In this document: positions 1 through 64,000 of the stretch, piece after piece
Position numbering within the stretch: position 1 is the first letter of the stretch
Layout of the letters: the number at the start of each line of letters is the position of its first letter
From: Acinetobacter phage nACB2
DNA: 64,000 nt
Sequence record: OQ032512.1
Strand: one strand, 5' to 3'
Made by a program: the position numbers and the translations under genes
Notes under the pieces: model-generated
What the model saw: only the letters and a program-made list of their open reading frames with translations
Database searches by the model: none
What the model was told of the DNA's origin: nothing

Positions 1-2190
1 ATCTCAGATTCATATAACATTGAATGTATCAAAGATGGTGTGAAGTGTTCATTCCAGTTCTTCCGTTCTGGGCGCAGCCTACCACAGTTAATGCTTTTAG
101 ATAAGTCTACGACAGATGAACCAAACGGCGTAGCTTTCCGTATTCACGTACGCGATCTTCAACGCAAGAAATATGAAGATGCTCTGAAGACTCAGATGTT
201 CATGTTCGAGCCTAAACCTAATATTGACGGTGCAGCATGGCCATATGATAGACCTTCGTTGACTCTAGAGCGCGGAAATGTTCGAGCGTACAGAGCTGAA
301 GATCAGCGTGAATTCTTCGGCGCTTTTGCTCTGGAAATGGGTGGCGTGACGTATCCATTCAAACCAGATTCTGTAAATCCTGAGTGCGAACAGTTATTCA
401 AAGCTATTCAACAGACGCTAGGTTATAATGAAATTGTTGTGATTAGTGTTCCTATTGGTAGTGTAGAAGTACCAGGAGACCGCGAGCGCGTAGAATATAG
501 CGACTTCACAATTGAAAATCTAGTGAAGGAGTTGCATAGTGTAGGGGATGCGTTTACTAAAGACAAGACAGAAGAATACTTGAAAAACTTTTCTGAAGTC
601 AAAAACTTTCTTGAGGCAACAAGATTAGCCGCAGACTTTTCCGGAGAGATGAAGTATATGCTTCCGTTTGTGAGAAATACAAACGGCATGGAAAATTACA
701 AAGAATGGACTATGTATGAGAAGCCTATCATCAACGAAAAGGGTGAAGTGGTAAATGTGACAATGCGTTTTGCCCCTTATAATACAGAACGTAGCGACTT
801 TCACTGGACTTTCTCTGCGCCATTTTTTGAAGATACGCATGTAGTGCAAACGACAGACGAGAAGGGGCAGAAAGTAGATAAGGTTGTTAAGAATTACAAT
901 CCAAAATATTCTTTTTCAAAAGCTTCCGTAGCGTATAATAGCACAAAGGTTGTTTTGGATCAATATGAGCATATAAAAATTTGGTCTTCAGGACAAGCAT
1001 CGCGTTTCGACAACATGACTGTAATATTAGTTGATACAAATTCTAAACCAGTTGCTAAGACAATAGAACTCTGGTTAGCAGAACCTACTACAACTGTATC
1101 TAATCGTAATATATACGTTGTTCGTTGCGCTGACAAGAGTTATGATTTTTCTGAGTTTGAATACATTCTTTCAGAATCTTTACCTGTAAACGTGAATATT
1201 GTGCGTTTATCTGAGCTGAAGTACACTAAGGCAGCAACAGATAAAGTAAGCAACGCTGCTGGTTTTAGACGTATGCCAGCTGTTCTTGATTTGTTTGTAC
1301 CAGAAACTAGGAAAACTCGCTTTGATACAAAGCCGTCTCAAATTAAGATGTCCGAACTTCAAGAACACTTCAAGGCTTATGATGAAGACAATTTGGATGA
1401 ATCTCAATTCTTCGCATACGGTTATTTTGACGTTGACACAAACACAATATATTCAGATCCTGAACATAAGCAAAAGGTGGACATGAAAGCCCTTTCTATC
1501 ATGACCACGGCTAGATACTTCGGAAAGTCAATTCTGTTGATGTCTAAAACAGCAGCTAAGAAATACGGAGAAATTATCTCTGAGACAGGTATTCCTAATA
1601 TTTCGGAGTTGTCGGACGCTGATAAGTGGTTCAAAACTTTAAGTTTAGAATGTAAATCCATTTGGATGTTCATATTGCGTTATCAATCGGTAACTATGAA
1701 TAGCACAGCTCGCGAAAATCTAAACTATTTGGATGATTATTTCTACAAAGTAGCTGAAGAAATATTTGATGTCTATAATCCTAAAGAATATCGTTACAAC
1801 TGCGAACTAAGATTCCAAAATTTCGTTAATGCCATTCACGGTATAAGTTATAACAGCACTAACATTCGCAAAAAGTTTTTCAAAGACGATACTGAAGACC
1901 TACAGCATTTCAAAGACGCTATTTCTGTATTGTTCTATGCAAAACATTATCCTAAATCTCAAATTGGACGCAAGATAAACAATATCTTTAGAAACATACA
2001 AGGGGGGTACGTTGAAGAACGTGCAAAATCATTAGTGGAAAAGACTAAGAAAAATAATTCTGTACCAGAATCCTTTACTGAGTTTTTAGTTTATACGGCT
2101 CTGAATACTTTATCAGAATCGGATGCATTGAAAGCTGCAATACGTTTTGAGAAACAAAGAACTATCTTTGATTTTAGTTTCCAAAATTGA
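1..2190 (+). CDS. Large protein of unknown function, 5' end truncated by the window edge. The reading frame is open back to position 1, and the GTG 'start' at 40 is an ORF-caller artefact. Possibly rIIA-like.
   Basis: One open frame of at least 716 codons with no stop upstream to the window edge. Its position next to an HTH-containing 374-aa protein recalls the T4 rIIA-rIIB pair. No motif was verified. Confidence 0.5.
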   Translation: MSDSYNIECIKDGVKCSFQFFRSGRSLPQLMLLDKSTTDEPNGVAFRIHVRDLQRKKYEDALKTQMFMFEPKPNIDGAAWPYDRPSLTLERGNVRAYRAEDQREFFGAFALEMGGVTYPFKPDSVNPECEQLFKAIQQTLGYNEIVVISVPIGSVEVPGDRERVEYSDFTIENLVKELHSVGDAFTKDKTEEYLKNFSEVKNFLEATRLAADFSGEMKYMLPFVRNTNGMENYKEWTMYEKPIINEKGEVVNVTMRFAPYNTERSDFHWTFSAPFFEDTHVVQTTDEKGQKVDKVVKNYNPKYSFSKASVAYNSTKVVLDQYEHIKIWSSGQASRFDNMTVILVDTNSKPVAKTIELWLAEPTTTVSNRNIYVVRCADKSYDFSEFEYILSESLPVNVNIVRLSELKYTKAATDKVSNAAGFRRMPAVLDLFVPETRKTRFDTKPSQIKMSELQEHFKAYDEDNLDESQFFAYGYFDVDTNTIYSDPEHKQKVDMKALSIMTTARYFGKSILLMSKTAAKKYGEIISETGIPNISELSDADKWFKTLSLECKSIWMFILRYQSVTMNSTARENLNYLDDYFYKVAEEIFDVYNPKEYRYNCELRFQNFVNAIHGISYNSTNIRKKFFKDDTEDLQHFKDAISVLFYAKHYPKSQIGRKINNIFRNIQGGYVEERAKSLVEKTKKNNSVPESFTEFLVYTALNTLSESDALKAAIRFEKQRTIFDFSFQN

Positions 2191-2202
2191 TTTTTAACTT
2201 AA

Positions 2203-2234
2203 ATTGGAACTGACTCTATAATAGGTCAGTTCCC
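2203..2234 (+). promoter_or_regulatory. Perfect 9-bp hairpin (ggaactgac / gtcagttcc) with TATAAT in the loop, between the two genes.
   Basis: Read directly. A possible -35 TTAACT lies 17 nt upstream of the TATAAT, so this may be a promoter and/or an RNA structure. Confidence 0.35.
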
Positions 2235-2250
2235 AACTAGGAGAAGCCCA

Positions 2251-3375
2251 ATGGCTGTCAAATACACAGATGCACAAAAGAAAGATTACGCTATCAAAGC
2301 ATGTAAAATCATCAAATCTGGTGGTTCTATTAACTCAGCTGCTAAAGAATTGGGTATTGCGAACCGTACTATCAAAAGCTGGATCGAGCAATACGCCCCT
2401 GCTGAAGCTACTGATAAAGACGGTAAAGAAGTTGAAGTCGAAACGACTCGAAAAGCGAAAGCAAAGCGCCAACCAGCAGCGAGCACCACTCGACGCAAAA
2501 AAGCAGGTGGAAGTAAAACCACTAAACCGAAACAGCAGAAAGCTACTACAGCAGAAGTTGGAACGGAAGCGCAAACTACAGGATCGGTGGAGCTGAAAGT
2601 TATCACTCTTCCAAACAGTACTGTAATCGCAATTGCTTCTCAAAGCCATGAAGTGAAAAAAGATCACCCTCGTTTCAACCAAATCAACATATTCTTGAGC
2701 AAAGTGGTTGATAATGTTATTACAGAAGATCAAGCCAAAGAACTTGAAAACCTAATTGAAGGCGAACAGGTTACTCAGCTGAAGACTTGGTCGCAGGGTA
2801 AACTTTCTATTGACAACGGCGTTGTGCGTTGGGATGGTAAACCTCTTGTTGGCGGTCTGAAAGAAGTTATGTTGCGTCTGGCGGCTTCTGGAGATACGAA
2901 ACGCCTCAAAAACTTCTCTGCTTTCATTGAGAAGGTGCGTCAGTGTGTATCTTATAAAGTCAACCAACGCTTCTTTGACTTTATCTCAAAGAACAGCCTT
3001 CAGATCACTGAAGATGGTGATATTATTGCATTCAAAGTAGTTCGTCATGACTATAAAGATAAACACTCTGGCACATTTGACAATAGCGTAGGCAAAACAG
3101 TCCAGATGCCTCGAAACGAAGTGGATGACCAAGACACAAATACTTGTTCTAATGGTCTACACATTTGCTCTGAATCCTACATTAAGTCATTCAGCAGCTC
3201 TAATGACCGCCTAGTGTTAGTGAAAGTAGATCCACGCGATATCGTGTCTATCCCAACAGACTACAATTCGTCAAAGTGCCGAACATGCCGTTACACTGTA
3301 GTGAAAGACGTTACTGATGAATGGAAAGCTGGAAAGCATATCCAATACACAGACGACTATAAGTTCAAAGCGTAA
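2251..3375 (+). CDS. 374-aa protein with an N-terminal helix-turn-helix and a basic Lys/Thr-rich linker; possibly rIIB-like.
   Basis: ATG at 2251 preceded by AGGAGAAG. N-terminal HTH-like segment 'SINSAAKELGIANRTIKSWIEQY'. The rIIB assignment is inference from architecture and neighbour only. Confidence 0.6.
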   Translation: MAVKYTDAQKKDYAIKACKIIKSGGSINSAAKELGIANRTIKSWIEQYAPAEATDKDGKEVEVETTRKAKAKRQPAASTTRRKKAGGSKTTKPKQQKATTAEVGTEAQTTGSVELKVITLPNSTVIAIASQSHEVKKDHPRFNQINIFLSKVVDNVITEDQAKELENLIEGEQVTQLKTWSQGKLSIDNGVVRWDGKPLVGGLKEVMLRLAASGDTKRLKNFSAFIEKVRQCVSYKVNQRFFDFISKNSLQITEDGDIIAFKVVRHDYKDKHSGTFDNSVGKTVQMPRNEVDDQDTNTCSNGLHICSESYIKSFSSSNDRLVLVKVDPRDIVSIPTDYNSSKCRTCRYTVVKDVTDEWKAGKHIQYTDDYKFKA

Positions 3376-3409
3376 TGGTTTCGGGGGAGAAATCCCCCAC
3401 TTTGGTGAA

Positions 3410-3793
3410 ATGGATATGACAATCTTTTATATTGACTTAAAACAACGAATAGATGGCTGCTACGGCGCTTCTAATCTGAAACACGAAATACAACAGCGCG
3501 TTGAAGCTGGATACATCGTGCATTTAGACCTTAGCAATCTAACTAAAATACCTCAGTTAGACTTTTTTGAAGAAGGTATTTCTGAAATTATTACTGATGG
3601 TATGCCTTTAGAAAAATTGAAAGCGCATCTGAAGTTTAAATGTTCTGAATCTGATCTTTTGAAGATTGTTGAATTATTGAAACAAGCAGAAAAGTCTAGA
3701 TTCAATGCGCTGCGAAACAAAGATGTTTTGGGGCACTTAAAAGACACAATCAAAGGGTTCGGAAACAACCCAGTAGTATCACGGGGGCAGTGA
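3410..3793 (+). CDS. Hypothetical protein (about 127 aa; start moved to the internal ATG at 3410).
   Basis: The ORF-track start at 3317 overlaps the upstream gene by 59 nt. The ATG at 3410 has a GGTGA Shine-Dalgarno and follows a GGGGGA/TCCCCC hairpin at 3383-3400. Confidence 0.5.
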   Translation: MDMTIFYIDLKQRIDGCYGASNLKHEIQQRVEAGYIVHLDLSNLTKIPQLDFFEEGISEIITDGMPLEKLKAHLKFKCSESDLLKIVELLKQAEKSRFNALRNKDVLGHLKDTIKGFGNNPVVSRGQ

Positions 3794-4212
3794 TGAAGTT
3801 TTATGTCGGTAGTGTAAAAATGGAACATGATGGTAAAAACATCTTTCTCACAACCGAGATAAAGCCCTCAGATGTTGAAGGTGTGAGTCCTTTATTAGAT
3901 TGTGTAGCAAATCTAGACATCTGGGAATCTGATGATGTTGTAGAGTTGACATCAGCTATATGGTCTAAAAACGGTCTTTTACCATTTGATGTTATGTTTT
4001 TAACAAATTTCAGCGATGAAATAGTTTCTTATGAAGGTGATGTTGATGTCATGTATATCAATATTCTAGACTTCAGATTGGCGCTAGTGAAGTTTGATGA
4101 CTTCAATAGCTTATTCGTAGAGCGTAAACAGCTCAAACAATTTGTGAATGCCCTAACAACTAACAGACAGGGTCGTTACACTCAACATGGGAGAAAGGCG
4201 CAATGCGCTTAA
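3790..4212 (+). CDS. Hypothetical protein (140 aa).
   Basis: ORF with an ATGA stop/start overlap with the upstream gene. Confidence 0.5.
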   Translation: MMKFYVGSVKMEHDGKNIFLTTEIKPSDVEGVSPLLDCVANLDIWESDDVVELTSAIWSKNGLLPFDVMFLTNFSDEIVSYEGDVDVMYINILDFRLALVKFDDFNSLFVERKQLKQFVNALTTNRQGRYTQHGRKAQCA

Positions 4213-5015
4213 ATTTAAATCAGTATGGTATTTTACCTAAAATTGCTGCTATTGTTATTGCTATTATTGTGGGGTTGATTTTCTTATCATCTCTGTTCTT
4301 CACTGTACCAACAGGTCATAAAGGTATTGTAACTCAATTCAATGAATTGCATACGGTGAAAGACTCAGGCTTGAACTTCAAAATGCCATTTATACAAAAG
4401 GTGATCTTGGTAGACACGCGTACTGCTAAGGCTGAAACAGCTATTCAAGCAAACACGCGTGACATGCAACGCGTGTCGTCAAAAGTTGTAGTGAACTATC
4501 ATATTAATCCGTCTAGTATTGAAAAATTGTTCAGTCAGACAGGTTTGGACATTGAAACAAAGATCATCGATCCGCGTATCCAAGAAGCAACTAAATCCGT
4601 TGTGACAAAATATACAGCCGATCAATTGACAAAACAACGCGATGACGTGAAGAATGCTTTGTCTGTTGACTTAACAACGCGCCTTGCAAAGTACGGTATT
4701 GTAGTTGAAGACGTTCAGGTCACTGAATTCACTTTCTCCAAAGTTTTCTATGACTCAATCGAATCTAAGCAGATTGCTGAACAAAGTGCATTGAAGGCTG
4801 AAAATGACCTCAAGCGTATCGAAGTAGAAGCGAAACAAAAGATTGAAATGGCAAAGGCTGAAGCCGAAGCTATTCGCATTCAATCTGAAGCTGTTCGAGC
4901 TCAGGGTGGTACTGAATATGTACAGTTGAAAGCTATTGAAAAGTGGTCTGGTAAACTTCCTGAAACTGTAGTTGGCGGCAACGGCGCTCTTCCATTCATC
5001 AATGTAGGTAAATGA
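4203..5015 (+). CDS. SPFH/band-7 (prohibitin/HflC-like) membrane protein.
   Basis: N-terminal TM helix (IAAIVIAIIVGLIFLSSLFF), then 'VPTGHKGIVTQFN' (the SPFH signature VPxGxxGVV) and a long C-terminal coiled coil. SD GGGAGAAAGG. Confidence 0.75.
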   Translation: MRLNLNQYGILPKIAAIVIAIIVGLIFLSSLFFTVPTGHKGIVTQFNELHTVKDSGLNFKMPFIQKVILVDTRTAKAETAIQANTRDMQRVSSKVVVNYHINPSSIEKLFSQTGLDIETKIIDPRIQEATKSVVTKYTADQLTKQRDDVKNALSVDLTTRLAKYGIVVEDVQVTEFTFSKVFYDSIESKQIAEQSALKAENDLKRIEVEAKQKIEMAKAEAEAIRIQSEAVRAQGGTEYVQLKAIEKWSGKLPETVVGGNGALPFINVGK

Positions 5016-5434
5016 TCATGAAAAAGTATTATGGTACAAAAGTATTAACAGCTGTTTCAATGACATTAGGTGCGTATAATCACACTCGTGGTTGGAATCT
5101 ACCACCCAATGAAGATCCTGAAACAGAAGGTTATTTGGTTTGTTACCCAGACCAAAAACCAAATGTTGAAGGTTTTGATGGTTACGTTTCTTGGTCACCT
5201 AAAGATGTATTTGAAAAAACCTATAAAGAATTACCTGAGCGCGCATTGCCTCATCAAGAACGAGTGGATGTTGAACGCGCTCAGTTGAATGAACGCGCTG
5301 AAGGTCTTGAGTCATTCATTGGTTCAAGCGCATTCTTTGCCTTACCTCAGATTGAGCAAAAAAGTCTCACTGAACAACTTGAAGCCATGGTGTGGTACCG
5401 TGACATTTTAGATCAGCGGATCTCGCGTTTCTAA
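5012..5434 (+). CDS. Hypothetical protein (140 aa), translationally coupled to the SPFH gene.
   Basis: ATGA overlap with the SPFH gene; no recognisable domain. Confidence 0.5.
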   Translation: MIMKKYYGTKVLTAVSMTLGAYNHTRGWNLPPNEDPETEGYLVCYPDQKPNVEGFDGYVSWSPKDVFEKTYKELPERALPHQERVDVERAQLNERAEGLESFIGSSAFFALPQIEQKSLTEQLEAMVWYRDILDQRISRF

Positions 5435-5450
5435 AATACAGTCTTTGGAA

Positions 5451-5479
5451 AAGGAGCTTTATAGCTCCTTTTTCTTTTT
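5451..5479 (+). terminator. Rho-independent terminator.
   Basis: aaggagct-ttat-agctcctt followed by a T-run. Confidence 0.7.
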
Positions 5480-5516
5480 ACATTAATACCTTTATGATAA
5501 CTTAATGGAAGACATT

Positions 5517-5669
5517 ATGCCAATGATATACTTGGTGTACTGCGTAACATTTGTTATAGTAGCTGGTTACGCAAATGACAAACTCATTCACCCTAGCGTG
5601 TTTGTGCCTTTATCCTTGGCTGCTTCTTTAGTAGCTTCTTTAATAGCATTCTGTTTAGGAGTAAGATGA
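5517..5669 (+). CDS. Small hydrophobic (membrane) protein of 50 aa. It falls below the ORF-track length cutoff.
   Basis: ATG at 5517 with SD 'ggaag'. Translation MPMIYLVYCVTFVIVAGYANDKLIHPSVFVPLSLAASLVASLIAFCLGVR. Its stop TGA overlaps the ATG of the next gene (ATGATG at 5666). Confidence 0.45.
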   Translation: MPMIYLVYCVTFVIVAGYANDKLIHPSVFVPLSLAASLVASLIAFCLGVR

Positions 5670-6130
5670 TGAATGAGCAAGAACGTATAAAATCAGATCA
5701 ATCTTTTGATAGCGAGAGAATAGAGCTGACTAAAAAGTTGATAGATGATCTATCATTTTTAGATTATTACAAAAAAGCCTACGTGAAGAGTGAAAGAGAA
5801 AGAATCACGGTGTATCTACCAGCTCATACTCCATTCTTGAATGATGTATTGAATAGAAGCACTCTAGCTGTATCTCTTCAACACGACCTATTCTTGAAAT
5901 ATGAACTAGCTTTAACAGATTCAGCTGAAGTTCTACCAATAAATACCGACCTTTTCCTTGGTAATAGCATGGTTCGTAACCGTATACAAGGGGTAGTGGT
6001 ACCAATGATTGGAGTTTCGTTAAAAAGGGAAGCAGACGTATTTGAAACAGTCACTTCCCTCATTATGTTTCAAAAGCATATAATGTCTACGCTTGAGAAA
6101 CACTACTTTCCGATTGCAGGTTGCGAATGA
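5666..6130 (+). CDS. Hypothetical protein (154 aa).
   Basis: ORF coupled to the upstream small ORF. Confidence 0.5.
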   Translation: MMNEQERIKSDQSFDSERIELTKKLIDDLSFLDYYKKAYVKSERERITVYLPAHTPFLNDVLNRSTLAVSLQHDLFLKYELALTDSAEVLPINTDLFLGNSMVRNRIQGVVVPMIGVSLKREADVFETVTSLIMFQKHIMSTLEKHYFPIAGCE

Positions 6131-6389
6131 AGGCTTGTCTAGCCTTCTTCAATTCTCTGATCTTCTCGTAGGTTTGGTCATCGCAAGTCATAGCGCGTTC
6201 TACCTCTTCCAATGTATCGCAAACTAGAGCAATACCTGAAGGGAATGTAGAAATAACGTCTCCATTTTGTTCCACCTCTACTCTCATACCGTTGAAAGAT
6301 GCGATGCGTCCAACGTTCCCAAAAGATTTATCAGCCTGAAGCGATATCATAACCGCAATGCGCCCTACTTCAATATTATTGTCGATCAT
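6087..6389 (-). CDS. Hypothetical protein (100 aa); the only minus-strand gene in this region.
   Basis: ORF. A divergent promoter region lies at 6390-6463. Confidence 0.4.
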   Translation of the reverse strand: MIDNNIEVGRIAVMISLQADKSFGNVGRIASFNGMRVEVEQNGDVISTFPSGIALVCDTLEEVERAMTCDDQTYEKIRELKKARQAFIRNLQSESSVSQA

Positions 6390-6463
6390 ATCAATTCTCT
6401 TTGATTTTTATCCCAAACCGTAATATATAGTATAATTCTCTGAACTACAACGGAGACCATACA

Positions 6464-7018
6464 ATGAATCTCGAAAATTTGCGCAACCTTATCCTTTCAA
6501 TGGCAGACGTGTCAACGCGTATTGTAAATCACGTAGAACACGGCTTAGACTCAACCCTATTGAGTCAAGGTTTGTTTCGAGTTTTTACAGCTAACTACGA
6601 AACTCAAGTGCGCCTTCCACACTCTCACAAATACGATTTTGCTTGTCTAGTGCTCAAAGGCTCTGTATTGAATCGCTTGTATACGCCTATTGAAAATAGC
6701 AAATACAAAGAAAATAACGAGCTTCACGCTGAGTATTGCGTGACTATTCAAACTGGACAGTTGGGCGACTATAAGTTCAATAGACGTCAACGCCAAGCGT
6801 TTCAGATTTCTGAAAAACTTCATACTGAAGGTGAATGGTATCAAATGAACTCAGAAGACATCCACACCATTCGCTTCAGTAAAGGCGCAGTTGTATTGTT
6901 TATTGAAGGACCTGCTAAAACCGATCATGTTGAAGTTCTATTTCCGTATGCATCTAATGGTCGAGCGTACAATCCGCTAGACGACAGCAAAACATTTCTT
7001 ACAGGCGACAAAGTTTAA
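6464..7018 (+). CDS. Cupin-like protein (184 aa).
   Basis: 'PHSHKYDFACLVLKG' resembles a cupin metal-binding motif (HxH...). The leader contains 'acaacggagaccatacaATG', a CAACGGAG-type SD. Confidence 0.45.
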   Translation: MNLENLRNLILSMADVSTRIVNHVEHGLDSTLLSQGLFRVFTANYETQVRLPHSHKYDFACLVLKGSVLNRLYTPIENSKYKENNELHAEYCVTIQTGQLGDYKFNRRQRQAFQISEKLHTEGEWYQMNSEDIHTIRFSKGAVVLFIEGPAKTDHVEVLFPYASNGRAYNPLDDSKTFLTGDKV

Positions 7019-7305
7019 TGAAAATAACAGATATAGGTCTAATGGCTGAAGCTTTGCGCGTTCCTATTGAATATATTCATATTATGCGCCAATCTGGTCT
7101 AGAATTTGAAGTCGTTATGGAACTGAATATTGAATCTTATAGCGGTTCAATGACTCAAATGAAACCGCCTGTATCTGTTTCAGTAGGAAAATCTGGACTA
7201 CGCTATGACCCAATTACAGGAGGTACTGTAAAAGTGTTCGAAGCGTATAACATCGAAATTATTAAGAATCTCATTAAGACATCAATGGAGAACAAAAATG
7301 TCTGA
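7018..7305 (+). CDS. Hypothetical protein (95 aa).
   Basis: ORF with a TAATG overlap. Confidence 0.45.
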   Translation: MKITDIGLMAEALRVPIEYIHIMRQSGLEFEVVMELNIESYSGSMTQMKPPVSVSVGKSGLRYDPITGGTVKVFEAYNIEIIKNLIKTSMENKNV

Positions 7306-7615
7306 CGTTAAAAATGTAAACGAAACCAACCTTGTAAGCGTGGCTGTAAAGGTAGATGAGGCTTCAATTAAGGCTTCAACTGACTCGATTGTTCGTATTC
7401 TGGATGCGGCTGCGAAAAATCACACCAATGATAAAGTCACTCTGAAAGCCCTAGACGCGTTCAAAGCGTCAGCCACAATTGAACACTGTCATTTCAATGG
7501 CTTCTCTATTGTAAATGACAACTCGCGCCGTACTGAAGTGAACGTTCAAGGCGATCCAAATGACGTAGACGCGGATGTCAATGGCGTGAAAGTGGATGGT
7601 CAACTAAATGGCTAA
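7298..7615 (+). CDS. Hypothetical protein (105 aa).
   Basis: ORF that overlaps the upstream gene. Confidence 0.45.
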   Translation: MSDVKNVNETNLVSVAVKVDEASIKASTDSIVRILDAAAKNHTNDKVTLKALDAFKASATIEHCHFNGFSIVNDNSRRTEVNVQGDPNDVDADVNGVKVDGQLNG

Positions 7616-7956
7616 TGAATTTATCGGGTTCAAGATTCTTAGCGCGTCTAATATTACAATATCTTATTGTAACGTTGACGGCGGTTATAGACCAAAGAAT
7701 CATAAGGTTGCTGTTCGGGTAACGAAAGATAAATTGATTTTAAGCCGTTAATTTGTCTTGACTATATAATACTGTTCATGTCAAGGCTCAGCCTAACTTG
7801 AACTTGGGTAGCTACATTTGACAAAGGGCTTGTCCTCCTTCCTCAACCCCAAGAGGAGAATGGACAGACTATAACGTAATAACAATTGTTGCCCACTAAG
7901 TGAATGGGTCATGGAGTGGGTTATTCCCAATAGTTGTTATTACGTTGTAGTTTGAA

Positions 7957-8033
7957 GCGCCTGTAGCTCAGTTGGATAGAGCATCCGCCTTCTAAGCGGA
8001 TGGTCACAGGTTCGAGTCCTGTTAGGCGCGCCA
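7957..8033 (+). tRNA. tRNA-Arg (anticodon TCT) with an encoded CCA.
   Basis: Cloverleaf read by hand: acceptor GCGCCTG/TAGGCGC, D-arm GCTC-AGTTGGATA-GAGC, anticodon stem TCCGC/GCGGA with loop CTTCTAA, T-arm ACAGG-TTCGAGT-CCTGT, discriminator G, then CCA. Confidence 0.85.
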
Positions 8034-8148
8034 CTTTCAAACTCCAGAATGCGAGGACAACAGTATCACCCAGAACACGGCGGTGGTTGCGTTATTAGCA
8101 TGGACAACGCGGCAGTCGGTAAAAGCCGTGGGCGTAGCAATACGCTCT
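8034..8148 (+). ncRNA. 115-nt spacer between tRNA-Arg and tRNA-Asn; possible small stable RNA or tRNA remnant.
   Basis: No ORF. It contains the hairpin gcgta-gcaa-tacgc and repeated 'ggacaac' elements. By analogy to the T4 tRNA cluster, which also encodes small stable RNAs. Inference only. Confidence 0.2.
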
Positions 8149-8224
8149 AGCCTAGTAGCTCAGTTGGTAGAGCAGCGGATTGTTAATCCGTTGGTCACAG
8201 GTTCGAACCCTGTCTAGGCAGCCA
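8149..8224 (+). tRNA. tRNA-Asn (anticodon GTT) with an encoded CCA.
   Basis: D-arm GCTC-AGTTGGTA-GAGC, anticodon loop TTGTTAA, T-arm ACAGG-TTCGAAC-CCTGT, then CCA. The 1:72 pair reads as A-A, so the 5' end may be off by 1 nt. Confidence 0.75.
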
Positions 8225-8226
8225 TT

Positions 8227-8303
8227 GGGACTTTAGCTCAGAAGGTCAGAGCATCCGACTCATAATCGGGCGGTCACTGGTTCGAAACCAGTAAGTCCCA
8301 CCA
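8227..8303 (+). tRNA. tRNA-Met (anticodon CAT; could also be an Ile-lysidine type) with an encoded CCA.
   Basis: Acceptor GGGACTT/AAGTCCC, anticodon loop CTCATAA, T-arm ACTGG-TTCGAAA-CCAGT, discriminator A, then CCA. Confidence 0.85.
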
Positions 8304-8440
8304 TATCCAGCGTTAGTGTACGGTGCACGTCAATACGGTAAACAGACGTATTGAAAGACTAGGGTTTAATTCCCTAGACAATGGGCCATATTTGATTTCT
8401 TATAAAAATAACAAACAGTAATAAAATAATCTCAGCAATA

Positions 8441-8755
8441 ATGGAGATTATAACATTGAAACTCTTATCATTCATCTACAACTATCTACGTTACATGCCA
8501 GTTCACTACTGGTTATTTTTCTTCTTCATGCCTGATCTGTATTCAAAATACCCTCGCGTCAGCGTGAAGGGTCGATATAACATTAAGGTGTTCCGTGTCT
8601 ACTTTGGAGCAAATGAAGTGGTTAATAAGTTTGTTGAAGGCTCTAAGAATAAAGCCTATATCAAACTGCGTTACGAAGCTCTGAGACAAGATTTTAGAAC
8701 GCCGCAGCCACTAGGCGTTGAATACAGCATGAAGAAGGTAGAAAATGAAGATTGA
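8441..8755 (+). CDS. Hypothetical protein (104 aa).
   Basis: ORF with a weak RBS. Confidence 0.4.
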   Translation: MEIITLKLLSFIYNYLRYMPVHYWLFFFFMPDLYSKYPRVSVKGRYNIKVFRVYFGANEVVNKFVEGSKNKAYIKLRYEALRQDFRTPQPLGVEYSMKKVENED

Positions 8756-8951
8756 TCTAACGTTGCTTGAGTCATTGAAACGCGCTGCTGATGGGTCAAT
8801 GTTGAGTTCTAGAATATCATTGAAACAGCAGATGAGTAGAAAGGAGCGCCAACTCAAGAAACGCAAAAAGGAAAATAAAGAATTTGAAGATTCCTTATTT
8901 TCTATGGGCGCTCATCACAGAGCCGCCATGTTTCAAAAGTACTGGAAATAA
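8745..8951 (+). CDS. Hypothetical basic protein (68 aa).
   Basis: ORF. Confidence 0.4.
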   Translation: MKIDLTLLESLKRAADGSMLSSRISLKQQMSRKERQLKKRKKENKEFEDSLFSMGAHHRAAMFQKYWK

Positions 8952-8979
8952 AAATATTTGATTATTTCCGAAATAATCC

Positions 8980-9008
8980 TTTACTTCCGTTGATGGTTAG
9001 GGTATAAT
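8980..9008 (+). promoter_or_regulatory. Sigma70-type (early) promoter: -35 TTTACT, 17-nt spacer, -10 TATAAT.
   Basis: 'cCTTTACTTccgttgatggttagggTATAATg', followed by the leader 'cactcaacggagtaaatcaaATG' of the 9050 gene. Confidence 0.6.
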
Positions 9009-9049
9009 GAATCTCATAAGGTTCAATAACACTCAACGGAGTAAATCAA

Positions 9050-9652
9050 ATGACTACATTAACTGCTAACCAAACTCAAGTACTTGTTGCTCTAGCTACA
9101 GACACTACTATTGAAAATCAACCTTGGGTTACAACTACTCAAATCGCAGTCATCTCTGGTTTAACTAAATTGGTAGCATCGGGCTTAGTTTGCTCTATGA
9201 TCCACAAAGAACTTCTTGTATCTAAAAAAGAGAAAACTGGTTCACAATACCAATACACTGTTAAAGGTCTTGAAGCTGTCGCTCACTTGATCAAAACTGA
9301 AGAAGTAGTTGAAGACAAGCCTAAAGCTAAACGCAAATCAACTAAATCTTCAAAAGAATTCTCAATTAAAATCACTGCAAATGAGGAAGCAGTTATCAAA
9401 GCAATTGCTTACTCAGAATGGTGTGAAGTGAATGGACGCCCTGAAGTTGCAGAATCAGCTGATGACGTTTCTACTTGGTGTTACACTGATACATTCGCAG
9501 AATACGCTAAGTTGACTGTTCGTACTGTAAAAGGTACTTTGGGTTCACTGGCTAAAAAGGGTATCATTGACGTACTTGATAACTTTGATGAAGATAACTC
9601 AGTGCGATTCACTGAAGAAGGCTTCAAGCTGATGAAAGAAGTTATTGCATAA
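9050..9652 (+). CDS. Tandem winged-helix DNA-binding protein (200 aa); a possible transcription regulator.
   Basis: Two wHTH-like segments (residues about 5-85 and 120-195) separated by a basic linker, KPKAKRKSTKSSK. Strong promoter and SD. Confidence 0.55.
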   Translation: MTTLTANQTQVLVALATDTTIENQPWVTTTQIAVISGLTKLVASGLVCSMIHKELLVSKKEKTGSQYQYTVKGLEAVAHLIKTEEVVEDKPKAKRKSTKSSKEFSIKITANEEAVIKAIAYSEWCEVNGRPEVAESADDVSTWCYTDTFAEYAKLTVRTVKGTLGSLAKKGIIDVLDNFDEDNSVRFTEEGFKLMKEVIA

Positions 9653-9657
9653 TAATT

Positions 9658-9696
9658 GAAGACCGAGATATTTTGAATATCTCGGTCTTTTTTCCT
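9658..9696 (+). terminator. Rho-independent terminator.
   Basis: gaccgagata-ttttgaa-tatctcggtc + TTTTTT. Confidence 0.8.
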
Positions 9697-9724
9697 TTAC
9701 TTTTCTCTGGCGCGCCCACATAAT
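9696..9724 (+). promoter_or_regulatory. Sigma70-type promoter: TTTACT-17-CATAAT.
   Basis: 'cCTTTACTTttctctggcgcgcccaCATAATttt'; the downstream leader is 'acactcaacggagtacaagatATG'. Confidence 0.5.
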
Positions 9725-9778
9725 TTTAATCATGGACAACAAGTTCATTATTTAATTACACTCAACGGAGTACAAGAT

Positions 9779-10108
9779 ATGACACATTTAGGCTTAGTAG
9801 ATTTTGATTTAGATTTTGACTACGTTTCTGGTCTAATTGACGAAGATATCATCCAACAGATTCTTGCCAATGAGCTTGTAGCTCCTCATTACAAATCTAT
9901 TGTGGGCGATTCTGAGGCTCTAGTTGCCTGCCCATCGAACAGCGATATCGTTGAGGCTTCTGACGTTCCAGATATGGTTCTTGTTCAACGCGATGTTCGC
10001 AACAACGGTTTCGTTCTAGGTGACTTCTATGTTGGCGAGGTCAACGGACGCCGTTGTTTAGCTCTTAATTGGGACTACACTGGTCTCTTCATTATTACCA
10101 CCGCTTAG
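9779..10108 (+). CDS. Hypothetical acidic protein (109 aa).
   Basis: ORF sharing the leader/SD motif of the 9050 gene. Confidence 0.55.
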   Translation: MTHLGLVDFDLDFDYVSGLIDEDIIQQILANELVAPHYKSIVGDSEALVACPSNSDIVEASDVPDMVLVQRDVRNNGFVLGDFYVGEVNGRRCLALNWDYTGLFIITTA

Positions 10109-10112
10109 TTTC

Positions 10113-10145
10113 AAGCCCCTTCGGGGGCTTCTTGATTTTTATTTC
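10113..10145 (+). terminator. Rho-independent terminator.
   Basis: aagcccc-ttcg-ggggctt + cttgattttta. Confidence 0.75.
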
Positions 10146-10187
10146 TTTTGCAATAATACTTCATAATTTCATTATTTGGAGAATGAT

Positions 10188-10307
10188 ATGAAAACATTTC
10201 GTTTTATCGCAGTGTCACAGTGTCGCTTCTGTAGCGAAAAAGCTACTACACAAGATAATACCTGCGCACTTTGTGCTGCAACCCTTCTAGCCGAATTTGG
10301 ATGGTAA
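10188..10307 (+). CDS. Small Zn-ribbon protein of 39 aa (below the ORF-track cutoff).
   Basis: SD 'tggagaatgat' then ATG. Translation MKTFRFIAVSQCRFCSEKATTQDNTCALCAATLLAEFGW (CxxC...CxxC). Its stop TAA overlaps the ATG of the next gene (TAATGA). Confidence 0.45.
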   Translation: MKTFRFIAVSQCRFCSEKATTQDNTCALCAATLLAEFGW

Positions 10308-10627
10308 TGACTATGGCTTCTGTCTCACTTCCTTTCTCAACTTTATCGGAAACGGTTGGACAAGTTGGGATGAACTTTATCTATAACCATATGGATAATT
10401 TTCGGGATATTACATTCAACGCTTACGGTAAACACTACCCAGAACGCATGACATCGAAAATGGACGTCTATCCGGAAATGTTTAGAGCGCTGAAGGTTTT
10501 GTCTCATAACAAAGACCTGTACAAAGCTCTTATGGATATGGAGGATGCTTCTATAGTGAACGTCACGCTAGAGTCCAATGAATTTAGTGCATTTATCTTT
10601 TTCAAGGCTGAAAATAAAAATGGCTAA
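10301..10627 (+). CDS. Hypothetical protein (about 108 aa; start moved to the ATG at 10301/10307).
   Basis: The ORF-track start at 10271 lies inside the small Zn-ribbon ORF. ATG 10307 overlaps that ORF's stop. Confidence 0.5.
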   Translation: MVMTMASVSLPFSTLSETVGQVGMNFIYNHMDNFRDITFNAYGKHYPERMTSKMDVYPEMFRALKVLSHNKDLYKALMDMEDASIVNVTLESNEFSAFIFFKAENKNG

Positions 10628-10931
10628 ACGCAATCATAAACCTTGTGGATATAATCACATTCAAGTGCGCCGTTTGGGTAAGCAATGGTACGTTTGTATC
10701 TATTGGAATTACAATTGGTATCAACCTAAATGTACTGGATGCATCAGTTGCCAAACTGAGCTAGGGAAATCTAGAGGTTGGCAATGTAACCCCAACAAGA
10801 TTGTCAAGGGTAAAACGCTTGACATCTTATCAGTCTGTAAAAATCGATCTGATGCCAACCGCGCAGCTGATGAATTAGTGAGACGCGAGGAAGAGGATAT
10901 GCATTGGTATGGAGTATTTGATAATGAATAA
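10620..10931 (+). CDS. Cys-rich protein (about 103 aa; start uncertain, 10578 or 10620).
   Basis: Seven or more Cys residues (CGY..CIY..CTGCISC..C..C), a probable Zn-binding module. Confidence 0.4.
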   Translation: MAKRNHKPCGYNHIQVRRLGKQWYVCIYWNYNWYQPKCTGCISCQTELGKSRGWQCNPNKIVKGKTLDILSVCKNRSDANRAADELVRREEEDMHWYGVFDNE

Positions 10932-11283
10932 ACATTTGGTATTGATTGCGGCGCTTTTATTCCCAGCCTGCTCAAAGATGGATTCTGTGAACAAGGTTGT
11001 TACAGAAATAAAGGTAGCTGATGTTGAGGTGATGGACATTAACCGACCTCCTCAATTTTCTTTACAGATACGATCCACTGACAGATCAATTAGTGATTAT
11101 CTCGTATCAACTGAAGAGTGTCCCAACTGGAGAAATGTTGAATACGGAACTATCTACAAGATGGAATATACTGTAACAACAAAGTACTACAAGTCAGGAA
11201 AGACATCTAAAACAATCGCGCTTCCTAATTCTTGCACATTTGCGAACTACGCTGTGGTCAAATATAGATTGGATGTAAAATGA
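10924..11283 (+). CDS. Putative lipoprotein (about 119 aa).
   Basis: The ATG at 10924 is preceded by GGAG. N-terminal signal MNKHLVLIAALLFPAC with a Cys after the hydrophobic stretch (non-canonical lipobox FPAC). Confidence 0.5.
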   Translation: MNKHLVLIAALLFPACSKMDSVNKVVTEIKVADVEVMDINRPPQFSLQIRSTDRSISDYLVSTEECPNWRNVEYGTIYKMEYTVTTKYYKSGKTSKTIALPNSCTFANYAVVKYRLDVK

Positions 11284-11486
11284 AAAGAATATCTTTGGAA
11301 GGGTGGGAGCTTAATGAGAAAGGAACTCTTATTAAAGATTCTGTGTTCATTTCTAGATTCAAATGTAAAGATTATAGTCTTCAGACTGTAACAAAATACA
11401 AAGTGCAAGACTACTCAGGAAAGATCAAAACGCAAATGTTTTCTAGTGTGTTTGAAGCAATGGTCTACGTTCAAAATAATTCATGA
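11280..11486 (+). CDS. Hypothetical protein (68 aa).
   Basis: ATGA-coupled ORF. Confidence 0.45.
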   Translation: MKRISLEGWELNEKGTLIKDSVFISRFKCKDYSLQTVTKYKVQDYSGKIKTQMFSSVFEAMVYVQNNS

Positions 11487-11509
11487 TCATTATTTTCTAA
11501 AATCCAATA

Positions 11510-11541
11510 AAAAGCCCTTGTACTAGACAAGGGCTTTTGTA
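11510..11541. terminator. Bidirectional hairpin terminator between convergent genes; one of a repeated family.
   Basis: aaagcccttgt-actaga-caagggcttt flanked by A/T runs. Near-identical copies at 40551-40584 and 30601-30626. Confidence 0.75.
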
Positions 11542-11581
11542 TGTAAAAATCCAACTCCACACGGTAGGCTGGACGGTAGAT

Positions 11582-13366
11582 TTAACTCCAACCGTTGAAG
11601 CCATAACCTCCGTATCCGTCTGAACCATAAGCTGGGCCATCATCTCTATTCATGAAGTCATAAAGAGATTCTTGACGTTGAGACTCAATTTCCTCTTCAG
11701 CTTCCAAAGACTTGGTGCTAAAGAATGAAGTCATAGAGGTGTCCTCAATTGATGCTTCTCTGAGGGACTTCATTCTGTCTTGAATACTATCGCCCTCTTT
11801 GGTCTCATATTCAGACTTGAAGAACTCAGTCTTGGTCAACCAAGAGAATAAAACCAAGTTCATTACTGTGTCATCTTTAGCGCCTTTATCAGCTGCATAA
11901 GAACCGTTTGTCTGAAGAACAAACGTACCCAGTTCATCAACCATGATTTCTGATTCAATAAGCAGAATATCGAGTTCCAGAAGCGTTTTCAGGTTAGAAC
12001 AACCAACAGATTTCGTCGATTTAGTGGTCTTAATTCCTGGTTTAGCCCCTGCTCCACCTATCTGAGTGCCCAAACCATTTTTCTTGTTAGAAGTCAGGAA
12101 AACGTTCTCGTATTCAATCTCATAGTAGAGAATCTGAATGATTTGAGAGCCGATGGCGTTGTTCTCTACCAACACCCAAGCCTCATTATACTGAGAACAA
12201 ATGCGCTCAATCTCATACGGAAACACTAGAGGTGAAACAGTATTGGAATGATAGGTTGCTACCACTCTGTACGGCTTTGATGTAACGTCAAAGATGGCTA
12301 TAGTGGAGTTGTCTTCACCTATACCCTCAGCGCAGTCTACGGTTGCAACATAGATGCGATCCTTTTCAGGTGGGTAGAGAATCTCGTACGCACCATCTTC
12401 AAACGTATATTCAGGTGTAGCAATCTTGAGTTTTTCTAGAACCTCTGACGAGATCAAACCACCAGATGAAGACAAGAATTTACATTCATGCTCTTGTGAG
12501 AATCGAGATGAACCAAGCTGTTTCTTAGTTTTTACAGCCCAATCTTCATCTCGTCCTGGGACGTCCTTCCAAGTAACACTCAATGGAACATAACCATTCC
12601 AATCATCACCCTTAGCAACTGCTCCTTGCCAGAATTTGTAGAACTGACCTCTTGCCCCTTTAGGAGTAGAAGTGATCAGAATCTTAGATGTTTTACCTGA
12701 AGATACTACTGGAAATACAGAGTCAACAAAGTCTTGACCGCCGTCTGAGAAGCCCAAGAAAGCAAACTCGTCAAGATAAAGTAATGAAGCAGAACGACCA
12801 CGGATAGAGTCAGAAGAACTCGCGTGACCTTCGCAGCTTGAACCGTTTTCAAGAATGATATTCCCTTGGTTGAATGCTACAATACCTTGCTGAAGGAAGT
12901 ATGGCAACTCTTCGTACAGACGGCGGAGACGTTTCATGATCTCCATAGCCTGAGCTTCCTTGTTCGCAAGAACGTGACAGTCCTTCTCAGCGTGGAATAT
13001 CAGATACCAAGCCAAGAAGCCTACTACGCCTGTTGTCTTACCTGCCTGACGACAAGTTAAAGCAATATTGAAACGATGCTCTTTGTAGTTCTTGATCATC
13101 TCTTCCTGATAAGGGTAGAGTTTCAATGGTACAAGACCATGGTCAATATGCACTACTCGACCGTAGGTGGTCAAGAAGTAGATCGGGTCTTTTTTACATC
13201 TGATCCATTCTTTGAGCTGATCTGGTGTCATATCAATGGTGACACCAGCGCGTTTCACCCTCGGCTTACCAACAAACAATTGATCTTTTGATAAGATACA
13301 ATCGTCAACTGGCCAAGGGTGTTTACCGCCACTCTTTTGGAACGTATTGATTCCATCAGCCTTCAT
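11582..13366 (-). CDS. gp17: Terminase large subunit (gp17-like).
   Basis: Walker A 'CRQAGKTT' (T4 gp17 has SRQLGKTT). 594 aa. It ends the late operon, next to the small terminase subunit. Confidence 0.85.
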   Translation of the reverse strand: MKADGINTFQKSGGKHPWPVDDCILSKDQLFVGKPRVKRAGVTIDMTPDQLKEWIRCKKDPIYFLTTYGRVVHIDHGLVPLKLYPYQEEMIKNYKEHRFNIALTCRQAGKTTGVVGFLAWYLIFHAEKDCHVLANKEAQAMEIMKRLRRLYEELPYFLQQGIVAFNQGNIILENGSSCEGHASSSDSIRGRSASLLYLDEFAFLGFSDGGQDFVDSVFPVVSSGKTSKILITSTPKGARGQFYKFWQGAVAKGDDWNGYVPLSVTWKDVPGRDEDWAVKTKKQLGSSRFSQEHECKFLSSSGGLISSEVLEKLKIATPEYTFEDGAYEILYPPEKDRIYVATVDCAEGIGEDNSTIAIFDVTSKPYRVVATYHSNTVSPLVFPYEIERICSQYNEAWVLVENNAIGSQIIQILYYEIEYENVFLTSNKKNGLGTQIGGAGAKPGIKTTKSTKSVGCSNLKTLLELDILLIESEIMVDELGTFVLQTNGSYAADKGAKDDTVMNLVLFSWLTKTEFFKSEYETKEGDSIQDRMKSLREASIEDTSMTSFFSTKSLEAEEEIESQRQESLYDFMNRDDGPAYGSDGYGGYGFNGWS

Positions 13367-13868
13367 TCAGCTTACCCTCAGCTTCAGCCTGTTCACGCGC
13401 AATATCTTCATCAACCTGTTTCAGTAGGTCTGAAGTGTTCACGGCTACAGTTTGAGCGATGTTAACGGTTGTACCGCCTTCTGACTCAGGTACTTCTTTT
13501 GGTTTGACCTTAGCATCTTTGTAAATGGTCTTAGCGGAAGTCTGAATGTTGACCAATTCCTTGACCGAGTTCAAAGTGTTAGATGACGCTGAGTTGAACG
13601 CCTCAATGGCTCTAGGGTGTTCTGTCTCTTTTGCTACCGTCATCGCTCTGTGTGTGATAGAAAGGTTCATTTGCACAATAGCATAGATAGCACTACGAGC
13701 GTATTCATAGTCAACCTTGGCGTCTGAGTCTTCGATTTCTGGAACATTAGATGCCTTCTGTTCCATTTCAAATTCTTCACGGGTTGGTCTATTGTCTGCG
13801 TTTATGTCATCTGTATTAGTATCAGCGCCAGCTGGGATAATTCCCAATTCTCTTAAAATATCATTCAT
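13356..13868 (-). CDS. gp16: Terminase small subunit (gp16-like).
   Basis: Start moved to the ATG at 13868, with SD GGAGA 6 nt upstream; the ORF-track TTG at 13883 is an artefact. Segment 'DYEYARSAIYAIVQMNLSITHRAMTVAKETEHPRAIEAF' resembles the central region of T4 gp16. The 11-nt overlap with gp17 is typical. Confidence 0.65.
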   Translation of the reverse strand: MNDILRELGIIPAGADTNTDDINADNRPTREEFEMEQKASNVPEIEDSDAKVDYEYARSAIYAIVQMNLSITHRAMTVAKETEHPRAIEAFNSASSNTLNSVKELVNIQTSAKTIYKDAKVKPKEVPESEGGTTVNIAQTVAVNTSDLLKQVDEDIAREQAEAEGKLNEG

Positions 13869-14631
13869 CTTTGTTCTCCGCAAGCGCTTGTTTCAACGAG
13901 CGTATTTCCAATTCATCTGTATTTACATGATCTGTAACCCATGCATTTTCTTTAGAGAACAGAGATGCATCAAATTCAAGAATAACAGGTACGTCGTTGA
14001 TCCGATTATACAGATAGCCCTTCAGTGTGAATACAAGTTCAAATTCAACAATACGCGTTTCATCAACGTTCTCGAAGTTGTCTTGAATGTCTAGATTAGG
14101 TTGCTTTCTGATGTTGATCACGCGTTCTACATCTAGAAGGTCTGAATCCATCAATCTGACATTCACGCCCTTAGCAAAGGCAGATTCTATTTGTTCAAAG
14201 ATCAATAACGCTTCTGTTGTATTGTTGGCTCTGACTGTAAGATGAAAATCAACGTTGTACGGTGACGGAGACATTGCAGACTTGCTGTTAGCAGTAGAAT
14301 TGTTGAAGTACAAATTGCGACTACGCATAGTGGCGTGATCTACAGTTTGGCGTTGACCATCCTTAACAATAGAGCCTAGAGTAAACGCCATAGCTGGAAG
14401 GGCTGGTTTCACTTTAGGTTGTAGTTGCTCATCTACATTTAACTGAGTGTCAGCTTTATTTCTGCTATTACCATTACCAAATCTAATAGGCACGCTGACT
14501 AGCTTATTGTTAATCTTTATACCGAAACCAGAAAATAAAGAACCGAAGACAGCTGTGTACTTTGACAACTGACTCGTGTCGACTCTATGAGAGCCATCTG
14601 AGAATAGGGAGATGCTCATGTTATTCTCCAA
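13861..14631 (-). CDS. Neck/tail-completion protein (gp15-like by position).
   Basis: 256 aa. Sits immediately upstream of gp16-like, as gp15 does in T4. ATGAATGA overlap. Confidence 0.45.
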   Translation of the reverse strand: MENNMSISLFSDGSHRVDTSQLSKYTAVFGSLFSGFGIKINNKLVSVPIRFGNGNSRNKADTQLNVDEQLQPKVKPALPAMAFTLGSIVKDGQRQTVDHATMRSRNLYFNNSTANSKSAMSPSPYNVDFHLTVRANNTTEALLIFEQIESAFAKGVNVRLMDSDLLDVERVINIRKQPNLDIQDNFENVDETRIVEFELVFTLKGYLYNRINDVPVILEFDASLFSKENAWVTDHVNTDELEIRSLKQALAENKDE

Positions 14632-15247
14632 ATGGGTTGTTTACGTCAAAGTCTGGGACATCAGTTACGTGCTTCTCAGACTCCATCACAAAATTATCAG
14701 ACTCATCTTGAGAAGGTTGAACAAGATCACCTAACGTACCTTGGAACACGACTCCACTGAAGTCATCGATATTATCTTCATGCTTTGGTTGATAGATTAC
14801 GCAGTTTAGAATCCAACAATATCTTTTGTTTCCAACGTAGTATTGGTCGTCAGTGCGTACGCGTCTAATTTCCCAAAGTCTATTACCCACTGGGTCATAT
14901 AATACGTCACCCTCTTGGGGTTCAGTGATTCCTAGCTTATCAGCTTCAGCCTTAAAACGAGTTATAGCCATCTTAAAGACAGCAGAATCAGCTGGTGTGA
15001 ACCCAAACTGTCCGAATATATCAGACTCACCACCAAAGCTCTGAATCTCCATGATTTGGGCTTCAATGGTGAACTGTTGCTTTAGACCTTTAACGTCAGC
15101 GTCGTTCAAAGCATTATGATTACTTTCAAGTAATTGGATATAGACTAAATCCACACCAATGACCTGAATTGCTTCAATAACCATCTGGTCAAATAGTTCG
15201 CATTCAGCGTTTGTAACCTGTATTGCGTTTAAGTGTGGATTTAGCAT
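14621..15247 (-). CDS. Neck protein (gp14-like by position).
   Basis: 208 aa, strong SD AAGGAGA, between gp13-like and gp15-like. Confidence 0.45.
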   Translation of the reverse strand: MLNPHLNAIQVTNAECELFDQMVIEAIQVIGVDLVYIQLLESNHNALNDADVKGLKQQFTIEAQIMEIQSFGGESDIFGQFGFTPADSAVFKMAITRFKAEADKLGITEPQEGDVLYDPVGNRLWEIRRVRTDDQYYVGNKRYCWILNCVIYQPKHEDNIDDFSGVVFQGTLGDLVQPSQDESDNFVMESEKHVTDVPDFDVNNPFGE

Positions 15248-15268
15248 ATAGTGTCTCCTTTATTCTAT

Positions 15269-16051
15269 TTAAGCCAAATAGAACAGGTCGCAAGCTTCAT
15301 TTCTCAAGCGTTCCATGATATCAGCTTCGTCTTGACGCCCTTGTTCCAACATAGCTTGACCTTGAATAACTTGTCCTCCAGGAAGTTGCATACCTTCATA
15401 CTTGGACATAGTTTGACCAATGATTTGTTTACACAATGCGGTTGCTAAGTCTTGCATTGTCTCATTGTCGAAAATGAGACCACCGCCAATCGTACTCGTG
15501 GGTACGGAAGTCATTCCAGTATGTTCCTCTTCAGGAATATAGTCTTCAAGTGCTCTAATACAGATCAGATCATTTTCTTTAACAGGAAACTTCAGAGTGA
15601 TCTGATGATTAAACTTTGTGAATACAAATGGAAAAATATCCATGCCTGTAACAATCTTATATGTATCTACCCGAGCCATTGCCGCAAAGTAATCAACCAT
15701 AGACAGAGGTGTCATAAACACGCCGTTTAAGAATACGTTGCGCGTCAATGTAAATTCTGTAGTTGCAAAATACAAAGGATCTGTATTGCTATTTCCAACT
15801 GGAATAATATCTGTCACTGCATCAAAAGAATCTGGTACTTGGAACCACCCTTGTTCTAGAATTTCCTTTGTGATCTTCACTACACAGAATGATTCAAATG
15901 AAAAGTTATTGTGCCAGCGCCACATTTTCTTGATAGCGCCGTCAATGGCTCCGTTAAGCTGTTCGTCACTTATGTTTACCTTAACAATAGGATACCCTAA
16001 ACTGTTTAAGATACGCGCCTTCACATCTTTGCGTGTTCTATTTCTGTACAT
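15269..16051 (-). CDS. gp13: Neck protein gp13-like.
   Basis: Start moved to the ATG at 16051 (SD GGAGA). N-terminal region 'RKDVKARILNSLGYPIVKVNISDEQLNGAIDGAI' parallels T4 gp13 '[30 protein letters not shown]'. Confidence 0.65.
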   Translation of the reverse strand: MYRNRTRKDVKARILNSLGYPIVKVNISDEQLNGAIDGAIKKMWRWHNNFSFESFCVVKITKEILEQGWFQVPDSFDAVTDIIPVGNSNTDPLYFATTEFTLTRNVFLNGVFMTPLSMVDYFAAMARVDTYKIVTGMDIFPFVFTKFNHQITLKFPVKENDLICIRALEDYIPEEEHTGMTSVPTSTIGGGLIFDNETMQDLATALCKQIIGQTMSKYEGMQLPGGQVIQGQAMLEQGRQDEADIMERLRNEACDLFYLA

Positions 16052-16238
16052 GTCCCAGAATCTCCTGTAACAACAATTCTTGTCTATCCAAACGTTCATT
16101 TAGTGTTTTAACATTAGTCTGGAGTTCCTGAATTTGGTCGTCCTTCTGTTTTGCTAATTCTCTTTGTTTGGTATACTGTAAAAAGCCAGCTGTGTCAGTA
16201 TTTGACACAGCTGCTCCATTTCTAACCCATTTATTCAT
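16038..16238 (-). CDS. 66-aa coiled-coil protein in the position of fibritin (wac); possibly a mini whisker/fibritin-like protein.
   Basis: Heptad-like 'LAKQKDDQIQELQTNVKTLNERLDRQELLLQEILG'. ATG at 16238 with SD AGGTAGA. Confidence 0.4.
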   Translation of the reverse strand: MNKWVRNGAAVSNTDTAGFLQYTKQRELAKQKDDQIQELQTNVKTLNERLDRQELLLQEILGHVQK

Positions 16239-16247
16239 CGTCTACCT

Positions 16248-19200
16248 TTATGCCAAAGCGATCAATCTCAGCTCTTCCAATACTGGAGATTGAGAACCAA
16301 CCTCACCTAACATTTCAATCTTGAGTTTCAGACCTAGGAAAGATTCATCAGCGTTTATTTCAAACTCAGCTTCATACATATCTGTAGAAGAGTTCTTGAA
16401 CGCTTTTGAGACTTCTACGTCTGCCCATTCTTTCAGTGTTAAGTTATCATCGCCACTTGTGATAGCTTTGTATTTCAACTTAACGGTAGAACCGAATGGT
16501 ACTCGACCCACAACATAGATTTTAGCTGAAGTGGATGGGTTGTTGAACTTCAAAGAACGCGTAACGGCGTTTGCAAGAACATTGTTTTCATCGTTGTTAA
16601 GACAATAACCAACCATTTCTAGACCTGCGCCATCTAGGTCTACGAGTGGCGTTAACCATTCATTATCAGACTTCAATGTTAGATTCAACTTGGGCTTCAA
16701 GGTAGATGAAGAAACGGCGTCAAAAGGCATATCAGCAAATGTATCACTCTCTAGACCTTGTAATGTAACCGCCGTTCTATTTTCTTGAAGATGAGTTAAC
16801 AGATCAATGTTCAAAGACGTACCATCCAGAATGAATGACCCTAACCACGGGCAAACCTTATTGTATGGGTTGTTCGCTTTGATAGCAATAGAACCACCTC
16901 CGATAGCCCCAGTTAGTTGAGCAACAGCCGTTGTTTCTACAGAGAATGTTGAAGCATTTGCTGCTGTAACGCGGTGACGCGCATTGATTAGATTAGCGTC
17001 TATACCATTACCTGATACAGCTCCGGAAACTTCAACATAATCGCCTACCTTTAAGCCATGCCCTAAGCAACCAAAGGCGATAACATTAGAGTCTAAAGTT
17101 GTAGAAATTGAGTTGTATGGTAATGCTTTATCTTCAGGTGAAGCGCCTTCTAATGTTGCAACGTACGCAGAATCAGTTTTGAACTTACAACCGTAAATCT
17201 TGAATTTCAAGTCTTCCAGTTGGTTTGCTGTCCATGTTTGACCGTTAGATGACACAAAGAAAACACCAGTATGAGGTTGTTTAGCAACAACATAGCGGTT
17301 AGATAAATCAATCTCACCCATGCGCGCAAGATAAACATTATATTCTTGAGTGTCAGCTAGTAATACAATTGCGTATTCTCTGTCTTTCTCAAGATAAACT
17401 GGATCACTAAACACAAACTGAGTAGCAACTGTACCATTTTCTGAAATGTTCACCTGAGACGGATTGAGAACAACTTCACCAAAAGTCAATACTTCATTAG
17501 ATGGAACGCCATTGTACACGTTACGAACCTGAAGTGTAACAGGAATTGACTTAGCCTTTGTGGCAAAGAAAATATCAACTGCTTTGATGAAACCACCGCC
17601 GTCTTTAGAGATATTGAACGTTTGAGCAACAGGATCACTATTCCAACGCGCTGTCACACGAGAAGTAGATGAAGTCCATTTTGTCTGTTCAGCGCGCAGT
17701 GTCTTTGTGATAGTTGTAGTCTTTTGACGTACCTCTAATTCACCGCCTGATAGATGGGTTGCCTCACCGCGTGTAAAGTTGTTATTTGGGTTGTCATCAT
17801 TGTTCGCTGAGTCAGTGAATTTCAGAATGTTAGAACCTGTTTTGAAACGGAAGTCATTAGTGTTTGGTACCTTGAATACGCCTGATACGTTACCAGATAC
17901 GTCAGTAACAATGGCTTCTCCGTAGGCTTTACCTGTTTGAGCGCATTGCGATGAAACAGCTACGCCTGAGAAGAAAGGGTACAGGCGCGTTAGTGGCTTA
18001 AATCCGCGTAAATCGAATTTAACTTCAATGCTACGCATATAAGGAATAATACTCAAAGACACTCGAGAATCGTCAACCTTCACGTCAGTTGAGGATGTGA
18101 TTTTAGTATTCAGATACGTCTGAGTAGTCGTTTCAACGGTATTACGCCACCAACTAGACCATTGGAATGAAGATGAAACCGTTGTACCTATAAGTTGATC
18201 ACCAGCTTGGAGTCCATTGGTTAGATCATCTGTCACATTTAACACAATAGGTTTATTGTAAACAGTGTCGCGCCAGAAATCCTGAGCTGGTGTAAGTGTA
18301 ACACTACCTGCCCACGAGAATACCGCAAATGGGTTGATGTTAGACGTTGTTGTTGCATACGGCTGACTAGCGAATTCAACTAATGTGTAAGGAAGAGATA
18401 TAGTTGACGTATGCTTCTGAGCGCCAGAAAGATATGTCATGTCAATACCATTTTGTACAATAGGAGGTGCAATACGCCCTAGATCAGTATCAATAGATGC
18501 AGCCCATTCAGAATCCAAAACGTCAACCAGTTTGAAATCTTTGAAACGATCAGCCGCAATACCATTCTTGAATCGGTTATTTCCAGTTACAGGGTCAAGA
18601 ATTTGTGTACGCTCTGCTTTAGTCTCACTTTGACTCAAAGAGATATAATACTCCGTATTCTCAATACGTTTTTCCAAGCGACCAATATCAGCCATAGTGA
18701 AGCGTTTGTTTTCAACCTTGATTGCCTTAATCTGAGTCACTGAGTCAGTGTAAGCTGGAATGTGAAGTTGATACAAAGCCATACCGTCTGCTGGTATAGT
18801 AGGCGCTTTAGGATTCTCTGATGGTATGCCGCGAGAAACTGAGTAATTTCCGGAAGATGAAACGTACAATACATCAATTCGAGGTAGATACATTGTCAAA
18901 TCAATACGCACGTTGTCATTCGGGTTGATTACATCAAATACAGCTGGAAGATTCGTGAAGCTACCGTCACTTGCTTTCAGAACACGGAAGTCAATGCAAT
19001 CTGCTAGACTACGGATAACGCGGTCTGACGCTTCTTTAGATGTAGGGATATCGGTACGCGCAATATCATAAGAATCGACACAGAAGAAATCGCCTGTGTT
19101 AGAATGTTCAAAGTACTCGTAAGTCACAGATACGTTTGCAGTAATGTTACCGCTAGTGCTGATCAGTTCACCTACTTCATACCAGTTAGGTCTTTGACCA

Positions 19201-21053
19201 TCAAAGAAGCGGAAACCAGGAGTCATATCCAAACCGCTATCAGTATTGGTAACGCTCACTATTTTAAAAATATCAGCTTTGTTCAACTTAACAGAAGATG
19301 ATTCATTGAAAGAGATGTTTTCAGATACTTCTCTCAATGTCTTTGTTTTGTAAGTTGGATTCGTCTTAACAATAGAAGTAACAATGCGAACAACTGAACC
19401 AGAGTAAGATGCACCAAAGTCTAGATTAAGAGCCTTGCCATTTGGAGAACCTGCTAACGAGATACCTGAAATAGGAAGCGCCGTGTCGCCATTTACACTC
19501 GCAAAATAGTCGAAGCTGTTAACTGAGTTGAATAGTTCAGAACCTGTAAGACCAATAGAAGCCTTACCTGAAGCATCTAATGTGACGTCAAATGAACGCG
19601 TAACATTGAATGACACGTCTTGACCAGCAGCGCCCGTCAATGAGCTCACATTTGAGTACGGTAATGAGAATAAAAGGCTATCAGTTGTCCCACCGAAAAC
19701 GCTAGAAGCAGCCAAAGTAGCTTCAAAGGTATCAGAAGGCGAGAAGCTGCCTAAAATACGTTTCACAGAGCCGAATGATTGACCCAGAGACATATTGATA
19801 TCCATCAAGTAAAGGATCGCATTGTTGCCTTCGCGTTTGATAGAACGCACTTTACAAGTGCCCAAGAGCGAATTGCTTTCATCTACTAGGCTGTGAAGAC
19901 GCGTTAGGTCAAGTTTCGGAAGCCCTTTATCAATTGTAACTACAATGAATGATCCGTATAAAGCCTGAAGAACACCATTGTTAACAATCTTTGTATCTCG
20001 CGCCTTACCAACCTCTACGTCTTTGTATCCCACGATTTCGTGACGGTATCCTTGAACGTAAGAAACACCGCGCTTCAGACGCGCTACAAACGTGTCTTCC
20101 TTACCACCTTCTACGTTTGTATATAGACCATCTACGTGGTCACCATCGCGTAGATGTTCCAATAATTCGATAGGAGGGTGTGTAACAGTGTAGTTACCAG
20201 ATTCTTCGTAGGTACGCTGAGCTAGAATATCATTGAAAACAGCGTATTGTGTATTATCATTTACACTTTGGATTACACCACCGTCAATGTCTACAATCTC
20301 AATGAAAGTGTCATCTTTTTCAGATTTATCAATCGCTTCAAGTTTTAATGTAACTTTGAGACGGCAAGCGCCAGCGCCTTTGAAGTTTGGTTCACCCGAA
20401 GCATTTGAATATAAAGATGGGTCTACAGTTTCGTCGATCACTTCTTCATCAATACGGAAACCAACAAGTATAGATGGCGCTTCCTCTGGAATTAGAATAT
20501 CTTGGCTATTCGTCCAGACAAGGTTTCCGCCTACGAAATAAACGCCTTCTAGAACAGAAGCGTAGAAGCCTAAAGCGCTTTCAACAACAGTGGACATTAA
20601 TACGTCTACAGAGGAACCATCGATGTCTTGTGAGATGATGATTGTAGATGCATCCTCAAATGTAGCGCCTTCAGTGCCGTCTGAGTTAAGGTATTCAATT
20701 GCTAACCATCCAGACGTTCCATCTATAGGAAGATACTTCAGAATCTTAGCATTCAAACCAGCATTAGATGCTCTTGCGTTCAAAGAAACATCACCTTCGA
20801 AAAAGGATGCATCAAAATTCACTGGAAGAACTATTTTAACCATATTCTGGCGTTCTTTTAATGAGATTGATCCCTCACCTACAACTGAGCCATCTTTAAA
20901 AAAGTGCGAACCCATTCGATTGATTTGTTCTTGAAGAATGGATTGTAATTGGTTCAACTCTCGGGCTTGTACAACTCGAGGTCTGAATAGAATTTTATGA
21001 AACCCTTTAGATGGGTTGTAATCATCATAAAATGGAGCGTGTGAAGTGTCCAA
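16248..21053 (-). CDS. Very large virion structural protein (about 1601 aa), probably baseplate or tail-fibre associated. It appears to start at TTG.
   Basis: One continuous 4.8-kb frame with no in-frame ATG until codon 48. The upstream stop is followed by 'tatcGGAGAttggccTTGgac', giving SD GGAGA 6 nt before the second TTG. It sits in the late operon between the 938-aa fibre-like paralog and the mini coiled-coil. Confidence 0.7.
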   Translation of the reverse strand: MDTSHAPFYDDYNPSKGFHKILFRPRVVQARELNQLQSILQEQINRMGSHFFKDGSVVGEGSISLKERQNMVKIVLPVNFDASFFEGDVSLNARASNAGLNAKILKYLPIDGTSGWLAIEYLNSDGTEGATFEDASTIIISQDIDGSSVDVLMSTVVESALGFYASVLEGVYFVGGNLVWTNSQDILIPEEAPSILVGFRIDEEVIDETVDPSLYSNASGEPNFKGAGACRLKVTLKLEAIDKSEKDDTFIEIVDIDGGVIQSVNDNTQYAVFNDILAQRTYEESGNYTVTHPPIELLEHLRDGDHVDGLYTNVEGGKEDTFVARLKRGVSYVQGYRHEIVGYKDVEVGKARDTKIVNNGVLQALYGSFIVVTIDKGLPKLDLTRLHSLVDESNSLLGTCKVRSIKREGNNAILYLMDINMSLGQSFGSVKRILGSFSPSDTFEATLAASSVFGGTTDSLLFSLPYSNVSSLTGAAGQDVSFNVTRSFDVTLDASGKASIGLTGSELFNSVNSFDYFASVNGDTALPISGISLAGSPNGKALNLDFGASYSGSVVRIVTSIVKTNPTYKTKTLREVSENISFNESSSVKLNKADIFKIVSVTNTDSGLDMTPGFRFFDGQRPNWYEVGELISTSGNITANVSVTYEYFEHSNTGDFFCVDSYDIARTDIPTSKEASDRVIRSLADCIDFRVLKASDGSFTNLPAVFDVINPNDNVRIDLTMYLPRIDVLYVSSSGNYSVSRGIPSENPKAPTIPADGMALYQLHIPAYTDSVTQIKAIKVENKRFTMADIGRLEKRIENTEYYISLSQSETKAERTQILDPVTGNNRFKNGIAADRFKDFKLVDVLDSEWAASIDTDLGRIAPPIVQNGIDMTYLSGAQKHTSTISLPYTLVEFASQPYATTTSNINPFAVFSWAGSVTLTPAQDFWRDTVYNKPIVLNVTDDLTNGLQAGDQLIGTTVSSSFQWSSWWRNTVETTTQTYLNTKITSSTDVKVDDSRVSLSIIPYMRSIEVKFDLRGFKPLTRLYPFFSGVAVSSQCAQTGKAYGEAIVTDVSGNVSGVFKVPNTNDFRFKTGSNILKFTDSANNDDNPNNNFTRGEATHLSGGELEVRQKTTTITKTLRAEQTKWTSSTSRVTARWNSDPVAQTFNISKDGGGFIKAVDIFFATKAKSIPVTLQVRNVYNGVPSNEVLTFGEVVLNPSQVNISENGTVATQFVFSDPVYLEKDREYAIVLLADTQEYNVYLARMGEIDLSNRYVVAKQPHTGVFFVSSNGQTWTANQLEDLKFKIYGCKFKTDSAYVATLEGASPEDKALPYNSISTTLDSNVIAFGCLGHGLKVGDYVEVSGAVSGNGIDANLINARHRVTAANASTFSVETTAVAQLTGAIGGGSIAIKANNPYNKVCPWLGSFILDGTSLNIDLLTHLQENRTAVTLQGLESDTFADMPFDAVSSSTLKPKLNLTLKSDNEWLTPLVDLDGAGLEMVGYCLNNDENNVLANAVTRSLKFNNPSTSAKIYVVGRVPFGSTVKLKYKAITSGDDNLTLKEWADVEVSKAFKNSSTDMYEAEFEINADESFLGLKLKIEMLGEVGSQSPVLEELRLIALA

Positions 21054-21112
21054 GGCCAATCTCCGATATTTTGGAACGTATATGTCTGTCTTTATTTAGC
21101 ATTAGACATAAG

Positions 21113-21140
21113 AAAGGGGCTTGCGCCCCTTTTTCTTACC
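21113..21140. terminator. GC-rich hairpin aaaggggc-ttgc-gcccctttt; family 2 terminator/attenuator.
   Basis: Read directly. An identical core is found at 53894-53925, with relatives at 30098-30113 and 32743-32765. Confidence 0.6.
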
Positions 21141-23952
21141 AGTTGCCTCGTATGAAACTGTTAGCATTGTAATACTGCGATGATGTAATCGTTACACCAT
21201 CTTTTTTCAATACTAGAGTTCCTCCACCAGATTTTATTAGACCTGCAGCTCCAGCAGCTGTATTAACGCCAGTAGAGGTAGAAACGGCGCCAGCCATTCC
21301 TAGATCACCGCCCTTTCCGCCAATGTAATCCGTGGTCACAGAAGTTACTTCGTCAACGTGAGTGTACGTTCCGCCTTGAGCGCCCAAAAGTCTTGATGCT
21401 TGAGAACCTGCGTAGTCAGCAGTACCACCTAAACCTGTAGCTGCGCCACCACCGCCACCAACGTATTTTCCATTGATAGTAACACCACCGCCGCCACCAC
21501 CACCTGACGCTACGATTACGTCTCCAGAATAAAGATTGATGTTTAAAGTGTGACCCGACCCAATATTGAAAACATTTCCTCCAACTGCCCCAACTCTAGG
21601 AACTTTAGGATCAGCGCCCTGACCACCCTTTCCTATGATACCACCAGTGCTGTTCCAATAAAGATTAACAACTGTTCCAGCCAACCAATTATCAGAAGTT
21701 ACAGCGAATTTGTTTGTAGCGGAAGCCTCAAACCAAGATTCTCCAGTAACATAGAGGTTACAAATCCAAGGAACGTCTTGAGTACCAAACTGAGTTTCAA
21801 ACAAAGTTTTCAAATCAACGTCTTGTTTTACTTCACCTGAAATGTACAGGTTTTGAATCGGGGTTGTCGATGTATCTTTAATCAACAAAGGTTTGTTAGA
21901 GTCAGCAACTATAGACGAGGTTGATTGATTCACCCACTCCATATATAGAATTTCATCACCTTCTGTTTTACGGTCTGCGCGTATTACAATTTTTTGAGAT
22001 AATATGATATTACCGTTGAATGACTGAGCTACAATATTACTATTGGTGATGTCTACGTCATCGCCCTCGACAATATTACCAGTTGTACCGACTGTCTTGA
22101 TGTTAGGTTTGAAGAACGTACCTTGAGTTGTACCAGACGGAACTCTCAGCACGAAGTAAACAGTGTCTCCTTCATTAGCCTGTGTAATAGCTGTAGAACC
22201 GTTAGAAGCTGTAGAATACCAACACTCAGCCTTCCAAGCTGTGTCCACTATTTGAATATTTGTAGAAGTAACCACAACACCTGCTAGAAGTACATTAAGC
22301 GTAATTGTCTCAGTGCCTTCGTACGGTTTAGTTGCATCGGCTTCAAATTTTACTGGTACAACAATTAAGTTATTGTTAATGTTTCTTGCAGCCCCAAATT
22401 CAACAATGTTTTCAATGTCTGAATCCGATGAACTAGAGAAGGTAAAAGATGTGCCGTTTGCAACATACTTTGACTCAAGCATAAGGTAAACAGTGTCACC
22501 TTCATTAGCCTGTGTAATAGTTGTAGAACCATCTGAGAATCTAGACACCCGACTCTTGTATTCTGGTGGCCCAGATACATCTAGAACACTAATTTCTTTA
22601 AATGTATTAGTGGCAGCTAGAGTGAAACGCAATGTTTCAGTAGATTCTGGAAGGAAGTCTTGTACAATTGGAAGGTCAACAATACCTTGATTATTCTGAA
22701 TAGTAACGTATCCTGATAAAGAACCATCTACGTCAGACTGAGATATTTGTGTAAAATTATATGCTAAGGATTCACCGTTCGCAAGACCATTTGCAGACAC
22801 AATTACGCGTAAGGTTTGACCTTCGCTGATCTGAGTAGATTCCGTGAATAATGAACCTTGGAGAATGCCCATTCTGATTCCTAGAACTACATCAGATTCC
22901 GAAGGCTTCGATTCATACACAACCCAATTGACCTTTCCATTCCAAGTGTTAGCGGTTGGAGACTTAGCGACAACACCAAAACCGCCATTTGTACGACTAA
23001 CAATCTGGAAACCTTGACAGTCAGTTAGAATTTTCTCTGGAGAAGCGTTAATGATATAACGACTCTGAGACAAGTCTATATTGGGCACTGAAATGGTTAC
23101 TGGAGTGGAACCATTAAGGCTCAAAATGTCTGAACCACCTGCTACAGCTCTTGGATAGCGCTTGGACGTAAACACTTGAGTCCAGAAGCCGTAAACACCA
23201 TTGTTTCTAGAACGATAATACATATCATTCTGGAGGTCGATAAACAATTGAGCGCCGATGGATGTATTATTTGTGCCAGATATTGTATAACAAATACCAA
23301 TACCGTCTGTATTTGGTCTAGAACCAGCTGTAGCTGGATTACAAGAAGCGACAGACGAATAAACCACTTCATTGAGGTCTATGTTCACGCCGTTAGATGA
23401 ATCTTTCACCTCAATAGCATTCACGTAGCCGTATTTTCTCTGATTCTTCAATTCTGTGAATTGAGGATAATCTACAGAAGGGTTCAAACGCCCCTGTGCG
23501 CTCATAGATGTGATTTCTACTAGTGCTTCGGAATACAAACCAGATATCGCTGTCATTGAAATAATCAATCCAACGTTCTGATTTCCATTGCGTTTTGCTA
23601 TGTACGCGCCCTTGAATTTAAAAATAGAAGGGTCTTCATTCATTGAGCTCAGAATGTTAATACTGTTATCGATACTATCTGAAGATAGGTCTGCTGATGA
23701 TAGTTGTCCACTCGCAGCTATTACAATATTGAAACGCTTTTTGTTTAGAGAAATGTCAACGATATAAATGCCGTTGATGACATTACCCTCGTCAGCAACA
23801 AAATTATATTCATTTGACTTTCTTAACACTTTCAAAGCAGCCGAAGTGGTATCTAGCGTGAAATTCTTTTCAAGCGAAAGGTATTTTAATCCAGAGACGT
23901 TAGGCGTTTGAATACCTTCCGGAAATCTGGTAGATAGACTGTTGTCTGACAT
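21136..23952 (-). CDS. Baseplate/tail-fibre-like structural protein, paralog A (938 aa), with a Gly-rich C-terminus and internal Ig-like repeats.
   Basis: The N-terminal 300 aa or so are homologous to the 821-aa protein at 24382-26847 (for example CNPATAGSRPNTDGIGIC vs CNPASQSSRPNKSGIGMC). C-terminus contains 'ASGGGGGGGVTINGKYVGGGGGAA'. SD AAGAGGA. Confidence 0.7.
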   Translation of the reverse strand: MSDNSLSTRFPEGIQTPNVSGLKYLSLEKNFTLDTTSAALKVLRKSNEYNFVADEGNVINGIYIVDISLNKKRFNIVIAASGQLSSADLSSDSIDNSINILSSMNEDPSIFKFKGAYIAKRNGNQNVGLIISMTAISGLYSEALVEITSMSAQGRLNPSVDYPQFTELKNQRKYGYVNAIEVKDSSNGVNIDLNEVVYSSVASCNPATAGSRPNTDGIGICYTISGTNNTSIGAQLFIDLQNDMYYRSRNNGVYGFWTQVFTSKRYPRAVAGGSDILSLNGSTPVTISVPNIDLSQSRYIINASPEKILTDCQGFQIVSRTNGGFGVVAKSPTANTWNGKVNWVVYESKPSESDVVLGIRMGILQGSLFTESTQISEGQTLRVIVSANGLANGESLAYNFTQISQSDVDGSLSGYVTIQNNQGIVDLPIVQDFLPESTETLRFTLAATNTFKEISVLDVSGPPEYKSRVSRFSDGSTTITQANEGDTVYLMLESKYVANGTSFTFSSSSDSDIENIVEFGAARNINNNLIVVPVKFEADATKPYEGTETITLNVLLAGVVVTSTNIQIVDTAWKAECWYSTASNGSTAITQANEGDTVYFVLRVPSGTTQGTFFKPNIKTVGTTGNIVEGDDVDITNSNIVAQSFNGNIILSQKIVIRADRKTEGDEILYMEWVNQSTSSIVADSNKPLLIKDTSTTPIQNLYISGEVKQDVDLKTLFETQFGTQDVPWICNLYVTGESWFEASATNKFAVTSDNWLAGTVVNLYWNSTGGIIGKGGQGADPKVPRVGAVGGNVFNIGSGHTLNINLYSGDVIVASGGGGGGGVTINGKYVGGGGGAATGLGGTADYAGSQASRLLGAQGGTYTHVDEVTSVTTDYIGGKGGDLGMAGAVSTSTGVNTAAGAAGLIKSGGGTLVLKKDGVTITSSQYYNANSFIRGNW
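22156..22540 (-). repeat. Intragenic direct repeat: a 45-nt near-identical DNA segment occurs twice (22156-22200 and 22496-22540) inside the 938-aa gene.
   Basis: 'gtaaacagtgtc[t/a]ccttcattagcctgtgtaatag[c/t]tgtagaacc' appears twice. Each copy encodes the 'GSTxITQANEGDTVY' domain repeats. Confidence 0.7.
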
Positions 23953-23974
23953 GCGATGTTCCTCTTTTGGTTAC

Positions 23975-24382
23975 TTATTTCAAATTGAAAAAACGGTAAC
24001 CAATTTGTTTCATACCGTAATTTTTGTGAAGAGCTGAAACAATTAATGAACCGTTCCAATCAGAAGGTATAGAAAAAGTCCATACGCACTCTGTTCCGTT
24101 TATGAATCTGATAGCTGGTAATTCGATGAAGTTACTTCCTGAACTATTGTCGCCAGAAGTTTGAAGAATAACAACTATTTCGTCTCCTGAGACCAATCCA
24201 CTGAATGATGAAAAGGATACTTTATGCTGCTTCATTCTTTCTACGCTAGTGACGAGTTGGTTAACGCCATCTCTCACTACTGGAGAAACGGTAGCTGAAC
24301 GCGTCACGCGTTCAATTACCATACTAGCTGTTTTTAGCTTGTTACTACCAACCTTGATATTGACTTGTGCTAATGCGCTCAT
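23975..24382 (-). CDS. Hypothetical structural protein (135 aa) between the two paralogs.
   Basis: TAATG coupling with the upstream 821-aa gene. Confidence 0.55.
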   Translation of the reverse strand: MSALAQVNIKVGSNKLKTASMVIERVTRSATVSPVVRDGVNQLVTSVERMKQHKVSFSSFSGLVSGDEIVVILQTSGDNSSGSNFIELPAIRFINGTECVWTFSIPSDWNGSLIVSALHKNYGMKQIGYRFFNLK

Positions 24383-26847
24383 TAATGACCACTCACTATC
24401 CCAGATATGTTCTTGATATCTACGTTGAATTCATTTTGGAGAATGATTCTTCCTGCTTTACCGCCTTTACCCGCATTAACGACGACAGAATAAAAGGTGT
24501 TAACGTTGTCCATAATGCCGTCTGTACCGTCTTTTCCTAAATCTCCGCCATTACCAGCAGAAGATGGAATAGCAATTATATCATTGTACTTTGCGCCTAG
24601 AGTTGCAGTTGCATCGCCCACGGGGTGTTTATTATCTACAGTTGTGACATTTCCTTCCATCTTGTACAGAACATTATCCCTAGAATACCATTGACGTATC
24701 AAAGCGTATGAAGGGGTATATTCTATCAACGATTGGGAGTTTTTACCTGCCCCAATGAATTCTACGCCTGCTCCCATTATTGGTGGGGTCTCCCCATAAG
24801 GAGCGCCACCTCCTCCAGACATAATTGGATTATAATTAGTTGCGCTATAACCATTTAGATTTATAAAACAAACGCCAGAAGCGCCACCCCCTCCGCCACC
24901 AGACATTATGTTTCCGTAGTTATACACTGTTAAGAATACAGTAGGACTTCCGTCAATACAAGCACCGCCGTTCTCACCGTCAAGCTGATTAATAGACATT
25001 GATGAAGGAGCGTAACCACCTCTTCCACCTCTTCCGTAGATGTTACCGTTGTTCACTAGTGTTACGGTAGATCCGTACGGAAAATCTCCTACTGTTATCG
25101 CAGGTTGTATAACGGTAGATGCTGAAACAGTAACTCCAGAAGAAATAACAAATCTGATATTACAAGGATCGCTGATTTTTCCCAATACAGTCTTAGCTAA
25201 ATTGTAAAGATTCAGGTTAGACTGGTCTGTTGTAATGTTCACAACCTCTTCATCTACACTAGGTTGGTTTACGTTTATTGGATATGAAAAAACATTGTTA
25301 TTATTAAACATGACGGCGATTTGACTAGGGAGTCCGCCTAAAACAAATTCAGAAAAAGTCGATCCTTCAAAGTCAATATGGTATTCGACACTTGGATCAT
25401 ATTCAACGCCTTTAACGATAACAAAGAACTGAAACCCATTATCCAATTTTGTTATAGGTTGCGTACCCGCAGCGTCCTTTGAAAAATACAATTCAAATAT
25501 AGGTGCGACAGAAGTGTCTTTGAGCATCAAAGAAGCAGTAACACTTGTTCCATTAGCGAGTACCAATGAAAGATTTTTGTCCCCATCGGCTATTGCATCT
25601 CTAAGAACAGATATATCAATATAGGCTGATGAATTTCTAACAACAAATTGGCCACTAAGAGGTATCCCTACATCAGACTCATTAACACCTTGAATAGTAA
25701 ACGGCACGGAAGTTCCATCTGTGACATTTTGAGTTGAAAGTACGAATCTAGCTGTCTGACCTTCTTCAACAGAAGTAGCTGGACGAAAATCCTGACCATC
25801 CAAACGCCCGCAAGTTAAATTAAATACAGGGTCTGTTTCAGCTGCGCGTATCTCTGTAATGGAATAAGAAATTACACCAGCCCAAGGTTTTACAGTTTTT
25901 ATCCCAAATCCATTTTCTGCTCTACTAGATACTTGAATATCATCTGTTAAACTCACAACGTCGTATTGAGGCGTGAATGTTATAGAATATCTTAATTGAC
26001 GCAGGTCAATATCATTAACTGGGATTATAGTCTCGTTTACCCCATCTGAAGACACAAAGAATATTCCACTATAGACAACTTTCGGATAAGTTGAATTGCT
26101 ATCAACCCCGACCCAAGATGAATTTCCGGAACGAAGATACATCTTACCGTCTTCAGACCAAAACAATTGCACTTTAAATGCATCTGCGATGAATGTGGTA
26201 CACATTCCTATACCAGATTTATTAGGTCTAGACGATTGACTAGCTGGGTTACAAAGTATTATGGAATTTTCATTAACATCGCTGAGATTAACGTTCACTC
26301 CTTCGCTATCATCAATGACCTTTTTCGTCGACAGAATACCAGTTACTGTGGTCTTGATATCAATGGTGTAGTCTGCGAAAGATGAAGATGGTCTCACCTT
26401 AGAACTCGAACCAACCTGAGTTACCTTAACCTTCACAGGATAAGATTCAAACCCTGTCCCAGCTATACTCATTAACAAACCAACGTCTGTTGTAGATGAA
26501 GCCTTTACGTCCAAATATTCTAAGGACATGTTATTGACGGTTGTTAAACTCAATAATTGTACTGTATTTTGATATTCAATCGAACCTTCAAATGCAGATT
26601 GCTTAGCGTTCGCTGAAATAAGACAACGGAGTGAACCGCCGTCTATATCCTCAACACTAACAAAATAAAGTCCAGAGATTGTTTGCTTATAATCCAAAAC
26701 AATATTACAGACAGAACCCGAAAAGCTCACTTGTATTTCTTCTGTAGAGCACCCAAAGTTACGCCCAAACAATAGCTGTTCAAGACCAATTAAAGACTTG
26801 GACATTGCTCCTTTAGGATATATGGATGGTAAAGAGATATCAGTCAT
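24382..26847 (-). CDS. Baseplate/tail-fibre-like structural protein, paralog B (821 aa), with a Gly-rich C-terminus.
   Basis: Homologous N-terminus to paralog A. C-terminus contains 'SGGGGGGASGVCFINLNG...SGGGGAPYGE'. Confidence 0.7.
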   Translation of the reverse strand: MTDISLPSIYPKGAMSKSLIGLEQLLFGRNFGCSTEEIQVSFSGSVCNIVLDYKQTISGLYFVSVEDIDGGSLRCLISANAKQSAFEGSIEYQNTVQLLSLTTVNNMSLEYLDVKASSTTDVGLLMSIAGTGFESYPVKVKVTQVGSSSKVRPSSSFADYTIDIKTTVTGILSTKKVIDDSEGVNVNLSDVNENSIILCNPASQSSRPNKSGIGMCTTFIADAFKVQLFWSEDGKMYLRSGNSSWVGVDSNSTYPKVVYSGIFFVSSDGVNETIIPVNDIDLRQLRYSITFTPQYDVVSLTDDIQVSSRAENGFGIKTVKPWAGVISYSITEIRAAETDPVFNLTCGRLDGQDFRPATSVEEGQTARFVLSTQNVTDGTSVPFTIQGVNESDVGIPLSGQFVVRNSSAYIDISVLRDAIADGDKNLSLVLANGTSVTASLMLKDTSVAPIFELYFSKDAAGTQPITKLDNGFQFFVIVKGVEYDPSVEYHIDFEGSTFSEFVLGGLPSQIAVMFNNNNVFSYPINVNQPSVDEEVVNITTDQSNLNLYNLAKTVLGKISDPCNIRFVISSGVTVSASTVIQPAITVGDFPYGSTVTLVNNGNIYGRGGRGGYAPSSMSINQLDGENGGACIDGSPTVFLTVYNYGNIMSGGGGGGASGVCFINLNGYSATNYNPIMSGGGGAPYGETPPIMGAGVEFIGAGKNSQSLIEYTPSYALIRQWYSRDNVLYKMEGNVTTVDNKHPVGDATATLGAKYNDIIAIPSSAGNGGDLGKDGTDGIMDNVNTFYSVVVNAGKGGKAGRIILQNEFNVDIKNISGIVSGH

Positions 26848-26918
26848 GTTAAATGCTCTAATGCGCGTGATTTACTTTATTTACATTGTAAGTATATTAA
26901 ACAGAGGAACATTTAATC

Positions 26919-27284
26919 ATGAACGTCATTGATAACCGTATTAAGATTACAACTCGGATGGGTGCAGATATAAATGAAACAATATCTGGAACTGACCCTG
27001 TCTCTAAGTTGAGTTATCGTTTTGATGAATATGAAGATATTCAACTACATCTTTCGCTTTCCAAAATAGGGCAGCCGTATTATTCTAAGCCTTTGGATTA
27101 CGACGCAGCTTTACCCAGAACATTAATCATTCAATTAACAGAATCTGAACTATTGAATGAACATCCTGTCGAAACAATGGGTTTTGTAAACCCACCACCT
27201 TTCTTTCACTTTTATATCAATGCAAAGAAAGGTGGTAATAGAGTGGTATTGTTTAATGGTGTTATTGAACGCCCTCAATATTAA
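26919..27284 (+). CDS. Hypothetical protein (121 aa) encoded on the opposite strand inside the late structural operon.
   Basis: A plus-strand ORF with an AGAGGA SD. It diverges from the 821-aa gene and converges on gp25-like; the two stop codons overlap by 4 nt. Confidence 0.45.
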   Translation: MNVIDNRIKITTRMGADINETISGTDPVSKLSYRFDEYEDIQLHLSLSKIGQPYYSKPLDYDAALPRTLIIQLTESELLNEHPVETMGFVNPPPFFHFYINAKKGGNRVVLFNGVIERPQY

Positions 27285-27652
27285 GATGTGCGTACAATCT
27301 TAATAGAATCTTCAGACATCTCCAGCTCATTTTCGTACAGATACTTGATCTTGATAATGAGATGGTGATGTTTTGAACCGTCAAAATCTATTGCTTTAAT
27401 GACAATTCTTGGTTCATCAATTCTAGCAATCTCCTCAATCTTAGATGTTATCTGCGCTCTCAACAAAGCATTATCATTATCGAACAAAGTCTGATAGATA
27501 TTTCCGCCGTGGATATCGCTGCGCATAATAAAATCTTCAATCCCAGATAATACTAGGGTCTTGAATGCTTGAAATACAGCCTTTTTACCGCGCAACAGGT
27601 TCAAATCTCTAGTCTGCGGGTGTATGAGAAAATTGGGGTCGAAATCAGCCAT
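27281..27652 (-). CDS. gp25: Baseplate wedge protein gp25-like (GPW/gp25 family).
   Basis: Start moved to the ATG at 27652 (SD GGAGA); the TTG at 27685 is an ORF-caller artefact. 'FDPNFLIHPQ...VFQAFKTLVLSGIEDFIMRSDIHGGNIYQTLFDNDNALLRAQITSKIEEIARIDEPRI' aligns with T4 gp25 'FDPEFGCDLSDQLFENMTPLTADTVERNIESAVRNYEPRI'. Confidence 0.7.
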   Translation of the reverse strand: MADFDPNFLIHPQTRDLNLLRGKKAVFQAFKTLVLSGIEDFIMRSDIHGGNIYQTLFDNDNALLRAQITSKIEEIARIDEPRIVIKAIDFDGSKHHHLIIKIKYLYENELEMSEDSIKIVRTS

Positions 27653-29087
27653 TAGAGTTATCTCCAGTATTTTGTTGCGCACCAAGTGGTATTATTTGAG
27701 CGCCCATTCCAAGGTAGGGTAAATCATTGTAAACAAAGAACCCACTATATTGAGAAGGCATTTCATCAAGTCTAGGAATGAACATACCATTAGCAACGTT
27801 CAAAGGCGCGTCTGGTTTGATCTGTTTACTGCCACCATCTTGATCAGTTTCAATCTGAATAGACTGAGACAGATTAGCTAGAGACATACCAGCTGGAGAT
27901 CCGGGAGCAAATGCGTTAGCAAACTTTGCAACCTCTGCAGTAGCAGCATTGAGTTGAGCAACAGGCGCGGTACAAGTTAATTCAGCTGCGGTAACATCAG
28001 TGGAATTAATCTCTTTTGCATCCATAGGCTTAGAAAAGGCTGAAGGCGCGTTTACCTGCAAATCTGACGATTCTACGGTCATCTGATCATTAGACATAAC
28101 CTTTTGACCGACCTTCTCATAAGATTGCCCCTCGACAATTTCTGCTTGGTCTTCCTTCTGAAGCTTCTGAACTGAACCGCCTGCAAGCAAATAAAGGTCT
28201 TTATGAGCCTTTATCACAACATCACCGTCCATATGCATTTCAATGTAAGAACCTGACATATGGAATATCATAATCCTTTCGGCGCCAGGAGTATCATCCA
28301 CCTCAATGCAATGACCAGACGGCGATTGGTACACCTTATTATGAGGATATTGAGGAGCTGCCTTACCTCTTGGTTCAGTTACTCCAGATATTCTAGAATC
28401 TGGAGTTGAGGCGTCAGTAGAGCTACCTGATGACTCAGGCAACTCCTCAACTTCCTTTCCCAATAAAACGCTCAATGCGCGTTTATACATTGACGTACGC
28501 TCTTCCATATGAAGACTAGCAGCATTAATGCGTTTCACACAAACAGCCCAGTTTCCTGAATCAGCCTGACGGTTCAAACCTTTGTCGCTCCAGAACCAAC
28601 AAGCCGAAGCTGATGCGGCAGGTTTTTGTTGCAATACTTCAGGGTTACTCAGAGAATTGAATGATGGTTCTTTACGATGAAAGGCTGCTACGTTACCTTT
28701 ACCTGTTAACTGTATAAGACCTTGACCACGGTATTTCCAACCATCACCCGAAGCTTCGGAACCATTACCATTTTTGTTAGCATAAACGTAGTTAGCAATC
28801 TTTTGAGGATTTCTAGCATATGACTCCGCCGACACCTTTGCGAACTTAGATGGAAACGTATTTCTCAACCCTTCAGCTGAATAGTTCAGATTTTCAACGA
28901 GGGTCTTGAAGTTATTAGATTCTACAGACAAGTTACCAAAGAACATAGAAATACGATACGTAGTTGTAATATCGTATTTCTTCATATATGGCCATAGCAC
29001 TGAATGCCAATCTGACGCATTGCTCAGACCGAAAATCTTTTGTAGATGATCTACTGTTAATTCAACAGGAATATTTTCCGCGCTCAT
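27645..29087 (-). CDS. Tail-associated lysozyme: N-terminal GH19/COG3179 'phage chitinase-type' lysozyme domain plus a C-terminal gpV/gp5-spike-like domain (480 aa).
   Basis: 'GNLSVESNNF...YANKNGNGSEASGDGWKYRGQGLIQLTGKGN' matches the COG3179 GH19 lysozyme signature. The C-terminal half 'HCIEVDDTPGAERIMIFHMSGSYIEMHMDGDVVIKAHKDLYLLAGG' looks like a spike beta-structure. TAATG coupling with the upstream gene. Confidence 0.65.
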   Translation of the reverse strand: MSAENIPVELTVDHLQKIFGLSNASDWHSVLWPYMKKYDITTTYRISMFFGNLSVESNNFKTLVENLNYSAEGLRNTFPSKFAKVSAESYARNPQKIANYVYANKNGNGSEASGDGWKYRGQGLIQLTGKGNVAAFHRKEPSFNSLSNPEVLQQKPAASASACWFWSDKGLNRQADSGNWAVCVKRINAASLHMEERTSMYKRALSVLLGKEVEELPESSGSSTDASTPDSRISGVTEPRGKAAPQYPHNKVYQSPSGHCIEVDDTPGAERIMIFHMSGSYIEMHMDGDVVIKAHKDLYLLAGGSVQKLQKEDQAEIVEGQSYEKVGQKVMSNDQMTVESSDLQVNAPSAFSKPMDAKEINSTDVTAAELTCTAPVAQLNAATAEVAKFANAFAPGSPAGMSLANLSQSIQIETDQDGGSKQIKPDAPLNVANGMFIPRLDEMPSQYSGFFVYNDLPYLGMGAQIIPLGAQQNTGDNSNG

Positions 29088-30040
29088 TATTTTTTCCTCA
29101 AGTTAGCAGTATCTGGGAATGAAGCTCCAATCAAAGATGATCTCGCATATGATGTTCTTGTGACCTCACCGCCGTTTTGAGAAGCCTTATTCTTGGAAGA
29201 CTGGTTACCACCCACTGCGTAAATGCGTCCATTCTTTTCATATTCGCAGAAGAACACGTGTCCAGAACTAGCGCCCCGATTACCAGCAATGACACATATT
29301 GATCCAGGAGGTATTGGTTTTTGATTTAGGACATTCTTGCCGTATTTCACATAAGAACGCGCAGCAGCTGAACCAGAGCCTTTGATACCAACCTGATTTA
29401 GACACCAACCAATGAAAGAAGCGCACCAAGGCGTCTCACCACCCCATTTAGATGAACCTCCGCCTTTAGCGTGGTATTGTCTGATCTGATTAGGGTGATC
29501 TCGCTCGTTCTTGCCTAGTTCACCAATGGCCACTTTCAACCAAGGATAGTTCGCTAACTCTTCTGGACTGATTTGAGTTTCATTGCCATTAGTTGAGCCG
29601 TCAATATCGCCTTCAATTGCATTAGCGTCTTTAGCTGCATAAACATCCGAAGACGTTACAATACCTCTAGCTAATGGGTTAACATCATGATCCGTACCAT
29701 TTGGAAAGGGCATAGCTGTATCTGTAAGATTTTGACGTTGCCCAGCTATGGTGAACTGTACTTCCCATTCTTGGTAATCATTCTCGCTTTTTGGTCTTAG
29801 TCTGACCATTGAGCCTTCGAGAAGCCCTAATGGGGCAGCGCCTAGACCTGATACAAATGGATTAGTTGCAGGCACAGCAATAGAACACCAAGGTAATTTT
29901 TCTTTTGGTACTTCTGCTGTGTTTAATGAATGAATTCCAAATATGCGTACGCGCACCCGACCTGTTTCAGTTGGATCCATAAGGTCTTCAACGATGCCCA
30001 CATAATCGCCGCAATATAACGGTCTTGATATTTGAGACAT
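29087..30040 (-). CDS. Baseplate hub/cell-puncturing protein, N-terminal part: gp5-like OB-fold plus a CHAP peptidoglycan hydrolase domain (317 aa).
   Basis: 'YVGIVEDLMDPTETGRVRVRIFGIH' resembles the gp5/VgrG N-terminal OB-fold motif. The C-terminus 'PWCASFIGWC...GHVFFC' has the CHAP catalytic Cys and His. Confidence 0.65.
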   Translation of the reverse strand: MSQISRPLYCGDYVGIVEDLMDPTETGRVRVRIFGIHSLNTAEVPKEKLPWCSIAVPATNPFVSGLGAAPLGLLEGSMVRLRPKSENDYQEWEVQFTIAGQRQNLTDTAMPFPNGTDHDVNPLARGIVTSSDVYAAKDANAIEGDIDGSTNGNETQISPEELANYPWLKVAIGELGKNERDHPNQIRQYHAKGGGSSKWGGETPWCASFIGWCLNQVGIKGSGSAAARSYVKYGKNVLNQKPIPPGSICVIAGNRGASSGHVFFCEYEKNGRIYAVGGNQSSKNKASQNGGEVTRTSYARSSLIGASFPDTANLRKK

Positions 30041-30046
30041 AAAAAA

Positions 30047-30089
30047 GCCTGATTGATAAATTCTCTATTGAGATATTTATCAATCAGGC
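30047..30089 (-). promoter_or_regulatory. Perfect 15-bp inverted repeat (gcctgattgataaat / atttatcaatcaggc) in the leader of the gp5-like gene. It overlaps a late-promoter-like GATAAATA.
   Basis: Read directly: a 13-nt loop, located between the terminator at 30098-30113 and the ATG at 30040. Confidence 0.45.
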
Positions 30090-30114
30090 AAAATAAAAGG
30101 GGCGTTTGCCCCTA
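30088..30114 (-). terminator. Terminator after the 112-aa gene (aggggc-gttt-gcccct + T-run on the minus strand).
   Basis: Read directly. Confidence 0.65.
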
Positions 30115-30117
30115 GTA

Positions 30118-30456
30118 TTATTTTAAGTGTGGACCAAATAAATCCATTTTGATAAGCATTTGTTTGAACGCTTCAACCATCTCACCCGAGAATGGGTAGT
30201 GGCATGATTTGATATATTCAGACACTTCAGATAAAGTTTCAAAATGAATAGCGTCGCCCCCGTCACCAGCTTCAATGCTAGATTCATTAACCTCGTATAA
30301 ACCACCAGCTGAATCAACAGACTTATCAAAAGCGATATAAATCCAACGGTCGCCTTTGATATAATTTAGAGCAGGAAGACCACTTAATGAATGATCTTTA
30401 GAAGTCATGTGGATTTCTTGTGTGAAATTTTCGATGATGATATCTTGTTTAGACAT
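30118..30456 (-). CDS. Hypothetical protein (112 aa).
   Basis: The leader 'ctcaacggagtaaatcaaATG' is identical to that of the 9050 gene, and an early promoter lies upstream. Confidence 0.55.
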   Translation of the reverse strand: MSKQDIIIENFTQEIHMTSKDHSLSGLPALNYIKGDRWIYIAFDKSVDSAGGLYEVNESSIEAGDGGDAIHFETLSEVSEYIKSCHYPFSGEMVEAFKQMLIKMDLFGPHLK

Positions 30457-30496
30457 TTGATTTACTCCGTTGAGCGTTATTGAATTTCATAGTACC

Positions 30497-30525
30497 ATTA
30501 TAACCTCTTTTTGATTTGAAGTAAA
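30497..30525 (-). promoter_or_regulatory. Sigma70-type promoter on the minus strand: TTTACT-17-TATAAT.
   Basis: Minus strand reads 'cCTTTACTTcaaatcaaaaagaggtTATAATgg'. Same architecture as the promoters at 8980 and 9696. Confidence 0.55.
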
Positions 30526-30594
30526 GGAATATTCGCGATTAACTCGAATTATTTTCTATGCTTCCATATAGTAGTCTGGAACCCACTATTTTGG

Positions 30595-30626
30595 TATTAA
30601 AAAGCCCTGTACTAAACAGGGCTTAA
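30595..30626. terminator. Hairpin terminator (aaagccctgt-actaa-acagggctt), family 1.
   Basis: Read directly. A conserved motif 'ccatatagtagtctgg' lies 24 nt away, and the same motif is next to the 40551 copy. Confidence 0.65.
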
Positions 30627-30644
30627 AATTACATTTCTATAATT

Positions 30645-31286
30645 TTATGATGATGATTTTGCTGCTTCAACTTCAGCCTTTTTCTTAGCTGCGCGCTCTT
30701 TTGCTGCTATAGACATTTGAACGCGCTTTTTGATTTCTTCATCAGAAAGGTCTTTATACTTCGGATTCAACTTAGCTTCTGCAAAAGCTGCATCAAATGG
30801 GTCTGTATAACCATTCTGTTCCACAATTTGGTCTGAAACTTCTTGCGGTGTACGATCATCACCTTCAGAAGAACCTTCGAATGCCTTTTCGCTAGGCGTT
30901 AAAGCATCATTAAGTTTAGTTGCTGTTTCAGCAACTTCTTCTGCTACTTTATCGACATCCAAGACTGGTTTACTTTCTGGAACATCATCTTTTGTTCCAG
31001 TATCAGCCAGTTCGGCTTTAGGCGCGTCAATAGATACGTTAGCATCATCTTTTGTAGCCACTTCAATTGTTTCTGTTGATGCTTGAGTTGCCAGCTTTCG
31101 ATTTTCAGATTGTTCTGCTCGGATTTCATCGAAATGATCTGAGTACATTTTGTCTGCATTTGGTAACCCCATTAAGAGTTCATCAATACGTTCTGTACGT
31201 TTCGCTACTACACCGCGTGGCGTTAATACAGCATTTGGATTCTTGCGAATCATCACCTCGATATGAGGTGGCATACGTGTTTGCAT
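30645..31286 (-). CDS. Hypothetical acidic protein (213 aa).
   Basis: ORF. Confidence 0.5.
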   Translation of the reverse strand: MQTRMPPHIEVMIRKNPNAVLTPRGVVAKRTERIDELLMGLPNADKMYSDHFDEIRAEQSENRKLATQASTETIEVATKDDANVSIDAPKAELADTGTKDDVPESKPVLDVDKVAEEVAETATKLNDALTPSEKAFEGSSEGDDRTPQEVSDQIVEQNGYTDPFDAAFAEAKLNPKYKDLSDEEIKKRVQMSIAAKERAAKKKAEVEAAKSSS

Positions 31287-31287
31287 T

Positions 31288-31710
31288 TTAAATATCCTTC
31301 TGGATTATAGGCGTTTGTACAGGCTTAGAAAAGTTCAATTGTACCACTTCTACGCCCATACGCTTCAAGTAATCAATACCGTCTGTTAGACGATATCCTT
31401 CAATATATTCTACATAGGACACGCCTTGTTCAACTATACGTTTAGCGCAAGCTAAACAAGGTGAATGGGTGATGTGTAGAGATACAATATCATCAGACTG
31501 TTCTAAAACATGTTCTTCTCCATGAGTAACTTCATCTTTGGAACGCTCCATTGTTATCTCACACGGAGAACCGTCTTTCATATGATTCCAACCCAAGAAT
31601 ATATTTCCTCTTGAATCTTTTCCAATAGCTCCAACCTGCAGTCTGAGGCAATTTGAGTTCTTAGCTAGAGAATACAATTGATTCGGGCGAATGAGTCTAT
31701 GCGGATTCAT
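31288..31710 (-). CDS. cd: dCMP (deoxycytidylate) deaminase.
   Basis: Zinc-binding motifs 'HGEEHVL' (H-x-E) and 'SPCLACAKRI' (PCxxC). Confidence 0.8.
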   Translation of the reverse strand: MNPHRLIRPNQLYSLAKNSNCLRLQVGAIGKDSRGNIFLGWNHMKDGSPCEITMERSKDEVTHGEEHVLEQSDDIVSLHITHSPCLACAKRIVEQGVSYVEYIEGYRLTDGIDYLKRMGVEVVQLNFSKPVQTPIIQKDI

Positions 31711-31916
31711 TCTTTCACCGCCTTTACATTTTTTAGATAGAATATGTCGTTGTTAATATAACCTGTCAACGTATGAGTCACGCCAGAAAGACTGTTCTTG
31801 TATTTCAAGAATACATCGCGCTTCTCATCCATTCTACCGTTCCATTCAGAAAGGTTGATTGATAAACCCTTTTCTACAATTTTATCAATAATGAATTCAG
31901 GAAGACATAGTTGCAT
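31707..31916 (-). CDS. Hypothetical protein (69 aa).
   Basis: ATGA-coupled ORF. Confidence 0.4.
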   Translation of the reverse strand: MQLCLPEFIIDKIVEKGLSINLSEWNGRMDEKRDVFLKYKNSLSGVTHTLTGYINNDIFYLKNVKAVKE

Positions 31917-31917
31917 T

Positions 31918-32727
31918 TTAGAACAACTCCAATAAAGAGTTAGTCGTTGAATACTTCTTGATCAGCTCTTCAGACGGAGAGTATTTGTATTCTCTGTTAG
32001 AACGGTAGATTTCATTCCACTTTTCTAGGTCTGGAACAAAGTGATAATCATCTTCAAAGTCAACGCCTTCAATTGAGTTGTTCTTCAAGATATCAGCCAC
32101 TATAGGTGCTAGATACTCAGTTGGGCCAATTAAAACATTAGCGCCGTAGAAGATAGCATGGTTTAGACCCTTTTCAGTGGACTTAATCTTCTCTAGCACA
32201 TGTTTGATCTGCATTGGTTCAAACTTTCCAGCGCGCGCACGACGTTCCATAATGCGTTCTAGATGGAGTTCACAAGGATGATTAAACCCGCACCATACAG
32301 ATACGTGACCCATAGCTCGTAGCTCTCGGTCTAGGCGGTACATTGCTGAGAATACTGAAGACCATAAGATGCCTTCCATAATAACAGACTTGGTGCGGAT
32401 TAGGTCTTTGACCATAGGAGCAATAACATAGAAGTCGCGTACGACATCTAGACCACCACAATCACGCTCATAAGAACCTAACAAAAAGAAGTCGTCATAT
32501 TCATAATACGGGAATGTTAGTGTACCGTGCTTCTCAGAAGGTACTTCAATAGACTTCAACTCACCTTTACCAAAGTTTTCAATAATTTTGCGAACGGTGT
32601 AAGATTTACCCGAACCGTTGGAACCACGAATGTTTATCAAAACATTACCAGTTTGTTTAATCTCAGGAAGAATCTCAATATCAGAGTTCTTAGAAATAGT
32701 CTTTGAGATTTCAAATTTTCTTGTCAT
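31918..32727 (-). CDS. P-loop NTPase/kinase-like protein (about 269 aa).
   Basis: Walker A 'GSNGSGKS'. Start moved to the ATG at 32727 (SD GGAG; the ORF-track TTG is an artefact). Confidence 0.55.
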   Translation of the reverse strand: MTRKFEISKTISKNSDIEILPEIKQTGNVLINIRGSNGSGKSYTVRKIIENFGKGELKSIEVPSEKHGTLTFPYYEYDDFFLLGSYERDCGGLDVVRDFYVIAPMVKDLIRTKSVIMEGILWSSVFSAMYRLDRELRAMGHVSVWCGFNHPCELHLERIMERRARAGKFEPMQIKHVLEKIKSTEKGLNHAIFYGANVLIGPTEYLAPIVADILKNNSIEGVDFEDDYHFVPDLEKWNEIYRSNREYKYSPSEELIKKYSTTNSLLELF

Positions 32728-32769
32728 TACACACTCCAAAAAGAAGGGGCGATGCCCCTTCTTATGTAA

Positions 32770-33009
32770 TCAGGCTACGCGTTCAATACTTGCTTCAAGC
32801 TCGGCTTCCAAAGCAGCGTCTACTTTAGTTACACATTTCCACGCTCCAAACTTCATATTGCCGTAATGTTGGCGCATATAAAGGTCACCATTCTGTACTT
32901 GTACCTGTTTCATTTCAGGTGTGATCTGTAAAGTGGCGTGATTTAATACTACTGTAGCAATGGTAGATGCTTTTACGTTGTATTGCTTACAAATATTTTT
33001 CAACTTCAT
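32770..33009 (-). CDS. Hypothetical protein (79 aa).
   Basis: ORF; a terminator hairpin at 32743-32765 lies downstream. Confidence 0.4.
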   Translation of the reverse strand: MKLKNICKQYNVKASTIATVVLNHATLQITPEMKQVQVQNGDLYMRQHYGNMKFGAWKCVTKVDAALEAELEASIERVA

Positions 33010-33299
33010 TTCTTGAGTCCTTCAACTTTTTCCAATTCTCGCATAGCGATAGAAATATGACTGTATGTGTCGTGATCCAATTTATTGAATCCAGAGCTGT
33101 GACGGTTCATCAAAACCTTTAAAAATTCATAGCCCTCTTGAGTATGAACTAAATTTTGCTGAAGCTCGTTTTTCAATTTAGTTGAATCCACGCCCTGACC
33201 AACTTCCAAAGCAGCAGTCATTGCCTTCTTTGTAGCTTGAATAACATCTTGTTCAGCGTTATACAATTTGCGCTCATCTTCAGTGAATAGTCCGCCCAT
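33006..33299 (-). CDS. Hypothetical protein (97 aa).
   Basis: ATGA/TAATG-coupled ORF. Confidence 0.4.
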   Translation of the reverse strand: MGGLFTEDERKLYNAEQDVIQATKKAMTAALEVGQGVDSTKLKNELQQNLVHTQEGYEFLKVLMNRHSSGFNKLDHDTYSHISIAMRELEKVEGLKK

Positions 33300-35008
33300 T
33301 ACATTTTAACCTCAATTATGCTGGAAAGGAACCAGTCAGGGAAAATTTCACGGTTGTCGTGTAGTAAGCGCCCGAAAGAGCTATCTGTAATATAGGTTGT
33401 AGCATGGTCATCTACGCCCCGCACAGAACGACCTGCAGCCTGAACAATCTGTAGAATTGCTTTGCGAGCATACCAGCCTGAACGATATTCTGAATTCAGT
33501 TTGATCAAAGGGTCGCCGAGATAACCGTATGGAACTTTAGCAATGACTTGGAAACGGCTCATATCACCTTTGAAGTCGTAACCTTTCACGATAGACGGAC
33601 TGATACACACTCGACCTGAATTGTGATTAGACATCTCATCAACAATTTCATTTCGATCGCGTCCAATAAAAGCGCCACCCTTTTTCGGAAGGTGCTGGAA
33701 GATGTTATTACCCAAGGCGTAAGACACACAATGGATCAATCCATTACTAGGCGCGTGACGCTCGATGATTTTACTCATGAATACTCCCATCTTTTCAAAA
33801 TCTTTAAATCCCGCGTTGACTTTGAACTTAGGAATGTAATAGATTTTACGGTTACTCAATGGGATGGGATTATCTAATTCACCGTAGACAAATTTTGAAA
33901 GCCCTAGAGTGGACGCGTATTCATCAATACCGCAAATGGTAGCAGACATATGCAGGAAAATATCAGCTTTACGGAACAATGCATAGTCAGCAACCTGCCA
34001 AGCGAAAATAGGTTTAACTACAGACATTTGTCTTTCAGCATCGTTCATATATTCATTAACAATCCATTTAGCTCCTGCAGCAGCTTTACCAAATAGGGTC
34101 AATTTATCACCAATCTGTTGCATTAATTCTAGCATATCACCGTAGCGTTCTACCTTGGAATCAGACATACCGTTGTCTTTGTCGGAAAGAATACCGTCCA
34201 GAGTTTCTTGAATATCTTCAGAGATATCATGAAGAATGTTACACTCAGCTGCCAATTCTTCAGGTGTGTCAAAGTATTCTTGCTTAGAATACGCTTCCAA
34301 CATTTTATGTAATTCAACCATACCTTCGTAGAATTGAGGAAAACCTAATTCTTCAGTAAATCGGTATTGTCCCGGAATGATTGTAATAGATGTATGGTCT
34401 ACAATGGCATCATCAATCTCATGACATTCATCAATAACCATAAGTTGAGTTTTTGTTTCATCTGTCATGCACAGAGAATCGCAAGCTTCAATTTGGAAGC
34501 TGAAATTTGAAGAACGTAACTCTGCTTCATTACACCATTTAGTGCGCTTAATGACGTACGGACATTCGCGTTTTGCAACGCAACCGCCGTTACGACGCAT
34601 TGTTCGACACTGACCGCTGTTATATGGTCCTTTATTGAATGGACATTTATAATTGGTACGTCCGCGAAGATCATAAATGCGCTTATCTGTCTCAATATAC
34701 TGTTGTTGTAGACCAATAGTAGCAGTAATAATCGTGGTACGGAAGCCTTTAGCTAGGTCTTTCAATACAGCGTCTACGGTAGTTGCAATTACAGATTTAC
34801 CAATACCTGTAGGCGCTTGTAGTACAACGTGTTTCTCGCCCTTCAAAAATTGAGAGCACACCCAAACGATAGCTTGTAACTGTCCCGGATTTGGGGTTTC
34901 AAACGGGAAATGTTTTTTGGCTAATGTTAGCAACATTTCATTTTCTGGAGCAGAACCAGAACGCAACAAGTTATATGGATTTACGTATTCTTCAGCTTCG
35001 TTAAGCAT
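33299..35008 (-). CDS. SF2 DNA helicase of the XPD/DinG (Rad3-like) type with a 4-Cys Fe-S-like insertion.
   Basis: Walker A 'APTGIGKS', DEAH box 'VIDECHEIDD', motif VI 'QAAGRSVRG'. Cys cluster 'CPFNKGPYNSGQCRTMRRNGGCVAKRECPYVIKRTKWC' between motifs I and II. Confidence 0.7.
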   Translation of the reverse strand: MLNEAEEYVNPYNLLRSGSAPENEMLLTLAKKHFPFETPNPGQLQAIVWVCSQFLKGEKHVVLQAPTGIGKSVIATTVDAVLKDLAKGFRTTIITATIGLQQQYIETDKRIYDLRGRTNYKCPFNKGPYNSGQCRTMRRNGGCVAKRECPYVIKRTKWCNEAELRSSNFSFQIEACDSLCMTDETKTQLMVIDECHEIDDAIVDHTSITIIPGQYRFTEELGFPQFYEGMVELHKMLEAYSKQEYFDTPEELAAECNILHDISEDIQETLDGILSDKDNGMSDSKVERYGDMLELMQQIGDKLTLFGKAAAGAKWIVNEYMNDAERQMSVVKPIFAWQVADYALFRKADIFLHMSATICGIDEYASTLGLSKFVYGELDNPIPLSNRKIYYIPKFKVNAGFKDFEKMGVFMSKIIERHAPSNGLIHCVSYALGNNIFQHLPKKGGAFIGRDRNEIVDEMSNHNSGRVCISPSIVKGYDFKGDMSRFQVIAKVPYGYLGDPLIKLNSEYRSGWYARKAILQIVQAAGRSVRGVDDHATTYITDSSFGRLLHDNREIFPDWFLSSIIEVKM

Positions 35009-35011
35009 ATC

Positions 35012-35674
35012 TTATCCTTCGATTGAGTCATTACCTGAGAATGTGAGCATGAAACGGTACGCATCTAGCGCCGCATCATGAGCTGGGTGGTGGTAAACAA
35101 ATTGTTCACATTTAACGTCTTCGGGCTTGAGTTTTGCATAACGGCAACCAGTAAACAATTTGAACATTACAGAACATTCCCAAGTAGCGTACGGATTGTA
35201 CGGCAAAGGTACTTTGGTCTGAGACTTATCGTTACCCATTGTCACCATATACAAATGTTGTAATTTTGTAATATCGAAGTTGTTGCGATCAATAAGGCGC
35301 GTTTGATCTAGGCGCGTTCCGTTCTGAATATGATACGCCTGAAGTAGATTGAACATTTCCAATACAGAAATATCACCTTCTTTGGGCTTGATAATCATTT
35401 CTCGAACGGATTCTGGTTGATCTTTCCAGAATTGCATAGCACTCTTGGAAACACCTCGACCTAGACGCACTTGCTCATCAATGTTAAACTTCCATGCTTT
35501 AGCGCGTTCAATCAAAGATTCTAGGGTCAATTCATCCGTTCCATCTAAATGACCCTGTTTTAGTTCATCGTCAGATATGTAACAAACGCCAGTCATTGCA
35601 ATGATGGATGTATCCCATAGACTTAATGTCTCGTGGTCTATAAACGTCCATCCAGAAGGGGCTTTATAGCGCAT
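35012..35674 (-). CDS. DEDDh 3'-5' exonuclease (DnaQ-like; dexA-like).
   Basis: Exo I 'FIDHETL' (D-x-E) and Exo III 'YHHPAHDAALDAY' (H-x4-D). Confidence 0.6.
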   Translation of the reverse strand: MRYKAPSGWTFIDHETLSLWDTSIIAMTGVCYISDDELKQGHLDGTDELTLESLIERAKAWKFNIDEQVRLGRGVSKSAMQFWKDQPESVREMIIKPKEGDISVLEMFNLLQAYHIQNGTRLDQTRLIDRNNFDITKLQHLYMVTMGNDKSQTKVPLPYNPYATWECSVMFKLFTGCRYAKLKPEDVKCEQFVYHHPAHDAALDAYRFMLTFSGNDSIEG

Positions 35675-35689
35675 ACGCTTGTCTTCCTA

Positions 35690-35716
35690 TAAAAAGGAGA
35701 TCACTATTGATCTCCA
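35690..35716 (-). terminator. Rho-independent terminator (ggagatca-ctatt-gatctcc + T-run on the minus strand).
   Basis: Read directly. Confidence 0.7.
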
Positions 35717-35751
35717 GTTATTATAAAGTATTTTTACGAAATACCAAAAAA

Positions 35752-36585
35752 TCAAATAAGGGGTTGACCCTTTTCATCTACAAGCTGAGCTTTAGGTGTA
35801 GTCTGAACTTGAGCCACTGCCATTGATGCCGCTGCTGCCGCTGAGTCTTTAGTCATAGATGGAAAGTACGGTTCATGCCAGTCTGCTGATTTCAAGAACT
35901 TATCAGCATCATACGTTTTGCCGTCTGTACCAACTTGATCACCTTTAGAGAAAACGGCAAAGATATTTGGCTCTACTTCTTCATGATAAAGCTCAACGCC
36001 TATTTCTTTGTATTTTTCGTATGTGCGTTCAAGAGCATCTTGACCTTGACATAGTTTAGAAAGGTTGGCTAAGGTGACTTGAGATAAGTCGGCGTGCGGA
36101 TCAATGCCTACAAGGCTAGCAAATTGAAGTAAAACGTTCAACAATTCGCGTAATTTTTCAACAAATGACTTATTAGATACTTTGAGAATACCTTGAAGAG
36201 ACACGAAACAACTTAAATCATCAACCAGACGATCAATTTCTGTTTTATAGTTGTTAAACGCTTCTGAATTGAAGTGTTGTTCACCACCATGAGATGGAAT
36301 AGAGTATAGATGAAAAATTGTAGAATCTTCGTCGCCAGCGCGCCAAAGACTTCCAATTACAGTAGTGAAAAGGTCTGCAATGCCGTCACGGAATTCATCA
36401 GAAACATATCCGTGTTCCATGGCTTCAACAGTTTCGTCCCATTCTGATTTTGAATAAGCGTGCTGGTTGTATGCATTTTTAGAACCGCAAGGAGCGTCAC
36501 CCAACTTACGCGTGAAAAGAGAATTCATACGAGCCACTTGAGTGCCCATAGACATTGCTAGAATATCGCGAATTGTAAAAGACAT
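35752..36585 (-). CDS. Hypothetical protein (277 aa).
   Basis: ORF. Confidence 0.5.
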   Translation of the reverse strand: MSFTIRDILAMSMGTQVARMNSLFTRKLGDAPCGSKNAYNQHAYSKSEWDETVEAMEHGYVSDEFRDGIADLFTTVIGSLWRAGDEDSTIFHLYSIPSHGGEQHFNSEAFNNYKTEIDRLVDDLSCFVSLQGILKVSNKSFVEKLRELLNVLLQFASLVGIDPHADLSQVTLANLSKLCQGQDALERTYEKYKEIGVELYHEEVEPNIFAVFSKGDQVGTDGKTYDADKFLKSADWHEPYFPSMTKDSAAAAASMAVAQVQTTPKAQLVDEKGQPLI

Positions 36586-36602
36586 CTTTTGTTCCTACTG
36601 TA

Positions 36603-36634
36603 GATAAAAAAGGTATGACCGAAATCATACCTTA
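36603..36634 (-). terminator. Rho-independent terminator (aaggtatga-ccgaaa-tcatacctt flanked by T-runs).
   Basis: Read directly. Confidence 0.7.
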
Positions 36635-36656
36635 GTTTTTAAAAAGATTATAAAAA

Positions 36657-38645
36657 TCAAATAACAACCCTGAAGGAATCATCTGACGGTCTCGTTGCAA
36701 TAGGCATAGACTGATAGATGTTAGTGTTAGACGAGCTTGTGTTACTAACATTGTTCACGTTAGTAGTTGAGTTGTTTTGAGCTGCAACAACAGCAGCTTC
36801 CTTCTCAACCTTAGCCTTTTCTTCCTTCTTACCAAATATATCAGACAAAGACGGTAGTTTAGATAACGCCCTTTGAACAAAATTCTGCTCTTCAGGCTTC
36901 TTGGTCTCAGGTTTCTGTTCATCTTCCTTTTGCTTTGGTTTTTCTTCAGTTGGAAGCAGCTTATCACCTAGATCACCAGGAAGTACATTAAGAATCTGTC
37001 TAGCCTTTTCAGTAAACATCTTCTTGAGAGTTGGACCAAGATTAGAGATAAAGTTGGAAATGTCATCAAGAATATCTATAAACACTTGGAATCCGCCCTT
37101 AATAGCAGAAATACCAGCATCTATCTTCTGCACAATGACATCTTTTAGGTCTAATAGCATCTCGAATCTAGCTACAATCAAGTTTGGAATGTTAGAAAGC
37201 AGACCAGCAACCTTTTCTTTTACAAAACCGCCCATGTCTGTTTCAATACCAAACAGACCTAGTAAAGAATCTGCTATACCAACTATACCTCCGATGAAAC
37301 CGCCTATACCTGCGCTCACTCTGTCCCAAAGTGTAATAGCTTCCTTAGCTTTACCCAGAACTTCGTCTGCATTCATGAAGGAACTGAAAAAGTCGAATAT
37401 ACCTACAACTACAGCTATAATTTGCCCGATATACGGTATTCCTTTGGCTAATTTACCGATTTTACCAATCTTACCCAATACACCGCCCAAATCATCGAAC
37501 AATCCGCCCAATTTTCCGAAAATCTTACCAGCTAGATCAGTTACGACAGTCACTACGCCTTTTGCAAACTTCCAAATGTTCTTTGGATTGAGCATAGATA
37601 GAATCATGCCCCCTGCGCCTATGATGAACCGCATAAGAACTTTCATCAGACCTTTTGGCCCAAACAGTAATGGAGTTATAAAATCTAGTAACCCACCTGA
37701 TTTACCTTCTGGCTGCGTCTGAGTTGGTTGTTGACTAGCGTTATTGTTACCCTTTACTTTAAACTTTCTGAAATTGGCTTCCATGCGATGAGCATTGTCG
37801 CGTTCATTCTGATCTTGAGCCATAATGAGCTGCTCTTTCATTACAGCCGAGATATCCTTGATATGCTCTAGAATACTCTCGTCAGCTTCTTTAACCGCAT
37901 GAATATCAGACTTCAGATCGTCCATATGGACAATTACAGTAGGGGCTGGAGACGCAATAGTTGGGACTGTAATCTCGTTGCCGCTTTTCTCAGTAACCTG
38001 TACAGGCGGTAAAGCAACTGGTTTAGGCATATCTTGAACTGGTTTACGCTCAATCTGATGATCCAAGAATGCTGGTGTTTCATCCTTTGTATTCTTGGAT
38101 ACGATTACGCTAGATACCTTTTTCAATGCATCTTTCATAAGACCAAATATTGGCCCAGCGGTATCCATTGTGTCTCCGACAACACCTTGCTTCTGACTCA
38201 TCTTATCCGCTATACGAGACATGAGACTTTCAGTCTTCAGGTTGTCTATAGCTACAACAAGATTACGTTTAACAGCTGCTTCATCTACATTATTCTTCGA
38301 TGAATCTTCAGACAATTTTATGTTATCATTGATTGTCTTCAGAGTGATCATAGCCTGACGTCTGAGTCTAGGGTCATCTAAAGACTTCATCTGCATAGAA
38401 ACGTCCAAAGCTGTCTGTATAGCCGCAGATGTTACAGTATCAATAGTCTTTGATTCATTTAGCTTGATCTGTCTAGTCATCTCGTGCATAGCTTTGAACA
38501 TATCTTCTTTGCTGAGATCATTTTTACCATTCTTAGACAGATTGGACATAGCGTCATTAAGGTCTTTAGTTGCCTTAGCTGTCTCAAGCTCTTGCAGACG
38601 TTTATTAGCCAATTCTGTAGGCGTTTCTCTTTGATTTTCGCTCAT
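36657..38645 (-). CDS. Tape-measure/hub-like virion protein (662 aa; gp29-like by position).
   Basis: N-terminal coiled coil and a C-terminal Gly/hydrophobic repeat region (GKIFGKLGGLFDDLGGVLGKIGKIGKLAKG...). Directly upstream of the gp27-like gene with an ATGA overlap. Confidence 0.5.
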   Translation of the reverse strand: MSENQRETPTELANKRLQELETAKATKDLNDAMSNLSKNGKNDLSKEDMFKAMHEMTRQIKLNESKTIDTVTSAAIQTALDVSMQMKSLDDPRLRRQAMITLKTINDNIKLSEDSSKNNVDEAAVKRNLVVAIDNLKTESLMSRIADKMSQKQGVVGDTMDTAGPIFGLMKDALKKVSSVIVSKNTKDETPAFLDHQIERKPVQDMPKPVALPPVQVTEKSGNEITVPTIASPAPTVIVHMDDLKSDIHAVKEADESILEHIKDISAVMKEQLIMAQDQNERDNAHRMEANFRKFKVKGNNNASQQPTQTQPEGKSGGLLDFITPLLFGPKGLMKVLMRFIIGAGGMILSMLNPKNIWKFAKGVVTVVTDLAGKIFGKLGGLFDDLGGVLGKIGKIGKLAKGIPYIGQIIAVVVGIFDFFSSFMNADEVLGKAKEAITLWDRVSAGIGGFIGGIVGIADSLLGLFGIETDMGGFVKEKVAGLLSNIPNLIVARFEMLLDLKDVIVQKIDAGISAIKGGFQVFIDILDDISNFISNLGPTLKKMFTEKARQILNVLPGDLGDKLLPTEEKPKQKEDEQKPETKKPEEQNFVQRALSKLPSLSDIFGKKEEKAKVEKEAAVVAAQNNSTTNVNNVSNTSSSNTNIYQSMPIATRPSDDSFRVVI

Positions 38646-39949
38646 GATTTAGCTTCCGGAATTAATTTATCGGCTGGTTTGTTCTCGGGCTTCTGGGCTT
38701 CTTTACCTTCTACAACCTTCTTGTCTGATTCAGCTGCCGCAGGTAGTCCTATTTCCGATCTAACATCAGCCGCATAGCTATCCTTACAGAGTTCTAGTGA
38801 GCAACTGTAATTGTTTTGTCGAATAAGGTGACATAGAGATACAATAAGCCAACGCCCAGACGTCAGAGTTTCGTTCTGAACAGCAGAAGATGAGAAGTCA
38901 GGAACATCCATCTCGATAATCTGTCCAGCTCTATACCCACTATCGCCAGGAACTACTATCTTCATACGATAAAAGTCTAACATGGACATCATCATGTTTC
39001 TGTAGACTTCACCTTCATGACTTTTGTCTGCTCTGGTATACATAAAGCTAACATGAAACATTTTGCTATCCGCTTCTGGATACAGCGGAAACTGATCTAT
39101 CTTAGCAAAATCTTCTGCTTCAGATAGCGTTCTGTAGTCAAATGTTTGTTTCTCAATGCTTCTAGACTCTGAATCGAGAAGAATGACATTCACGCCCCAA
39201 GCTGAATTAGACAGTTGACGCATTCTATCTGCTGAGGCTTTATATTCCCACTTTTGTACTCTTCTCCAAGCCTTGTCTCCGTCAGTGTCAACCCTAGATG
39301 GCTCAATAAAGACTTTTGTGTATGGCTCTTGAGAGTAGACGTTGTACAAAGACTTGAAATTATAACCGTCCATTGTTTCCCAAAACATAAATGGATCAGT
39401 TTTAACGCCGTATGCCCTAGAAGCAACCCACTGACAAGCCTTTAAAGGCGACCAATATGGACATATGAAGGTCTGATTATAATTGGCTACATCCTTCACA
39501 AGAGATGTAGTCGTACCCAAATCTTTCAGCAACATATCAACAATGTTGTCATACGTTCCATCGTAAGCCTTTGATAGATTTATTTTAAAGTCTAGATAAC
39601 GGTCTTGAGTGATAAGGTGTAGAGTGTATACCTGTTTATTGGTTTGGTCAGTCTGTAAACGTTCACCCACCTTGGCCACACAAAGCGTAAGCGTTTGGAC
39701 ATCGGGTTGAGAAGGTGTTTTGAAACGTAGGTCTACGAATTCACCTCCCACTAATGGGAAAGATTCTGGAAGATTGATCAAGTCATTCATTACAATATGA
39801 GCGAAAATGGTAGGAGAAAACATATCCTCATGTATAGCAATCTCGTACGCAAAATCTCTTATATCAAACTTTTCGTCTTCAGGCGTTCCTTCTCTGTAAA
39901 GATTGATACACTCTATTCGAAATGTGTCTAATGGTATGAAGTCGCTCAT
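38642..39949 (-). CDS. Baseplate hub protein (gp27/gpD-like by position), 435 aa.
   Basis: Positional: between the tape-measure-like and gp53-like genes, coupled to both. No motif confirmed. Confidence 0.35.
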   Translation of the reverse strand: MSDFIPLDTFRIECINLYREGTPEDEKFDIRDFAYEIAIHEDMFSPTIFAHIVMNDLINLPESFPLVGGEFVDLRFKTPSQPDVQTLTLCVAKVGERLQTDQTNKQVYTLHLITQDRYLDFKINLSKAYDGTYDNIVDMLLKDLGTTTSLVKDVANYNQTFICPYWSPLKACQWVASRAYGVKTDPFMFWETMDGYNFKSLYNVYSQEPYTKVFIEPSRVDTDGDKAWRRVQKWEYKASADRMRQLSNSAWGVNVILLDSESRSIEKQTFDYRTLSEAEDFAKIDQFPLYPEADSKMFHVSFMYTRADKSHEGEVYRNMMMSMLDFYRMKIVVPGDSGYRAGQIIEMDVPDFSSSAVQNETLTSGRWLIVSLCHLIRQNNYSCSLELCKDSYAADVRSEIGLPAAAESDKKVVEGKEAQKPENKPADKLIPEAKS

Positions 39950-40485
39950 CTGAACATAGTCTCCAACTGAGTTGTTATATTGGAAACGTACTCAGGCAAA
40001 AGTAGTTTAATCTTTCTTTTCTCTTCATTCAAATTGTAAAAATGAGTGAAGTACGAAACAGACGTCAAACTGTATTTTTGAATTGCTTCGTTAGTACTTG
40101 ACGCCTCACCTAGATCAACATAGGCTTCTGGTGTATGAACATTACCTTTTGAATCAACCCATTGATACACATCACTATACTCATTCTCCGGAAACGTTTT
40201 CTTAAACCATTCCCTGAATCCATACTCAGGTATTGGCCAACTGTCATCTACGTTAACCATATCATTCAGAAGAGAAATGAGAAACCAATAGTGATGCGAT
40301 CCATACACTGTTTTAGATAGACCTGAAAGTGTATCTGAGTCTTTTAAGGTGTATTGAATCCAATACTTTGAATTATTTTTGTATTCATCTGGAATAGCAA
40401 CATGCTTAGTCAGATCAGGGATCGCTACAATCTGACCTTGCTTATTGTATTCTGCCTGTCCGAAAAAACGAGATATCATCGCCAT
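39946..40485 (-). CDS. Baseplate wedge protein gp53-like (LysM-like motif).
   Basis: 'DTLSGLSKTVYGSHHYWFLISLLNDMVNVDDSWPIP' parallels T4 gp53 'ELANAIYGNPQLYWVLLMCNDNYDPYYGW'. Start moved to the ATG at 40485. Confidence 0.55.
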   Translation of the reverse strand: MAMISRFFGQAEYNKQGQIVAIPDLTKHVAIPDEYKNNSKYWIQYTLKDSDTLSGLSKTVYGSHHYWFLISLLNDMVNVDDSWPIPEYGFREWFKKTFPENEYSDVYQWVDSKGNVHTPEAYVDLGEASSTNEAIQKYSLTSVSYFTHFYNLNEEKRKIKLLLPEYVSNITTQLETMFR

Positions 40486-40550
40486 TCTTCTCAAAAGTTC
40501 AATTATTGAAACTACTTAGTGTTCATGATCAGTATTTCTTAAAATTCGAT

Positions 40551-40584
40551 AAAAAGCCCCTGTACTAGACAAGGGCTTTTGTAT
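40551..40584. terminator. Hairpin terminator, family 1 (aaagcccctgt-actaga-caagggcttt).
   Basis: Near-identical to 11510-11541. Confidence 0.7.
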
Positions 40585-40615
40585 ACTTTTTCGTCATTCC
40601 AGACTACTATATGGA

Positions 40616-41617
40616 TCAGTAGCTTTCATTAGGGTCGTTATTCTCATCTTTCACGAGTCTCAACAACTCAGTGAATTGTAATTCTACAGTTACAGATTGA
40701 GGAACATAATCGCCGTCAGCAGTCTTGATGACAGAAAAACCACCGTTAGGCGTTCTATTCACTGAAATGTTTATCAAACCAGCTGTTTGTAATTTTGTCC
40801 AATATTTTGAACGATTACCTGTTTTACAATCAACGAAGCTGATATCAAATGTATATGGCGCTCTGAAGTATGAACCGTTATCAGTGCCATTCACCCATAA
40901 CTCAGGTAAAGCTGCGTGCTTGAACCGATGAATAATTTGTTGCATTGATTCAGCTTCTTTTTGATTTCTAGGCGTGAATGTAAATTGGAACGGAAGCATA
41001 CGGTTGTTTACATTCGAGAATAGCATCTCAGTGAAGTCGTTTGCCTTGATACCAGCCATAAGCTCTACATAACGTCTAGCGCCGTCAGCAACCTTAGCTA
41101 AATTTCCACCACCCTTACCAGCAACCTTAGCTAAAACTCCGGGAGCAGCTGCAGCTACCTGTTGTCCTGCGCCACCAAAGTCACCTTGAACTACAGACTG
41201 TATGAGTTCAGCATTTCTAGCCAGACCGCCAAATTCAAATTGCGTCCAAGCGATGTTTAAGTTTTCGATCCACTGATCGGGCATAGGAAGAACGATAGAT
41301 TCTCCTGTTTTTCTGTATCCCGGAAGTGATGAACGTACAGAAGCAGCATTGGTTGCGTTTCCTTTCTTCTGCATTTCCACTTCAGTATTCTCCACGCCTG
41401 AAGTGTTCTTGGACTTCAGTTTACCGCCGCCAGTAGTGGATGCTTCTTTAGTGTAATCAATGGCATTGAGCTCAAACATAACAACCAATCCAGGATGATC
41501 ATCCCGATCAATTAGATCAATAGGCATAATCAGTTGCTGCTGTAGGTTTGATTTCTTCTCTGTACTATTGCCGTTGTTTAGCTTTTTTGACAGTTTCTCT
41601 GCGACTGACGTTGCCAT
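40616..41617 (-). CDS. Tail tube/baseplate-tube junction protein (gp48/gp54-like), 333 aa.
   Basis: ATG at 41617 with SD AGGTGA. The gp19-like features are weak: 'RDDHPGLVVMFEL' at the N-terminus and 'VTVELQFTEL' at the C-terminus. Location is next to gp19 and gp53-like. It overlaps the upstream gene by 53 nt. Confidence 0.4.
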   Translation of the reverse strand: MATSVAEKLSKKLNNGNSTEKKSNLQQQLIMPIDLIDRDDHPGLVVMFELNAIDYTKEASTTGGGKLKSKNTSGVENTEVEMQKKGNATNAASVRSSLPGYRKTGESIVLPMPDQWIENLNIAWTQFEFGGLARNAELIQSVVQGDFGGAGQQVAAAAPGVLAKVAGKGGGNLAKVADGARRYVELMAGIKANDFTEMLFSNVNNRMLPFQFTFTPRNQKEAESMQQIIHRFKHAALPELWVNGTDNGSYFRAPYTFDISFVDCKTGNRSKYWTKLQTAGLINISVNRTPNGGFSVIKTADGDYVPQSVTVELQFTELLRLVKDENNDPNESY

Positions 41618-42113
41618 TTGTCTTCACCTTTGGTTTTGGATGTTTATACGCCTTGATAGCGTTATGGTTAGGCATAATATGATCTTCGGTTAGAATGATG
41701 AACTGAGATCCGTCTTGTTTAGCAACTTCAATTGCTGCCGTCCATTTAGCCTTATTGATCAACCATGTCTTGCAACGTTCTTGGAATGTATATTCACTTT
41801 CACTTGGGCCACGTTTAGGTTCAACAGTTTCTTTCTTTGGTTTCACTTCAACCATGAACTTTTTAATACCGTCAGCCGTATTACTCCAGAATGCAAAATC
41901 TAAAATATATCTGTGCATTCTGGAATCTACAGGACTCCAGTAAGGTATTTCTTGCTCTTCAGACTGCCATTTCAAGATGTTTTCATTTTCATCTAAAAAC
42001 TTCATCAGAATGCGTTCCCACGAACTTCTAAAAACGACGTTCGTAGGGTCTCCAATGTACTTCTTTGGATTAATTAGTTGATATTTGCCTTGATGCCATT
42101 TACCGTATGCCAT
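41565..42113 (-). CDS. PD-(D/E)XK-like protein (182 aa), possibly gp4-like head completion.
   Basis: 'HRYILDFAFW...KKFMVEVKPKKE' (D...E-V-K). TAATG coupled with the upstream gene. Confidence 0.4.
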   Translation of the reverse strand: MAYGKWHQGKYQLINPKKYIGDPTNVVFRSSWERILMKFLDENENILKWQSEEQEIPYWSPVDSRMHRYILDFAFWSNTADGIKKFMVEVKPKKETVEPKRGPSESEYTFQERCKTWLINKAKWTAAIEVAKQDGSQFIILTEDHIMPNHNAIKAYKHPKPKVKTNGNVSRRETVKKAKQRQ

Positions 42114-42433
42114 TAGTCATCATCCTCGATAGGTATCATATCAACAGTCTGTCCAGCTAGCGAATGATGACAATCAGAAAGAAATTGGATCTTCCCGTCT
42201 GTCATGAAAAGATGACATCTGCTCTCTGGGTGGTGGTCATTTACAAGTAATGACGGAGTGAATGTTGGTTTGTTCACATCTCCATTGAACTGCCATGTCG
42301 ATCCATTTGGATGTGCGTTGGCATCTGTATGATATGGATGCATATATTTACATCCTGGACACTTGAAATAATAAACGCCAGTATCACTCTTTTCCAAATA
42401 CGGACTAACCAGTTTCCAATATTCTGTACTCAT
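42113..42433 (-). CDS. Cys/His-rich small protein (106 aa).
   Basis: 'CPGCKYMH...CHLF...CHH'. Confidence 0.45.
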   Translation of the reverse strand: MSTEYWKLVSPYLEKSDTGVYYFKCPGCKYMHPYHTDANAHPNGSTWQFNGDVNKPTFTPSLLVNDHHPESRCHLFMTDGKIQFLSDCHHSLAGQTVDMIPIEDDD

Positions 42434-43008
42434 GCTTGAACATCTCCACTTGTCACAGATTGTTTATCCATAGACTTCAGCTTGCGATATTTGAACGTCA
42501 CTTGGAACGTTCCATATGTGTCGCGTTCATCTCTATTGACTGTCACGTCAGTTATTGTAGATGGCCAAGCCTCAGTAATATCGCAATGTCTGGATACCTT
42601 GTCATCTCTAGTTTTTAACTTAACGCTCATTCTATCAGTTATGTAATCGTCATAGAATGCCACACTATGGTCTTCCTTGAATATACTTTCCTTCCACACG
42701 GTGAATAGTTTATGTTCCATCATATCACCAGCGCACATGAACGTGATACTGAAGTCTCCATTAGCCTTTTCGTATGCAACGTACGCAGTATATCCAACGT
42801 GAATTTCTGACGCAGCTGCCGTATATCCTGGTAGATTAGTGTCTTTAGCCATTAGCGTCAATCTTGAATTGATTGGTTCACTACCGTATTCTTGATTGAA
42901 TTTTGTTATAACAGATTCAGGGATTGCAATTTCAACGTCATATCTATTCGGACGTTGAACATCCTTGGTCTTTACTAGATTCACAAATTGTTGAAGTTGC
43001 GCACTCAT
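42430..43008 (-). CDS. gp19: Tail tube protein gp19-like.
   Basis: 'QRPNRYDVEIAIPE' vs T4 gp19 'ARPNLFQVEISYLG'; C-terminus 'TFQVTFKYRKL' vs 'TFEVTLALDYWE'. Confidence 0.7.
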   Translation of the reverse strand: MSAQLQQFVNLVKTKDVQRPNRYDVEIAIPESVITKFNQEYGSEPINSRLTLMAKDTNLPGYTAAASEIHVGYTAYVAYEKANGDFSITFMCAGDMMEHKLFTVWKESIFKEDHSVAFYDDYITDRMSVKLKTRDDKVSRHCDITEAWPSTITDVTVNRDERDTYGTFQVTFKYRKLKSMDKQSVTSGDVQA

Positions 43009-43026
43009 GATATATACCTCTCAATA

Positions 43027-43040
43027 CATAAATATTTATG
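43027..43040. promoter_or_regulatory. Palindromic late-promoter-like element CATAAATATTTATG between the divergent gp19 and 43066 genes.
   Basis: Both strands read cATAAATAtt, which matches 7 of 8 positions of the T4 late -10 consensus TATAAATA. It lies about 25-30 nt from each start codon. Confidence 0.4.
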
Positions 43041-43065
43041 ACATACAATTTGAGAGTATAGCAAG

Positions 43066-43737
43066 ATGTCTGATGAATATATGAGCCCAGTCATGCTGGA
43101 CAAATACTGGAACAAGTTCTTCAAGGCAAACGCGACTCAAGAAAAACAATACAGTAAACAAGCGGTAGAATGGTTCCAAAAACGTATCGCAAAGGATTTA
43201 AAGGTACAAGCTGGAAAAATCATTGACGCGGACTCAGACTACAAGAAAAGAACAGCTAAACAGACAGCTAGACTAAGCGCTGGTTCATTGTACACCTTTG
43301 AGTATGAGGCAGAAGGGGCTGGCGGAGAACACGGTATGTATGACCGTTTTCCAATGTGTTTCTTCTTTAACTCATTTAAGAGTAAGGAGGGCAAGACTAT
43401 TCTGTTGGGATTGAACGTCCATTACCTTACGCCAGCTCAAAGGGCTACACTGTATAAAGGGCTTATGAAGCTGAAGAATACAAAAGGTATGTCGGAGAGA
43501 ACAAGACTGAGATTAGAATGGGAAGCAATATTATCAGTTGCAGGTAGTAAGATCGCAGACCTAGCAGTCCACGCGTACCGCGCAGACCGTTTTAGGTCGC
43601 ATGTTGTTGAGATAAGACCAGAAGATTGGATTGTATGCGTCTTTTTACGCACGGAACGCTGGCTTAAACCTGTTTCAGCTGATCCAGCTGTACAATCTCA
43701 TGTGCGTAGAATTATTAGGCGCAAAGCGCTACGTTAA
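43066..43737 (+). CDS. Basic protein (223 aa); possibly gp2-like DNA end protector or other virion protein.
   Basis: Lys/Arg-rich. Divergent from gp19 and shares the palindromic late-promoter-like element. Confidence 0.5.
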   Translation: MSDEYMSPVMLDKYWNKFFKANATQEKQYSKQAVEWFQKRIAKDLKVQAGKIIDADSDYKKRTAKQTARLSAGSLYTFEYEAEGAGGEHGMYDRFPMCFFFNSFKSKEGKTILLGLNVHYLTPAQRATLYKGLMKLKNTKGMSERTRLRLEWEAILSVAGSKIADLAVHAYRADRFRSHVVEIRPEDWIVCVFLRTERWLKPVSADPAVQSHVRRIIRRKALR

Positions 43738-44341
43738 AACAGCGCGCAATGATGTTATCCATATCATTCCAATGTTGCGTTTGAATGATACTACTAGAGA
43801 CATCGCCGTTGGATAACAACTTCATATTTTGGGGCGTAATTTGGTTTAGTTGAACTAGATGACGCCCCAATTTTTTATGCTCAAAATTCTGAGGTGCGTT
43901 GTGCACTCCCATAAGAACTTTTGGATTATCATCAATAAGCATATTGAAGTCATAATGACTCTTACAACTCATAGAATCAATCATTTCAATATCTTCGCCA
44001 AAGTGACGTTGTAAGAATGATTGTTTTGAATCTTTATGACCAGCATAACAAATTGTCAAGAAATAAACGTCAAAATGCTCTTTTAATTTTTCGTACGCTT
44101 CTACAGAACCATCCATTGGTTGAAGATTATCGTACAAGTCATTCTTTTTCCAAAAATCATTAATCTGATCAGGATCAACGCCGTAAAGATTAGCTAGGTG
44201 ATGATTATAGTGACCATCTAAGGATTCGTATGTCGGGCGAATGTAATCTTCTGGATGGTTAACTCCCATCCATTGAACCCAAGGTTGTAGAACATCTACC
44301 ACCGTCATGTCTACGTCTATCGCCAATTGTAATTTTTTCAT
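43715..44341 (-). CDS. HAD-superfamily phosphatase, 5'(3')-deoxyribonucleotidase-like.
   Basis: Motif I 'IDVDMTVVD' (DxDxT) near the N-terminus; about 200 aa. Confidence 0.55.
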   Translation of the reverse strand: MKKLQLAIDVDMTVVDVLQPWVQWMGVNHPEDYIRPTYESLDGHYNHHLANLYGVDPDQINDFWKKNDLYDNLQPMDGSVEAYEKLKEHFDVYFLTICYAGHKDSKQSFLQRHFGEDIEMIDSMSCKSHYDFNMLIDDNPKVLMGVHNAPQNFEHKKLGRHLVQLNQITPQNMKLLSNGDVSSSIIQTQHWNDMDNIIARCFNVALCA

Positions 44342-44410
44342 TTTGAATGATATTCCACTGAAAGTTATTGAGAAAAAGAAAGGTGACCGAAGCCACCTTT
44401 CTTTACGCCT

Positions 44411-45508
44411 TTAGTCGCGCAATAGATCCGCTAGGGAGTCTAAGTCATCTTCAGCAGCTGGAGACGCAGCAGCTGTAGTTGGAGCAGGAGTATTGGCGGC
44501 TGGAGTATCTGACGCAGCATCCAAAGAATTAGATGTATTAGCTGTATTTGGGTTTGAAGCGCCCGCACTTGGAGCAGGAGCGCTAGCAGCACCGCTAATA
44601 TTATGCGCTTGAGTACCAGCTACTGGATTGAAGTTTTCGTCCATATTCATGACTTTACAAAATTCTTTCTTCATAACATCATATGAAGGGAAATTTTTAC
44701 GGTCTAAGAATTCAAGCAACGAGAACGATTCGCGCCAGTATTTTTCAATTTCAGCTTCATCGGCAGAAACAGGAGTTGATTTCGAATCCCATTCACAATG
44801 TTTAAAGTCTGGAACCCAAGATTCACGACCACCAAAGTTACGTTTTTCAAATGTCAACTTCAAATGAAGGTTGCGACCTGCGAATGCGTCAAACGGATCA
44901 AACGGATCAGCGCCAAATTTAGGCTCATTCGCTTCATCAAGTAATTTACGCACCGCGCGACCAAATTTAAACAACTTCACTTTACCGTTGTTTTCTGGAT
45001 TTACGCTGTCTGAGATAACAAGAACGTTCGCGTAATAGTCTTCAGATGGAATGTAATTCAACAAGTCCTTCTTACGGCGTTCATAGTCCGGATGACCCTC
45101 ACCCAATTTCTTGAGATCACCCCACTTCGGACCTGACCATTCACGAACTGGATCTTCTTCACCAAACGTTTGAGGAGAGTTGAAGTTGAACCATTTTCCG
45201 CCTGTACCTTTAAACTGATGACGTAAAACTTTAACAACAGGAGTTAAGTCTTCAGCAATGAATGTACCAGCTTCTACGCCTTCCATATCTACAGCTGGAA
45301 TAGGCAAGAAACGAATAACGCAAACGGACTCGTTTGTTTTTTCGTCGCGCGCATATTTCCAGACGCGTGGATCATCGTAGTTGTTTTTCTCAGTTTTCTC
45401 CAAAGTTTTTTGGAGTTGAGCCATGTTGTTAGAACCTTGTTTGCGTAAAGCACCAAAATCTACAGGCATTTCTTTCTTCCTTCTATTTCCGTCATTCTGG
45501 TTATTCAT
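44411..45508 (-). CDS. gp32: Single-stranded DNA-binding protein gp32.
   Basis: 'CVIRFLPIP' vs T4 'AVIRFLPSK'; 'YYANVLVISDSVNPENNGKVKLFKFGRAV' vs '[29 protein letters not shown]'; acidic C-terminus '...EDDLDSLADLLRD'. Confidence 0.85.
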   Translation of the reverse strand: MNNQNDGNRRKKEMPVDFGALRKQGSNNMAQLQKTLEKTEKNNYDDPRVWKYARDEKTNESVCVIRFLPIPAVDMEGVEAGTFIAEDLTPVVKVLRHQFKGTGGKWFNFNSPQTFGEEDPVREWSGPKWGDLKKLGEGHPDYERRKKDLLNYIPSEDYYANVLVISDSVNPENNGKVKLFKFGRAVRKLLDEANEPKFGADPFDPFDAFAGRNLHLKLTFEKRNFGGRESWVPDFKHCEWDSKSTPVSADEAEIEKYWRESFSLLEFLDRKNFPSYDVMKKEFCKVMNMDENFNPVAGTQAHNISGAASAPAPSAGASNPNTANTSNSLDAASDTPAANTPAPTTAAASPAAEDDLDSLADLLRD

Positions 45509-45612
45509 GGTTGACGGCTGACCAACGTTTGGACTATTGCCCTAGTGAGTTTATCTCACCTCTTCAGTGAGAGATATTATATATCCCTCATCTGAATTTC
45601 TTAAAAATCAAA

Positions 45613-45867
45613 TTAAAAAAGATTATCTAGCGAAACGGTAGAGCGTTCCTTGCGAATGACGCGCTGTTCTACAACTTCAGCTTCAATTTTACTGATTAAT
45701 GCAGGACTAATCATAGTTTTTACTTTATCGTAGTCAATCTGGTGTTCTTCTACAATTAATGAAAGTGCTTCAGAAAGGGTAATATCTTCAGCCCAGACTA
45801 AATCTTCAACTGCTTTTGAAAAAGCTTCAGCGCTACCAAAAGGATTTTCAACCGTTTCACCAATCAT
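45613..45867 (-). CDS. Hypothetical protein (84 aa).
   Basis: ORF. Confidence 0.45.
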   Translation of the reverse strand: MIGETVENPFGSAEAFSKAVEDLVWAEDITLSEALSLIVEEHQIDYDKVKTMISPALISKIEAEVVEQRVIRKERSTVSLDNLF

Positions 45868-46112
45868 CCCTTATACTCCTGTTTGTGCGTCTTCATTATT
45901 CCAGAAACAAGATTTTGGAAGTCTTGAGGCACTTTCTTCTGATCCAGGCGTCCAGTGTTATCAACATAACCTAAACCACCCCCTATATGAATATATAGCT
46001 CACCACCGCAGCTGACACAAGGTGAATCAGTAGGAGTATTGCGTTCATCAACCTTTTTAATTTCATCGAATTTGTTATCACAACTTCGACAAGCGTATGA
46101 ATAAACAGGCAT
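45864..46112 (-). CDS. FmdB-family zinc-ribbon protein (82 aa).
   Basis: 'MPVYSYACRSCDNKFDEI...CVSCGG'. Confidence 0.55.
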   Translation of the reverse strand: MPVYSYACRSCDNKFDEIKKVDERNTPTDSPCVSCGGELYIHIGGGLGYVDNTGRLDQKKVPQDFQNLVSGIMKTHKQEYKG

Positions 46113-46550
46113 TTATTTCCCCACTAACATATTATAAGTGTCTAGACCGAATTCAGTAAATTCTTCAATCTCTGACAATTTCACAAATTTAGAAATAAAT
46201 TCTACGTCAGATGGAATAGTATAATCTAAAAGCCCTGATAATTTGCTTTTCAAGTTATAATCGTTTAGCGGAGAATCATCTCCCCACATGTATCCATCTC
46301 GTACGAAAAGTCCAAAATTGGCATGGTCTTTGATACCTAGTGGTCTGATTTTAGAAACAATAACATCAATGTTTTCAGACAGCTTACTAAATTTGTGCGG
46401 AGCGTCGTTGAAATACATCTCCATCGTTTGCTTCAAGTACGGCGCTTTTTGAAATACGTAATTCACTCTTGCGCAACGTTCGGAAGGGGATACAACCGCG
46501 TTGATCCAATCCATCATTTCTTTAAATGATGTATAGCGGTCAACAATCAT
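46113..46550 (-). CDS. Hypothetical protein (start moved to 46550 to avoid a 95-nt overlap).
   Basis: Internal ATG (MIVDRY...). Confidence 0.4.
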   Translation of the reverse strand: MIVDRYTSFKEMMDWINAVVSPSERCARVNYVFQKAPYLKQTMEMYFNDAPHKFSKLSENIDVIVSKIRPLGIKDHANFGLFVRDGYMWGDDSPLNDYNLKSKLSGLLDYTIPSDVEFISKFVKLSEIEEFTEFGLDTYNMLVGK

Positions 46551-46575
46551 TTTACTATCATTCACAATACGTTCC

Positions 46576-47133
46576 TCACATGAACATTTTAGCTTTCGCC
46601 TTTGGATCAAGTAATACATCACAGTGGGCAATTGCGTAAGCATCGACCAAGTCATTTTCAGGACTGTCATTTTCTTTCACCCCTAGAACATCAGAGAATC
46701 TCCACCCCTTCAACTCAAAGAATTTAGCGCACATATCTTCTTTTTTAGCTGATCCGTTGCCTGTAAAAGACTTCTTGGCTGTGGAAGGAGGTATGAAGTT
46801 CACAGCAATATTATGTTTTAAAATCTCATAGAATAAAATACCACCGTGAGCGCCGATATCGAAAATCGCATTACCGTTAGATGCCCCCATCGAGAATCCT
46901 TCTACGTTCACAACTTCAACGCCTTCAGCCCGCAATATACCTACAGCCCATTTTGCTAAGTGTATAGCGCGTTCAATTTTGGAGTTGTATTTTGGATGAC
47001 GTTCTACAGAAATGGTTTCCGTTTCTTGTACTAGCTTGAGAACTTCTTGGACGATATACCATTTCTCGCTACCATCATCTCGCTGAATGTAGATTGCGGG
47101 ACAGCTCATAGAATAGTCGATACCAGCTTTCAT
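46576..47133 (-). CDS. RuvC-like Holliday-junction resolvase.
   Basis: 'GIDYSMSCPAIYI' (RuvC 'GIDPGSRVTGYGV'), 'VVNVEGFSMG', and 'DLVDAYAIAHC' (RuvC 'DAADALAIAITHC'). Confidence 0.7.
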   Translation of the reverse strand: MKAGIDYSMSCPAIYIQRDDGSEKWYIVQEVLKLVQETETISVERHPKYNSKIERAIHLAKWAVGILRAEGVEVVNVEGFSMGASNGNAIFDIGAHGGILFYEILKHNIAVNFIPPSTAKKSFTGNGSAKKEDMCAKFFELKGWRFSDVLGVKENDSPENDLVDAYAIAHCDVLLDPKAKAKMFM

Positions 47134-47136
47134 TTA

Positions 47137-47280
47137 TTACTCCAAGGGTTCAGAACAGAATGGACAGAATACAGGCTTTTCGTTAGTTGCGTGTACAACT
47201 TTATATAGCTGCTCGCAATTATCGCATTCCTTTTCTTCTACCTTCTCTTCAGGAGACTCTGGATCATATACATCAAACAT
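47137..47280 (-). CDS. Small CxxC zinc-ribbon protein (47 aa; start moved to the ATG at 47280).
   Basis: SD GAGGGTG. Translation MFDVYDPESPEEKVEEKECDNCEQLYKVVHATNEKPVFCPFCSEPLE. Confidence 0.45.
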   Translation of the reverse strand: MFDVYDPESPEEKVEEKECDNCEQLYKVVHATNEKPVFCPFCSEPLE

Positions 47281-47382
47281 TTTTACACCCTCAATATTAC
47301 AATTTAAAATAGTTGTACTATAAAGGGGCAATAAAAAAGCCACCTTTCGGCAGCTTTCTTTTAAGATTATCTAAAGTTATGG

Positions 47383-48099
47383 TCAGGCTTCTTTAGGTGT
47401 CTCTTGTTCTGTCTTTTCTTCTGATTTCGGAGCTGTTTCAGCGCCTTCCACTTCAGAACTTTCTGTCTTGACTTCAGCTGCCGCTTGTTCTGCCGCTTTC
47501 GCTGCATTTTGAGCATCTTCAAGACGTTTTAAAGAAGCGCGTCCAGAAAGGAATGCTGCTCGAGCAGACAAAGCCATAACCTGTTCAAAATCAGAGATAA
47601 TTACATTGTGACCGTCACCTGTTTGAACTGGAGCGATAACACCTGCAATTGCAATATCAAAGCCTTTAGCAGATAAACGTTTCTGCATATTCAATACCAT
47701 TTCTAGAATACCAACAGCGTCATCAGCTGGGAAGCCAGAAACATATACAGTACGTTTGATTTCAGCCATTTCTTCTTCAGTAATTTTATCACCTTTAGGA
47801 TCAGAGTGATACATAAACTGCAAGGTCGGGTTGCCGAAAGATGTCAAAGTGTACGCGCCTTCTACGTTATCAAGCTGAGTGCGCATTGTTTGACTGTAGT
47901 CTGTACCGAACTGAATGAAGATGGCTTTAATAAGTTCTACAGGATCATTTGGGTCAACATTGTCTTTTAATTCAACTGTTTCTGAGATTGCGACAGGTTG
48001 AGCTTCAGCTGCTTGAGATGTATTGGTTTCATCCACCTTTACTTCAATCGCTTCAGCGCGTTCGATGTCTTTTTGGTTGTCTACGTTTAACTGTGTCAT
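47383..48099 (-). CDS. Hypothetical protein (238 aa).
   Basis: ORF adjacent to nrdB. Confidence 0.5.
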   Translation of the reverse strand: MTQLNVDNQKDIERAEAIEVKVDETNTSQAAEAQPVAISETVELKDNVDPNDPVELIKAIFIQFGTDYSQTMRTQLDNVEGAYTLTSFGNPTLQFMYHSDPKGDKITEEEMAEIKRTVYVSGFPADDAVGILEMVLNMQKRLSAKGFDIAIAGVIAPVQTGDGHNVIISDFEQVMALSARAAFLSGRASLKRLEDAQNAAKAAEQAAAEVKTESSEVEGAETAPKSEEKTEQETPKEA

Positions 48100-48189
48100 G
48101 AGAGGTTACTCCAAAATTTAAAAAACTTTCATTTAAGTGAATACAGGGCTATTATAAACCCTGTATTGCGATTATCTCTAAAATCAATA

Positions 48190-49233
48190 TTATTTGTAAT
48201 TAGCACCTAAAGACAACATAGTCTTCAGGTCATAATCGCCCACAATGGCACCAGATACTTGATACGAACTCACCTTAGTTTCAAAGAATGAACTCACTTT
48301 GTTTTCTGTCAGAATAGGCTCAATCCATTCACAAGGATTTTCAGAAATTTCTGGCCATTCTGGTTTCAGACCCATCTGAATCATACGTCGATTTGACATA
48401 AAACGCATGTATGCCTTATTTTCTTCAATTGTGAATGTATCTAGTTTCAGATGCTTGAACACTAAATCCAAAAACTTATCTTCAACAGTAATGAAACGGC
48501 GGTTCATCTCATAAATGTCTCGTTTCAGTTTGTCATCAACAATTGGATGTTCATACGACAGCTGACGGAACAATTGAACGTTGTAGTCAGTATGCAAGGT
48601 TTCATCGCGCAGAGACCATGCATTGATCTTCGAGAATCCTTTTAGACGTCCACCGCGCTTACCATTGAAAGCAACGCGGTCACGGCGCATGAATTGTAAA
48701 AGACCAACAAACATACCGAAAAGTGCAACGCCTTCATCAATAACAGAATGAGCGTGGTTGATTGCTAATTGCTCAACAGTATCGCATTCCAAGTTTACGA
48801 ACATACCTTCAAGACGGTCTTGCATTTCTTTATATTCTTGGAACATAGAGAAAATGGTATCATCCATACCAAAGATTTCAGCTGCTAACGCGTAGGCTTC
48901 CTGATGGATACCTTCGCGGCACGCAATAGACATTAAGCCGTTACTGACTTCATTGTTCTTGTAATGTTTCAAGAAACAATCGCGGTAGTTTTTAGCTACA
49001 ACGACGTCACCAGTTGTGAAGATGGTGAAAATCATACGGATATATGATTTTTCATCATTTGTCAAGTTGTTTGCCCAGTCTTCGTGATCGTCTTGCATTT
49101 GGGCTTCGCCAGGAATCCAGTGGATCTTTTCATGATCTTGGTACATTTCCTGAGCCCACGGGTATACAAATGGACGGTATACCAGAGAATCTTGGAACAA
49201 TGGGCTTGTTGAATCAGCAATTAAAATAGACAT
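48190..49233 (-). CDS. nrdB: Ribonucleotide reductase small subunit (class Ia NrdB).
   Basis: Diiron/tyrosyl motifs 'REGIHQEAY' (E-x-x-H then Y four residues later) and 'RDETLH'. 347 aa with no interruption. Confidence 0.85.
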   Translation of the reverse strand: MSILIADSTSPLFQDSLVYRPFVYPWAQEMYQDHEKIHWIPGEAQMQDDHEDWANNLTNDEKSYIRMIFTIFTTGDVVVAKNYRDCFLKHYKNNEVSNGLMSIACREGIHQEAYALAAEIFGMDDTIFSMFQEYKEMQDRLEGMFVNLECDTVEQLAINHAHSVIDEGVALFGMFVGLLQFMRRDRVAFNGKRGGRLKGFSKINAWSLRDETLHTDYNVQLFRQLSYEHPIVDDKLKRDIYEMNRRFITVEDKFLDLVFKHLKLDTFTIEENKAYMRFMSNRRMIQMGLKPEWPEISENPCEWIEPILTENKVSSFFETKVSSYQVSGAIVGDYDLKTMLSLGANYK

Positions 49234-49239
49234 GTAATA

Positions 49240-51873
49240 TTATCCTTGGCAGTTTTCGCAGTCTTCATCTTTCTCTTCAGAGAAAAGATTATCAGCTTGA
49301 GCGAGATGTTCTTTGTAAAGGGCTTGTACTTCTTTATGACCGCCAATCCAAGCACCATCTAAGAACACTTGAGGTACAGAACGGCAAGAAGGGTCGCCTG
49401 TTACTTCAGCGGCAGTTTTTTCAATCTGTTGTAGATCAACAAATTTGAATTCTACGCCCATATCACTTAACCAACGCTTAACTGTAGTACAATTAGGGCA
49501 GACTTTTGTACCGTAAACAATATTCTCACCAGACTTCTGTTCTTTCTTAACAGAATCTTTCAGAGCTTTACGCTCTAGAGCTTGAGACAATGTTTCAATC
49601 TCAACTTCAGGCTTCGTACGGTAGTAATACAGAGATTTTAAACCCCATTTCCAAGCGTAGAAGTGACATGCGACTACATAGTTGATATCACTTCCTGGTT
49701 TGAAGAACAAGTTTAAACTTTGAGCCTGACAGATTTCAGGTTGACGGTCGGCGGCAAGACGAACAATGCTCAATTGAGGAATCTCAAAAGCTGTAGCAAA
49801 TACGCGCTTTTTATGATCGCTCATGAATTCTAGATGAGATACTGAACCTTCATTATGAGCAATGCTTGTCCATACTTCTTCAGTATCTTGACCTAGTTCT
49901 TGAAGATACTTCTTCAAATAAGGGTTGCGGCGTTCAAAGATACCAACACGCGTTTCTTTAGTGTAGATGTTAGCGTATTCAGGTTCACAGCTGGCTGATG
50001 TAGTTAGCATATCAGCATTGTTAGAGTTAGGCGCGATAGCAAGTAAATGCATGTTACGACGACCAACGTGCGGATGATCTTTAGAACTAGCCGCATCTGG
50101 ACATTCACCGCGCTCTTCACCTAATTTAAGTGTTTCGGCTACAGCTTCTGTTTTGATGCGTTTGAATAATGCTTTGTTGAAAACACGCGCTTCTTCAGAA
50201 TCAAATGGCATATCTTGCTTCTGGAAAGCGTAATGAAGACCCATAACGCCTAGACCAATAGAACGTTCTTGAGTTGCTGAATTGATCACTTTGTACAAAG
50301 CCATTTTAATCAATTCACGGTGACGTGGATTATCATAGCGGTTCGCAATCCAGTCTGCAGTGCGAATGAAATGTTCAATGGCATTGTCCAATGCACGCAC
50401 TAAGTCGCCTACTAAGGTAGGTGCCCATTGATCATGATATTCAGCATTTAATGAAGACAAGCAGCACACTGGAGTACGGTCATCATTCGCTGGAAGAGTA
50501 ATTTCAGTACAGTTAGAAACAAGCGCAACTCGATGATCGAAATCATTTTTACCGCCCACGCTTACATAGAAGTTATGGTTGTCTTCTACAGTTAAACAGT
50601 AAACATCTTGTGTTCCAACATTTTGCTCAACGGAAGCAACTGTAAGATCAGAATTGTCAAAATTTACAGAGCCGTGACGGAACAGACGAGAATCAATTTG
50701 CTTACCAACAGAATCTTTTGCTTTTACGCGTTTTCCGATGGTTGTGAATAGTTCATGATCTTTCGTACAAGTGATAGTTTCACCTGAACGGAAAGTCAGG
50801 GTAACCATTTCTTTACGTCCAGTCAATTTAGCAGTAGCCGTTTTGACCTCAGGGTAGACTTTACCGTTTGAAACTCGTCCTGTCCATACTTTGAATGGAA
50901 TAGAACCAGACGATTCACGCGCCAACTGTTTAATAGAGATAGGCTTACGACCGTCTGCTACAATTACTTTTGTATCACCTGCAAGACACAAGTTTGAAGC
51001 GTATGAATACAATCCGAGACGTTTCTGAGCTTCAGGCAGTGCGCGGTTTGCATTACCACGGAAATACATGAACGGTTCGCCTGTGCGACCGCGTTCGACA
51101 ATCATAGAACGGAAGTAATCTGTAGGATTTACAGTGTCCACAACGCGTTTTGAATGCGGATCAATCAGGTGATATTCTTCAGCGCCGTCTTCAATGCGTT
51201 CCATGAGATCATCTTCAATAGAGAATCCAATATGGATGTTTTCAGCTTTGCGGTTCGCGTCACCTGTAGGAGTACGAATCTTCAAAAATTCTTTAGCGGA
51301 AGCGTGATTAGCAGATAACCAACAAGCTTCAGCGCCACGGCGTACTTTGCCTTGTTTCCACGCTAGAATTGCTGCGTCATCTTCAATAATGAACGGAATT
51401 GGGCCAGGAGATTTTTCAGATGTATAGCGGATATCAAAGTATTTGCCGATACCGCCGCCAATTACAGACAGTAAAGACGATTCTAATTTACCCATCAATA
51501 AAGAAGGGATATTATCAGACACCATAGGAAGGAAACAAGAAATATTCTGAGAACCATTATGGTTGAAATCTTCTTCATGTTCCCAAATAGGTAATGATTG
51601 GTTAATCATACCAGCTTTCCACACTTCAGGCTTCAGTTCCGGAGCATTAGACAGCATAGGCGAAGACCACATGAAATGCAGCATAGAGTTGGCATCATAA
51701 AGGCGCTGAGCGTGATGAACGTCATCAGACCAAGCTACGCATGCACGAGCTAGTGTTTCTTGGATTGTTTCCCCACTACGTGTATAAAAGTTTTTGATAA
51801 GGTCTTTCGCAGGTTCTGTAAGCAAATTATCTCGAGAATCATCAATATTGATTCCCATGTAAACACGTGTCAT
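49240..51873 (-). CDS. nrdA: Ribonucleotide reductase large subunit (NrdA) with no ATP cone. It contains a 159-aa mini-intein at the catalytic Cys and a C-terminal glutaredoxin-like domain.
   Basis: Extein '...YSYASNL|CTEITLPANDDRTPVCCLSSLNAEYH' matches E. coli NrdA 'SNLCLEIALP...IALCTLSAFNL'. C-terminal Grx fold 'CPNC...SVPQVFLDG' followed by a 'CENC' tail. Start moved to the ATG at 51873 (SD GGTGGA); the ORF-track GTG at 51882 is an artefact. Confidence 0.85.
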   Translation of the reverse strand: MTRVYMGINIDDSRDNLLTEPAKDLIKNFYTRSGETIQETLARACVAWSDDVHHAQRLYDANSMLHFMWSSPMLSNAPELKPEVWKAGMINQSLPIWEHEEDFNHNGSQNISCFLPMVSDNIPSLLMGKLESSLLSVIGGGIGKYFDIRYTSEKSPGPIPFIIEDDAAILAWKQGKVRRGAEACWLSANHASAKEFLKIRTPTGDANRKAENIHIGFSIEDDLMERIEDGAEEYHLIDPHSKRVVDTVNPTDYFRSMIVERGRTGEPFMYFRGNANRALPEAQKRLGLYSYASNLCLAGDTKVIVADGRKPISIKQLARESSGSIPFKVWTGRVSNGKVYPEVKTATAKLTGRKEMVTLTFRSGETITCTKDHELFTTIGKRVKAKDSVGKQIDSRLFRHGSVNFDNSDLTVASVEQNVGTQDVYCLTVEDNHNFYVSVGGKNDFDHRVALVSNCTEITLPANDDRTPVCCLSSLNAEYHDQWAPTLVGDLVRALDNAIEHFIRTADWIANRYDNPRHRELIKMALYKVINSATQERSIGLGVMGLHYAFQKQDMPFDSEEARVFNKALFKRIKTEAVAETLKLGEERGECPDAASSKDHPHVGRRNMHLLAIAPNSNNADMLTTSASCEPEYANIYTKETRVGIFERRNPYLKKYLQELGQDTEEVWTSIAHNEGSVSHLEFMSDHKKRVFATAFEIPQLSIVRLAADRQPEICQAQSLNLFFKPGSDINYVVACHFYAWKWGLKSLYYYRTKPEVEIETLSQALERKALKDSVKKEQKSGENIVYGTKVCPNCTTVKRWLSDMGVEFKFVDLQQIEKTAAEVTGDPSCRSVPQVFLDGAWIGGHKEVQALYKEHLAQADNLFSEEKDEDCENCQG
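50512..50988 (-). mobile_element. Mini-intein (159 aa, no obvious homing-endonuclease domain) inserted immediately before the thiyl-radical Cys of NrdA.
   Basis: Block A 'CLAGDTKVIVADGR', block B 'GETITCTKDHELFT', block F 'DVYCLTVEDNHNFYV', C-terminal 'VALVSN' followed by +1 Cys. The flanking exteins rejoin to the canonical 'SNLCTEI'. Confidence 0.75.
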
Positions 51874-51990
51874 ATATTCCACCGTAAATTTATAAAACTG
51901 TCTAATAGCGTTCTATCCAGACACCCAAAGCCTATCATAACCCTATTTATTAGAAAGCTGACTTTATCAAATATTTTTGGAGAATTTTAA

Positions 51991-52764
51991 ATGCTTCCTT
52001 CTATCCCGTACCAAGTCCATAACGTTAAACTTGAAGAGTTTGAATTCGACTTCAGACCATTCAACGTGGGTATGGAAAATAACCTGCTACTGATCAAGGA
52101 CTCCAAAAAACCTTCTGAAATTTTCTCAGCCATTCTAAACCTTGAGGATGAATGTCTAATTGGTAAATGGAAGGGGCGAGCTAAATCATTACCGTCATAT
52201 ATAGCAGAATTACTTTTCATAGAATTAAGAAAAGTGAGCAACGGCACCGAGATTCCTATCACATTGCGCTGCAATAAGGAATTGGAAATTAAGAATGAAA
52301 ATGACGAATTGATTCTAAAATCAGACGGTAGTCCTAAGACAAAACCTTGTGGTAACGAGATGAACGTTATTCTTGATCTAGATAAAGTTGAACTCATTAA
52401 AACGGAAGGGTATAAAGACACCTTTGTGATTGAAGCTAATCCTCCGATTTTCGTAAAATTACGCCAGATGCAAGCTGGAGAATACAGCCGAGATTTTGCC
52501 AATATTGACACAGCCACAGGTATGTACAAGCACCTAGATTCTATCACTCAAGGTGACCAGATTTTTGGTCTAGATGATTTCACTGAGGAAGAGTTCAAAA
52601 AATGGTGTAAAGATGTTCCGATGTCTACAAAGGCTGAAATGTCTAAATTCTTCTTTGGGGCGCAACCTTACATCAGCCTGAAAACTAAGTTCAAATGCGA
52701 AAATCCAGAATGTAATCACGAACAAGATGTGGAGTTTACGTCTATTCTAGATTTTTTTATTTGA
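51991..52764 (+). CDS. Hypothetical protein (257 aa) with a C-terminal Cys pair.
   Basis: Plus-strand ORF with a C-terminal 'CENPEC'. The minus-strand ORF at 51987-52547 inside it is rejected. Confidence 0.5.
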   Translation: MLPSIPYQVHNVKLEEFEFDFRPFNVGMENNLLLIKDSKKPSEIFSAILNLEDECLIGKWKGRAKSLPSYIAELLFIELRKVSNGTEIPITLRCNKELEIKNENDELILKSDGSPKTKPCGNEMNVILDLDKVELIKTEGYKDTFVIEANPPIFVKLRQMQAGEYSRDFANIDTATGMYKHLDSITQGDQIFGLDDFTEEEFKKWCKDVPMSTKAEMSKFFFGAQPYISLKTKFKCENPECNHEQDVEFTSILDFFI

Positions 52765-52914
52765 TTGTCGGAGAGGATGGAAAAGACCTCATCCGACGGT
52801 TCGAAGATACACAGATGCTTCAGCAACATTTCAATCAGTCGATAGAAACGTCATACGCTCTAGCACCTTGGGAATTTGAACTAAGACTATCAATGATAAT
52901 ACAAAAGGAACAAG

Positions 52915-52945
52915 AAAAGGACTCGTGAGAGTCCTTTCTATTTCA
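52915..52945. terminator. Bidirectional terminator (aaggactc-gtga-gagtcctt + T-run).
   Basis: Read directly, between convergent genes. Confidence 0.7.
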
Positions 52946-53275
52946 AGCTCCGTAAATCATATGATGAGCAGAATCGTATATTGTTTTATACTGCGGTTGA
53001 ATATAACTACAGTATTTCTGAATAAGCTGTTCAACTTGATCTTCAGTTCTAGGTGAATTTGAATTTATAAAATCAACGAGCGGACGTATCATACGAGTGA
53101 GTTGAAGAGCCATACTAGAGCGTTCATTTATGCGATAATCTAGATGAACACTCAAATTACCATCATACGCTTTTCTTATGGCAAAAATCGTACCGCGTAC
53201 CAATTTTTTATCTGAAGAATTGTTGATGCTCTCAATAGGATTCATCATATCTGTGTTAGGCGCGTAGACCTTCAT
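52943..53275 (-). CDS. Hypothetical protein (110 aa).
   Basis: ORF downstream of the spanin genes. Confidence 0.45.
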   Translation of the reverse strand: MKVYAPNTDMMNPIESINNSSDKKLVRGTIFAIRKAYDGNLSVHLDYRINERSSMALQLTRMIRPLVDFINSNSPRTEDQVEQLIQKYCSYIQPQYKTIYDSAHHMIYGA

Positions 53276-53344
53276 ATCTGCATCTCAGGTATTATAGTTC
53301 AGACCGAATTATAAACTAGAATAATTCAGTCTGGTAAAATCAAA

Positions 53345-53878
53345 TCACTTTGATTCTTGCTCTGCCTTGAACCTGTTGTATTCATCTATTGTTGCTTTAC
53401 ATTGCTCATATTGCTTGAAGGCTTCTGCTGTAGCTCTGTCAGCCTGTTCTGATGATTCGACAGCATGTTGTTTAATTTCACTGTAGAGGTCAATGTAGGT
53501 TGTGGCAACTTTGGTTGCGTAGGCTGTGTCAGCACTGGATACAACGTTGGTTCTAATTTCTTGGGATTGGGTTGACAACCCACTAACGAGCTTGCGAGTG
53601 CTATTAATATTGTTGTTAATAGCATTGAGAGTTTCAGCATAATCATTCTCCAGAGTAGTATGCTTTTCTATTAAGCGTTCAGTCAAATTATTAACTTCAG
53701 TCTGACGCTCTATAATTTTGTCTTTGTCTTCACCTTCTTGCTCAAGAACCGCGATTTTATAGTTCTTGAAGTCATTATTTGTATTGACCCAACAAACGGC
53801 AAAAACAATTGCTAAGACAGAAGCAATTACAAAATGCAATTGTTTCAATAATAATTCTTTGAATAATACCCAAGTCAT
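53345..53878 (-). CDS. i-spanin (Rz-like), about 177 aa.
   Basis: Start at the ATG 53878 with SD GGAGG 5 nt upstream. N-terminal TM helix 'LHFVIASVLAIVFAVCWV' followed by a long coiled coil. Immediately downstream of the endolysin. Confidence 0.65.
   Translation of the reverse strand: MTWVLFKELLLKQLHFVIASVLAIVFAVCWVNTNNDFKNYKIAVLEQEGEDKDKIIERQTEVNNLTERLIEKHTTLENDYAETLNAINNNINSTRKLVSGLSTQSQEIRTNVVSSADTAYATKVATTYIDLYSEIKQHAVESSEQADRATAEAFKQYEQCKATIDEYNRFKAEQESK
53386..53646 (-). CDS. o-spanin (Rz1-like) lipoprotein embedded in another frame inside the i-spanin gene.
   Basis: Signal peptide with lipobox 'LIALASSLVGC', followed by a Pro-rich mature region (QPNPKKLEPTLYPVLTQPTQPKLPQPTLT). It lies entirely inside 53345-53878. 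Confidence 0.6.
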   Translation of the reverse strand: MIMLKLSMLLTTILIALASSLVGCQPNPKKLEPTLYPVLTQPTQPKLPQPTLTSTVKLNNMLSNHQNRLTELQQKPSSNMSNVKQQ

Positions 53879-53915
53879 TTCGACCTCCATAATAAAGGGG
53901 CTTGCGCCCCTTTAT

Positions 53916-54521
53916 TTATTTTGGATACTTGTTCCAAGGAAGTTGCCAGTGTGGCCCATCTTTAAAGGACTTCCAATCTCCGCCCCATTCAATACTCACT
54001 TTCAATTCTTTAGCAGCCTGTTTAACTGCTTCTTCAATCTGATAGTAGTATTTCCAATCCCATGAAACAGTACCGTTAACATAGGCGTGTAGATCAACAG
54101 CGTGACCAGTCAAATGACGGCTATTCATAGTCTGAGTTGCACCCTGTTTCATTAACTCTTTTTGGCGCGCTAGAGTTCTGAGTCCTTCACCTACCTTAAA
54201 TTGTACTGGAGTAAGCTGAATAGCTCGTTCCACTACTTTAACCAAATCAGGATGAATACCTTTCAAACGCTCCACGCAGCGTTCCGTTAATTGGTACATA
54301 TCGCTAGGTTGCAAACCCAATTGGATACCTAAATGACCTGCGGTAGTAACACCCACAATGCCGTCAGATATCAAGCCGTTGTCTTTCTGATAAGCCTTAA
54401 CAGCATTCTCAGTTCCTGAACCAAAGACGCCATCAATCAAACCGTTGTAATATCCCAATTGTTTGAGAGCAGTTTGAATCTCTTCGATGATTAAGGCTTT
54501 TGAGCCTTTGCTATATTGCAT
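53916..54521 (-). CDS. Endolysin: N-terminal peptidoglycan-binding domain plus C-terminal M15 (VanY-like) L-Ala-D-Glu peptidase.
   Basis: PG_binding_1-like 'LKQLGYYNGLIDGVFGSGTENAVKAYQKDNGLISDGIVG'. M15 motifs 'SRHLTGHAVDL', 'EWGGDW', 'DGPHWQ'. Promoter-like TATAAT and SD GGAG upstream. Confidence 0.75.
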   Translation of the reverse strand: MQYSKGSKALIIEEIQTALKQLGYYNGLIDGVFGSGTENAVKAYQKDNGLISDGIVGVTTAGHLGIQLGLQPSDMYQLTERCVERLKGIHPDLVKVVERAIQLTPVQFKVGEGLRTLARQKELMKQGATQTMNSRHLTGHAVDLHAYVNGTVSWDWKYYYQIEEAVKQAAKELKVSIEWGGDWKSFKDGPHWQLPWNKYPK

Positions 54522-54616
54522 TATTAGTCTCCATTATAATCTGAAACTTTATTTTGTATGTTCTATGTAGCTTTTCTTTTGCTATACATACTTTGATGCG
54601 AATATTAGGTGTAATT

Positions 54617-54648
54617 AAAACCTACGCATATTGCTATGCGTAGGTTTT
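54617..54648. terminator. Terminator hairpin (aaaacctacgcata-ttgc-tatgcgtaggtttt) after tail-fibre gene 1.
   Basis: Perfect 14-bp stem flanked by A/T runs. Confidence 0.75.
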
Positions 54649-54666
54649 AATAAACTGAGCGGATAC

Positions 54667-57600
54667 TTAAATCACCTCTACTCTATTTATATACAGAGTA
54701 GCTGTTTGACCAGCAATAGTTTCTGCCGAACCTGAAATTTCAGTGAACATAATCTGAAGTGTATTTGCGCTTGTTACACTTGCCGTGAAATAACCACGGG
54801 TTTTTAAAGTTGAGCTTGGTACTACCTCAACTAAATCACCAACGGTTAAACCCGAAATATCCGTAATTGGAGTGAATAAGAAATTTCCATTTGCTACAGG
54901 TGGGAATGATGAAAAAGTCCTAGTTGTTCGAGCTATTTTGTTGTTGATAAAATATTCAAACACTGGATCTGTTGCCGTCCAACCTGTTAATACCCAATAA
55001 CCCAGACCATCGTCTGTAGCGAACTTAGTACCAACAGCAAACACATCTTTATTGGCAAGTTTGATAACTGGCCTCAATGCGGATGTAATATTAACAACCC
55101 TTCTGTTTCCTCCTGCCACTATATTATTCTCACCAATTCTGAATCCGAATTCTAATGTTCGGTTAGTGGTTTCGTTATATATGCCATTTACTTCAGTGAC
55201 AATGTCGTTGTCGTAAATGTCCAACAATGCCGAGCCACTAGATGTAATAGCCCCCAATATTTTAGTGTCGAAAGCTCTTAAAGCTGCATCGTTGATATCA
55301 TTACCATTAATTCTGACGTCATTAGGTGTGCGGACGGTGATAGACCCTGTCTTATTGAAAGAAATGTTACCCTTCTTACAATACGACTGTGACATATACA
55401 AAAACAAGCGATCAGCCGTATTTCCTTCTATCTTGAAATTCTCCAAACCCACTGTAATGTATAGCGAGCCGCCGATTGTATTACCGATCATTTCCAGTCC
55501 GATCTGAGGAGTAACTGCGTCATCCACTTTAGGTAGAATACTGAAACCACTAACGCTTGCTGTACTCACGCCCGCAATAAAATTCGGGTTGGCTATGGTA
55601 TTATTATTGATTTTTGCGCGCGGACAGAATCGAATAAAACCAGGGTAATCTAAATTGTTATTCAACAATTTTAAATCATACCCACCGACAATTTGTAATG
55701 TCGAACCTCTGGAATTTTTAGTAATTCCGTTTTTAATAGTAGCGTTATATGAACCAAAATATCCTCGGAATCCGGCATAGAATCCATCCAAGGTATCGCC
55801 ATCACTCGTACAATCTCGACATTTAGCGCCAAAATATACACCTGCGCCATCTGTCACCTCTGATCCATTGAGCTTGAACGGGTGGAATTTAAGATTATTC
55901 TTATATGAAAGAATGTTAACTGGCCCAGCGTAGAATACTATAGCTCCGTCGCTAGTATATTGAGCATCAATGTTTGCAAAAGAGATAGAACCATTAACTG
56001 TACCGTGGTTGAAGTGCATACAAACGGCTTTACCGATGTATGGAGCAATTTGATGACAGTTAAAGGAAGACTGGTGAATAACTTTCACAGTATTAAAGGT
56101 TTGTGATGGTGCTACGCCTTTAAGACCGCCGTTTGGGTTGGTGTAACTGACATTTGTGGTAAAGAAATTACAAACATAATTATATGATAGACCAGTGTTT
56201 GTCAACCCATCATGTTCAATTGTTAAGTCTTTAAAGTGATAACGATCAGTGTACACCTTTTGCAAATAGCCCCTATTGGATGTTTTGTACAAGAGTTTAT
56301 TTTGCAATGTGACTGTTTTGTTCACAGTATCTACAGACGCAATAATATTCATTTGACCAGTGTAACCAACATCTTCTTCATCATATTGACTAGCAGTATA
56401 ATAAGCATCAGCGCCTAGAACGGTATCGGCGCCAATATACAGATGAATGATATCTCCAGCAGAAAAGCCTGCTGTGTCTGTCACGCTTATGACTTTAGTG
56501 TCTTTTTCCGATAACGCTGTCAGTCTTGTTCGAAGCATTGGGCGAGGTGTTAGACCCACACTACTTCCACTGACTTTAAGTTTAGAGCCATTACCCTCAA
56601 CAACGCAACCAGTTGGTAGTGTGATTAGTGTGTTACCCAGTTCATACTCTTTGTTTGGACTCAACTCCACTTTAGTTGGGTTTGTATAAACTAAACGCTG
56701 AAATGAGGCTGCGTCGTTTACATCTATTGGTAATCTGTAATAGTCAGGATTGAATTTTGAAACTAAATGAGACACCCATCCCGTCGTATCGATATTCGGA
56801 TTCGCTGTATTATTTGCAATGGTTGATTTTACAATGTCGCCATTCGTCAATATTACCTCAGCGTTCAACCCATAACTCATTCCGGTAATGAATTTTCCGA
56901 CACCGTATGGAATCCAACCGTCAACATTTGAGTTTGGATTGTTCTTGTTATTTGCTACAGCAGATTTAACCTGAGTAACGCCATCATCCAGAGTCAGTAC
57001 TGCTCCAAATGGATAACCACCAGCGTCAATGTACTCCTGTTCAAACCCATGCACTTGAACGACTTCAGACATCATTATAGCTTTGTTCACTTCATCTCTT
57101 GTCAGAGAAATGCGTTCTACAGTCTGTTCTATCTCTTCAGCGCTTAAAGTTTCCGCCTTTGTGTATACATCTGACGCATTAGCTTTCGAGTCATATAAAT
57201 CAGTAACAACTGTTTCTAGACCAGGAATCTTGTCGTAGTTAGGTAATTGTTCCCGAACAACTTTACCATCTTCACCGAGATCTGCTTTAGTGCGTTGAAT
57301 TTCATCAGTGCGTTCAATCATATCTCTTCGAGCTTGGTCCAAAACGCCATTTAGTGCTTCGCTCAAACCTTCATACTGTTCAACAGATGGTAACTGAATT
57401 TGAGGCACTTTACCGTCTACAAGATCAGCCTTAGCAATTAATTTTTCGTTCACATATGCTTCAGAATAATCTTTTGCAGACTGGATACCGTCTGTAATAG
57501 ATTCTTCCAAGGTGACCAGTTTTTGGTTGATAGTCTGGAAATTATTAGCAATAAAGTCAGGAAGATTAGATTCTTGGATCTTACCTTCTACAAGATCAGC

Positions 57601-57711
57601 CTTTTTGCTTAGACCAGCAGTTAGTTGCTCTTTTGTCACTAGAAACGACACGATCTCGCCCTCTAGAGCAAGATCGGTCACTAAGCATTCAATTTTTAGA
57701 GATTGAGTCAT
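54667..57711 (-). CDS. Tail fibre/receptor-binding protein 1 (1014 aa): N-terminal 'KADLV-GK' anchor repeats plus a C-terminal beta-helix (depolymerase-like) domain.
   Basis: N-terminus 'LKIECLVTDL...SKKADLVEGKIQESNLPDF' shared with the two downstream fibre genes. Repeated 'KADLVDGKVPQIQLP' motifs. The C-terminal half is rich in N/G/T/S beta-strand repeats. Confidence 0.7.
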   Translation of the reverse strand: MTQSLKIECLVTDLALEGEIVSFLVTKEQLTAGLSKKADLVEGKIQESNLPDFIANNFQTINQKLVTLEESITDGIQSAKDYSEAYVNEKLIAKADLVDGKVPQIQLPSVEQYEGLSEALNGVLDQARRDMIERTDEIQRTKADLGEDGKVVREQLPNYDKIPGLETVVTDLYDSKANASDVYTKAETLSAEEIEQTVERISLTRDEVNKAIMMSEVVQVHGFEQEYIDAGGYPFGAVLTLDDGVTQVKSAVANNKNNPNSNVDGWIPYGVGKFITGMSYGLNAEVILTNGDIVKSTIANNTANPNIDTTGWVSHLVSKFNPDYYRLPIDVNDAASFQRLVYTNPTKVELSPNKEYELGNTLITLPTGCVVEGNGSKLKVSGSSVGLTPRPMLRTRLTALSEKDTKVISVTDTAGFSAGDIIHLYIGADTVLGADAYYTASQYDEEDVGYTGQMNIIASVDTVNKTVTLQNKLLYKTSNRGYLQKVYTDRYHFKDLTIEHDGLTNTGLSYNYVCNFFTTNVSYTNPNGGLKGVAPSQTFNTVKVIHQSSFNCHQIAPYIGKAVCMHFNHGTVNGSISFANIDAQYTSDGAIVFYAGPVNILSYKNNLKFHPFKLNGSEVTDGAGVYFGAKCRDCTSDGDTLDGFYAGFRGYFGSYNATIKNGITKNSRGSTLQIVGGYDLKLLNNNLDYPGFIRFCPRAKINNNTIANPNFIAGVSTASVSGFSILPKVDDAVTPQIGLEMIGNTIGGSLYITVGLENFKIEGNTADRLFLYMSQSYCKKGNISFNKTGSITVRTPNDVRINGNDINDAALRAFDTKILGAITSSGSALLDIYDNDIVTEVNGIYNETTNRTLEFGFRIGENNIVAGGNRRVVNITSALRPVIKLANKDVFAVGTKFATDDGLGYWVLTGWTATDPVFEYFINNKIARTTRTFSSFPPVANGNFLFTPITDISGLTVGDLVEVVPSSTLKTRGYFTASVTSANTLQIMFTEISGSAETIAGQTATLYINRVEVI

Positions 57712-57739
57712 GTCAGTTCAACATTCATTAGATTGAGTA

Positions 57740-57753
57740 TTGAACTATTTATG
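57740..57753 (-). promoter_or_regulatory. Late-promoter-like motif. The minus strand reads cATAAATAGTTCAA, about 30 nt upstream of the fibre-1 ATG.
   Basis: The same 13-14-nt motif recurs upstream of fibre 2 (60598-60612) and, in a variant ATAAAATAGTTCAA, upstream of fibre 3 (63769-63784). Confidence 0.4.
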
Positions 57754-57902
57754 AGATTGTTTATAACTATACGAAATGGAAACTAGTCATTCTAGAAGTA
57801 AGCAACCATACTAAGACAATTAAAATTAATGCTATATGCTACTCTAAATTTTTAAAATCTTCAATGACTTCGCTCTATACCAATACGTATAAGTTTTGTA
57901 GA

Positions 57903-57925
57903 TAAAAGAAACCTCCCGAAGGCGG
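57903..57925 (-). terminator. Terminator after fibre gene 2 (ccgcc-UUCG-ggagg with a G-A mismatch, then a T-run on the minus strand).
   Basis: Read directly; moderate quality. Confidence 0.45.
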
Positions 57926-57931
57926 TTGTAA

Positions 57932-60571
57932 TTATACATTGCTTGTTCTTGAAACAATGCTCCACTTCGAGCCAGCAACTCTTAGGGTTACAATTTCATC
58001 AGGTGCAATAGTCACTTCGCTGTTCATGTTTGTACCAGATAAAATAACAGATGGTCGACCAGCAGGGTTACTAATTTGTAGATGATCACTAACTGTTTGT
58101 GGTTTAGGTAAATTGATAGTGATGCTTGAGCTGCCAACAGCATGGCCTAGTCGAATCCACGACATCCGTTCTTGAAGTTCGTTTATAGTAATAGTCTTAC
58201 CATCTACTATGGTTAAGCCAAGTGCTGCTACTTTAGACCCAGCTCCGATGCTACCCTGTATTGCATTGGTTGCATTACAGTCTAACTGAGCAACACCAGT
58301 ACCGCCATAACTAATGTTTTCTACATTGTGATATGCACCTAAAGGAACATCAGAGCCTACAACTGTCATTACGCCAATCTTTCCAGACTTTGGCGATCCT
58401 GTAATTGTAACGTTATCAACAGTCATAAAGTAATGACCTTGCGCCAAGTAGATTTGACTACAATCCCCAACACTAATGTCTTTTAGAGTTACCTTTGAAC
58501 CGTCATTCACAAAACCTGAACGTGTACCACCTGTACTCGCAAACACTCGACCTATCTTATTTGCCTTTAGGTTTGATAACACCAAGCCTTTATTGACTAC
58601 ACCATTGATTCGGACTAATGATGAGCCAGATGTGGAAGTCATAGCGCTTGGGTGCAGCACATCAACATCAATATTATCAACTGAGCAACCGACTACAGAG
58701 TTCCGGAAATATACACCGTACACACCTGTATTTGTAGACGGATCAACATCCGCTCTGATTCTAGCAACAACATTTTTTACATGAACACTTCGGAATGGGT
58801 GGTTTTGTTTTAAAGCAGGTACAGTACCACCATAACCTTGCTCGCTTAGAACCACAGGATATTGTGATGTCGTGACTTGAATGTTTTCACATAAAATGTA
58901 ACCTGCAAATCCATTGTGTGCCAATCCAACTGGAGCAGACTTATCATCATCATCGCTAATATCTCGGATAATACCAAAATATGCACTATCCTGATCATAT
59001 ACGTGTCGCATCCCCGAACCCTTAACACTATTCACGGTGAATTTAGAAACACCGAACAACTGAATGCCATAACCTTGACCACTACCGACAGCAGCCGCTT
59101 TAAGGGGTCTCGTATCATTAGCAATAACATCATATGAGTAGCGGATGTGCACGGCAGAGCCTGTTGTTCCAACGGATTCAATATTATTGGTTCTGACGTT
59201 TTCGCAGTTTGCAATTATTGATGTGTGTGCTGTATGGGTTGGTGTTGGTTTAAATACAGCGTTCTTTAATTCCACGCGTTTTAGTTGATCGGGGGAATGA
59301 TAAAAACGAATCGTCGAAGCACCTTTATACGCCGCCATAAAGTTTTCAACAGTAATTACATTTCCGGAAATAGCTTTAATCTTGACTGTTTCATAGTTCA
59401 CGTTGCCAGTGGTTGAGCGCGTAGCCCCATCCCATAGATAACCAATATCACCTACCTTAAATAAAGAGGAAGCATTAGGCACTGTGAACTGTGTATCACC
59501 ATGATTAAGCACAGCTTCGGTGACAGTGTACTCTGTTGCGGATAGCGAGCCGATCTGAACAATAGGCTTGTCGTTTACTGTATTTATTAAAGTACAGCCA
59601 TTAAAATCAATGTTTAATGATTTGTTTTCACTAATAAAATGACCTGATAGCGTCTTACCATATGGGAACACAATTTTTGCATTATTGGGCGCTTCACTAA
59701 TCAATTGATTGTACTTAGCAGTATTATCATCGCTTTCAGATAATTTATACCTCTCAACATAAATAACAGAATCAGCTTTAGCCTTATTATCGCCTGCTTG
59801 GGATGTATTAATCTCTTGCTGAGTCTTCCCGCTTTCATCAATAACATCAGATGCATCAACGGTCATTTTAAACGGTTGCCAAACGTTACCAACAAACTGT
59901 TGGATTACGCCATCTTTTAAAGTCAATGCCCCGTCAACATATTCCAAATCAGGATCGTATGGAAGAGAAGCTCCATTCTTGATAATATGATCTTGAGTAT
60001 TTTTCACTACCCCAATTTCATTACCAAAATAATTCAACTGGCTATTGACTTCGCCTTTATACTCATTGATAGTATTGTTCAAAAATTCTCTTTCTTCAAG
60101 AACTTTACCATCTGTATAAGAATTAGCTGAACCAACAAGACCATCCATTTGAGCTACTATGCTTTCAGAATTTTGTCTCAATTCTTGACGCACATTTTCA
60201 AATTCAGTTGAAACATTCTGTTCGAAGTTCATGGAAAATGGTAGTTGTTCGAATGGGACTTTACCTTCAACAAGATCAGCTTTCTTAGAATTGTTCTCTG
60301 ATATCTTGTTGTCTGAGTATAATTTCGCTGCGTTTAAGATTTCCGCGTCAGATTCCAAATAAGACTGTTCTACGTCATCTAATTTGTCGACTAGACCATC
60401 CAAGTAGGTATAATCTGGTAATAGACTTGGGTCTACTTTTCCTTCGGCATTCAGAGTGGCTTTTTTAGATAATTCATTTGCAACATAATCTGTAGTTGCA
60501 AATTCAGAAACAACTACTCCGTTCTGACCTAGATCAGCAACGGAGATTTCAAGTTTTAACGTTTTAGACAT
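57932..60571 (-). CDS. Tail fibre/receptor-binding protein 2 (about 879 aa): shared N-terminal anchor plus a beta-helix C-terminal domain.
   Basis: Start moved to the ATG at 60571 (the ORF-track TTG at 60595 is an artefact). N-terminus 'MSKTLKLEISVADLGQNGVVVSEF...SKKATLNAEGKVDPSLLPDY' is homologous to fibres 1 and 3. Confidence 0.7.
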   Translation of the reverse strand: MSKTLKLEISVADLGQNGVVVSEFATTDYVANELSKKATLNAEGKVDPSLLPDYTYLDGLVDKLDDVEQSYLESDAEILNAAKLYSDNKISENNSKKADLVEGKVPFEQLPFSMNFEQNVSTEFENVRQELRQNSESIVAQMDGLVGSANSYTDGKVLEEREFLNNTINEYKGEVNSQLNYFGNEIGVVKNTQDHIIKNGASLPYDPDLEYVDGALTLKDGVIQQFVGNVWQPFKMTVDASDVIDESGKTQQEINTSQAGDNKAKADSVIYVERYKLSESDDNTAKYNQLISEAPNNAKIVFPYGKTLSGHFISENKSLNIDFNGCTLINTVNDKPIVQIGSLSATEYTVTEAVLNHGDTQFTVPNASSLFKVGDIGYLWDGATRSTTGNVNYETVKIKAISGNVITVENFMAAYKGASTIRFYHSPDQLKRVELKNAVFKPTPTHTAHTSIIANCENVRTNNIESVGTTGSAVHIRYSYDVIANDTRPLKAAAVGSGQGYGIQLFGVSKFTVNSVKGSGMRHVYDQDSAYFGIIRDISDDDDKSAPVGLAHNGFAGYILCENIQVTTSQYPVVLSEQGYGGTVPALKQNHPFRSVHVKNVVARIRADVDPSTNTGVYGVYFRNSVVGCSVDNIDVDVLHPSAMTSTSGSSLVRINGVVNKGLVLSNLKANKIGRVFASTGGTRSGFVNDGSKVTLKDISVGDCSQIYLAQGHYFMTVDNVTITGSPKSGKIGVMTVVGSDVPLGAYHNVENISYGGTGVAQLDCNATNAIQGSIGAGSKVAALGLTIVDGKTITINELQERMSWIRLGHAVGSSSITINLPKPQTVSDHLQISNPAGRPSVILSGTNMNSEVTIAPDEIVTLRVAGSKWSIVSRTSNV

Positions 60572-60636
60572 GACGGTAGCCCATAGATAGAACAATATTT
60601 GAACTATTTATGTGACTACTGTTTGATTTTATAACA

Positions 60637-63600
60637 TTAACCGAAATTTAGAATCTTTTGAGCAACGTATTTTCCAAATACTTCATTTCCTAATGGAGTT
60701 AAATGTACACCGTCATGAGAATATTTCATTTGTACCTCATTGACAATCATCGGTCTCATGTCTTTGTAGCCGAACCCGCATTCATACGTTCCCAATATTA
60801 GATGAACACCGTAATATTCACAAACTGATTTCAAGAACGGGATCAATTGTGTGATTCGAGTTGGCGCATCGCTGTTAGGAGCTGGTCTATTTCTGTAGGG
60901 TGGAGCTATAATATGTATCTCACATTTAGGGGCTTTCCAACGAATGTATTCTATAATAAGTGCGATGTTACATAAATAGTTGTTTGGAAATAATGCGGCG
61001 TACTCATTCGCTGTTGCATAATCTTGGAAACGCCCTGCTGGAATCTGGTCAATAGAACCAGATACAACGCCGTCCGAGTCATTCGTTCCAATCATTAAAG
61101 TGAAACAAGCCAAGTTTGAAGGATCTTTAGCAGACCAAGCAGTTGGGGTATCTCTCTGGGCTATTCCGGAACCTGCAGTAATAATATCAACAACTCGACT
61201 TACGCGTGCTCCAGACGAACCATGATTGGTTATTCGAGTACCGAAAGCTTTCGATAAATATTGAGTGTACGTTCCATTAGTTGGTACATCTGAACCCTGC
61301 GTAATAGAATCTCCTGCACACCAAACTTCTAAATTTTGGAATCGACTGATTACAGTCGGATTTTGTGGTTTCGCAAGTGAGAAGCCCATTATGCTTGAAA
61401 CATACGGAGTTGTGGTTTTTGCTACAAAATCTTCAAAAATTGAAACGGTAGATACGACATCATAAGATTGGGACGGTAATTTGGTTGTATAGAAAGCCTT
61501 TGTAAATGCTATATCCGAGTCTGTTGTTGTGAATTGGTACACATCTGGCTCACCAGTAGGTATTAAATCCCGCTTAGTTATGGCAAGTCCGTTGTAAGGA
61601 TTTCCAGAACCAATTAAACCAACGTATCTGTTACCGTCAGACATAAATTGAGGCGCTTTAATGTAATATGTTGTATTTGGTTTTATCTTTATTTCAACTA
61701 AAACAGCATTGGTCGCAGCCGTAATAGCAGTTAATCCGACGTATAGACCAGAAGTCTTAACCGAGTTTTTATATAAGTCAAGATAATCTGTTACGACAGC
61801 AGAAGCTTTCAAAGCCTTTTCATCTCGTATCGGAATACCTTTCACCCCAGTGACCGTATTTGTAACGATAGACTTTATCATCAACGATTCAGATATATTT
61901 AAACTTGCTCCCCACTTCACGTTCAAAAATCCAAAACCAGTGATTGGAGCAACAAATGTGAATACATTTGGATCTACAGTCGCTGTCAAATTTTGTAGTG
62001 TATTCACTTTCCCGATTGCGGTTGTATTATCAACATGAACAGCTAATTTAGCGTATGTTGTATTAAACCCAGACGGAGCTGTTAGAGTATATTTTTCACC
62101 AGCAACAATTGGAAATACATTCAATAAACAATCAGAAACTGATCGTATTGTTCCGTTCGCTGGATCAATATTCAAATTTCCATAGTTATTAGCTGATGAA
62201 TATAAATTTACAGAATTGTCTATGTTAAGAACTGTTTCGATATTTGAAGCTTTCAAAGCCGATTTATCTTCAATTGGAATGTCTTTAATGCTTGTAACTC
62301 TATCGTTAACATTTGATTTAATTTTTAATGTAGTTGATATATCTAGAGGGACACCCCACTTCACGTTCAAAAATCCAAAACCAGTGATTGGAGCAACAAA
62401 TGTGAATACATTTGGATCAGATGTTGAAGTAAGATTATGTAATGTATTGACCTTTCCGAGCGTTGTTGTATTATCAACATGAACAGCTAATTTAGCGTAT
62501 GTTGTATTAAACCCAGACGGAGCTGATAGAGTATATGTTTCGCCAGCAACAATTGGAAATACATTAATTACTGCGCTTGAAACTGATCGTATTGTTCCGT
62601 TCGCTGGATCAATATTCAAATTTCCGTAGTTATTAGCTGTTGAATATAAATCTACATTGTTTTCTGTTTTAGCGAGACTGTCGGAATAACTCTTAGCTTG
62701 CGTAAGAGGGTCATAAAGACTCTTTGATAAAACAGTCCCATTCCATTGGTATGTTCCATTGTTAACCCCGTCATTGGTGACATCAACAACCGTGTTTGCT
62801 GGTAAAGATGCTTGAGCAGCCTGTGCAAGAGCGAGTGTAGTGTAAGCCTTTCTCCCTCCCACATAGGCTGAAAATGTGGCATCGACTTCAGTTCTGCTAT
62901 ATGTGGCAGTTTTCAAATACACTTCTGTCTTGTTGGGTTTAGCTCCTAACTTGGAATCGACTTCGTTGGCTGAGTATGAATCCGATTTTGTTCTTAGTGT
63001 ACTAGCCAAATTTTCAACATAAGTTTTATCAGCTTTTGATAATTCCACATCTTTACTTGCGAAACGGTTTGCTGAATCAATCTGAAAATGGTTGAATTCA
63101 GTTTCCAAATCAGATTGTAGTTCAGAAAAACTTGTTTGTAGACTATTTTGTAGTTCAGAAAAACTAGCAGCGTAAACTACATCTGATGGTAGAACTGTCT
63201 TGGAAACCTTTCCGGCATTGAGTTTAGGGTATTGAGATAAACTGGATTGGACTGCTTCGATTTCACTTTGAAAAGATTGTTTCAAACCATCTATTGCGCC
63301 CTTTGCGCCTTGAATATCTTTGAACAAAGGTGCTTGAGTAGATGGTACGCGCCCTGCGACCAAATCAGCCTTGACACCTAAAACATTCTGAACAACGCCG
63401 TCTGCATATTCTTTCGCTTCGAATAAAGCTGTATTAGTTTCAGAGCGTAATTGGGTTGCTAGACCATTTATCTCTTCAGTTACACCATTTAATTCAGAAA
63501 ATGATGGTAATTGGGTTGGATTTACCTTTCCATTCACCAAATCAGCCTTTTTGGCCATATCTGTATTATGTAAATCTTGTGTCACAAAGTCTGATAGGAC

Positions 63601-63660
63601 TGCGCCACTTTCACCTACGTCTGCTAATACGACGTCAATTTTCAGTTTGTTATCACTCAT
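60637..63660 (-). CDS. Tail fibre/receptor-binding protein 3 (1007 aa): shared N-terminal anchor, two tandem 148-aa repeat domains, and a C-terminal SGNH/GDSL esterase domain.
   Basis: N-terminus 'LKIDVVLADVGESGAVLSDF...KKADLVNGKVNPTQLPSF'. C-terminal SGNH blocks 'CAGDSITQG' (I), 'MIGTNDS' (III) and 'DGVHLT' (V). SD GGAG. Confidence 0.75.
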   Translation of the reverse strand: MSDNKLKIDVVLADVGESGAVLSDFVTQDLHNTDMAKKADLVNGKVNPTQLPSFSELNGVTEEINGLATQLRSETNTALFEAKEYADGVVQNVLGVKADLVAGRVPSTQAPLFKDIQGAKGAIDGLKQSFQSEIEAVQSSLSQYPKLNAGKVSKTVLPSDVVYAASFSELQNSLQTSFSELQSDLETEFNHFQIDSANRFASKDVELSKADKTYVENLASTLRTKSDSYSANEVDSKLGAKPNKTEVYLKTATYSRTEVDATFSAYVGGRKAYTTLALAQAAQASLPANTVVDVTNDGVNNGTYQWNGTVLSKSLYDPLTQAKSYSDSLAKTENNVDLYSTANNYGNLNIDPANGTIRSVSSAVINVFPIVAGETYTLSAPSGFNTTYAKLAVHVDNTTTLGKVNTLHNLTSTSDPNVFTFVAPITGFGFLNVKWGVPLDISTTLKIKSNVNDRVTSIKDIPIEDKSALKASNIETVLNIDNSVNLYSSANNYGNLNIDPANGTIRSVSDCLLNVFPIVAGEKYTLTAPSGFNTTYAKLAVHVDNTTAIGKVNTLQNLTATVDPNVFTFVAPITGFGFLNVKWGASLNISESLMIKSIVTNTVTGVKGIPIRDEKALKASAVVTDYLDLYKNSVKTSGLYVGLTAITAATNAVLVEIKIKPNTTYYIKAPQFMSDGNRYVGLIGSGNPYNGLAITKRDLIPTGEPDVYQFTTTDSDIAFTKAFYTTKLPSQSYDVVSTVSIFEDFVAKTTTPYVSSIMGFSLAKPQNPTVISRFQNLEVWCAGDSITQGSDVPTNGTYTQYLSKAFGTRITNHGSSGARVSRVVDIITAGSGIAQRDTPTAWSAKDPSNLACFTLMIGTNDSDGVVSGSIDQIPAGRFQDYATANEYAALFPNNYLCNIALIIEYIRWKAPKCEIHIIAPPYRNRPAPNSDAPTRITQLIPFLKSVCEYYGVHLILGTYECGFGYKDMRPMIVNEVQMKYSHDGVHLTPLGNEVFGKYVAQKILNFG
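61777..62664 (-). repeat. 444-bp tandem duplication (two units, about 80% aa identity) inside fibre gene 3.
   Basis: The 68-nt string 'ccccacttcacgttcaaaaatccaaaaccagtgattggagcaacaaatgtgaatacatttggatc' occurs at 61911 and at 62355, an offset of 444 nt. Protein residues 333-480 match 481-628. Confidence 0.8.
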
Positions 63661-63954
63661 GTGACACTCCGGATATACTGTTTAGTTCAACAACTGTCTT
63701 TACTTAGTTGATTTGGTATCAAAATCTCTTTATTGAGAAAATCTATAATAAATTACATCTTGAACTATTTTATCATTAGATTTTTATTAAAAAACACTTT
63801 ATTATCATACAAAGATGTATTAAAATAGTAATCTACATCACTTGCCGTGTATGTGAACTAGGAACAGCTAAAATGGGACTATAATCTCAATAGGTAGTTG
63901 TTCTGATTAGGCAAATTGTGAGATCAATTGAAAAATTGAATAAACCTAATCAAT

Positions 63955-63990
63955 AGAAAGCCCTGTTAATTACAGGGTTTTTTATTGTCT
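63955..63990. terminator. Hairpin terminator (aaagccctgt-taatt-acagggtt + TTTTTATT).
   Basis: Read directly; it sits in a 340-nt AT-rich non-coding region. Confidence 0.6.
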
Positions 63991-64000
63991 AGAATATTCA

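Follow-up and report, generated by a model that had tools for sequence, protein, structure and literature searches.

A conserved gene pair of Acinetobacter phage nACB2 probably encodes a two-chain, gp5-like cell-puncturing spike with predicted CHAP and GH19 hydrolase domains

Phage T4 encodes its cell-puncturing protein gp5 in one gene, the product being cut post-translationally at S351/A352; the two fragments, gp5* and gp5C, remain associated (PMC3004832). Does Acinetobacter phage nACB2 encode the corresponding parts in two separate genes, and do their products form one spike? The question is raised by two ORFs in the window, i.e. the whole stretch of DNA analysed (64,000 nucleotides, sequence record OQ032512.1), for which the original prediction had proposed a gp5-like OB-fold joined to a CHAP domain and a GH19 lysozyme joined to a spike-like C-terminus. 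Both ORFs were found on the minus strand at exactly the predicted coordinates, 29087-30040 and 27645-29087, and the motifs quoted in support of the assignment, i.e. GIVEDLMDPTETGRVRVRIFGIH, PWCASF, GHVFF and GDGWKYRGQGLIQLTG, are all found in the encoded proteins. With the qualifications given below, the original prediction proves essentially correct. The locus comprises the following features:

30041..30113, minus strand: putative upstream control region, a GC-rich terminator hairpin followed by a perfect 15-bp inverted repeat
29087..30040, minus strand: gene 1, putative OB-CHAP hub subunit, an ORF of 317 aa, 100% identical to nACB2_131
29636..30040, minus strand: gp5-type N-terminal OB domain, gene 1 residues 1-135 (Pfam, T4 gp5 match, AF2)
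29090..29560, minus strand: predicted CHAP/TIGR02594 cysteine peptidase-amidase domain, gene 1 residues 161-317 (Pfam, TIGR02594)
29085..29099, minus strand: coupling junction with the SD GAGGA (29099-29095), an A6 run and a TAA overlapping the ATG
27645..29087, minus strand: gene 2, putative GH19-spike subunit, an ORF of 480 aa
28452..29087, minus strand: predicted GH19-type muramidase domain, gene 2 residues 1-212 (PDB matches, catalytic residues)
28053..28451, minus strand: linker and gp5C-type spike start, gene 2 residues 213-345, with the signature DSRI..EP..YP..SGH.E.DDTPG.ER
27648..28052, minus strand: lineage-specific distal spike part, gene 2 residues 346-480 (135 aa), a predicted helix plus small beta unit of low AF2 confidence
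27281..27652, minus strand: gp25-like baseplate wedge subunit, directly after gene 2, its ATG at 27652 overlapping the end of gene 2 in ATGGCTGA

A megablast comparison of the region with the phage collection gave no match; the link to nACB2 came from the protein identity of gene 1. The product of gene 1 matches the PHROG family phrog_430, annotated as baseplate hub subunit and tail lysozyme, with E 5e-29. Both of its predicted domains exceed their Pfam cutoffs, Gp5_OB with 35.1 bits (cutoff 25) and CHAP with 30.4 bits (cutoff 26), while the score for TIGR02594 is slightly below its cutoff (69.7 versus 70.55 bits). The OB domain aligns to T4 gp5 residues 10-82 (E 2e-12), and its AF2 model superposes on T4 gp5 with an rmsd of 3.9 A over ~92 columns (Foldseek). 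The CHAP domain is similar in fold to NlpC/P60-CHAP autolysins, its candidate catalytic triad C206, H261 and N279 being invariant across 19 clusters of homologs, all of which (19/19) consist of stand-alone proteins of 314-330 aa.

Gene 2 joins a GH19-type domain to a spike part. Residues 24-208 match the solved GH19-type endolysin structures 8p8e, 9eoi and 4ok7 with E 6e-36 to 9e-19, and its profile also matches ~20 GH19 chitinases (E 5e-7 to 1e-3). The predicted catalytic residues E56 and E65 as well as Q126 and T128 are invariant in 31/31 family members. Pfam returned nothing for gene 2 at E<=1, PF00182 (Glyco_hydro_19) not reaching its threshold of 25.5 bits; among the orthologs, the protein of lineage L012 scores 41.8 bits with this model and that of PhiW-14, slightly below the cutoff, 24.4 bits. 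The C-terminal half is connected to T4 by residues 219-306, which match gp5 residues 360-446 (E 2e-6), residues 225-306 aligning to T4 365-446. A profile built from four sequences gives a stronger match than the single sequence, its positions 212-340 aligning to T4 gp5 334-469 with E 2.5e-18. Two further comparisons agree with this assignment, i.e. residues 246-351 with gp5 of phage phiMAM1 (338-440; E 7e-15, 36% identity) and the gene 2 product with phrog_430 positions 312-430 (E 2e-26). AF2 predicts strands at residues ~249-294 with a pLDDT of ~80; for the spike part as a whole the monomer model has a pLDDT of 53 and is uninformative from residues ~294-300 up to 480, and its Foldseek matches come from the conserved spike start alone. 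The VxGxxxxx beta-helix repeats (Gp5_C/Gp5_trimer_C) were not detected in gene 2 by Pfam. The recognisably gp5C-like stretch amounts to ~100 aa within residues ~225-345, and residues 346-480 are conserved solely inside the GH19-spike family. Of the original assignment, the GH19 domain is borne out by the structural matches, and the spike-like C-terminus is supported for residues ~225-345 and not for 346-480; likewise, the Pfam profiles expected for gene 1 were obtained and those expected for gene 2, Glyco_hydro_19 and the gp5 C-terminal repeat, were not, the support for gene 2 coming from PDB, PHROG and its orthologs. A recent horizontal gain of the GH19 part was considered on the basis of composition and rejected, neither GC nor GC3 showing an anomaly.

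The arrangement is conserved well beyond nACB2. A gene encoding an OB domain with an enzyme and a gene encoding a GH19-spike protein occur together in all ten lineages examined, i.e. the window, SH-Ab 15599, PhiW-14, RSP15, L005/6, L007/8, L009, L010, L011 and L012. The CHAP domain is replaced by an M15 peptidase in one lineage, and the order of the two genes varies among lineages. The pair is 83% (gene 1) and 68.5% (gene 2) identical in SH-Ab 15599, 45% and 34.5% in the Delftia phage PhiW-14 (gene 82 and an unannotated ORF) and 38% and 39% in the Ralstonia phage RSP15 (ORF208 and ORF207), the C-terminal tails differing in length between orthologous pairs (480-588 aa). The fusion of GH19 to a gp5C-type spike is common to 29 proteins, that of the window included. 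The domain E-values and the conservation across ~30 protein clusters lie far beyond chance. A gp25 gene is found beside the pair in nine of the ten lineages, the exception being RSP15 with none within 2.5 kb. In nACB2 it follows directly with an overlapping start, as had been predicted, and matches phrog_261 (baseplate wedge; E 5e-13) and phrog_43 (E 4e-8); Pfam GPW_gp25 scores 20.8 bits (E 3.5e-4), under the cutoff of 27.2, which the orthologs in relatives exceed. A gp27-like hub or a PAAR/gp5.4 tip was recognised nowhere in the window by PHROG, Pfam or PDB comparison. Orthologs of the pair are annotated as "hypothetical protein", are missing from annotations or are called "endolysin" (RefSeq, RSP15). 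We found no paper describing the two-gene split, and the nACB2 paper is silent on both genes. We conclude that the two-gene split is real and conserved and probably represents a previously unremarked variant of the T4 gp5 spike, its novelty being moderate.

Comparison with known systems defines what is shared and what is changed. Close counterparts are the single-chain gp5 proteins of the ViI type from Ackermannviridae (CBA120, ViI, phiMAM1), which have 537-606 aa and contain an OB domain, a CHAP/TIGR02594 domain and the spike start, both parts colinear with the nACB2 genes and followed immediately by gp25. Residues 15-309 of gene 1 are colinear with phiMAM1 gp5 10-282 (E 9e-42, 34% identity), so that genes 1 and 2 together cover one ViI-type gp5 (phiMAM1 10-282 and 338-440). 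Whereas in the ViI type a linker of ~55 aa joins CHAP to the helix, nACB2 has a stop codon, then a start codon and a 212-aa GH19 domain in its place. The C-terminal ~190 aa of ViI-type gp5 are not detectably related to residues 346-480 of gene 2, the search from this segment likewise returning no similarity. With T4 gp5 (PDB 1K28) the pair shares the N-terminal OB domain, an enzyme domain between OB and spike, a nearby gp25 gene and the conserved linker-to-helix signature DSRI..SGH.E.DDTPG.ER. Two chains per protomer are present in the mature T4 particle (gp5* and gp5C), as would be expected of the nACB2 spike. T4 differs in using one gene and a post-translational cut instead of two genes, and in carrying a single GH24 lysozyme on the OB chain, whereas in nACB2 the OB chain bears CHAP and the spike chain bears GH19; its distal end differs as well, nACB2 having no detectable VxGxxxxx repeats. 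By alignment and profile the T4 S351/A352 site corresponds to residue ~212 of gene 2. Because GH19 sits on the spike chain, the chain break lies before the glycosidase in nACB2 and after it in T4. The prediction that two unrelated hydrolases replace the T4 lysozyme agrees with the domains recognised, CHAP and GH19 rather than GH24.

The GH19 domain itself has its catalytic domain type, the Glu pair and the QLTG motif in common with endolysins of Gram-negative phages (SPN1S 4OK7; 8P8E, 9EOI). Such endolysins occur as separate proteins of ~200-280 aa, frequently equipped with PG_binding_1, and their genes belong to lysis cassettes, in contrast to the nACB2 domain, which forms the N-terminus of a spike chain within a baseplate module. 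Metagenomic gp5-like spikes also combine OB and spike with two unrelated hydrolases, typically a peptidase and a glycosidase, but on single polypeptides: P0061 and P0119 have the order OB-spike-CHAP-GH19, P0178 and P0270 OB-VgrG3C lysozyme-spike-M15, and P0242 OB-M15-Phage_lysozyme2-spike. P0061 and P0119 were considered as unsplit versions of the nACB2 pair and are ruled out by their domain order. Describing the locus as unusual therefore overstated the case: nACB2 shares the layout with PhiW-14, RSP15 and SH-Ab 15599, ~29 GH19-spike clusters, counting that of the window, show it as well, a gp5 bearing CHAP in place of the lysozyme was published in 2011, its ViI ortholog having been found in virions (Kutter et al., PMC3184105), and metagenomes contain further gp5 designs with two hydrolases.

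These data support a model of a ViI/PhiW-14-like myovirus whose central cell-puncturing spike probably consists of two chains, one from each gene. Three copies of OB-CHAP would form a hub-proximal ring docked beneath the tail-tube hub, like T4 gp5*, and three copies of GH19-spike would trimerise via the gp5C-type module to form a needle below the OB ring. The resulting complex, (OB-CHAP)3(GH19-spike)3, would be the genetically encoded counterpart of the proteolytically generated (gp5*)3(gp5C)3 of T4. Upon sheath contraction the needle would pierce the outer membrane, GH19 would cut glycan strands and CHAP would cut peptide stems or cross-links, resulting in a local opening of the peptidoglycan for the tube. 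In evolutionary terms, a GH19 endolysin-type module with its own start codon may have come to occupy the CHAP-to-helix linker of a ViI-type gp5. A bolder and rather doubtful extension is that gene fission stands in for the T4 maturation cleavage and divides labour, the GH19-armed needle trimer being shed and diffusing in the periplasm and the peptidase (CHAP, or M15 in the sister lineage) staying fixed at the tube tip. If so, the pair would represent a modular two-chain platform with a peptidase on the hub and a glycosidase on the needle, evolving by enzyme swaps.

Both proteins could be present in the virion and yet not be stacked as in T4, e.g. OB-CHAP alone plugging the hub and GH19-spike being located elsewhere or serving as an ejected or central-fibre protein. 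The distal 135 aa of gene 2, unrelated to known gp5 ends, would fit such an arrangement, as would the variable gene order and the L005 homolog of the spike chain, which has a coiled-coil-rich extension of >1,500 aa, a hint that the spike chain can have further roles. We consider this unlikely, as the two genes exactly complement each other along one ViI-type gp5 and co-occur in every lineage examined, and the spike chain retains the linker and helix-start signature, which in T4 lies directly beneath the OB ring.

Gene 2 might alternatively be the phage endolysin, acting from within late in infection and adjacent to the hub gene incidentally. Its match to phrog_181, labelled endolysin, is strong (E 2e-82), its GH19 domain shares ~40-47% identity with genuine endolysins, the RSP15 ortholog bears this name in RefSeq and the nACB2 paper reports no endolysin. 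However, the window contains a lysis cassette at 53345-54521, encoding an endolysin with PG_binding_1 and Peptidase_M15_4 followed by i- and o-spanins, and because the phage thus has its own M15 endolysin and spanins, we do not regard the GH19 protein as the lysis enzyme. Gene 2 lies outside this cassette, between the hub gene and gp25, and GH19 is fused to the gp5C-type spike module in 29/29 family proteins, which makes a lysis role very improbable.

A further alternative concerns the junction, which reads TAATG as predicted, with TAA at 29089-29087 and the gene 2 ATG at 29087-29085, preceded by the SD GAGGA. Relative to gene 1, gene 2 is read in the -1 frame, and the sequence AGG AAA AAA TAA precedes the junction, so that programmed -1 frameshifting at the A6 run could fuse both ORFs, at least partly, into a T4-like gp5. 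The A-run, however, doubles as spacer behind a good SD, and gene 2 possesses an SD and a start codon of its own, unlike the single polypeptide of T4 gp5. The four sequenced phages have four junction types, TAATG in the window, TAAcATG in SH-Ab 15599 (+1 frame), TGATG in PhiW-14 and ATGA in RSP15, and other genes stand between the two ORFs in L011, L009 and L005. Because the relatives lack slippery runs, their frame offsets differ and genes can intervene, we reject such a fusion, which appears hardly credible. An artefactual frameshift introduced by sequencing or assembly, or decay of a single gp5 into a pseudogene, has in its favour solely the adjacency of the two ORFs and is refuted by conservation, its probability being next to nil. 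Four phages sequenced independently and many metagenome contigs keep the two genes apart, with differing junctions and even intervening genes, each gene 2 ortholog having its own SD and start and all catalytic residues being retained, a much stronger argument than the TAATG overlap on which the original prediction had relied.

Reading the pair as a two-chain spike assigns a function to two "hypothetical proteins" of Acinetobacter phages studied for therapy (nACB2 and SH-Ab 15599) and suggests corrections of annotation, i.e. the missing ORF in PhiW-14 and the "endolysin" label in RSP15. The separation of hub part and needle of gp5, proteolytic in T4, would also be fixed genetically, supporting the functional importance of two separable chains, and the pair would lend itself, as a natural and tractable case, to testing this need and, should the divided-labour extension hold, to asking why gp5* and gp5C have to exist as two chains. 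The pairing of a peptide-cutting with a glycan-cutting enzyme appears as a recurrent rule in gp5 evolution. As putative virion-associated lysins acting on Acinetobacter from outside, CHAP and GH19 are candidate enzybiotic modules.

The putative control region upstream of gene 1 has its own features. The left arm of its inverted repeat carries the late-promoter-like GATAAATA, as found in a motif survey of the window, and the right arm contains the sole SD-like AGG ahead of the gene 1 ATG. The region folds with -39.1 kcal/mol (z -8.8) and is kept just partly in SH-Ab 15599.

We found two open reading frames on the minus strand at exactly the positions at which the original prediction had placed a gp5-like cell-puncturing module split into two genes:
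29087..30040 (-), gene 1, ORF of 317 aa
27645..29087 (-), gene 2, ORF of 480 aa
All peptide motifs quoted in that prediction are present in the two products, and the gene 1 product shares 100% identity with nACB2_131 from Acinetobacter phage nACB2. At the junction (GAGGAAAAAATAATG) the genes are coupled by TAATG, the last A of the gene 1 TAA stop being the first base of the gene 2 ATG, and a Shine-Dalgarno sequence, GAGGA, lies at 29099-29095 ahead of the gene 2 start. The next gene, whose ATG at 27652 overlaps the 3' end of gene 2 (ATGGCTGA), is gp25-like as anticipated, assigned by the PHROG baseplate wedge families (E 5e-13 and 4e-8), with Pfam GPW_gp25 below its cutoff (20.8 bits vs 27.2). 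GC and GC3 across the module are unremarkable.

For gene 1, the proposed fusion of a gp5 OB-fold with a CHAP domain is borne out by Pfam, both Gp5_OB (35.1 bits, threshold 25) and CHAP (30.4 bits, threshold 26) exceeding the gathering thresholds; NCBIfam TIGR02594 scores 69.7 bits at a cutoff of 70.55. Residues 12-79 align with T4 gp5 10-82 (E 2e-12). The AF2 model (pLDDT 63 overall, approximately 75-85 in both domains) superposes its OB domain on T4 gp5 with an rmsd of 3.9 Å over about 92 columns and shows a structural likeness of the C-terminal domain to NlpC/P60-CHAP autolysins. C206, H261 and N279, the latter within GGNQ, are invariant across 19 clusters of gene 1 homologs.

The Pfam search of gene 2 gave no hit, the GH19 and gp5-spike parts being identified by other matches. 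Residues 24-208 match the solved endolysins 8P8E, 9EOI and 4OK7 (E 6e-36 to 9e-19), confirming the GH19-type lysozyme, and E56, E65, Q126 and T128 are invariant in all 31 family members. The spike-like C-terminus holds in part: residues 219-306 match T4 gp5 360-446, and the match improves with a four-sequence profile (positions 212-340 vs T4 gp5 334-469, E 2.5e-18), which also recovers approximately 20 bona fide GH19 chitinases; gene 2 and T4 gp5 have in common a linker and helix-start signature, DSRI..EP..YP..SGH.E.DDTPG.ER. Conservation of residues 346-480 is confined to the GH19-spike family, and this segment showed no similarity to the C-terminus of ViI-type gp5. As a monomer, the spike half is modelled poorly by AF2 (pLDDT 53), which is what an intertwined trimer would be expected to give.

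Comparison across lineages shows that the split is real and does not reflect a sequencing frameshift. Gene 1 homologs are stand-alone proteins of 314-330 aa in 19 of 19 clusters, and local domain HMMs identified 29 GH19-spike proteins lacking an OB domain, including that of the window, 15 of which are among the best 150 representatives of 50%-identity clusters in an exhaustive search. Among sequenced phages, SH-Ab 15599 (83% and 68.5% identity), PhiW-14 of Delftia and RSP15 of Ralstonia are the closest relatives, and all three carry the two-gene pair; the ViI-like Ackermannviridae come next. The junctions differ between lineages (window TAATG, SH-Ab 15599 TAAcATG, PhiW-14 TGATG, RSP15 ATGA), which eliminates the alternative that -1 slippage at the A6 run fuses gene 1 and gene 2. 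In RefSeq, the two RSP15 genes are annotated as 'baseplate hub subunit and tail lysozyme' and as 'endolysin'. In PhiW-14 (comparison locus L002), a 328-aa OB-CHAP ORF (L002 3980-4966; GQ357915 approx. 70152-71138; Gp5_OB 75 bits, CHAP 34.7 bits) is unannotated in the GenBank/RefSeq record, the gp5 name being given only to the downstream GH19-spike gene 82.

In each of six further metagenomic lineages (L005/6, L007/8, L009-L012), an OB-enzyme gene and a GH19-spike gene occur together in the neighbourhood of gp25. The layout of the window recurs in L010 and L007/8, an opposite-strand SprT-like gene separates the pair in L011, and gp25 sits between the two genes in L005/6. L009 (2401-5894), with the order OB-CHAP, free-standing 202-aa GH19, GH19-spike, gp25, carries a tandem GH19 duplication with catalytic residues kept in both copies. 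In the sister lineage L012 (3206-5880), OB-Peptidase_M15_3 (31.1 bits, cutoff 23.2) replaces OB-CHAP ahead of GH19-spike and gp25, showing the hub-chain peptidase to be exchangeable. The L005/6 GH19-spike chain (L005 6344-10954, L006 4472-6709) has an Ala/Glu/Gln-rich, coiled-coil-like extension of >1,500 aa (1,733 aa in the called product, of which about 1,537 aa fall within the locus examined); this chain may serve as a giant central fibre or be ejected.

The ViI-like phage phiMAM1 has one 606-aa gp5 in place of the two genes, residues 10-282 being colinear with gene 1 (E 9e-42) and residues 338-440 with gene 2 residues 246-351 (E 7e-15). GH19 therefore occupies the ViI-type linker position: where ViI-type gp5 has a linker of approximately 55 aa, gene 2 has a GH19 module and its own start codon. 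Replacement of the T4 lysozyme by CHAP/TIGR02594 was described in 2011 for CBA120 gp5, and the ViI ortholog was detected in virions (PMC3184105); none of the papers found in our literature search describes a split or added GH19.

T4 gp5 is cleaved at S351/A352, yielding a (gp27-gp5*-gp5C)3 particle in which helix and linker limit lysozyme activity to ~10% for as long as gp5C remains associated (PMC3004832). This site maps to approximately residue 212 of gene 2, i.e. the GH19/linker boundary. We propose that the two-chain state made by cleavage in T4 would be genetically encoded here, OB-CHAP corresponding to gp5* and GH19-linker-spike to gp5C, with the glycosidase shifted onto the needle chain. 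In the resulting (OB-CHAP)3(GH19-spike)3 complex, predicted peptide-cutting and glycan-cutting enzymes would work jointly during penetration. Within the window, we could recognise neither a gp27 nor a PAAR partner.

The proposed two-hydrolase hub, predicted to be unusual, is moderately so. The conserved start of the spike is present in 2,564 representative clusters of many architectures, and gp5-like proteins with two hydrolases recur as single metagenomic chains: OB-spike-CHAP-GH19 (P0061, P0119), OB-VgrG3C lysozyme-spike-M15 (P0178, P0270) and OB-M15-Phage_lysozyme2-spike (P0242). Specific to this case is the conserved fission, each chain carrying one enzyme.

Gene 2 was rejected as the phage endolysin, a conventional lysis cassette being present elsewhere in the window (53345-54521, minus strand), although according to the nACB2 paper no such cassette was found:
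53916-54521 (-), PG_binding_1 + Peptidase_M15_4 endolysin, 201 aa
53345-53890 (-), Rz-like i-spanin
53386-53646 (-), embedded o-spanin-like ORF, 86 aa, with an LVGC lipobox-like motif
With this M15 cassette besides CHAP and GH19, the phage is predicted to encode three distinct wall-degrading chemistries, CHAP and GH19 being in the baseplate module. A TATAAATA motif lies near the cassette at 54691.

The region upstream of gene 1 contains structured elements:
30041-30113 (-), two hairpins (-39.1 kcal/mol, z -8.8)
A GC-rich terminator comes first. It is followed by a perfect inverted repeat of 15 bp (30089-30075 / 30061-30047), which stops 6 nt short of the gene 1 ATG. The left arm of this repeat contains a T4-late-promoter-like GATAAATA (30081-30074), and its right arm contains the only SD-like AGG before gene 1. 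T4 gene e and soc are the paradigm for transcripts begun inside a hairpin, which leave the SD free; a start within this hairpin would likewise free the gene 1 SD. SH-Ab 15599 keeps the terminator and CTAAATA and lacks the long repeat. Further candidates for late promoters of T4/ViI type are the CATAAATA motifs at 43040, 57753 and 60612 (-), which precede the tail-tube gene by 25 nt and two fibre-like genes by 35 and 10 nt.

Elsewhere in the window, two large adjoining fibre proteins of 938 and 821 aa (21136-26847, minus strand) each have a domain resembling the T4 gp38 adhesin (Pfam GP38 E 4.6e-15; phrog_2056), the 821-aa protein ending in Gly-rich repeats, and a 1,603-aa DUF4815/phrog_358 protein (16248-21059, minus strand) lies between neck and fibre genes. 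The 880-aa NrdA large subunit (49240-51882, minus strand) seems to carry an intein-like insertion (CLAGDTKV...HNFYV...VSNC, at about residues 300-470) together with a thioredoxin/glutaredoxin-like domain at its C-terminus (phrog_22); a 257-aa PF12322 T4_baseplate protein (51991-52764, plus strand) adjoins nrdA on the opposite strand.

Follow-up and report, generated by a model that had tools for sequence, protein, structure and literature searches.

The gene for the large (alpha) subunit of ribonucleotide reductase (RNR) in Acinetobacter phage nACB2 raises the question of which enzyme is finally made from a reading frame that carries a 159-aa insert directly in front of a catalytic cysteine and a thioredoxin-fold segment near its C-terminus. 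The window analysed here is a 64,000-nucleotide stretch of the phage sequence (record OQ032512.1). The answer that we regard as probable is that nACB2 nrdA encodes a class I alpha subunit with a self-spliced mini-intein at the thiyl-radical site and with a tethered glutaredoxin (Grx) that acts as reductant of the C-terminal tail.

The nrdA precursor CDS occupies 49240..51873, exactly where a sequence-only reading of the window had placed it; the strand, which that reading did not state, is minus. The CDS comprises 877 aa plus a stop and corresponds to nACB2 gp159. According to the ORF listing, the frame extends over 49240..51882 on the minus strand. ATG 51873 is the best-supported start: GGTGGA is found 6 nt upstream, and in the alignment this codon is in register with the MSRVY/MTQVY starts of relatives. 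The annotated start of gp159 is ATG 51858. In the nACB2 record gp159 is labelled solely 'RNR subunit alpha', with a listed product of 98 kDa. The computed masses are 98.9 kDa for the precursor, 81.5 kDa for the spliced product, and 17.5 kDa for the intein. A promoter and terminator scan of 47300-52300 gave no signal over the shuffled background.

The catalytic core turned out to be that of a class I enzyme. NrdA matches Ribonuc_red_lgC in Pfam at 3.9e-80, its nearest solved alpha subunits are 6dqx and 6dqw, and alignment to E. coli NrdA provides equivalents of C225, E441, C462, Y730/Y731, and C754/C759. The equivalent of N437, misplaced by the aligner, was assigned by its motif (SNL). Catalytic residues, C-terminal Cys pair, and an adjacent NrdB, the features expected of class I NrdA, are all present. 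The N-extein (aa 1-295; 50989..51873, minus strand) includes the all-alpha domain together with the barrel's first half, carries Cys113, the E. coli C225 equivalent (51535-51537), and ends with ...YASNL. The C-extein part of the barrel (CTEITLP...LYYYRTKP; 49609..50511, minus strand) holds the E441, C462, and Y730/Y731 equivalents. The absence of an ATP cone, pointed out in the sequence-only reading, was borne out by the Pfam search: PF03477 has zero matches in nACB2 NrdA or NrdB, and a comparable search found the ATP cone of LIMEstone1 NrdA at 1.4e-13.

The nrdB gene (347 aa; 48190..49233, minus strand) lies 6 nt downstream of nrdA and matches PF00268 at 5.9e-51; its product in the window is identical to WAW11722.1 of nACB2. 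The best NCBIfam model of this NrdB is the Francisella-type Grx::NrdB (PRK12759). Since the match is confined to the NrdB part, nACB2 nrdB carries no Grx. Judging from sequence, the enzyme probably belongs to the NrdAk/NrdBk subclass of RNRdb, because NrdA is 50% identical to the NrdAk-listed NrdA of Delftia phage PhiW-14 and because the Francisella-type model is the best one for NrdB.

The insert interrupting NrdA (aa 296-454; 50512..50988, minus strand) runs from CLAGDTKV to ALVSN and is followed by Cys. Its coordinates, its start, its TxxH block, its end, and the Cys that follows are all as had been read from the letters alone, and comparison with Pfam and NCBIfam intein models agrees with the identification: it matches Intein_splicing PF14890 at 1.1e-9 (38.7 bits vs. 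a cut-off of 35.8) and intein_Nterm TIGR01445 with 44.2 bits vs. 24.5. The N-terminal nucleophile Cys1 comes immediately after ASNL. Block B is represented by TKDH (aa 370-373; 50755-50766, minus strand), and the C, T, and H of its core C-T-x-x-H are invariant in the intein family alignment. The insert ends with Asn before the +1 Cys (...LVSN|CTEI), as class 1 inteins do. A profile built from seven such inserts matched inteins in the PDB in 28 cases out of 28. This profile search was used in place of an AF2 model of the intein, which had been built from a 5-sequence alignment, showed a mean pLDDT of 42.9, and was discarded without a fold search. Taken together, these data support the assignment of the 159-aa insert as a putative class 1 mini-intein.

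Two positions of the intein deviate from the usual pattern, both in nACB2 and in Acinetobacter phage SH-Ab 15599. The penultimate residue (G:6) is Ser, and not His as in the inteins of P0015 (intein 1), S-CBWM1, LIMEstone1, and PAU. In block F, VYCLTVEDNHNF, the F:4 position is taken by Cys (VYCLTVE; 50596-50598, minus strand), and not by the usual Asp; its counterpart in the DnaE intein is the Asp of VYDIGVE, and the matching DnaB intein block is VFDLTVP. Asp at F:4 is usual but not universal among inteins (Tori 2010). Cys at F:4 accompanies the loss of the penultimate His in five of six family inteins, as against none of the four with Asp, although these ten inteins share ancestry and are phylogenetically non-independent. 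The F:4 Cys also suggested a class 3 intein, a reading that was rejected: of the WCT triplet only this Cys fits, B:12 being Leu where class 3 has Trp and G:5 being Val where it has Thr, and Cys1 is present although class 3 inteins usually have no N-terminal nucleophile.

No HNH or LAGLIDADG domain was matched within the 159 aa, and the insert aligns to the HNH inteins of S-CBWM1 and LIMEstone1 minus their endonuclease region. In the ORF listing no plus-strand ORF of at least 50 aa, such as an antisense or nested endonuclease, was found inside the intein. Likewise, phmmer revealed no other intein or Grx paralogue among the window ORFs of at least 50 aa. In the word-indexed protein search the intein-only query gave zero matches and a C-terminal 164-aa query gave fragments only; this search was replaced by tblastn against phages and an exhaustive search of representatives.

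The +1 Cys (50509..50511, minus strand) corresponds to the thiyl-radical residue C439 of E. coli NrdA and is also the nucleophile of the splice junction; its column is invariant in the NrdA alignment. The claim that the intein sits at the catalytic Cys is thus upheld. Comparison with related NrdA proteins shows that PhiW-14, phage C48C1, Melnitz, and the metagenomic protein P0017 are uninterrupted at SN[IL]-C[TN]EI, with exactly the insert missing. The only collinear NrdA among the related phages is that of SH-Ab 15599, which shares the same intein. CcrKarma, S-CBWM1, LIMEstone1, Barba8S, and PAU NrdE have inteins at precisely this position. Those of CcrKarma and S-CBWM1 are annotated in GenBank. 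The SNL|C site is reported to be the most frequent one for contiguous RNR inteins (Dassa 2009).

Purifying selection is acting on the intein, to judge from the comparison of nACB2 with SH-Ab 15599: at a dS >1, omega reaches 0.18 in the intein as against 0.07-0.10 in the exteins. The reading frame is unbroken in five sampled lineages, and the intein is kept in the 95-98% identical strains represented by three metagenomic contigs (L011-L013). A recent acquisition of the intein is not supported: its GC content is 40.7%, that of the exteins 41.6-42.8%, and SH-Ab 15599 has it too at dS >1.

The sequence-only reading had further noticed a C-terminal thioredoxin-fold segment, which can now be specified as a glutaredoxin by both profile and predicted fold. 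After the barrel comes a linker of 26 aa (49531..49608, minus strand), predicted to be disordered, with pLDDT <50 over its modelled residues 1-19. The Grx domain (49279..49530, minus strand) contains the CPNC active-site motif (49489-49500), the cis-Pro motif SVPQ (SVPQVFLDG), a GG motif, and a long C-terminal helix. It matches PF00462 at 3e-10 (40.6 bits vs. a cut-off of 22.9). CPNC, SVPQ, IGG, and the PF00462 match are the marks of a dithiol glutaredoxin. Of the NCBIfam models, Grx3 fits best, with 49 bits vs. an equivalog cut-off of 90. Modelling of the segment, proposed at the outset as a check, gave a Grx core with pLDDT of 85-92 and the order beta-alpha-beta-alpha-beta-beta-alpha. The best 50 Foldseek matches listed from the PDB are all glutaredoxins or Grx domains (E <= 6e-4, prob 1.00), led by Grx2, Grx3, and the Grx domains of TGR. 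The dN/dS of the domain between nACB2 and SH-Ab 15599 is 0.07. The residues between the active-site cysteines vary among the fused Grx domains (CPNC, CPHC, CPWC, CPYC, CTQC, CMNC), and nACB2 has HKE after GG where an acidic pair is usual. An NrdH-redoxin was tested as a candidate and rejected: TIGR02194 scores 23 bits vs. 85.75, and the C(V/M)QC and WSGFRP motifs are absent. No further Grx-like ORF was found within the 64-kb window.

The chain ends with a flexible tail, EEKDEDCENCQG (49243..49278, minus strand), whose Cys columns are invariant in the NrdA alignment; its CENC pair (49249-49260) aligns with E. coli C754/C759. As only 12 residues separate the Grx helix from the chain end, tail and Grx domain would have to travel as one unit if CENC is to get to the active site.

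Each of these features has a known counterpart. Among the closest is SH-Ab 15599 NrdA (AXF41540.1, MH517022), which is 80% identical to nACB2 NrdA and collinear with it and has the same mini-intein (65% identical), CPNC Grx, and tail; the gp26-nrdA-nrdB neighbourhood is syntenic as well. It belongs to a different phage species, and its record says RNR alpha only, with the intein and Grx unmarked. PhiW-14 gp27 (YP_003358882.1), the 50% identical protein mentioned above, resembles nACB2 NrdA in having no ATP cone, in its barrel-Grx-CxxC layout, and in KTAAEVTG, but it has no intein (TNICTEIT is continuous) and has CPHC in its Grx. In Table S1 of Rozman Grinberg et al. (2018), phiW-14 appears as Glutaredoxin:NrdA, subclass NrdAk. 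The same layout occurs in C48C1, S-CBWM1, and about nine full-length metagenomic cluster representatives. Synechococcus phage S-CBWM1 gp151 has an intein inserted at this very SNL|C position as well as a C-terminal Grx before the CxxC tail, whereas its intein has 342 aa, an HNH endonuclease, Asp at F:4, and a penultimate His, and its RNR is more distant. The S-CBWM1 record marks the intein and not the Grx.

Among the inteins, those of phiCbK-like NrdA, the split NrdA-1..7 (Dassa 2009), LIMEstone1, and PAU NrdE share the nACB2 insertion point, N-terminal to the radical Cys. Thiyl-site RNR inteins also have blocks like CFTGDT, CTPDH, and HNFY in common with the nACB2 intein. Most of them are split or contain an endonuclease, of the HNH or another type, whereas nACB2 has a contiguous mini-intein whose F:4 residue is Cys and whose G:6 residue is Ser. 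As for the redoxin, GrxC-like domains are joined to a class I RNR subunit in the Grx::NrdB proteins of Facklamia ignava, Francisella, and phiCbK-like phages, although there the Grx is at the N-terminus of the small subunit and in nACB2 it is at the C-terminus of the large one. In the Grx::ATP-cone::NrdB of F. ignava, the fused Grx was shown experimentally to reduce RNR via the NrdA tail cysteines (Rozman Grinberg 2018). The same work assigns the Francisella and phiCbK Grx::NrdB fusions to NrdBk, the partner subclass of NrdAk.

From the families involved we infer both splicing and the route of electrons, for a protein whose domain architecture and residue identities are demonstrated. The mini-intein would be vertically inherited and would originate from HNH-endonuclease-bearing inteins of the same target site. 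Cys1 would undergo an N-S acyl shift at the N-extein junction, and the N-extein would pass to the +1 Cys, the future radical Cys. Cyclisation of Asn159 and then an S-N shift would restore ...SNL-CTEI..., the predicted spliced junction reading ...YASNL-CTEITLPANDDR. In this way the 98.9-kDa precursor would yield the 81.5-kDa enzyme and a 17.5-kDa free intein, and RNR should be inactive before the intein is removed. At each turnover, the tail CENC would reduce the active-site disulfide C113-C470 (E. coli C225-C462), and the tethered GrxC-like Grx, at high local concentration, would re-reduce the tail. Host glutathione may recharge the fused Grx, and the phage RNR would thereby need no separate redoxin.

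The two deviating intein positions could be read otherwise. They might mark a decayed intein that does not splice, with an inactive NrdA and a phage that depends on host RNR. The changes from Asp to Cys at F:4 and from the penultimate His to Ser, present in nACB2 and SH-Ab 15599 alike, would fit such decay, and with no homing endonuclease in the intein the need to splice would be the sole force maintaining it. Nevertheless, all four essential groups (Cys1, TxxH, the terminal Asn, and the +1 Cys) are kept, the omega values at dS >1 and the open frame in five lineages speak for constraint, and the contigs L011-L013 carry an intact nrdB of identical sequence. A penultimate His is common in splicing inteins but not obligatory. 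Splicing of inteins that have no such His is known (Chen, Benner and Perler 2000). We consider decay very improbable. The same two changes might instead set apart a sub-lineage of RNR-site inteins with a mechanism of its own, where the F:4 Cys is catalytic or acts as a disulfide switch, providing redox-gated maturation of RNR with the gate perhaps released by the enzyme's own Grx; this, too, seems highly unlikely. In its gated form, the F:4 Cys would be disulfide-bonded to either Cys1 or the +1 Cys, and maturation would take place only when it is reduced, possibly by the same Grx. F:4 adjoins both nucleophiles in known inteins, the coupling of F:4 Cys with the lost His points the same way, and redox-sensitive inteins exist (Kelley 2018). 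Yet the intein and Grx are separable, PhiW-14 having the Grx only and CcrKarma, Barba8S, and LIMEstone1 NrdA the intein only, and the coupling comes from the ten related inteins discussed above. Such gating is a long shot, and splicing by the class 1 route is the reading that we prefer.

Another alternative, unlikely but less so than the previous ones, concerns the redoxin. It may be NrdH-like or thioredoxin-like and be recharged by thioredoxin reductase, or it may have another role, such as protecting or deglutathionylating the enzyme. The variable inner active-site residues (with NrdH-like CTQC and CMNC in two relatives), the lost GG-acidic motif, and a score under every curated NCBIfam glutaredoxin cut-off are in line with this. 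At the same time, the top profiles are Grx3, GrxA, and eukaryotic Grx, the NrdH models match as weakly as noted above, and the WSGFRP motif of NrdH is missing. Tail reduction by a glutaredoxin is favoured by the example of F. ignava and by where the domain lies, immediately ahead of the two invariant tail cysteines.

The intein, the fused Grx, and their combination all have precedents, so nACB2 NrdA is not a new type of system, and current understanding is unchanged by it. Since its features are of already known kinds, it represents a missed annotation rather than a new kind of system. The analysis corrects the annotation of nACB2 gp159 and of SH-Ab 15599 AXF41540.1. The listed 98-kDa product of gp159 is the precursor, and the working enzyme should be of about 81.5 kDa with a built-in reductant. 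In addition, a cultured-phage example is added to the barrel-Grx-CxxC layout, catalogued for PhiW-14, for which we found no biochemical study. With the redoxin in one chain with its substrate cysteines, the protein would be convenient for studies of tail shuttling. In near relatives, nrdA has two inteins back to back (P0015) or, beside the mini-intein, a second one that is split, and the L011 allele is fractured. The nrdA genes of nACB2, SH-Ab 15599, and the metagenomic contigs thus form a series of natural variants of one gene, in which there is a single mini-intein, a mini-intein accompanied by a split one, or a tandem pair.

The nrdA gene of nACB2, which encodes a class I RNR large subunit, is the single long ORF of its region (49240..51882, minus strand). 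It has three candidate starts, GTG 51882, ATG 51873, and ATG 51858; the second is the end coordinate given in the sequence-only reading, and the third is implied by the published nACB2 table (872 aa; PMC10057805). A GGTGGA lies 6 nt upstream of ATG 51873, and the aligned start in relatives is MSRVY (MSRVYLG) or MTQVY (MTQVYLG). ATG 51873 was adopted because both conservation and the GGTGGA favor it, which gives a predicted precursor of 877 aa. In Pfam searches, the protein matches the RNR barrel (3.9e-80), the all-alpha N-domain (weakly), Intein_splicing (1.1e-9, above the gathering score) and Glutaredoxin (3e-10); no ATP cone was found by Pfam, as the sequence-only reading had claimed. A 347-aa nrdB lies 6 nt 3' of nrdA, and its product is identical in sequence to WAW11722.1 of nACB2 (genome 136,560 bp). 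The nACB2 paper lists gp159 in its table as 'ribonucleotide-diphosphate reductase subunit alpha' of 98.25 kDa, and neither an intein nor a glutaredoxin is mentioned anywhere in it (PMC10057805). The sole close genome in the phage collection, that of Acinetobacter phage SH-Ab 15599 (75.7% nucleotide, 80% protein identity), has an nrdA collinear with the window gene, in which the intein and the glutaredoxin (Grx) are likewise unannotated. The present data provide an annotation fix for both phages.

The sequence-only reading placed a mini-intein at the thiyl-radical cysteine, and it proved correct overall in observation and interpretation, with the minus-strand orientation of the gene as the one addition. 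The coordinates 50512-50988 match the sequence exactly: the insert of 159 aa, from CLAGDTKV to ALVSN, is preceded by ...YASNL and followed by CTEITLP.... The roles of C439, E441, C225, C462, Y730/Y731, and C754/C759 are established for E. coli R1. Alignment to E. coli K-12 NrdA maps these residues to Cys455, E457, C113, C470, Y749/Y750, and C872/C875 (877-aa numbering), respectively; Cys455, directly after the insert, is the +1 residue. The uninterrupted SN[IL]-C[TN]EI appears in Delftia phage PhiW-14, phage C48C1, Methylophilales phage Melnitz, and the metagenomic protein P0017, all of which lack exactly the 159 intein residues. Inteins occupy the identical point in Caulobacter phage CcrKarma (annotated as an intein in GenBank), Rheinheimera phage Barba8S, Dickeya phage LIMEstone1, Sphingomonas phage PAU (in NrdE), and Synechococcus phage S-CBWM1 (intein annotated). 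A profile of seven such mini-inteins matched 28 PDB chains, 28/28 being inteins (DnaE, DnaB, cdc21, DnaX, PolC, NrdJ-1, VMA, and Pol-II). Dassa et al. (2009) reported the thiyl-Cys site as the RNR site where contiguous inteins are most frequent. On the site alignment, the gap in orthologues, the same-site inteins, the profile, and that report, the insert is a real intein in the textbook location.

Domain searches found no endonuclease domain in the window intein. The inteins of S-CBWM1 and LIMEstone1 differ in being 340 aa long with HNH endonucleases inside (HNH_3 match in S-CBWM1); in the alignment with them, the window intein lacks the entire endonuclease region, a short stub being left. We infer that it arose by deletion and can no longer home. 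Consistent with this are its presence in both nACB2 and SH-Ab 15599 across dS above 1, its extein-like GC content, and the purifying selection acting on it (omega 0.18 vs. 0.07–0.10 in the exteins). The intein also occurs in three metagenomic strains that are 95–98% identical to the window.

Position 4 of intein block F (F:4) is Cys in the window intein (50596-50598) instead of the Asp seen in DnaE and DnaB inteins, and the penultimate residue (G:6) is Ser (50515-50517) in place of His. Among ten RNR-site inteins of this family, F:4 is Cys in six, and five of these six lack the penultimate His (replaced by S, S, N, K, and A), whereas the F:4 Asp inteins keep it in 4/4 cases; because the ten inteins are related, this co-occurrence is a pattern, not a statistic, and may reflect shared ancestry only. 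A class 3 intein was rejected because two residues of the WCT triplet, W and T, are missing and because Cys1 is retained. The window intein is likely to splice.

The C-terminal thioredoxin-fold segment and the terminal CENC redox pair of the sequence-only reading are likewise borne out. Pfam places the Grx domain at residues 785-868 (880-aa numbering); in NCBIfam, Grx3 is the best model and NrdH models score poorly. For the C-terminal 116 residues, AF2 modelling gave pLDDT 85–92 over a beta-alpha-beta-alpha-beta-beta-alpha core, with the linker before the Grx and the last 12 residues disordered. In a Foldseek search against the PDB, each of the top 50 listed matches (E <= 6e-4) was a glutaredoxin or the Grx domain of a fusion enzyme, for example thioredoxin-glutathione reductase or the H. 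influenzae Prx-Grx hybrid. The CENC pair, invariant across all homologues, aligns to the shuttle cysteines C754/C759, and no other region of NrdA is as constrained as the Grx domain (omega 0.07). The fused-Grx active site (window 49489-49500) varies among NrdA fusions: CPNC, CPHC, CPWC, CPYC, CTQC, CMNC, CVNC, CSEC, and CSFC. The closer, PhiW-14-like fusions share a conserved KTAAEVTG motif (window 49390-49420) upstream of their (S/T)VPQ, with the variants KTAAQVTG and KTAAEITG in the metagenomic proteins P0018 and P0019, respectively. Neither of the two free glutaredoxins compared has this motif, which may form a docking surface.

Beyond the demonstrated domain order, catalytic residues, insertion point, Grx fold and motifs, and selective constraint, the protein families suggest how the enzyme would work. 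Splicing would follow the standard four-step class 1 route, in which the Cys that later bears the radical serves as the +1 nucleophile; the enzyme would therefore be inactive until spliced. After turnover, the CENC tail would reduce the C113-C470 disulfide, the tethered CPNC Grx would re-reduce the tail, and host glutathione would recharge the Grx. Because the chain ends just 12 residues past the Grx helix, the domain, tethered by its 26-aa linker, would have to move together with the tail and would act in cis or across the dimer.

In Facklamia ignava, the NrdB-fused Grx was shown to reduce the holoenzyme by Rozman Grinberg et al. (2018), who also sought other fusions in RefSeq. Their Table S1 contains 'Glutaredoxin:NrdA' in phiW-14 (NrdAk) and cyanophage S-TIM5 (NrdAi), and Grx::NrdB in Francisella and phiCbK-like phages (NrdBk). 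In our alignments, the PhiW-14 Grx has the same place as in the window, between the barrel and the CxxC tail. A Grx query fell inside the NrdA gene in four phages (SH-Ab 15599, PhiW-14, C48C1, and S-CBWM1) among the 60 listed of 80 matching records; the search covered 50,697 phage records, 1189 of which have an NrdA homologue. Among 1.84 billion cluster representatives, the barrel-Grx-CxxC layout was seen in some nine full-length proteins, besides a few fragments. The arrangement is thus rare and biochemically unstudied, yet catalogued. The window NrdB matched the Francisella-type 'Grx::NrdB' model with the NrdB part alone; therefore, the redoxin is attached to different subunits within this RNR lineage.

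The combination of fusion and intein is not unique, since it also occurs in S-CBWM1 and the metagenomic proteins P0015, P0016, P0018, P0150, and P0126. The two elements are also found apart, PhiW-14 having the Grx without the intein and Karma, Barba8S, and LIMEstone1 having only the intein in NrdA, which argues against their functional coupling. Each element, and both combined, are precedented in deposited genomes and the literature; the only points that could lead further are the unusual pairing of F:4 Cys with G:6 Ser and the natural multi-intein variants. Melnitz (L005 2444-4267) has the closest homologue that lacks both elements, annotated as a 'vitamin B12-dependent' RNR. This protein aligns throughout with these class I NrdA sequences and ends in a class I type CxxC tail; the label is probably an annotation error of the sort that Harrison et al. 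(2019) discuss.

As two relatives together show, this nrdA is a mobile-element hot spot. The metagenomic contig L011 (Logan SRR20950854_67902, 540-4494) shares 98% identity with the window. A split intein breaks its nrdA at NIS|CFLPMVSD, the C225-equivalent Cys (corresponding window site about 51535-51537), and between the two intein halves lies an antisense homing-endonuclease gene (phrog_655, 3.6e-19; 342 aa). The N-part (CFESNTPV...) forms the end of ORF1, and the 35-aa C-part (...GVIAHN) opens ORF3, with CFLPMVSD coming next; L011 retains both the mini-intein and the Grx unaltered. This arrangement, of the 'fractured gene' type (Dassa 2009), is lacking in the window nrdA. P0015, a 1226-aa NrdA (L010 6001-9681, ENA ERZ27239141 k141_820414) from a contig syntenic with the window, carries at the thiyl-Cys site the mini-intein followed directly by a 349-aa HNH intein, with zero extein residues between them (...ASNL|CLAGETKV...LLVHN|CFAGETIV...(HNH)...ILTNN|CTEVTLP), so that Cys1 of the second intein is the +1 residue of the first. 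A full-text literature search found no description of such tandem or nested inteins.

PhiW-14 and SH-Ab 15599, the two nearest characterised relatives of nACB2, contain hypermodified thymine, namely alpha-putrescinylthymine and alpha-1,3-diaminopropanylthymine, respectively (NAR 2026, PMC13458397). The nACB2 phage may likewise carry one; if so, its nucleotide-metabolism genes could be read in light of thymine hypermodification. A lineage-specific insertion (…IWEHEEDFNHNGSQN; window about 51544-51588, aa 96-110 in the 877-aa numbering) adjoins the ISCFL active-site Cys N-terminally; the window, SH-Ab 15599, and P0015 have it in common, and PhiW-14, C48C1, and Melnitz lack it. A second NrdA insertion, TADWIANRYDNPRHRELIKMALYKV, is common to the window and PhiW-14.

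Follow-up and report, generated by a model that had tools for sequence, protein, structure and literature searches.

In phage lambda, the gene of the o-spanin Rz1 lies wholly inside that of the i-spanin Rz, in the +1 frame, and both belong to a lysis cassette beside the endolysin gene, which encodes a transglycosylase. Rz is an inner-membrane protein of type II whose periplasmic domain is mostly helical and which has a Cys near its C terminus (C152), and Rz1 is a small lipoprotein with a proline-rich mature part of 40 aa (PMC6139136) that carries C29. Embedded spanins of this kind make up 182 of all 528 two-component spanins catalogued by Kongari et al. 2018 (PMC6139136), and about 70% of the embedded genes run from 0.4-0.5 L to 0.9-1 L of the i-spanin gene. 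A periplasmic Cys for intermolecular disulfides was found in 507 of the 528 systems (PMC6139136). In T4, the spanin genes PseT.3 and PseT.2 are separate, the i-spanin lacks a periplasmic Cys and the o-spanin has two (PMC6139136). For Acinetobacter phages, it was stated that spanins could not be identified, and surveys of these phages have proposed a way through the outer membrane of Acinetobacter that needs no spanin (PMC8878043).

We analysed a 64-kb stretch of DNA, hereafter the window, which is the last 64 kb of the genome of Acinetobacter phage nACB2. Three minus-strand genes, namely the endolysin gene gp163 (53916-54521, 201 aa), the i-spanin gene gp162 (53345-53878, 177 aa) and an o-spanin gene of 84 aa that lies wholly within gp162 in the +1 frame (53386-53640), very probably form a late lysis cassette with an embedded two-component spanin. 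Several of the features that define the embedded class of two-component spanins in Kongari et al. 2018 (PMC6139136) are present: a single N-terminal transmembrane segment, a lipobox with its Cys, a +2 residue other than Asp, a nested gene in another frame, linkage to lysis genes and a periplasmic Cys. In the published gene table gp162 is labelled 'hypothetical protein', the o-spanin gene is missing and the only 'endolysin' is gp129, which resembles baseplate wedge proteins of the gp25 type. The initial annotation, made from the letters of the window, had recognised the peptidoglycan-binding and M15 peptidase domains of the endolysin upstream of the spanins, the N-terminal membrane helix of the outer ORF, the nested ORF in a different frame with its LVGC signal peptide and proline-rich mature region, and the lack of a holin nearby, all of which are borne out by the evidence given below. 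Of the two observations that it had named as refuting, an embedded ORF without a credible signal peptidase II site and an outer ORF without an N-terminal membrane helix, neither was made. It had also called the nesting notable by comparison with the separate T4 genes. This comparison does not hold, since nACB2 is no T4 relative in the narrow sense (its genome is not T4-type but Ackermannviridae-like, as is its nearest relative, Acinetobacter phage SH-Ab 15599) and embedded spanins are common. The arrangement is of a known kind, and it was missed by the published annotation of nACB2.

The endolysin gp163 combines an N-terminal peptidoglycan-binding domain with an M15 metallopeptidase domain (Pfam PG_binding_1, 4.4e-18; Peptidase_M15_4, 2.1e-12), and in being an M15 peptidase it differs from the transglycosylase of lambda. 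It matches the endolysin family PHROG 465 (5.8e-64) and is 65% identical to the endolysin homolog of SH-Ab 15599. A putative GGAG ribosome-binding site (54529-54532, minus strand) can be read 7 nt 5' of its ATG. The protein has no signal or SAR segment, its top 19-aa hydropathy being 1.11, so that a holin should be needed. Unlike in lambda, no holin gene adjoins the cassette, and a hydropathy scan of all ORFs of the 64-kb window revealed no nameable holin; gp103 (5505-5669), the sole small product in the window with a pair of membrane segments, has no PHROG match. The product of gp123, listed with '1 TMD' in the published table, was considered as well and rejected, with no hydrophobic segment found. 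In nACB2 positions 1-72,560, ahead of the window, the published Table S2 assigns one membrane segment to gp81. The same endolysin-spanin linkage occurs in L002-L006 and L009, which belong to a set of related metagenomic loci.

Several elements flank these genes on the minus strand. On the upstream side, 19 nt past the stop of the tailspike gene, the sequence reads as an inverted repeat, AAAACCTACGCATA-GCAA-TATGCGTAGGTTTT (54617-54648), which is probably an intrinsic terminator and the upstream boundary of the lysis unit; it was not among the results of a consensus terminator scan. The endolysin stop and the i-spanin start are separated by 38 nt, and a stable hairpin with the core GGGGC-GCAA-GCCCC followed by UUUAUU (53891-53916) sits between that stop and the i-spanin ribosome-binding site. 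The 56-nt stretch made up of this hairpin and its flanks has an MFE of -22.2 kcal/mol (z = -4.84 vs shuffles), and the stem is conserved in 5 relatives with a GCAA or UUCG loop; the element is possibly a partial terminator or a transcript-stabilising structure. The gene 3' of the i-spanin gene, gp161 (52943-53275, 110 aa), has the same orientation and is followed by a terminator-like hairpin with a T-run (52915-52938), which probably closes the transcription unit on its downstream side. Neither a membrane segment nor a Pfam or PHROG match was found in the gp161 protein, the gene is missing from L003, L005 and L009, and the protein weakly resembles the product of the gene that follows the SH-Ab 15599 endolysin (27%, E=0.001). 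Probably gp161 is not part of the spanin system. As for promoters, the T4-type late promoter TATAAATA had 1 match in the 64 kb versus 4.2 expected by chance, and this promoter type was rejected.

The outer ORF was first read as 181 aa (53345-53890, minus strand) and the embedded ORF as 86 aa (53386-53646), with starts 244 nt apart (81x3+1). The initial coordinates of these two ORFs and of the endolysin ORF are correct as open frames, but both spanin genes most likely start a few codons further downstream. The i-spanin start is most likely the ATG at 53878 (M5 of the 181-aa ORF), which gives a protein of 177 aa. This ATG is preceded at 5 nt by a GGAGG ribosome-binding site (53884-53888, minus strand), whose GGAG is invariant in the alignment of relatives, while the ATG at 53888-53890 is not kept and reads ATA or ACG. 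The i-spanins of the related loci start at the position equivalent to M5, and database homologs are 175-180 aa long and cover 98% of the 181-aa query.

The i-spanin contains one transmembrane segment only, LHFVIASVLAIVFAVCWV (codons 14-31; 53786-53839, minus strand), where the Kyte-Doolittle score over 19 aa peaks at 2.25 (residues 13-31) and stays at or below 1.6 elsewhere, and K7 and K12 flank the helix on its N-terminal side. The predicted layout, a short N-terminal cytoplasmic tail, one membrane helix and a possibly helical periplasmic domain, resembles the type II arrangement of Rz. The helical content is that of a low-confidence AF2 model built on a 7-sequence alignment (mean pLDDT only 48.9, pTM 0.29), with helices at residues 2-47, 52-114 and 118-176, and a model of this quality does not establish the coiled coil that the initial annotation had also proposed. 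Among the 76 invariant columns of the 7-sequence i-spanin alignment is C160, which, like C152 of Rz, lies near the C terminus (residue 160 of 177). This Cys is also kept in the protein P0008, and P0007 has a Cys elsewhere; every i-spanin of the family thus has a periplasmic Cys, which fits the disulfide requirement described in PMC6139136 and sets the family apart from T4. In addition, gp162 matched PHROG 312, 'Rz-like spanin' (E=1e-7, 33.1 bits), with residues 15-157 aligned on profile positions 9-157 of 173.

For the o-spanin, the start is most likely the ATG at 53640 (M3 of the 86-aa ORF), yielding 84 aa. The upstream ATG is absent in three relatives, and a GGAG ribosome-binding site lies within the i-spanin coding sequence (53648-53651, minus strand), 7 nt 5' of the ATG at 53640; CTGGAGAA is conserved at 8 of 10 loci. 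The N terminus has the pattern of a lipoprotein signal peptide, MLKLSMLLTTILIALASSLVG, followed by the predicted lipid-acceptor Cys22 (53575-53640 in all, minus strand, with the Cys codon at 53575-53577). It comprises K3, a 15-residue hydrophobic core and the lipobox LVGC, which is the single match of the pattern [ILMFTV][^REKD][GAS]C in the embedded protein, and Gln23 follows the Cys. The relatives carry LVGC, LTGC, LIGC, LAAC or ISGC. In a gapless alignment of 10 o-spanins, with 38-91% identity to the nACB2 copy, Cys22 is invariant (10/10), and Gly21 and Gln23 each occur in at least 90% of the sequences. The +2 residue is Gln in nine of the 10 and His in L009, and the absence of the Lol-avoidance Asp from this position suggests sorting to the outer membrane, by a rule that comes from E. 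coli and may differ in Acinetobacter. The N-terminal half of the mature protein is rich in proline (8 of the first 30 residues), as in Rz1. The mature o-spanin differs from Rz1 in its length of 63 aa, in having no Cys except the lipidated one and in a conserved C-terminal Leu-rich segment (L56, L60, L67, L70), which may be helical. Within the i-spanin gene, the o-spanin gene spans 0.45 L to 0.92 L.

Neither megablast of positions 53000-55000 nor tblastn of the two spanin proteins gave a match among 50,697 phage records. Given the empty tblastn search, homology to characterised spanins rests on the modest match of the i-spanin to PHROG 312 and on two weak matches of the o-spanin to the 'Rz-like spanin' families PHROG 11621 (0.011, residues 7-80) and 812 (0.025), these three being the only library families matched. 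With Pfam and a limit of E 0.1, four matches came up for the outer protein, all short of the curated cut-offs and none to a spanin family, and zero for the embedded protein; the Rz and Rz1 models were matched by neither, and in this respect the nACB2 pair differs from lambda Rz/Rz1, with no sequence relationship detectable by Pfam. An NCBIfam search of both spanins returned nothing relevant. When 1.84 billion cluster representatives were searched exhaustively with a profile, only 3 related clusters and one marginal repetitive protein came up. So few related clusters, together with the lack of a tblastn match, point to a small, separate family of spanin sequences.

The evidence was weighed against three other readings of the locus. 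The embedded ORF might be untranslated, an accidental open frame in the gene of a membrane-anchored helical protein, with a conservation that is a by-product of selection on the outer frame. Its length lends some weight to this idea: the +1-frame stop-free run is 93 codons, and in synonymous codon resampling of the outer gene the longest +1 run averaged 54 codons and reached at least 93 in 4.1% of trials, so that open-frame length alone is weak evidence, even if in seven long genes of the window the runs in alternative frames have a mean of 10.6 codons, with only 1 of 1238 at 86 or more. Besides, the embedded protein has only weak PHROG matches, its ORF was reported by no gene caller, and the profile of the o-spanin alignment, run against 5.8 billion predicted proteins, found no match, and no non-embedded homolog either; this search could be expected to come up empty, as nested genes are passed over by gene callers. 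The comparison with relatives argues strongly the other way. All nine related metagenomic loci (9/9) keep a +1-frame ORF of 82-84 codons with the same position, start and signal peptide, including the two with the most divergent i-spanins, and the open frame, start, signal peptide and invariant Cys persist without gaps in four diverged lineages (the group of the window, L007/L008, L009 and L010). Conservation is equally strong in the embedded and the outer protein, with 52-55% identity for the o-spanin where the i-spanin has 51-53%, and the variability at third codon positions of the i-spanin, 0.74 upstream, drops to 0.47 within the overlap (Fisher p=7e-4), which reveals a constraint on outer-frame third positions inside the overlap only. 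Both overlapping frames are under purifying selection. Added to this are the GGAG motif ahead of the embedded start and a six-frame scan of the 64-kb window, in which just two ORFs pass a lipoprotein-signal filter, the embedded ORF being one of them. Judged from these sequence comparisons the embedded frame is real, and we regard an accidental frame as extremely unlikely.

If both proteins are made, they could have another role, for example as an envelope superinfection-exclusion pair or a lysis-timing pair with one inner-membrane partner and one lipoprotein partner. Some phage lipoproteins do serve in exclusion, Llp of T5 among them. Such a role would also agree with the lack of a pair of this kind in the closest isolate, SH-Ab 15599, and with the survey that reported no spanins in Acinetobacter phages (PMC8878043). 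However, the only phage genes known to be arranged in this way, with a lipoprotein encoded in the +1 frame inside the gene of a type II membrane protein and directly after the endolysin, are those of spanins (PMC6139136); the nested position, the proline richness of the mature domain and the conservation of a periplasmic Cys agree with the spanin class, and PHROG 312 is a spanin family, which leaves a non-spanin role very unlikely. The outer protein could also pair with a different outer-membrane partner, the embedded ORF then being a decaying remnant, and the other ORF of the window with a lipoprotein-type signal (10909-11283, lipobox FPAC) is the candidate for such a partner. Yet this ORF is 42 kb off, on the opposite strand and among small early-type genes, its mature domain of ~100 aa has only a PHROG match of unknown function, and the embedded ORF is without signs of decay at 10/10 loci, so that we give almost no credence to this pairing. 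The ORF 10909-11283 and its upstream neighbour 10578-10931 were also considered as a second, overlapped spanin pair, a possibility dismissed for want of a membrane segment in the neighbour.

Reading the locus as an embedded two-component spanin, we infer from the analogy to lambda Rz/Rz1 that the embedded gene is translated, its product lipidated, a complex formed and the membranes fused. The soluble M15 endolysin would cross to the periplasm via a holin encoded elsewhere and cut the peptidoglycan. The 177-aa i-spanin would be anchored in the inner membrane by its single N-terminal helix, with the helical domain reaching into the periplasm, while translation of the same mRNA in the +1 frame, begun at a separate ribosome-binding site, would yield the 84-aa o-spanin, which would be exported, lipidated on Cys22, cut by signal peptidase II and, with Gln at +2, sent to the outer membrane. 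The two proteins would then join via their C-terminal regions and form a bridge that spans the periplasm; once the cell wall is gone, collapse of the bridge would lead to fusion of the inner and outer membranes and release of the virions.

The presence of this pair in nACB2 can be set against its absence from SH-Ab 15599 (MH517022). Both phages share the order of tailspikes, M15 endolysin, small gene, opposite-strand baseplate hub and ribonucleotide reductase genes, but in SH-Ab 15599 the ~560-bp spanin segment is absent and the small gene lies 88 nt after the endolysin. Neither a spanin homolog nor a credible lipoprotein ORF was found in the whole 143 kb of SH-Ab 15599. With none recognised in this nearest cultured relative, phages of such hosts may not depend strictly on a spanin. 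We put forward only tentatively, as a rather doubtful proposition, that spanins are dispensable and were gained or lost within one Acinetobacter phage lineage.

The main value of these results is a corrected annotation, with gp163 as endolysin, gp162 as i-spanin and the unannotated embedded gene as o-spanin; knowledge of the spanin mechanism is unchanged by the nACB2 finding. The nACB2 pair qualifies the earlier report that phages of Acinetobacter had no identifiable spanins (PMC8878043), and a small, sequence-distinct spanin family is added in which two overlapping frames can be traced across 38-91% o-spanin identity. The contrast in presence and absence with SH-Ab 15599 could be used experimentally and, if SH-Ab 15599 is truly spanin-less, the two phages would provide a natural matched pair in which to look for the proposed route that needs no spanin.

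The nACB2 lysis genes were found on the minus strand where the initial annotation had placed them: an endolysin ORF of 201 aa (53916–54521), an outer ORF of 181 aa (53345–53890) and, within it in the +1 frame, an embedded ORF of 86 aa (53386–53646). For every gene compared, window coordinates plus 72,560 give those of the published table for nACB2 (host A. halotolerans, 136,560 bp, OQ032512; PMC10057805); as 72,560 + 64,000 = 136,560, the window appears to be the final 64 kb of that genome or of a collinear one. The genes matched were the terminase, the 1602-aa structural protein, the ribonucleotide reductase genes, the hub, gp161–gp163 and three tailspike genes, with gp assignments resting on coordinates and not on aligned sequence. 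In that table gp163 is a 'metallopeptidase', gp162 a 'hypothetical protein', and the embedded frame has no entry (PMC10057805). The gp163 product carries PG_binding_1 (4.4e-18) and Peptidase_M15_4 (2.1e-12) domains in Pfam and matches the endolysin family PHROG 465 (5.8e-64). It has no hydrophobic N-terminus (top 19-aa hydropathy 1.11), and the endolysin is therefore predicted to be soluble and to rely on a holin.

The proposed ORF extents stand, while ribosome-binding sites and relatives make later start codons more likely. For the outer gene, gp162, the most likely start is ATG 53878, codon 5 of the ORF, which has GGAGG (53884–53888) 5 nt upstream. When five related loci are aligned with the window, the GGAG before gp162 does not vary, while the ATG at 53888–53890 is ATA or ACG in three of the five. 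Homologs of the outer protein start at the M5-equivalent position in their loci; six database homologs are 175–180 aa long and align over 98% of the 181 aa used as query. For the embedded gene, ATG 53640, codon 3 of its ORF, is the most likely start, preceded by GGAG (53648–53651) at a distance of 7 nt; three relatives lack the upstream ATG, and in the two most divergent groups the gene starts in the same alignment column as ATG 53640. With the starts so corrected, the i-spanin would be 177 aa and the o-spanin 84 aa long.

As anticipated, the outer protein has an N-terminal hydrophobic segment, the sole one in its 177 aa (residues 13–31, QLHFVIASVLAIVFAVCWV, hydropathy 2.25, all else at or below 1.6), and it matches PHROG 312, 'Rz-like spanin' (1e-7). 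The AlphaFold2 model, for which seven sequences were used, shows helix throughout with breaks at 48–51 and 115–117, and is taken as a secondary-structure hint only, its confidence being low (pLDDT 48.9). C160 is invariant in the seven sequences and retained in the homologue P0008; the homologue P0007 has a Cys at a different position. Nearly all two-component spanins retain a periplasmic Cys (Kongari et al. 2018, PMC6139136). The 84-aa embedded protein begins MLKLSMLLTTILIALASSLVG-C-Q, that is, with an n-region Lys, a 15-residue hydrophobic core, the lipobox LVGC that the initial annotation had read, and Gln at +2. The two features on which the initial annotation made its reading depend, a credible signal peptidase II site in the embedded ORF and an N-terminal TM helix in the outer one, are thus both seen. 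Across six frames of the whole window only two ORFs pass the lipoprotein-signal filter, and this is one of them. The mature protein (63 aa) is proline-rich, as had been noted, with 8 Pro among its first 30 residues, and contains no Cys besides the one predicted to be lipidated; matches to two spanin PHROGs are weak (0.011 and 0.025).

Is the embedded frame coding? The +1 stop-free run within the outer gene is 93 codons long. Alternative-frame runs in seven long window genes average 10.6 codons, and one in 1238 reaches 86; when synonymous codons of the outer gene were resampled, a 93-codon run was reached in 4.1% of trials. Open-frame length alone is thus suggestive of coding but not decisive. 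The decisive evidence is the comparison with nine related loci, six from a word-indexed protein database, two more distant ones from an exhaustive profile search and one from IMG/VR, and it indicates that the embedded frame is real. In each of the nine, a +1-frame ORF of 82–84 codons occupies the corresponding position and encodes a signal peptide with a lipobox (LVGC, LTGC, LIGC, LAAC or ISGC). The ten embedded proteins align with zero internal gaps, an invariant Cys22 and a conserved Pro/Leu pattern; those of relatives are 52–55% identical to that of the window where the outer protein is 51–53% identical, and the two most distant ones 38% and 41%. In the outer gene, variability at third codon positions is 0.74 upstream, 0.47 inside and 0.92 downstream of the overlap (Fisher p=7e-4 and 8e-5), the low value inside being the signature expected from a second selected frame.

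A predicted type II inner-membrane protein whose periplasmic domain is probably helical, a small putative outer-membrane lipoprotein encoded within it in the +1 frame, and a site right after the endolysin together make up what defines embedded two-component spanins; this is a well-supported but ordinary pair as judged from sequence. The o-spanin gene spans 0.45 to 0.92 of the i-spanin gene length, within the range (0.4–0.5 to 0.9–1) into which about 70% of catalogued embedded spanins fall (Kongari et al. 2018, PMC6139136). The arrangement had been considered notable because the T4 spanin genes are separate; that comparison is inapplicable, since this is an Ackermannviridae-like phage and the embedded class accounts for 182 of 528 catalogued two-component systems. 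By analogy with lambda Rz/Rz1, the o-spanin would be lipidated and then sorted to the outer membrane, the two proteins would form a complex through their C-termini, and the membranes would fuse after wall degradation. The nACB2 o-spanin exceeds lambda Rz1 in length, is without a free Cys and carries a Leu-rich segment in its C-terminal part that is conserved (L56, L60, L67, L70).

Folding and conservation point to a strong minus-strand hairpin (53891–53916) that separates the endolysin stop from the ribosome-binding site of the i-spanin; folded with its flanks (56 nt) it reaches an MFE of −22.2 kcal/mol (z = −4.84), and among relatives its stem is conserved with a GCAA loop or, in the most distant locus, UUCG. 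An attenuator, an RNA stabiliser or a processing site are candidate roles. A second inverted repeat with a GCAA loop was tentatively read 3' of the tailspike gene (54617–54648, minus), so that strong GCAA-tetraloop hairpins lie on both sides of the endolysin gene, and a terminator-like site was tentatively read 3' of gp161 (52915–52938, minus). T4 late-promoter motifs are no commoner in the window than chance would give. Directly upstream of the cassette lie three large tandem tailspike-like genes (54667–63660, minus), in agreement with the nACB2 paper, in which three putative depolymerases are described (PMC10057805); the last (60637–63660) has a C-terminal GDSL/SGNH esterase domain (9.3e-14). 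Elsewhere, the ribonucleotide reductase large subunit (49240–51882, minus) appears to contain an intein as well as a glutaredoxin domain at its C-terminus; in related loci, its near-identical homologs are listed with the Pfam families Ribonuc_red_lgC, Intein_splicing, Ribonuc_red_lgC and Glutaredoxin. A tRNA cluster (7957–8303, plus) comprises Arg-TCT, Asn-GTT and Met-CAT.

The initial annotation had seen no holin close to the cassette, and indeed none of the flanking genes has a membrane segment. In a scan that covered the window, the genome's first 72.5 kb falling outside, gp103 (5505–5669, plus, 51–54 aa) is the only small protein with two membrane segments, and it matches no family. The window offers no other holin-like candidate, but gp103 is far from the lysis genes and has no charged C-terminal tail. 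The only lysis gene named in the nACB2 paper is gp129, published as 'endolysin' (PMC10057805). This gene (27281–27652, minus) matches baseplate-wedge (gp25-type) PHROGs (5.1e-13 and 4.3e-08), a longer ORF of the region giving a Pfam gp25 match below threshold only, and by these matches its product is more likely a structural protein than a lysis enzyme. It adjoins tail-associated lysozyme genes. The 'Motifs' column of the published table lists '1 TMD' for gp163 and none for gp162, the reverse of what hydropathy gives, and '1 TMD' for gp123 (16038–16238), which has no hydrophobic stretch; parts of the column may be shifted. A gene for a lipoprotein-like protein (10909–11283, plus) stands alone among small early-type genes with no adjacent membrane protein. 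Its product, probably starting MNKHLVLIAALLFPAC, has the lipobox FPAC and a mature part of about 100 aa, matches only a PHROG of unknown function, and that weakly, and could serve in exclusion or envelope modification.

Within the phage collection, Acinetobacter phage SH-Ab 15599, classed under Ackermannviridae, is the closest record; its baseplate hub is 53% identical. It shares the gene order around the site and has a 65% identical endolysin, followed after an 88-nt gap by a small gene weakly similar to gp161 (27%, E=0.001); the spanin segment is absent from this syntenic site (record 132690–134692, positions 6990–8992 of our extracted locus L001). Six-frame profile searches of its whole 143 kb returned no i- or o-spanin homolog (best E=0.33 and 0.18), and the lipoprotein filter only one implausible 43-aa antisense ORF. 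In uncultured relatives the presence of gp161 varies and the spanin is kept in all. Either SH-Ab 15599 has lost the cassette and lyses its host spanin-free, or it carries a substitute beyond recognition.

Searches with both spanin proteins gave no tblastn match in 50,697 phage records and nothing significant in Pfam and NCBIfam, and only three related clusters exist among 1.84 billion cluster representatives; by these comparisons the two predicted proteins are a small family of their own. A survey of Acinetobacter phages reported no spanins (PMC8878043), but Kongari et al. (PMC6139136) list them for three T4-like phages of this group, 133, Acj9 and Ac42. Altogether, the novelty is modest, a spanin pair left unannotated in a published genome, in an Acinetobacter phage, and its value lies in a corrected nACB2 annotation and in the contrast with SH-Ab 15599.
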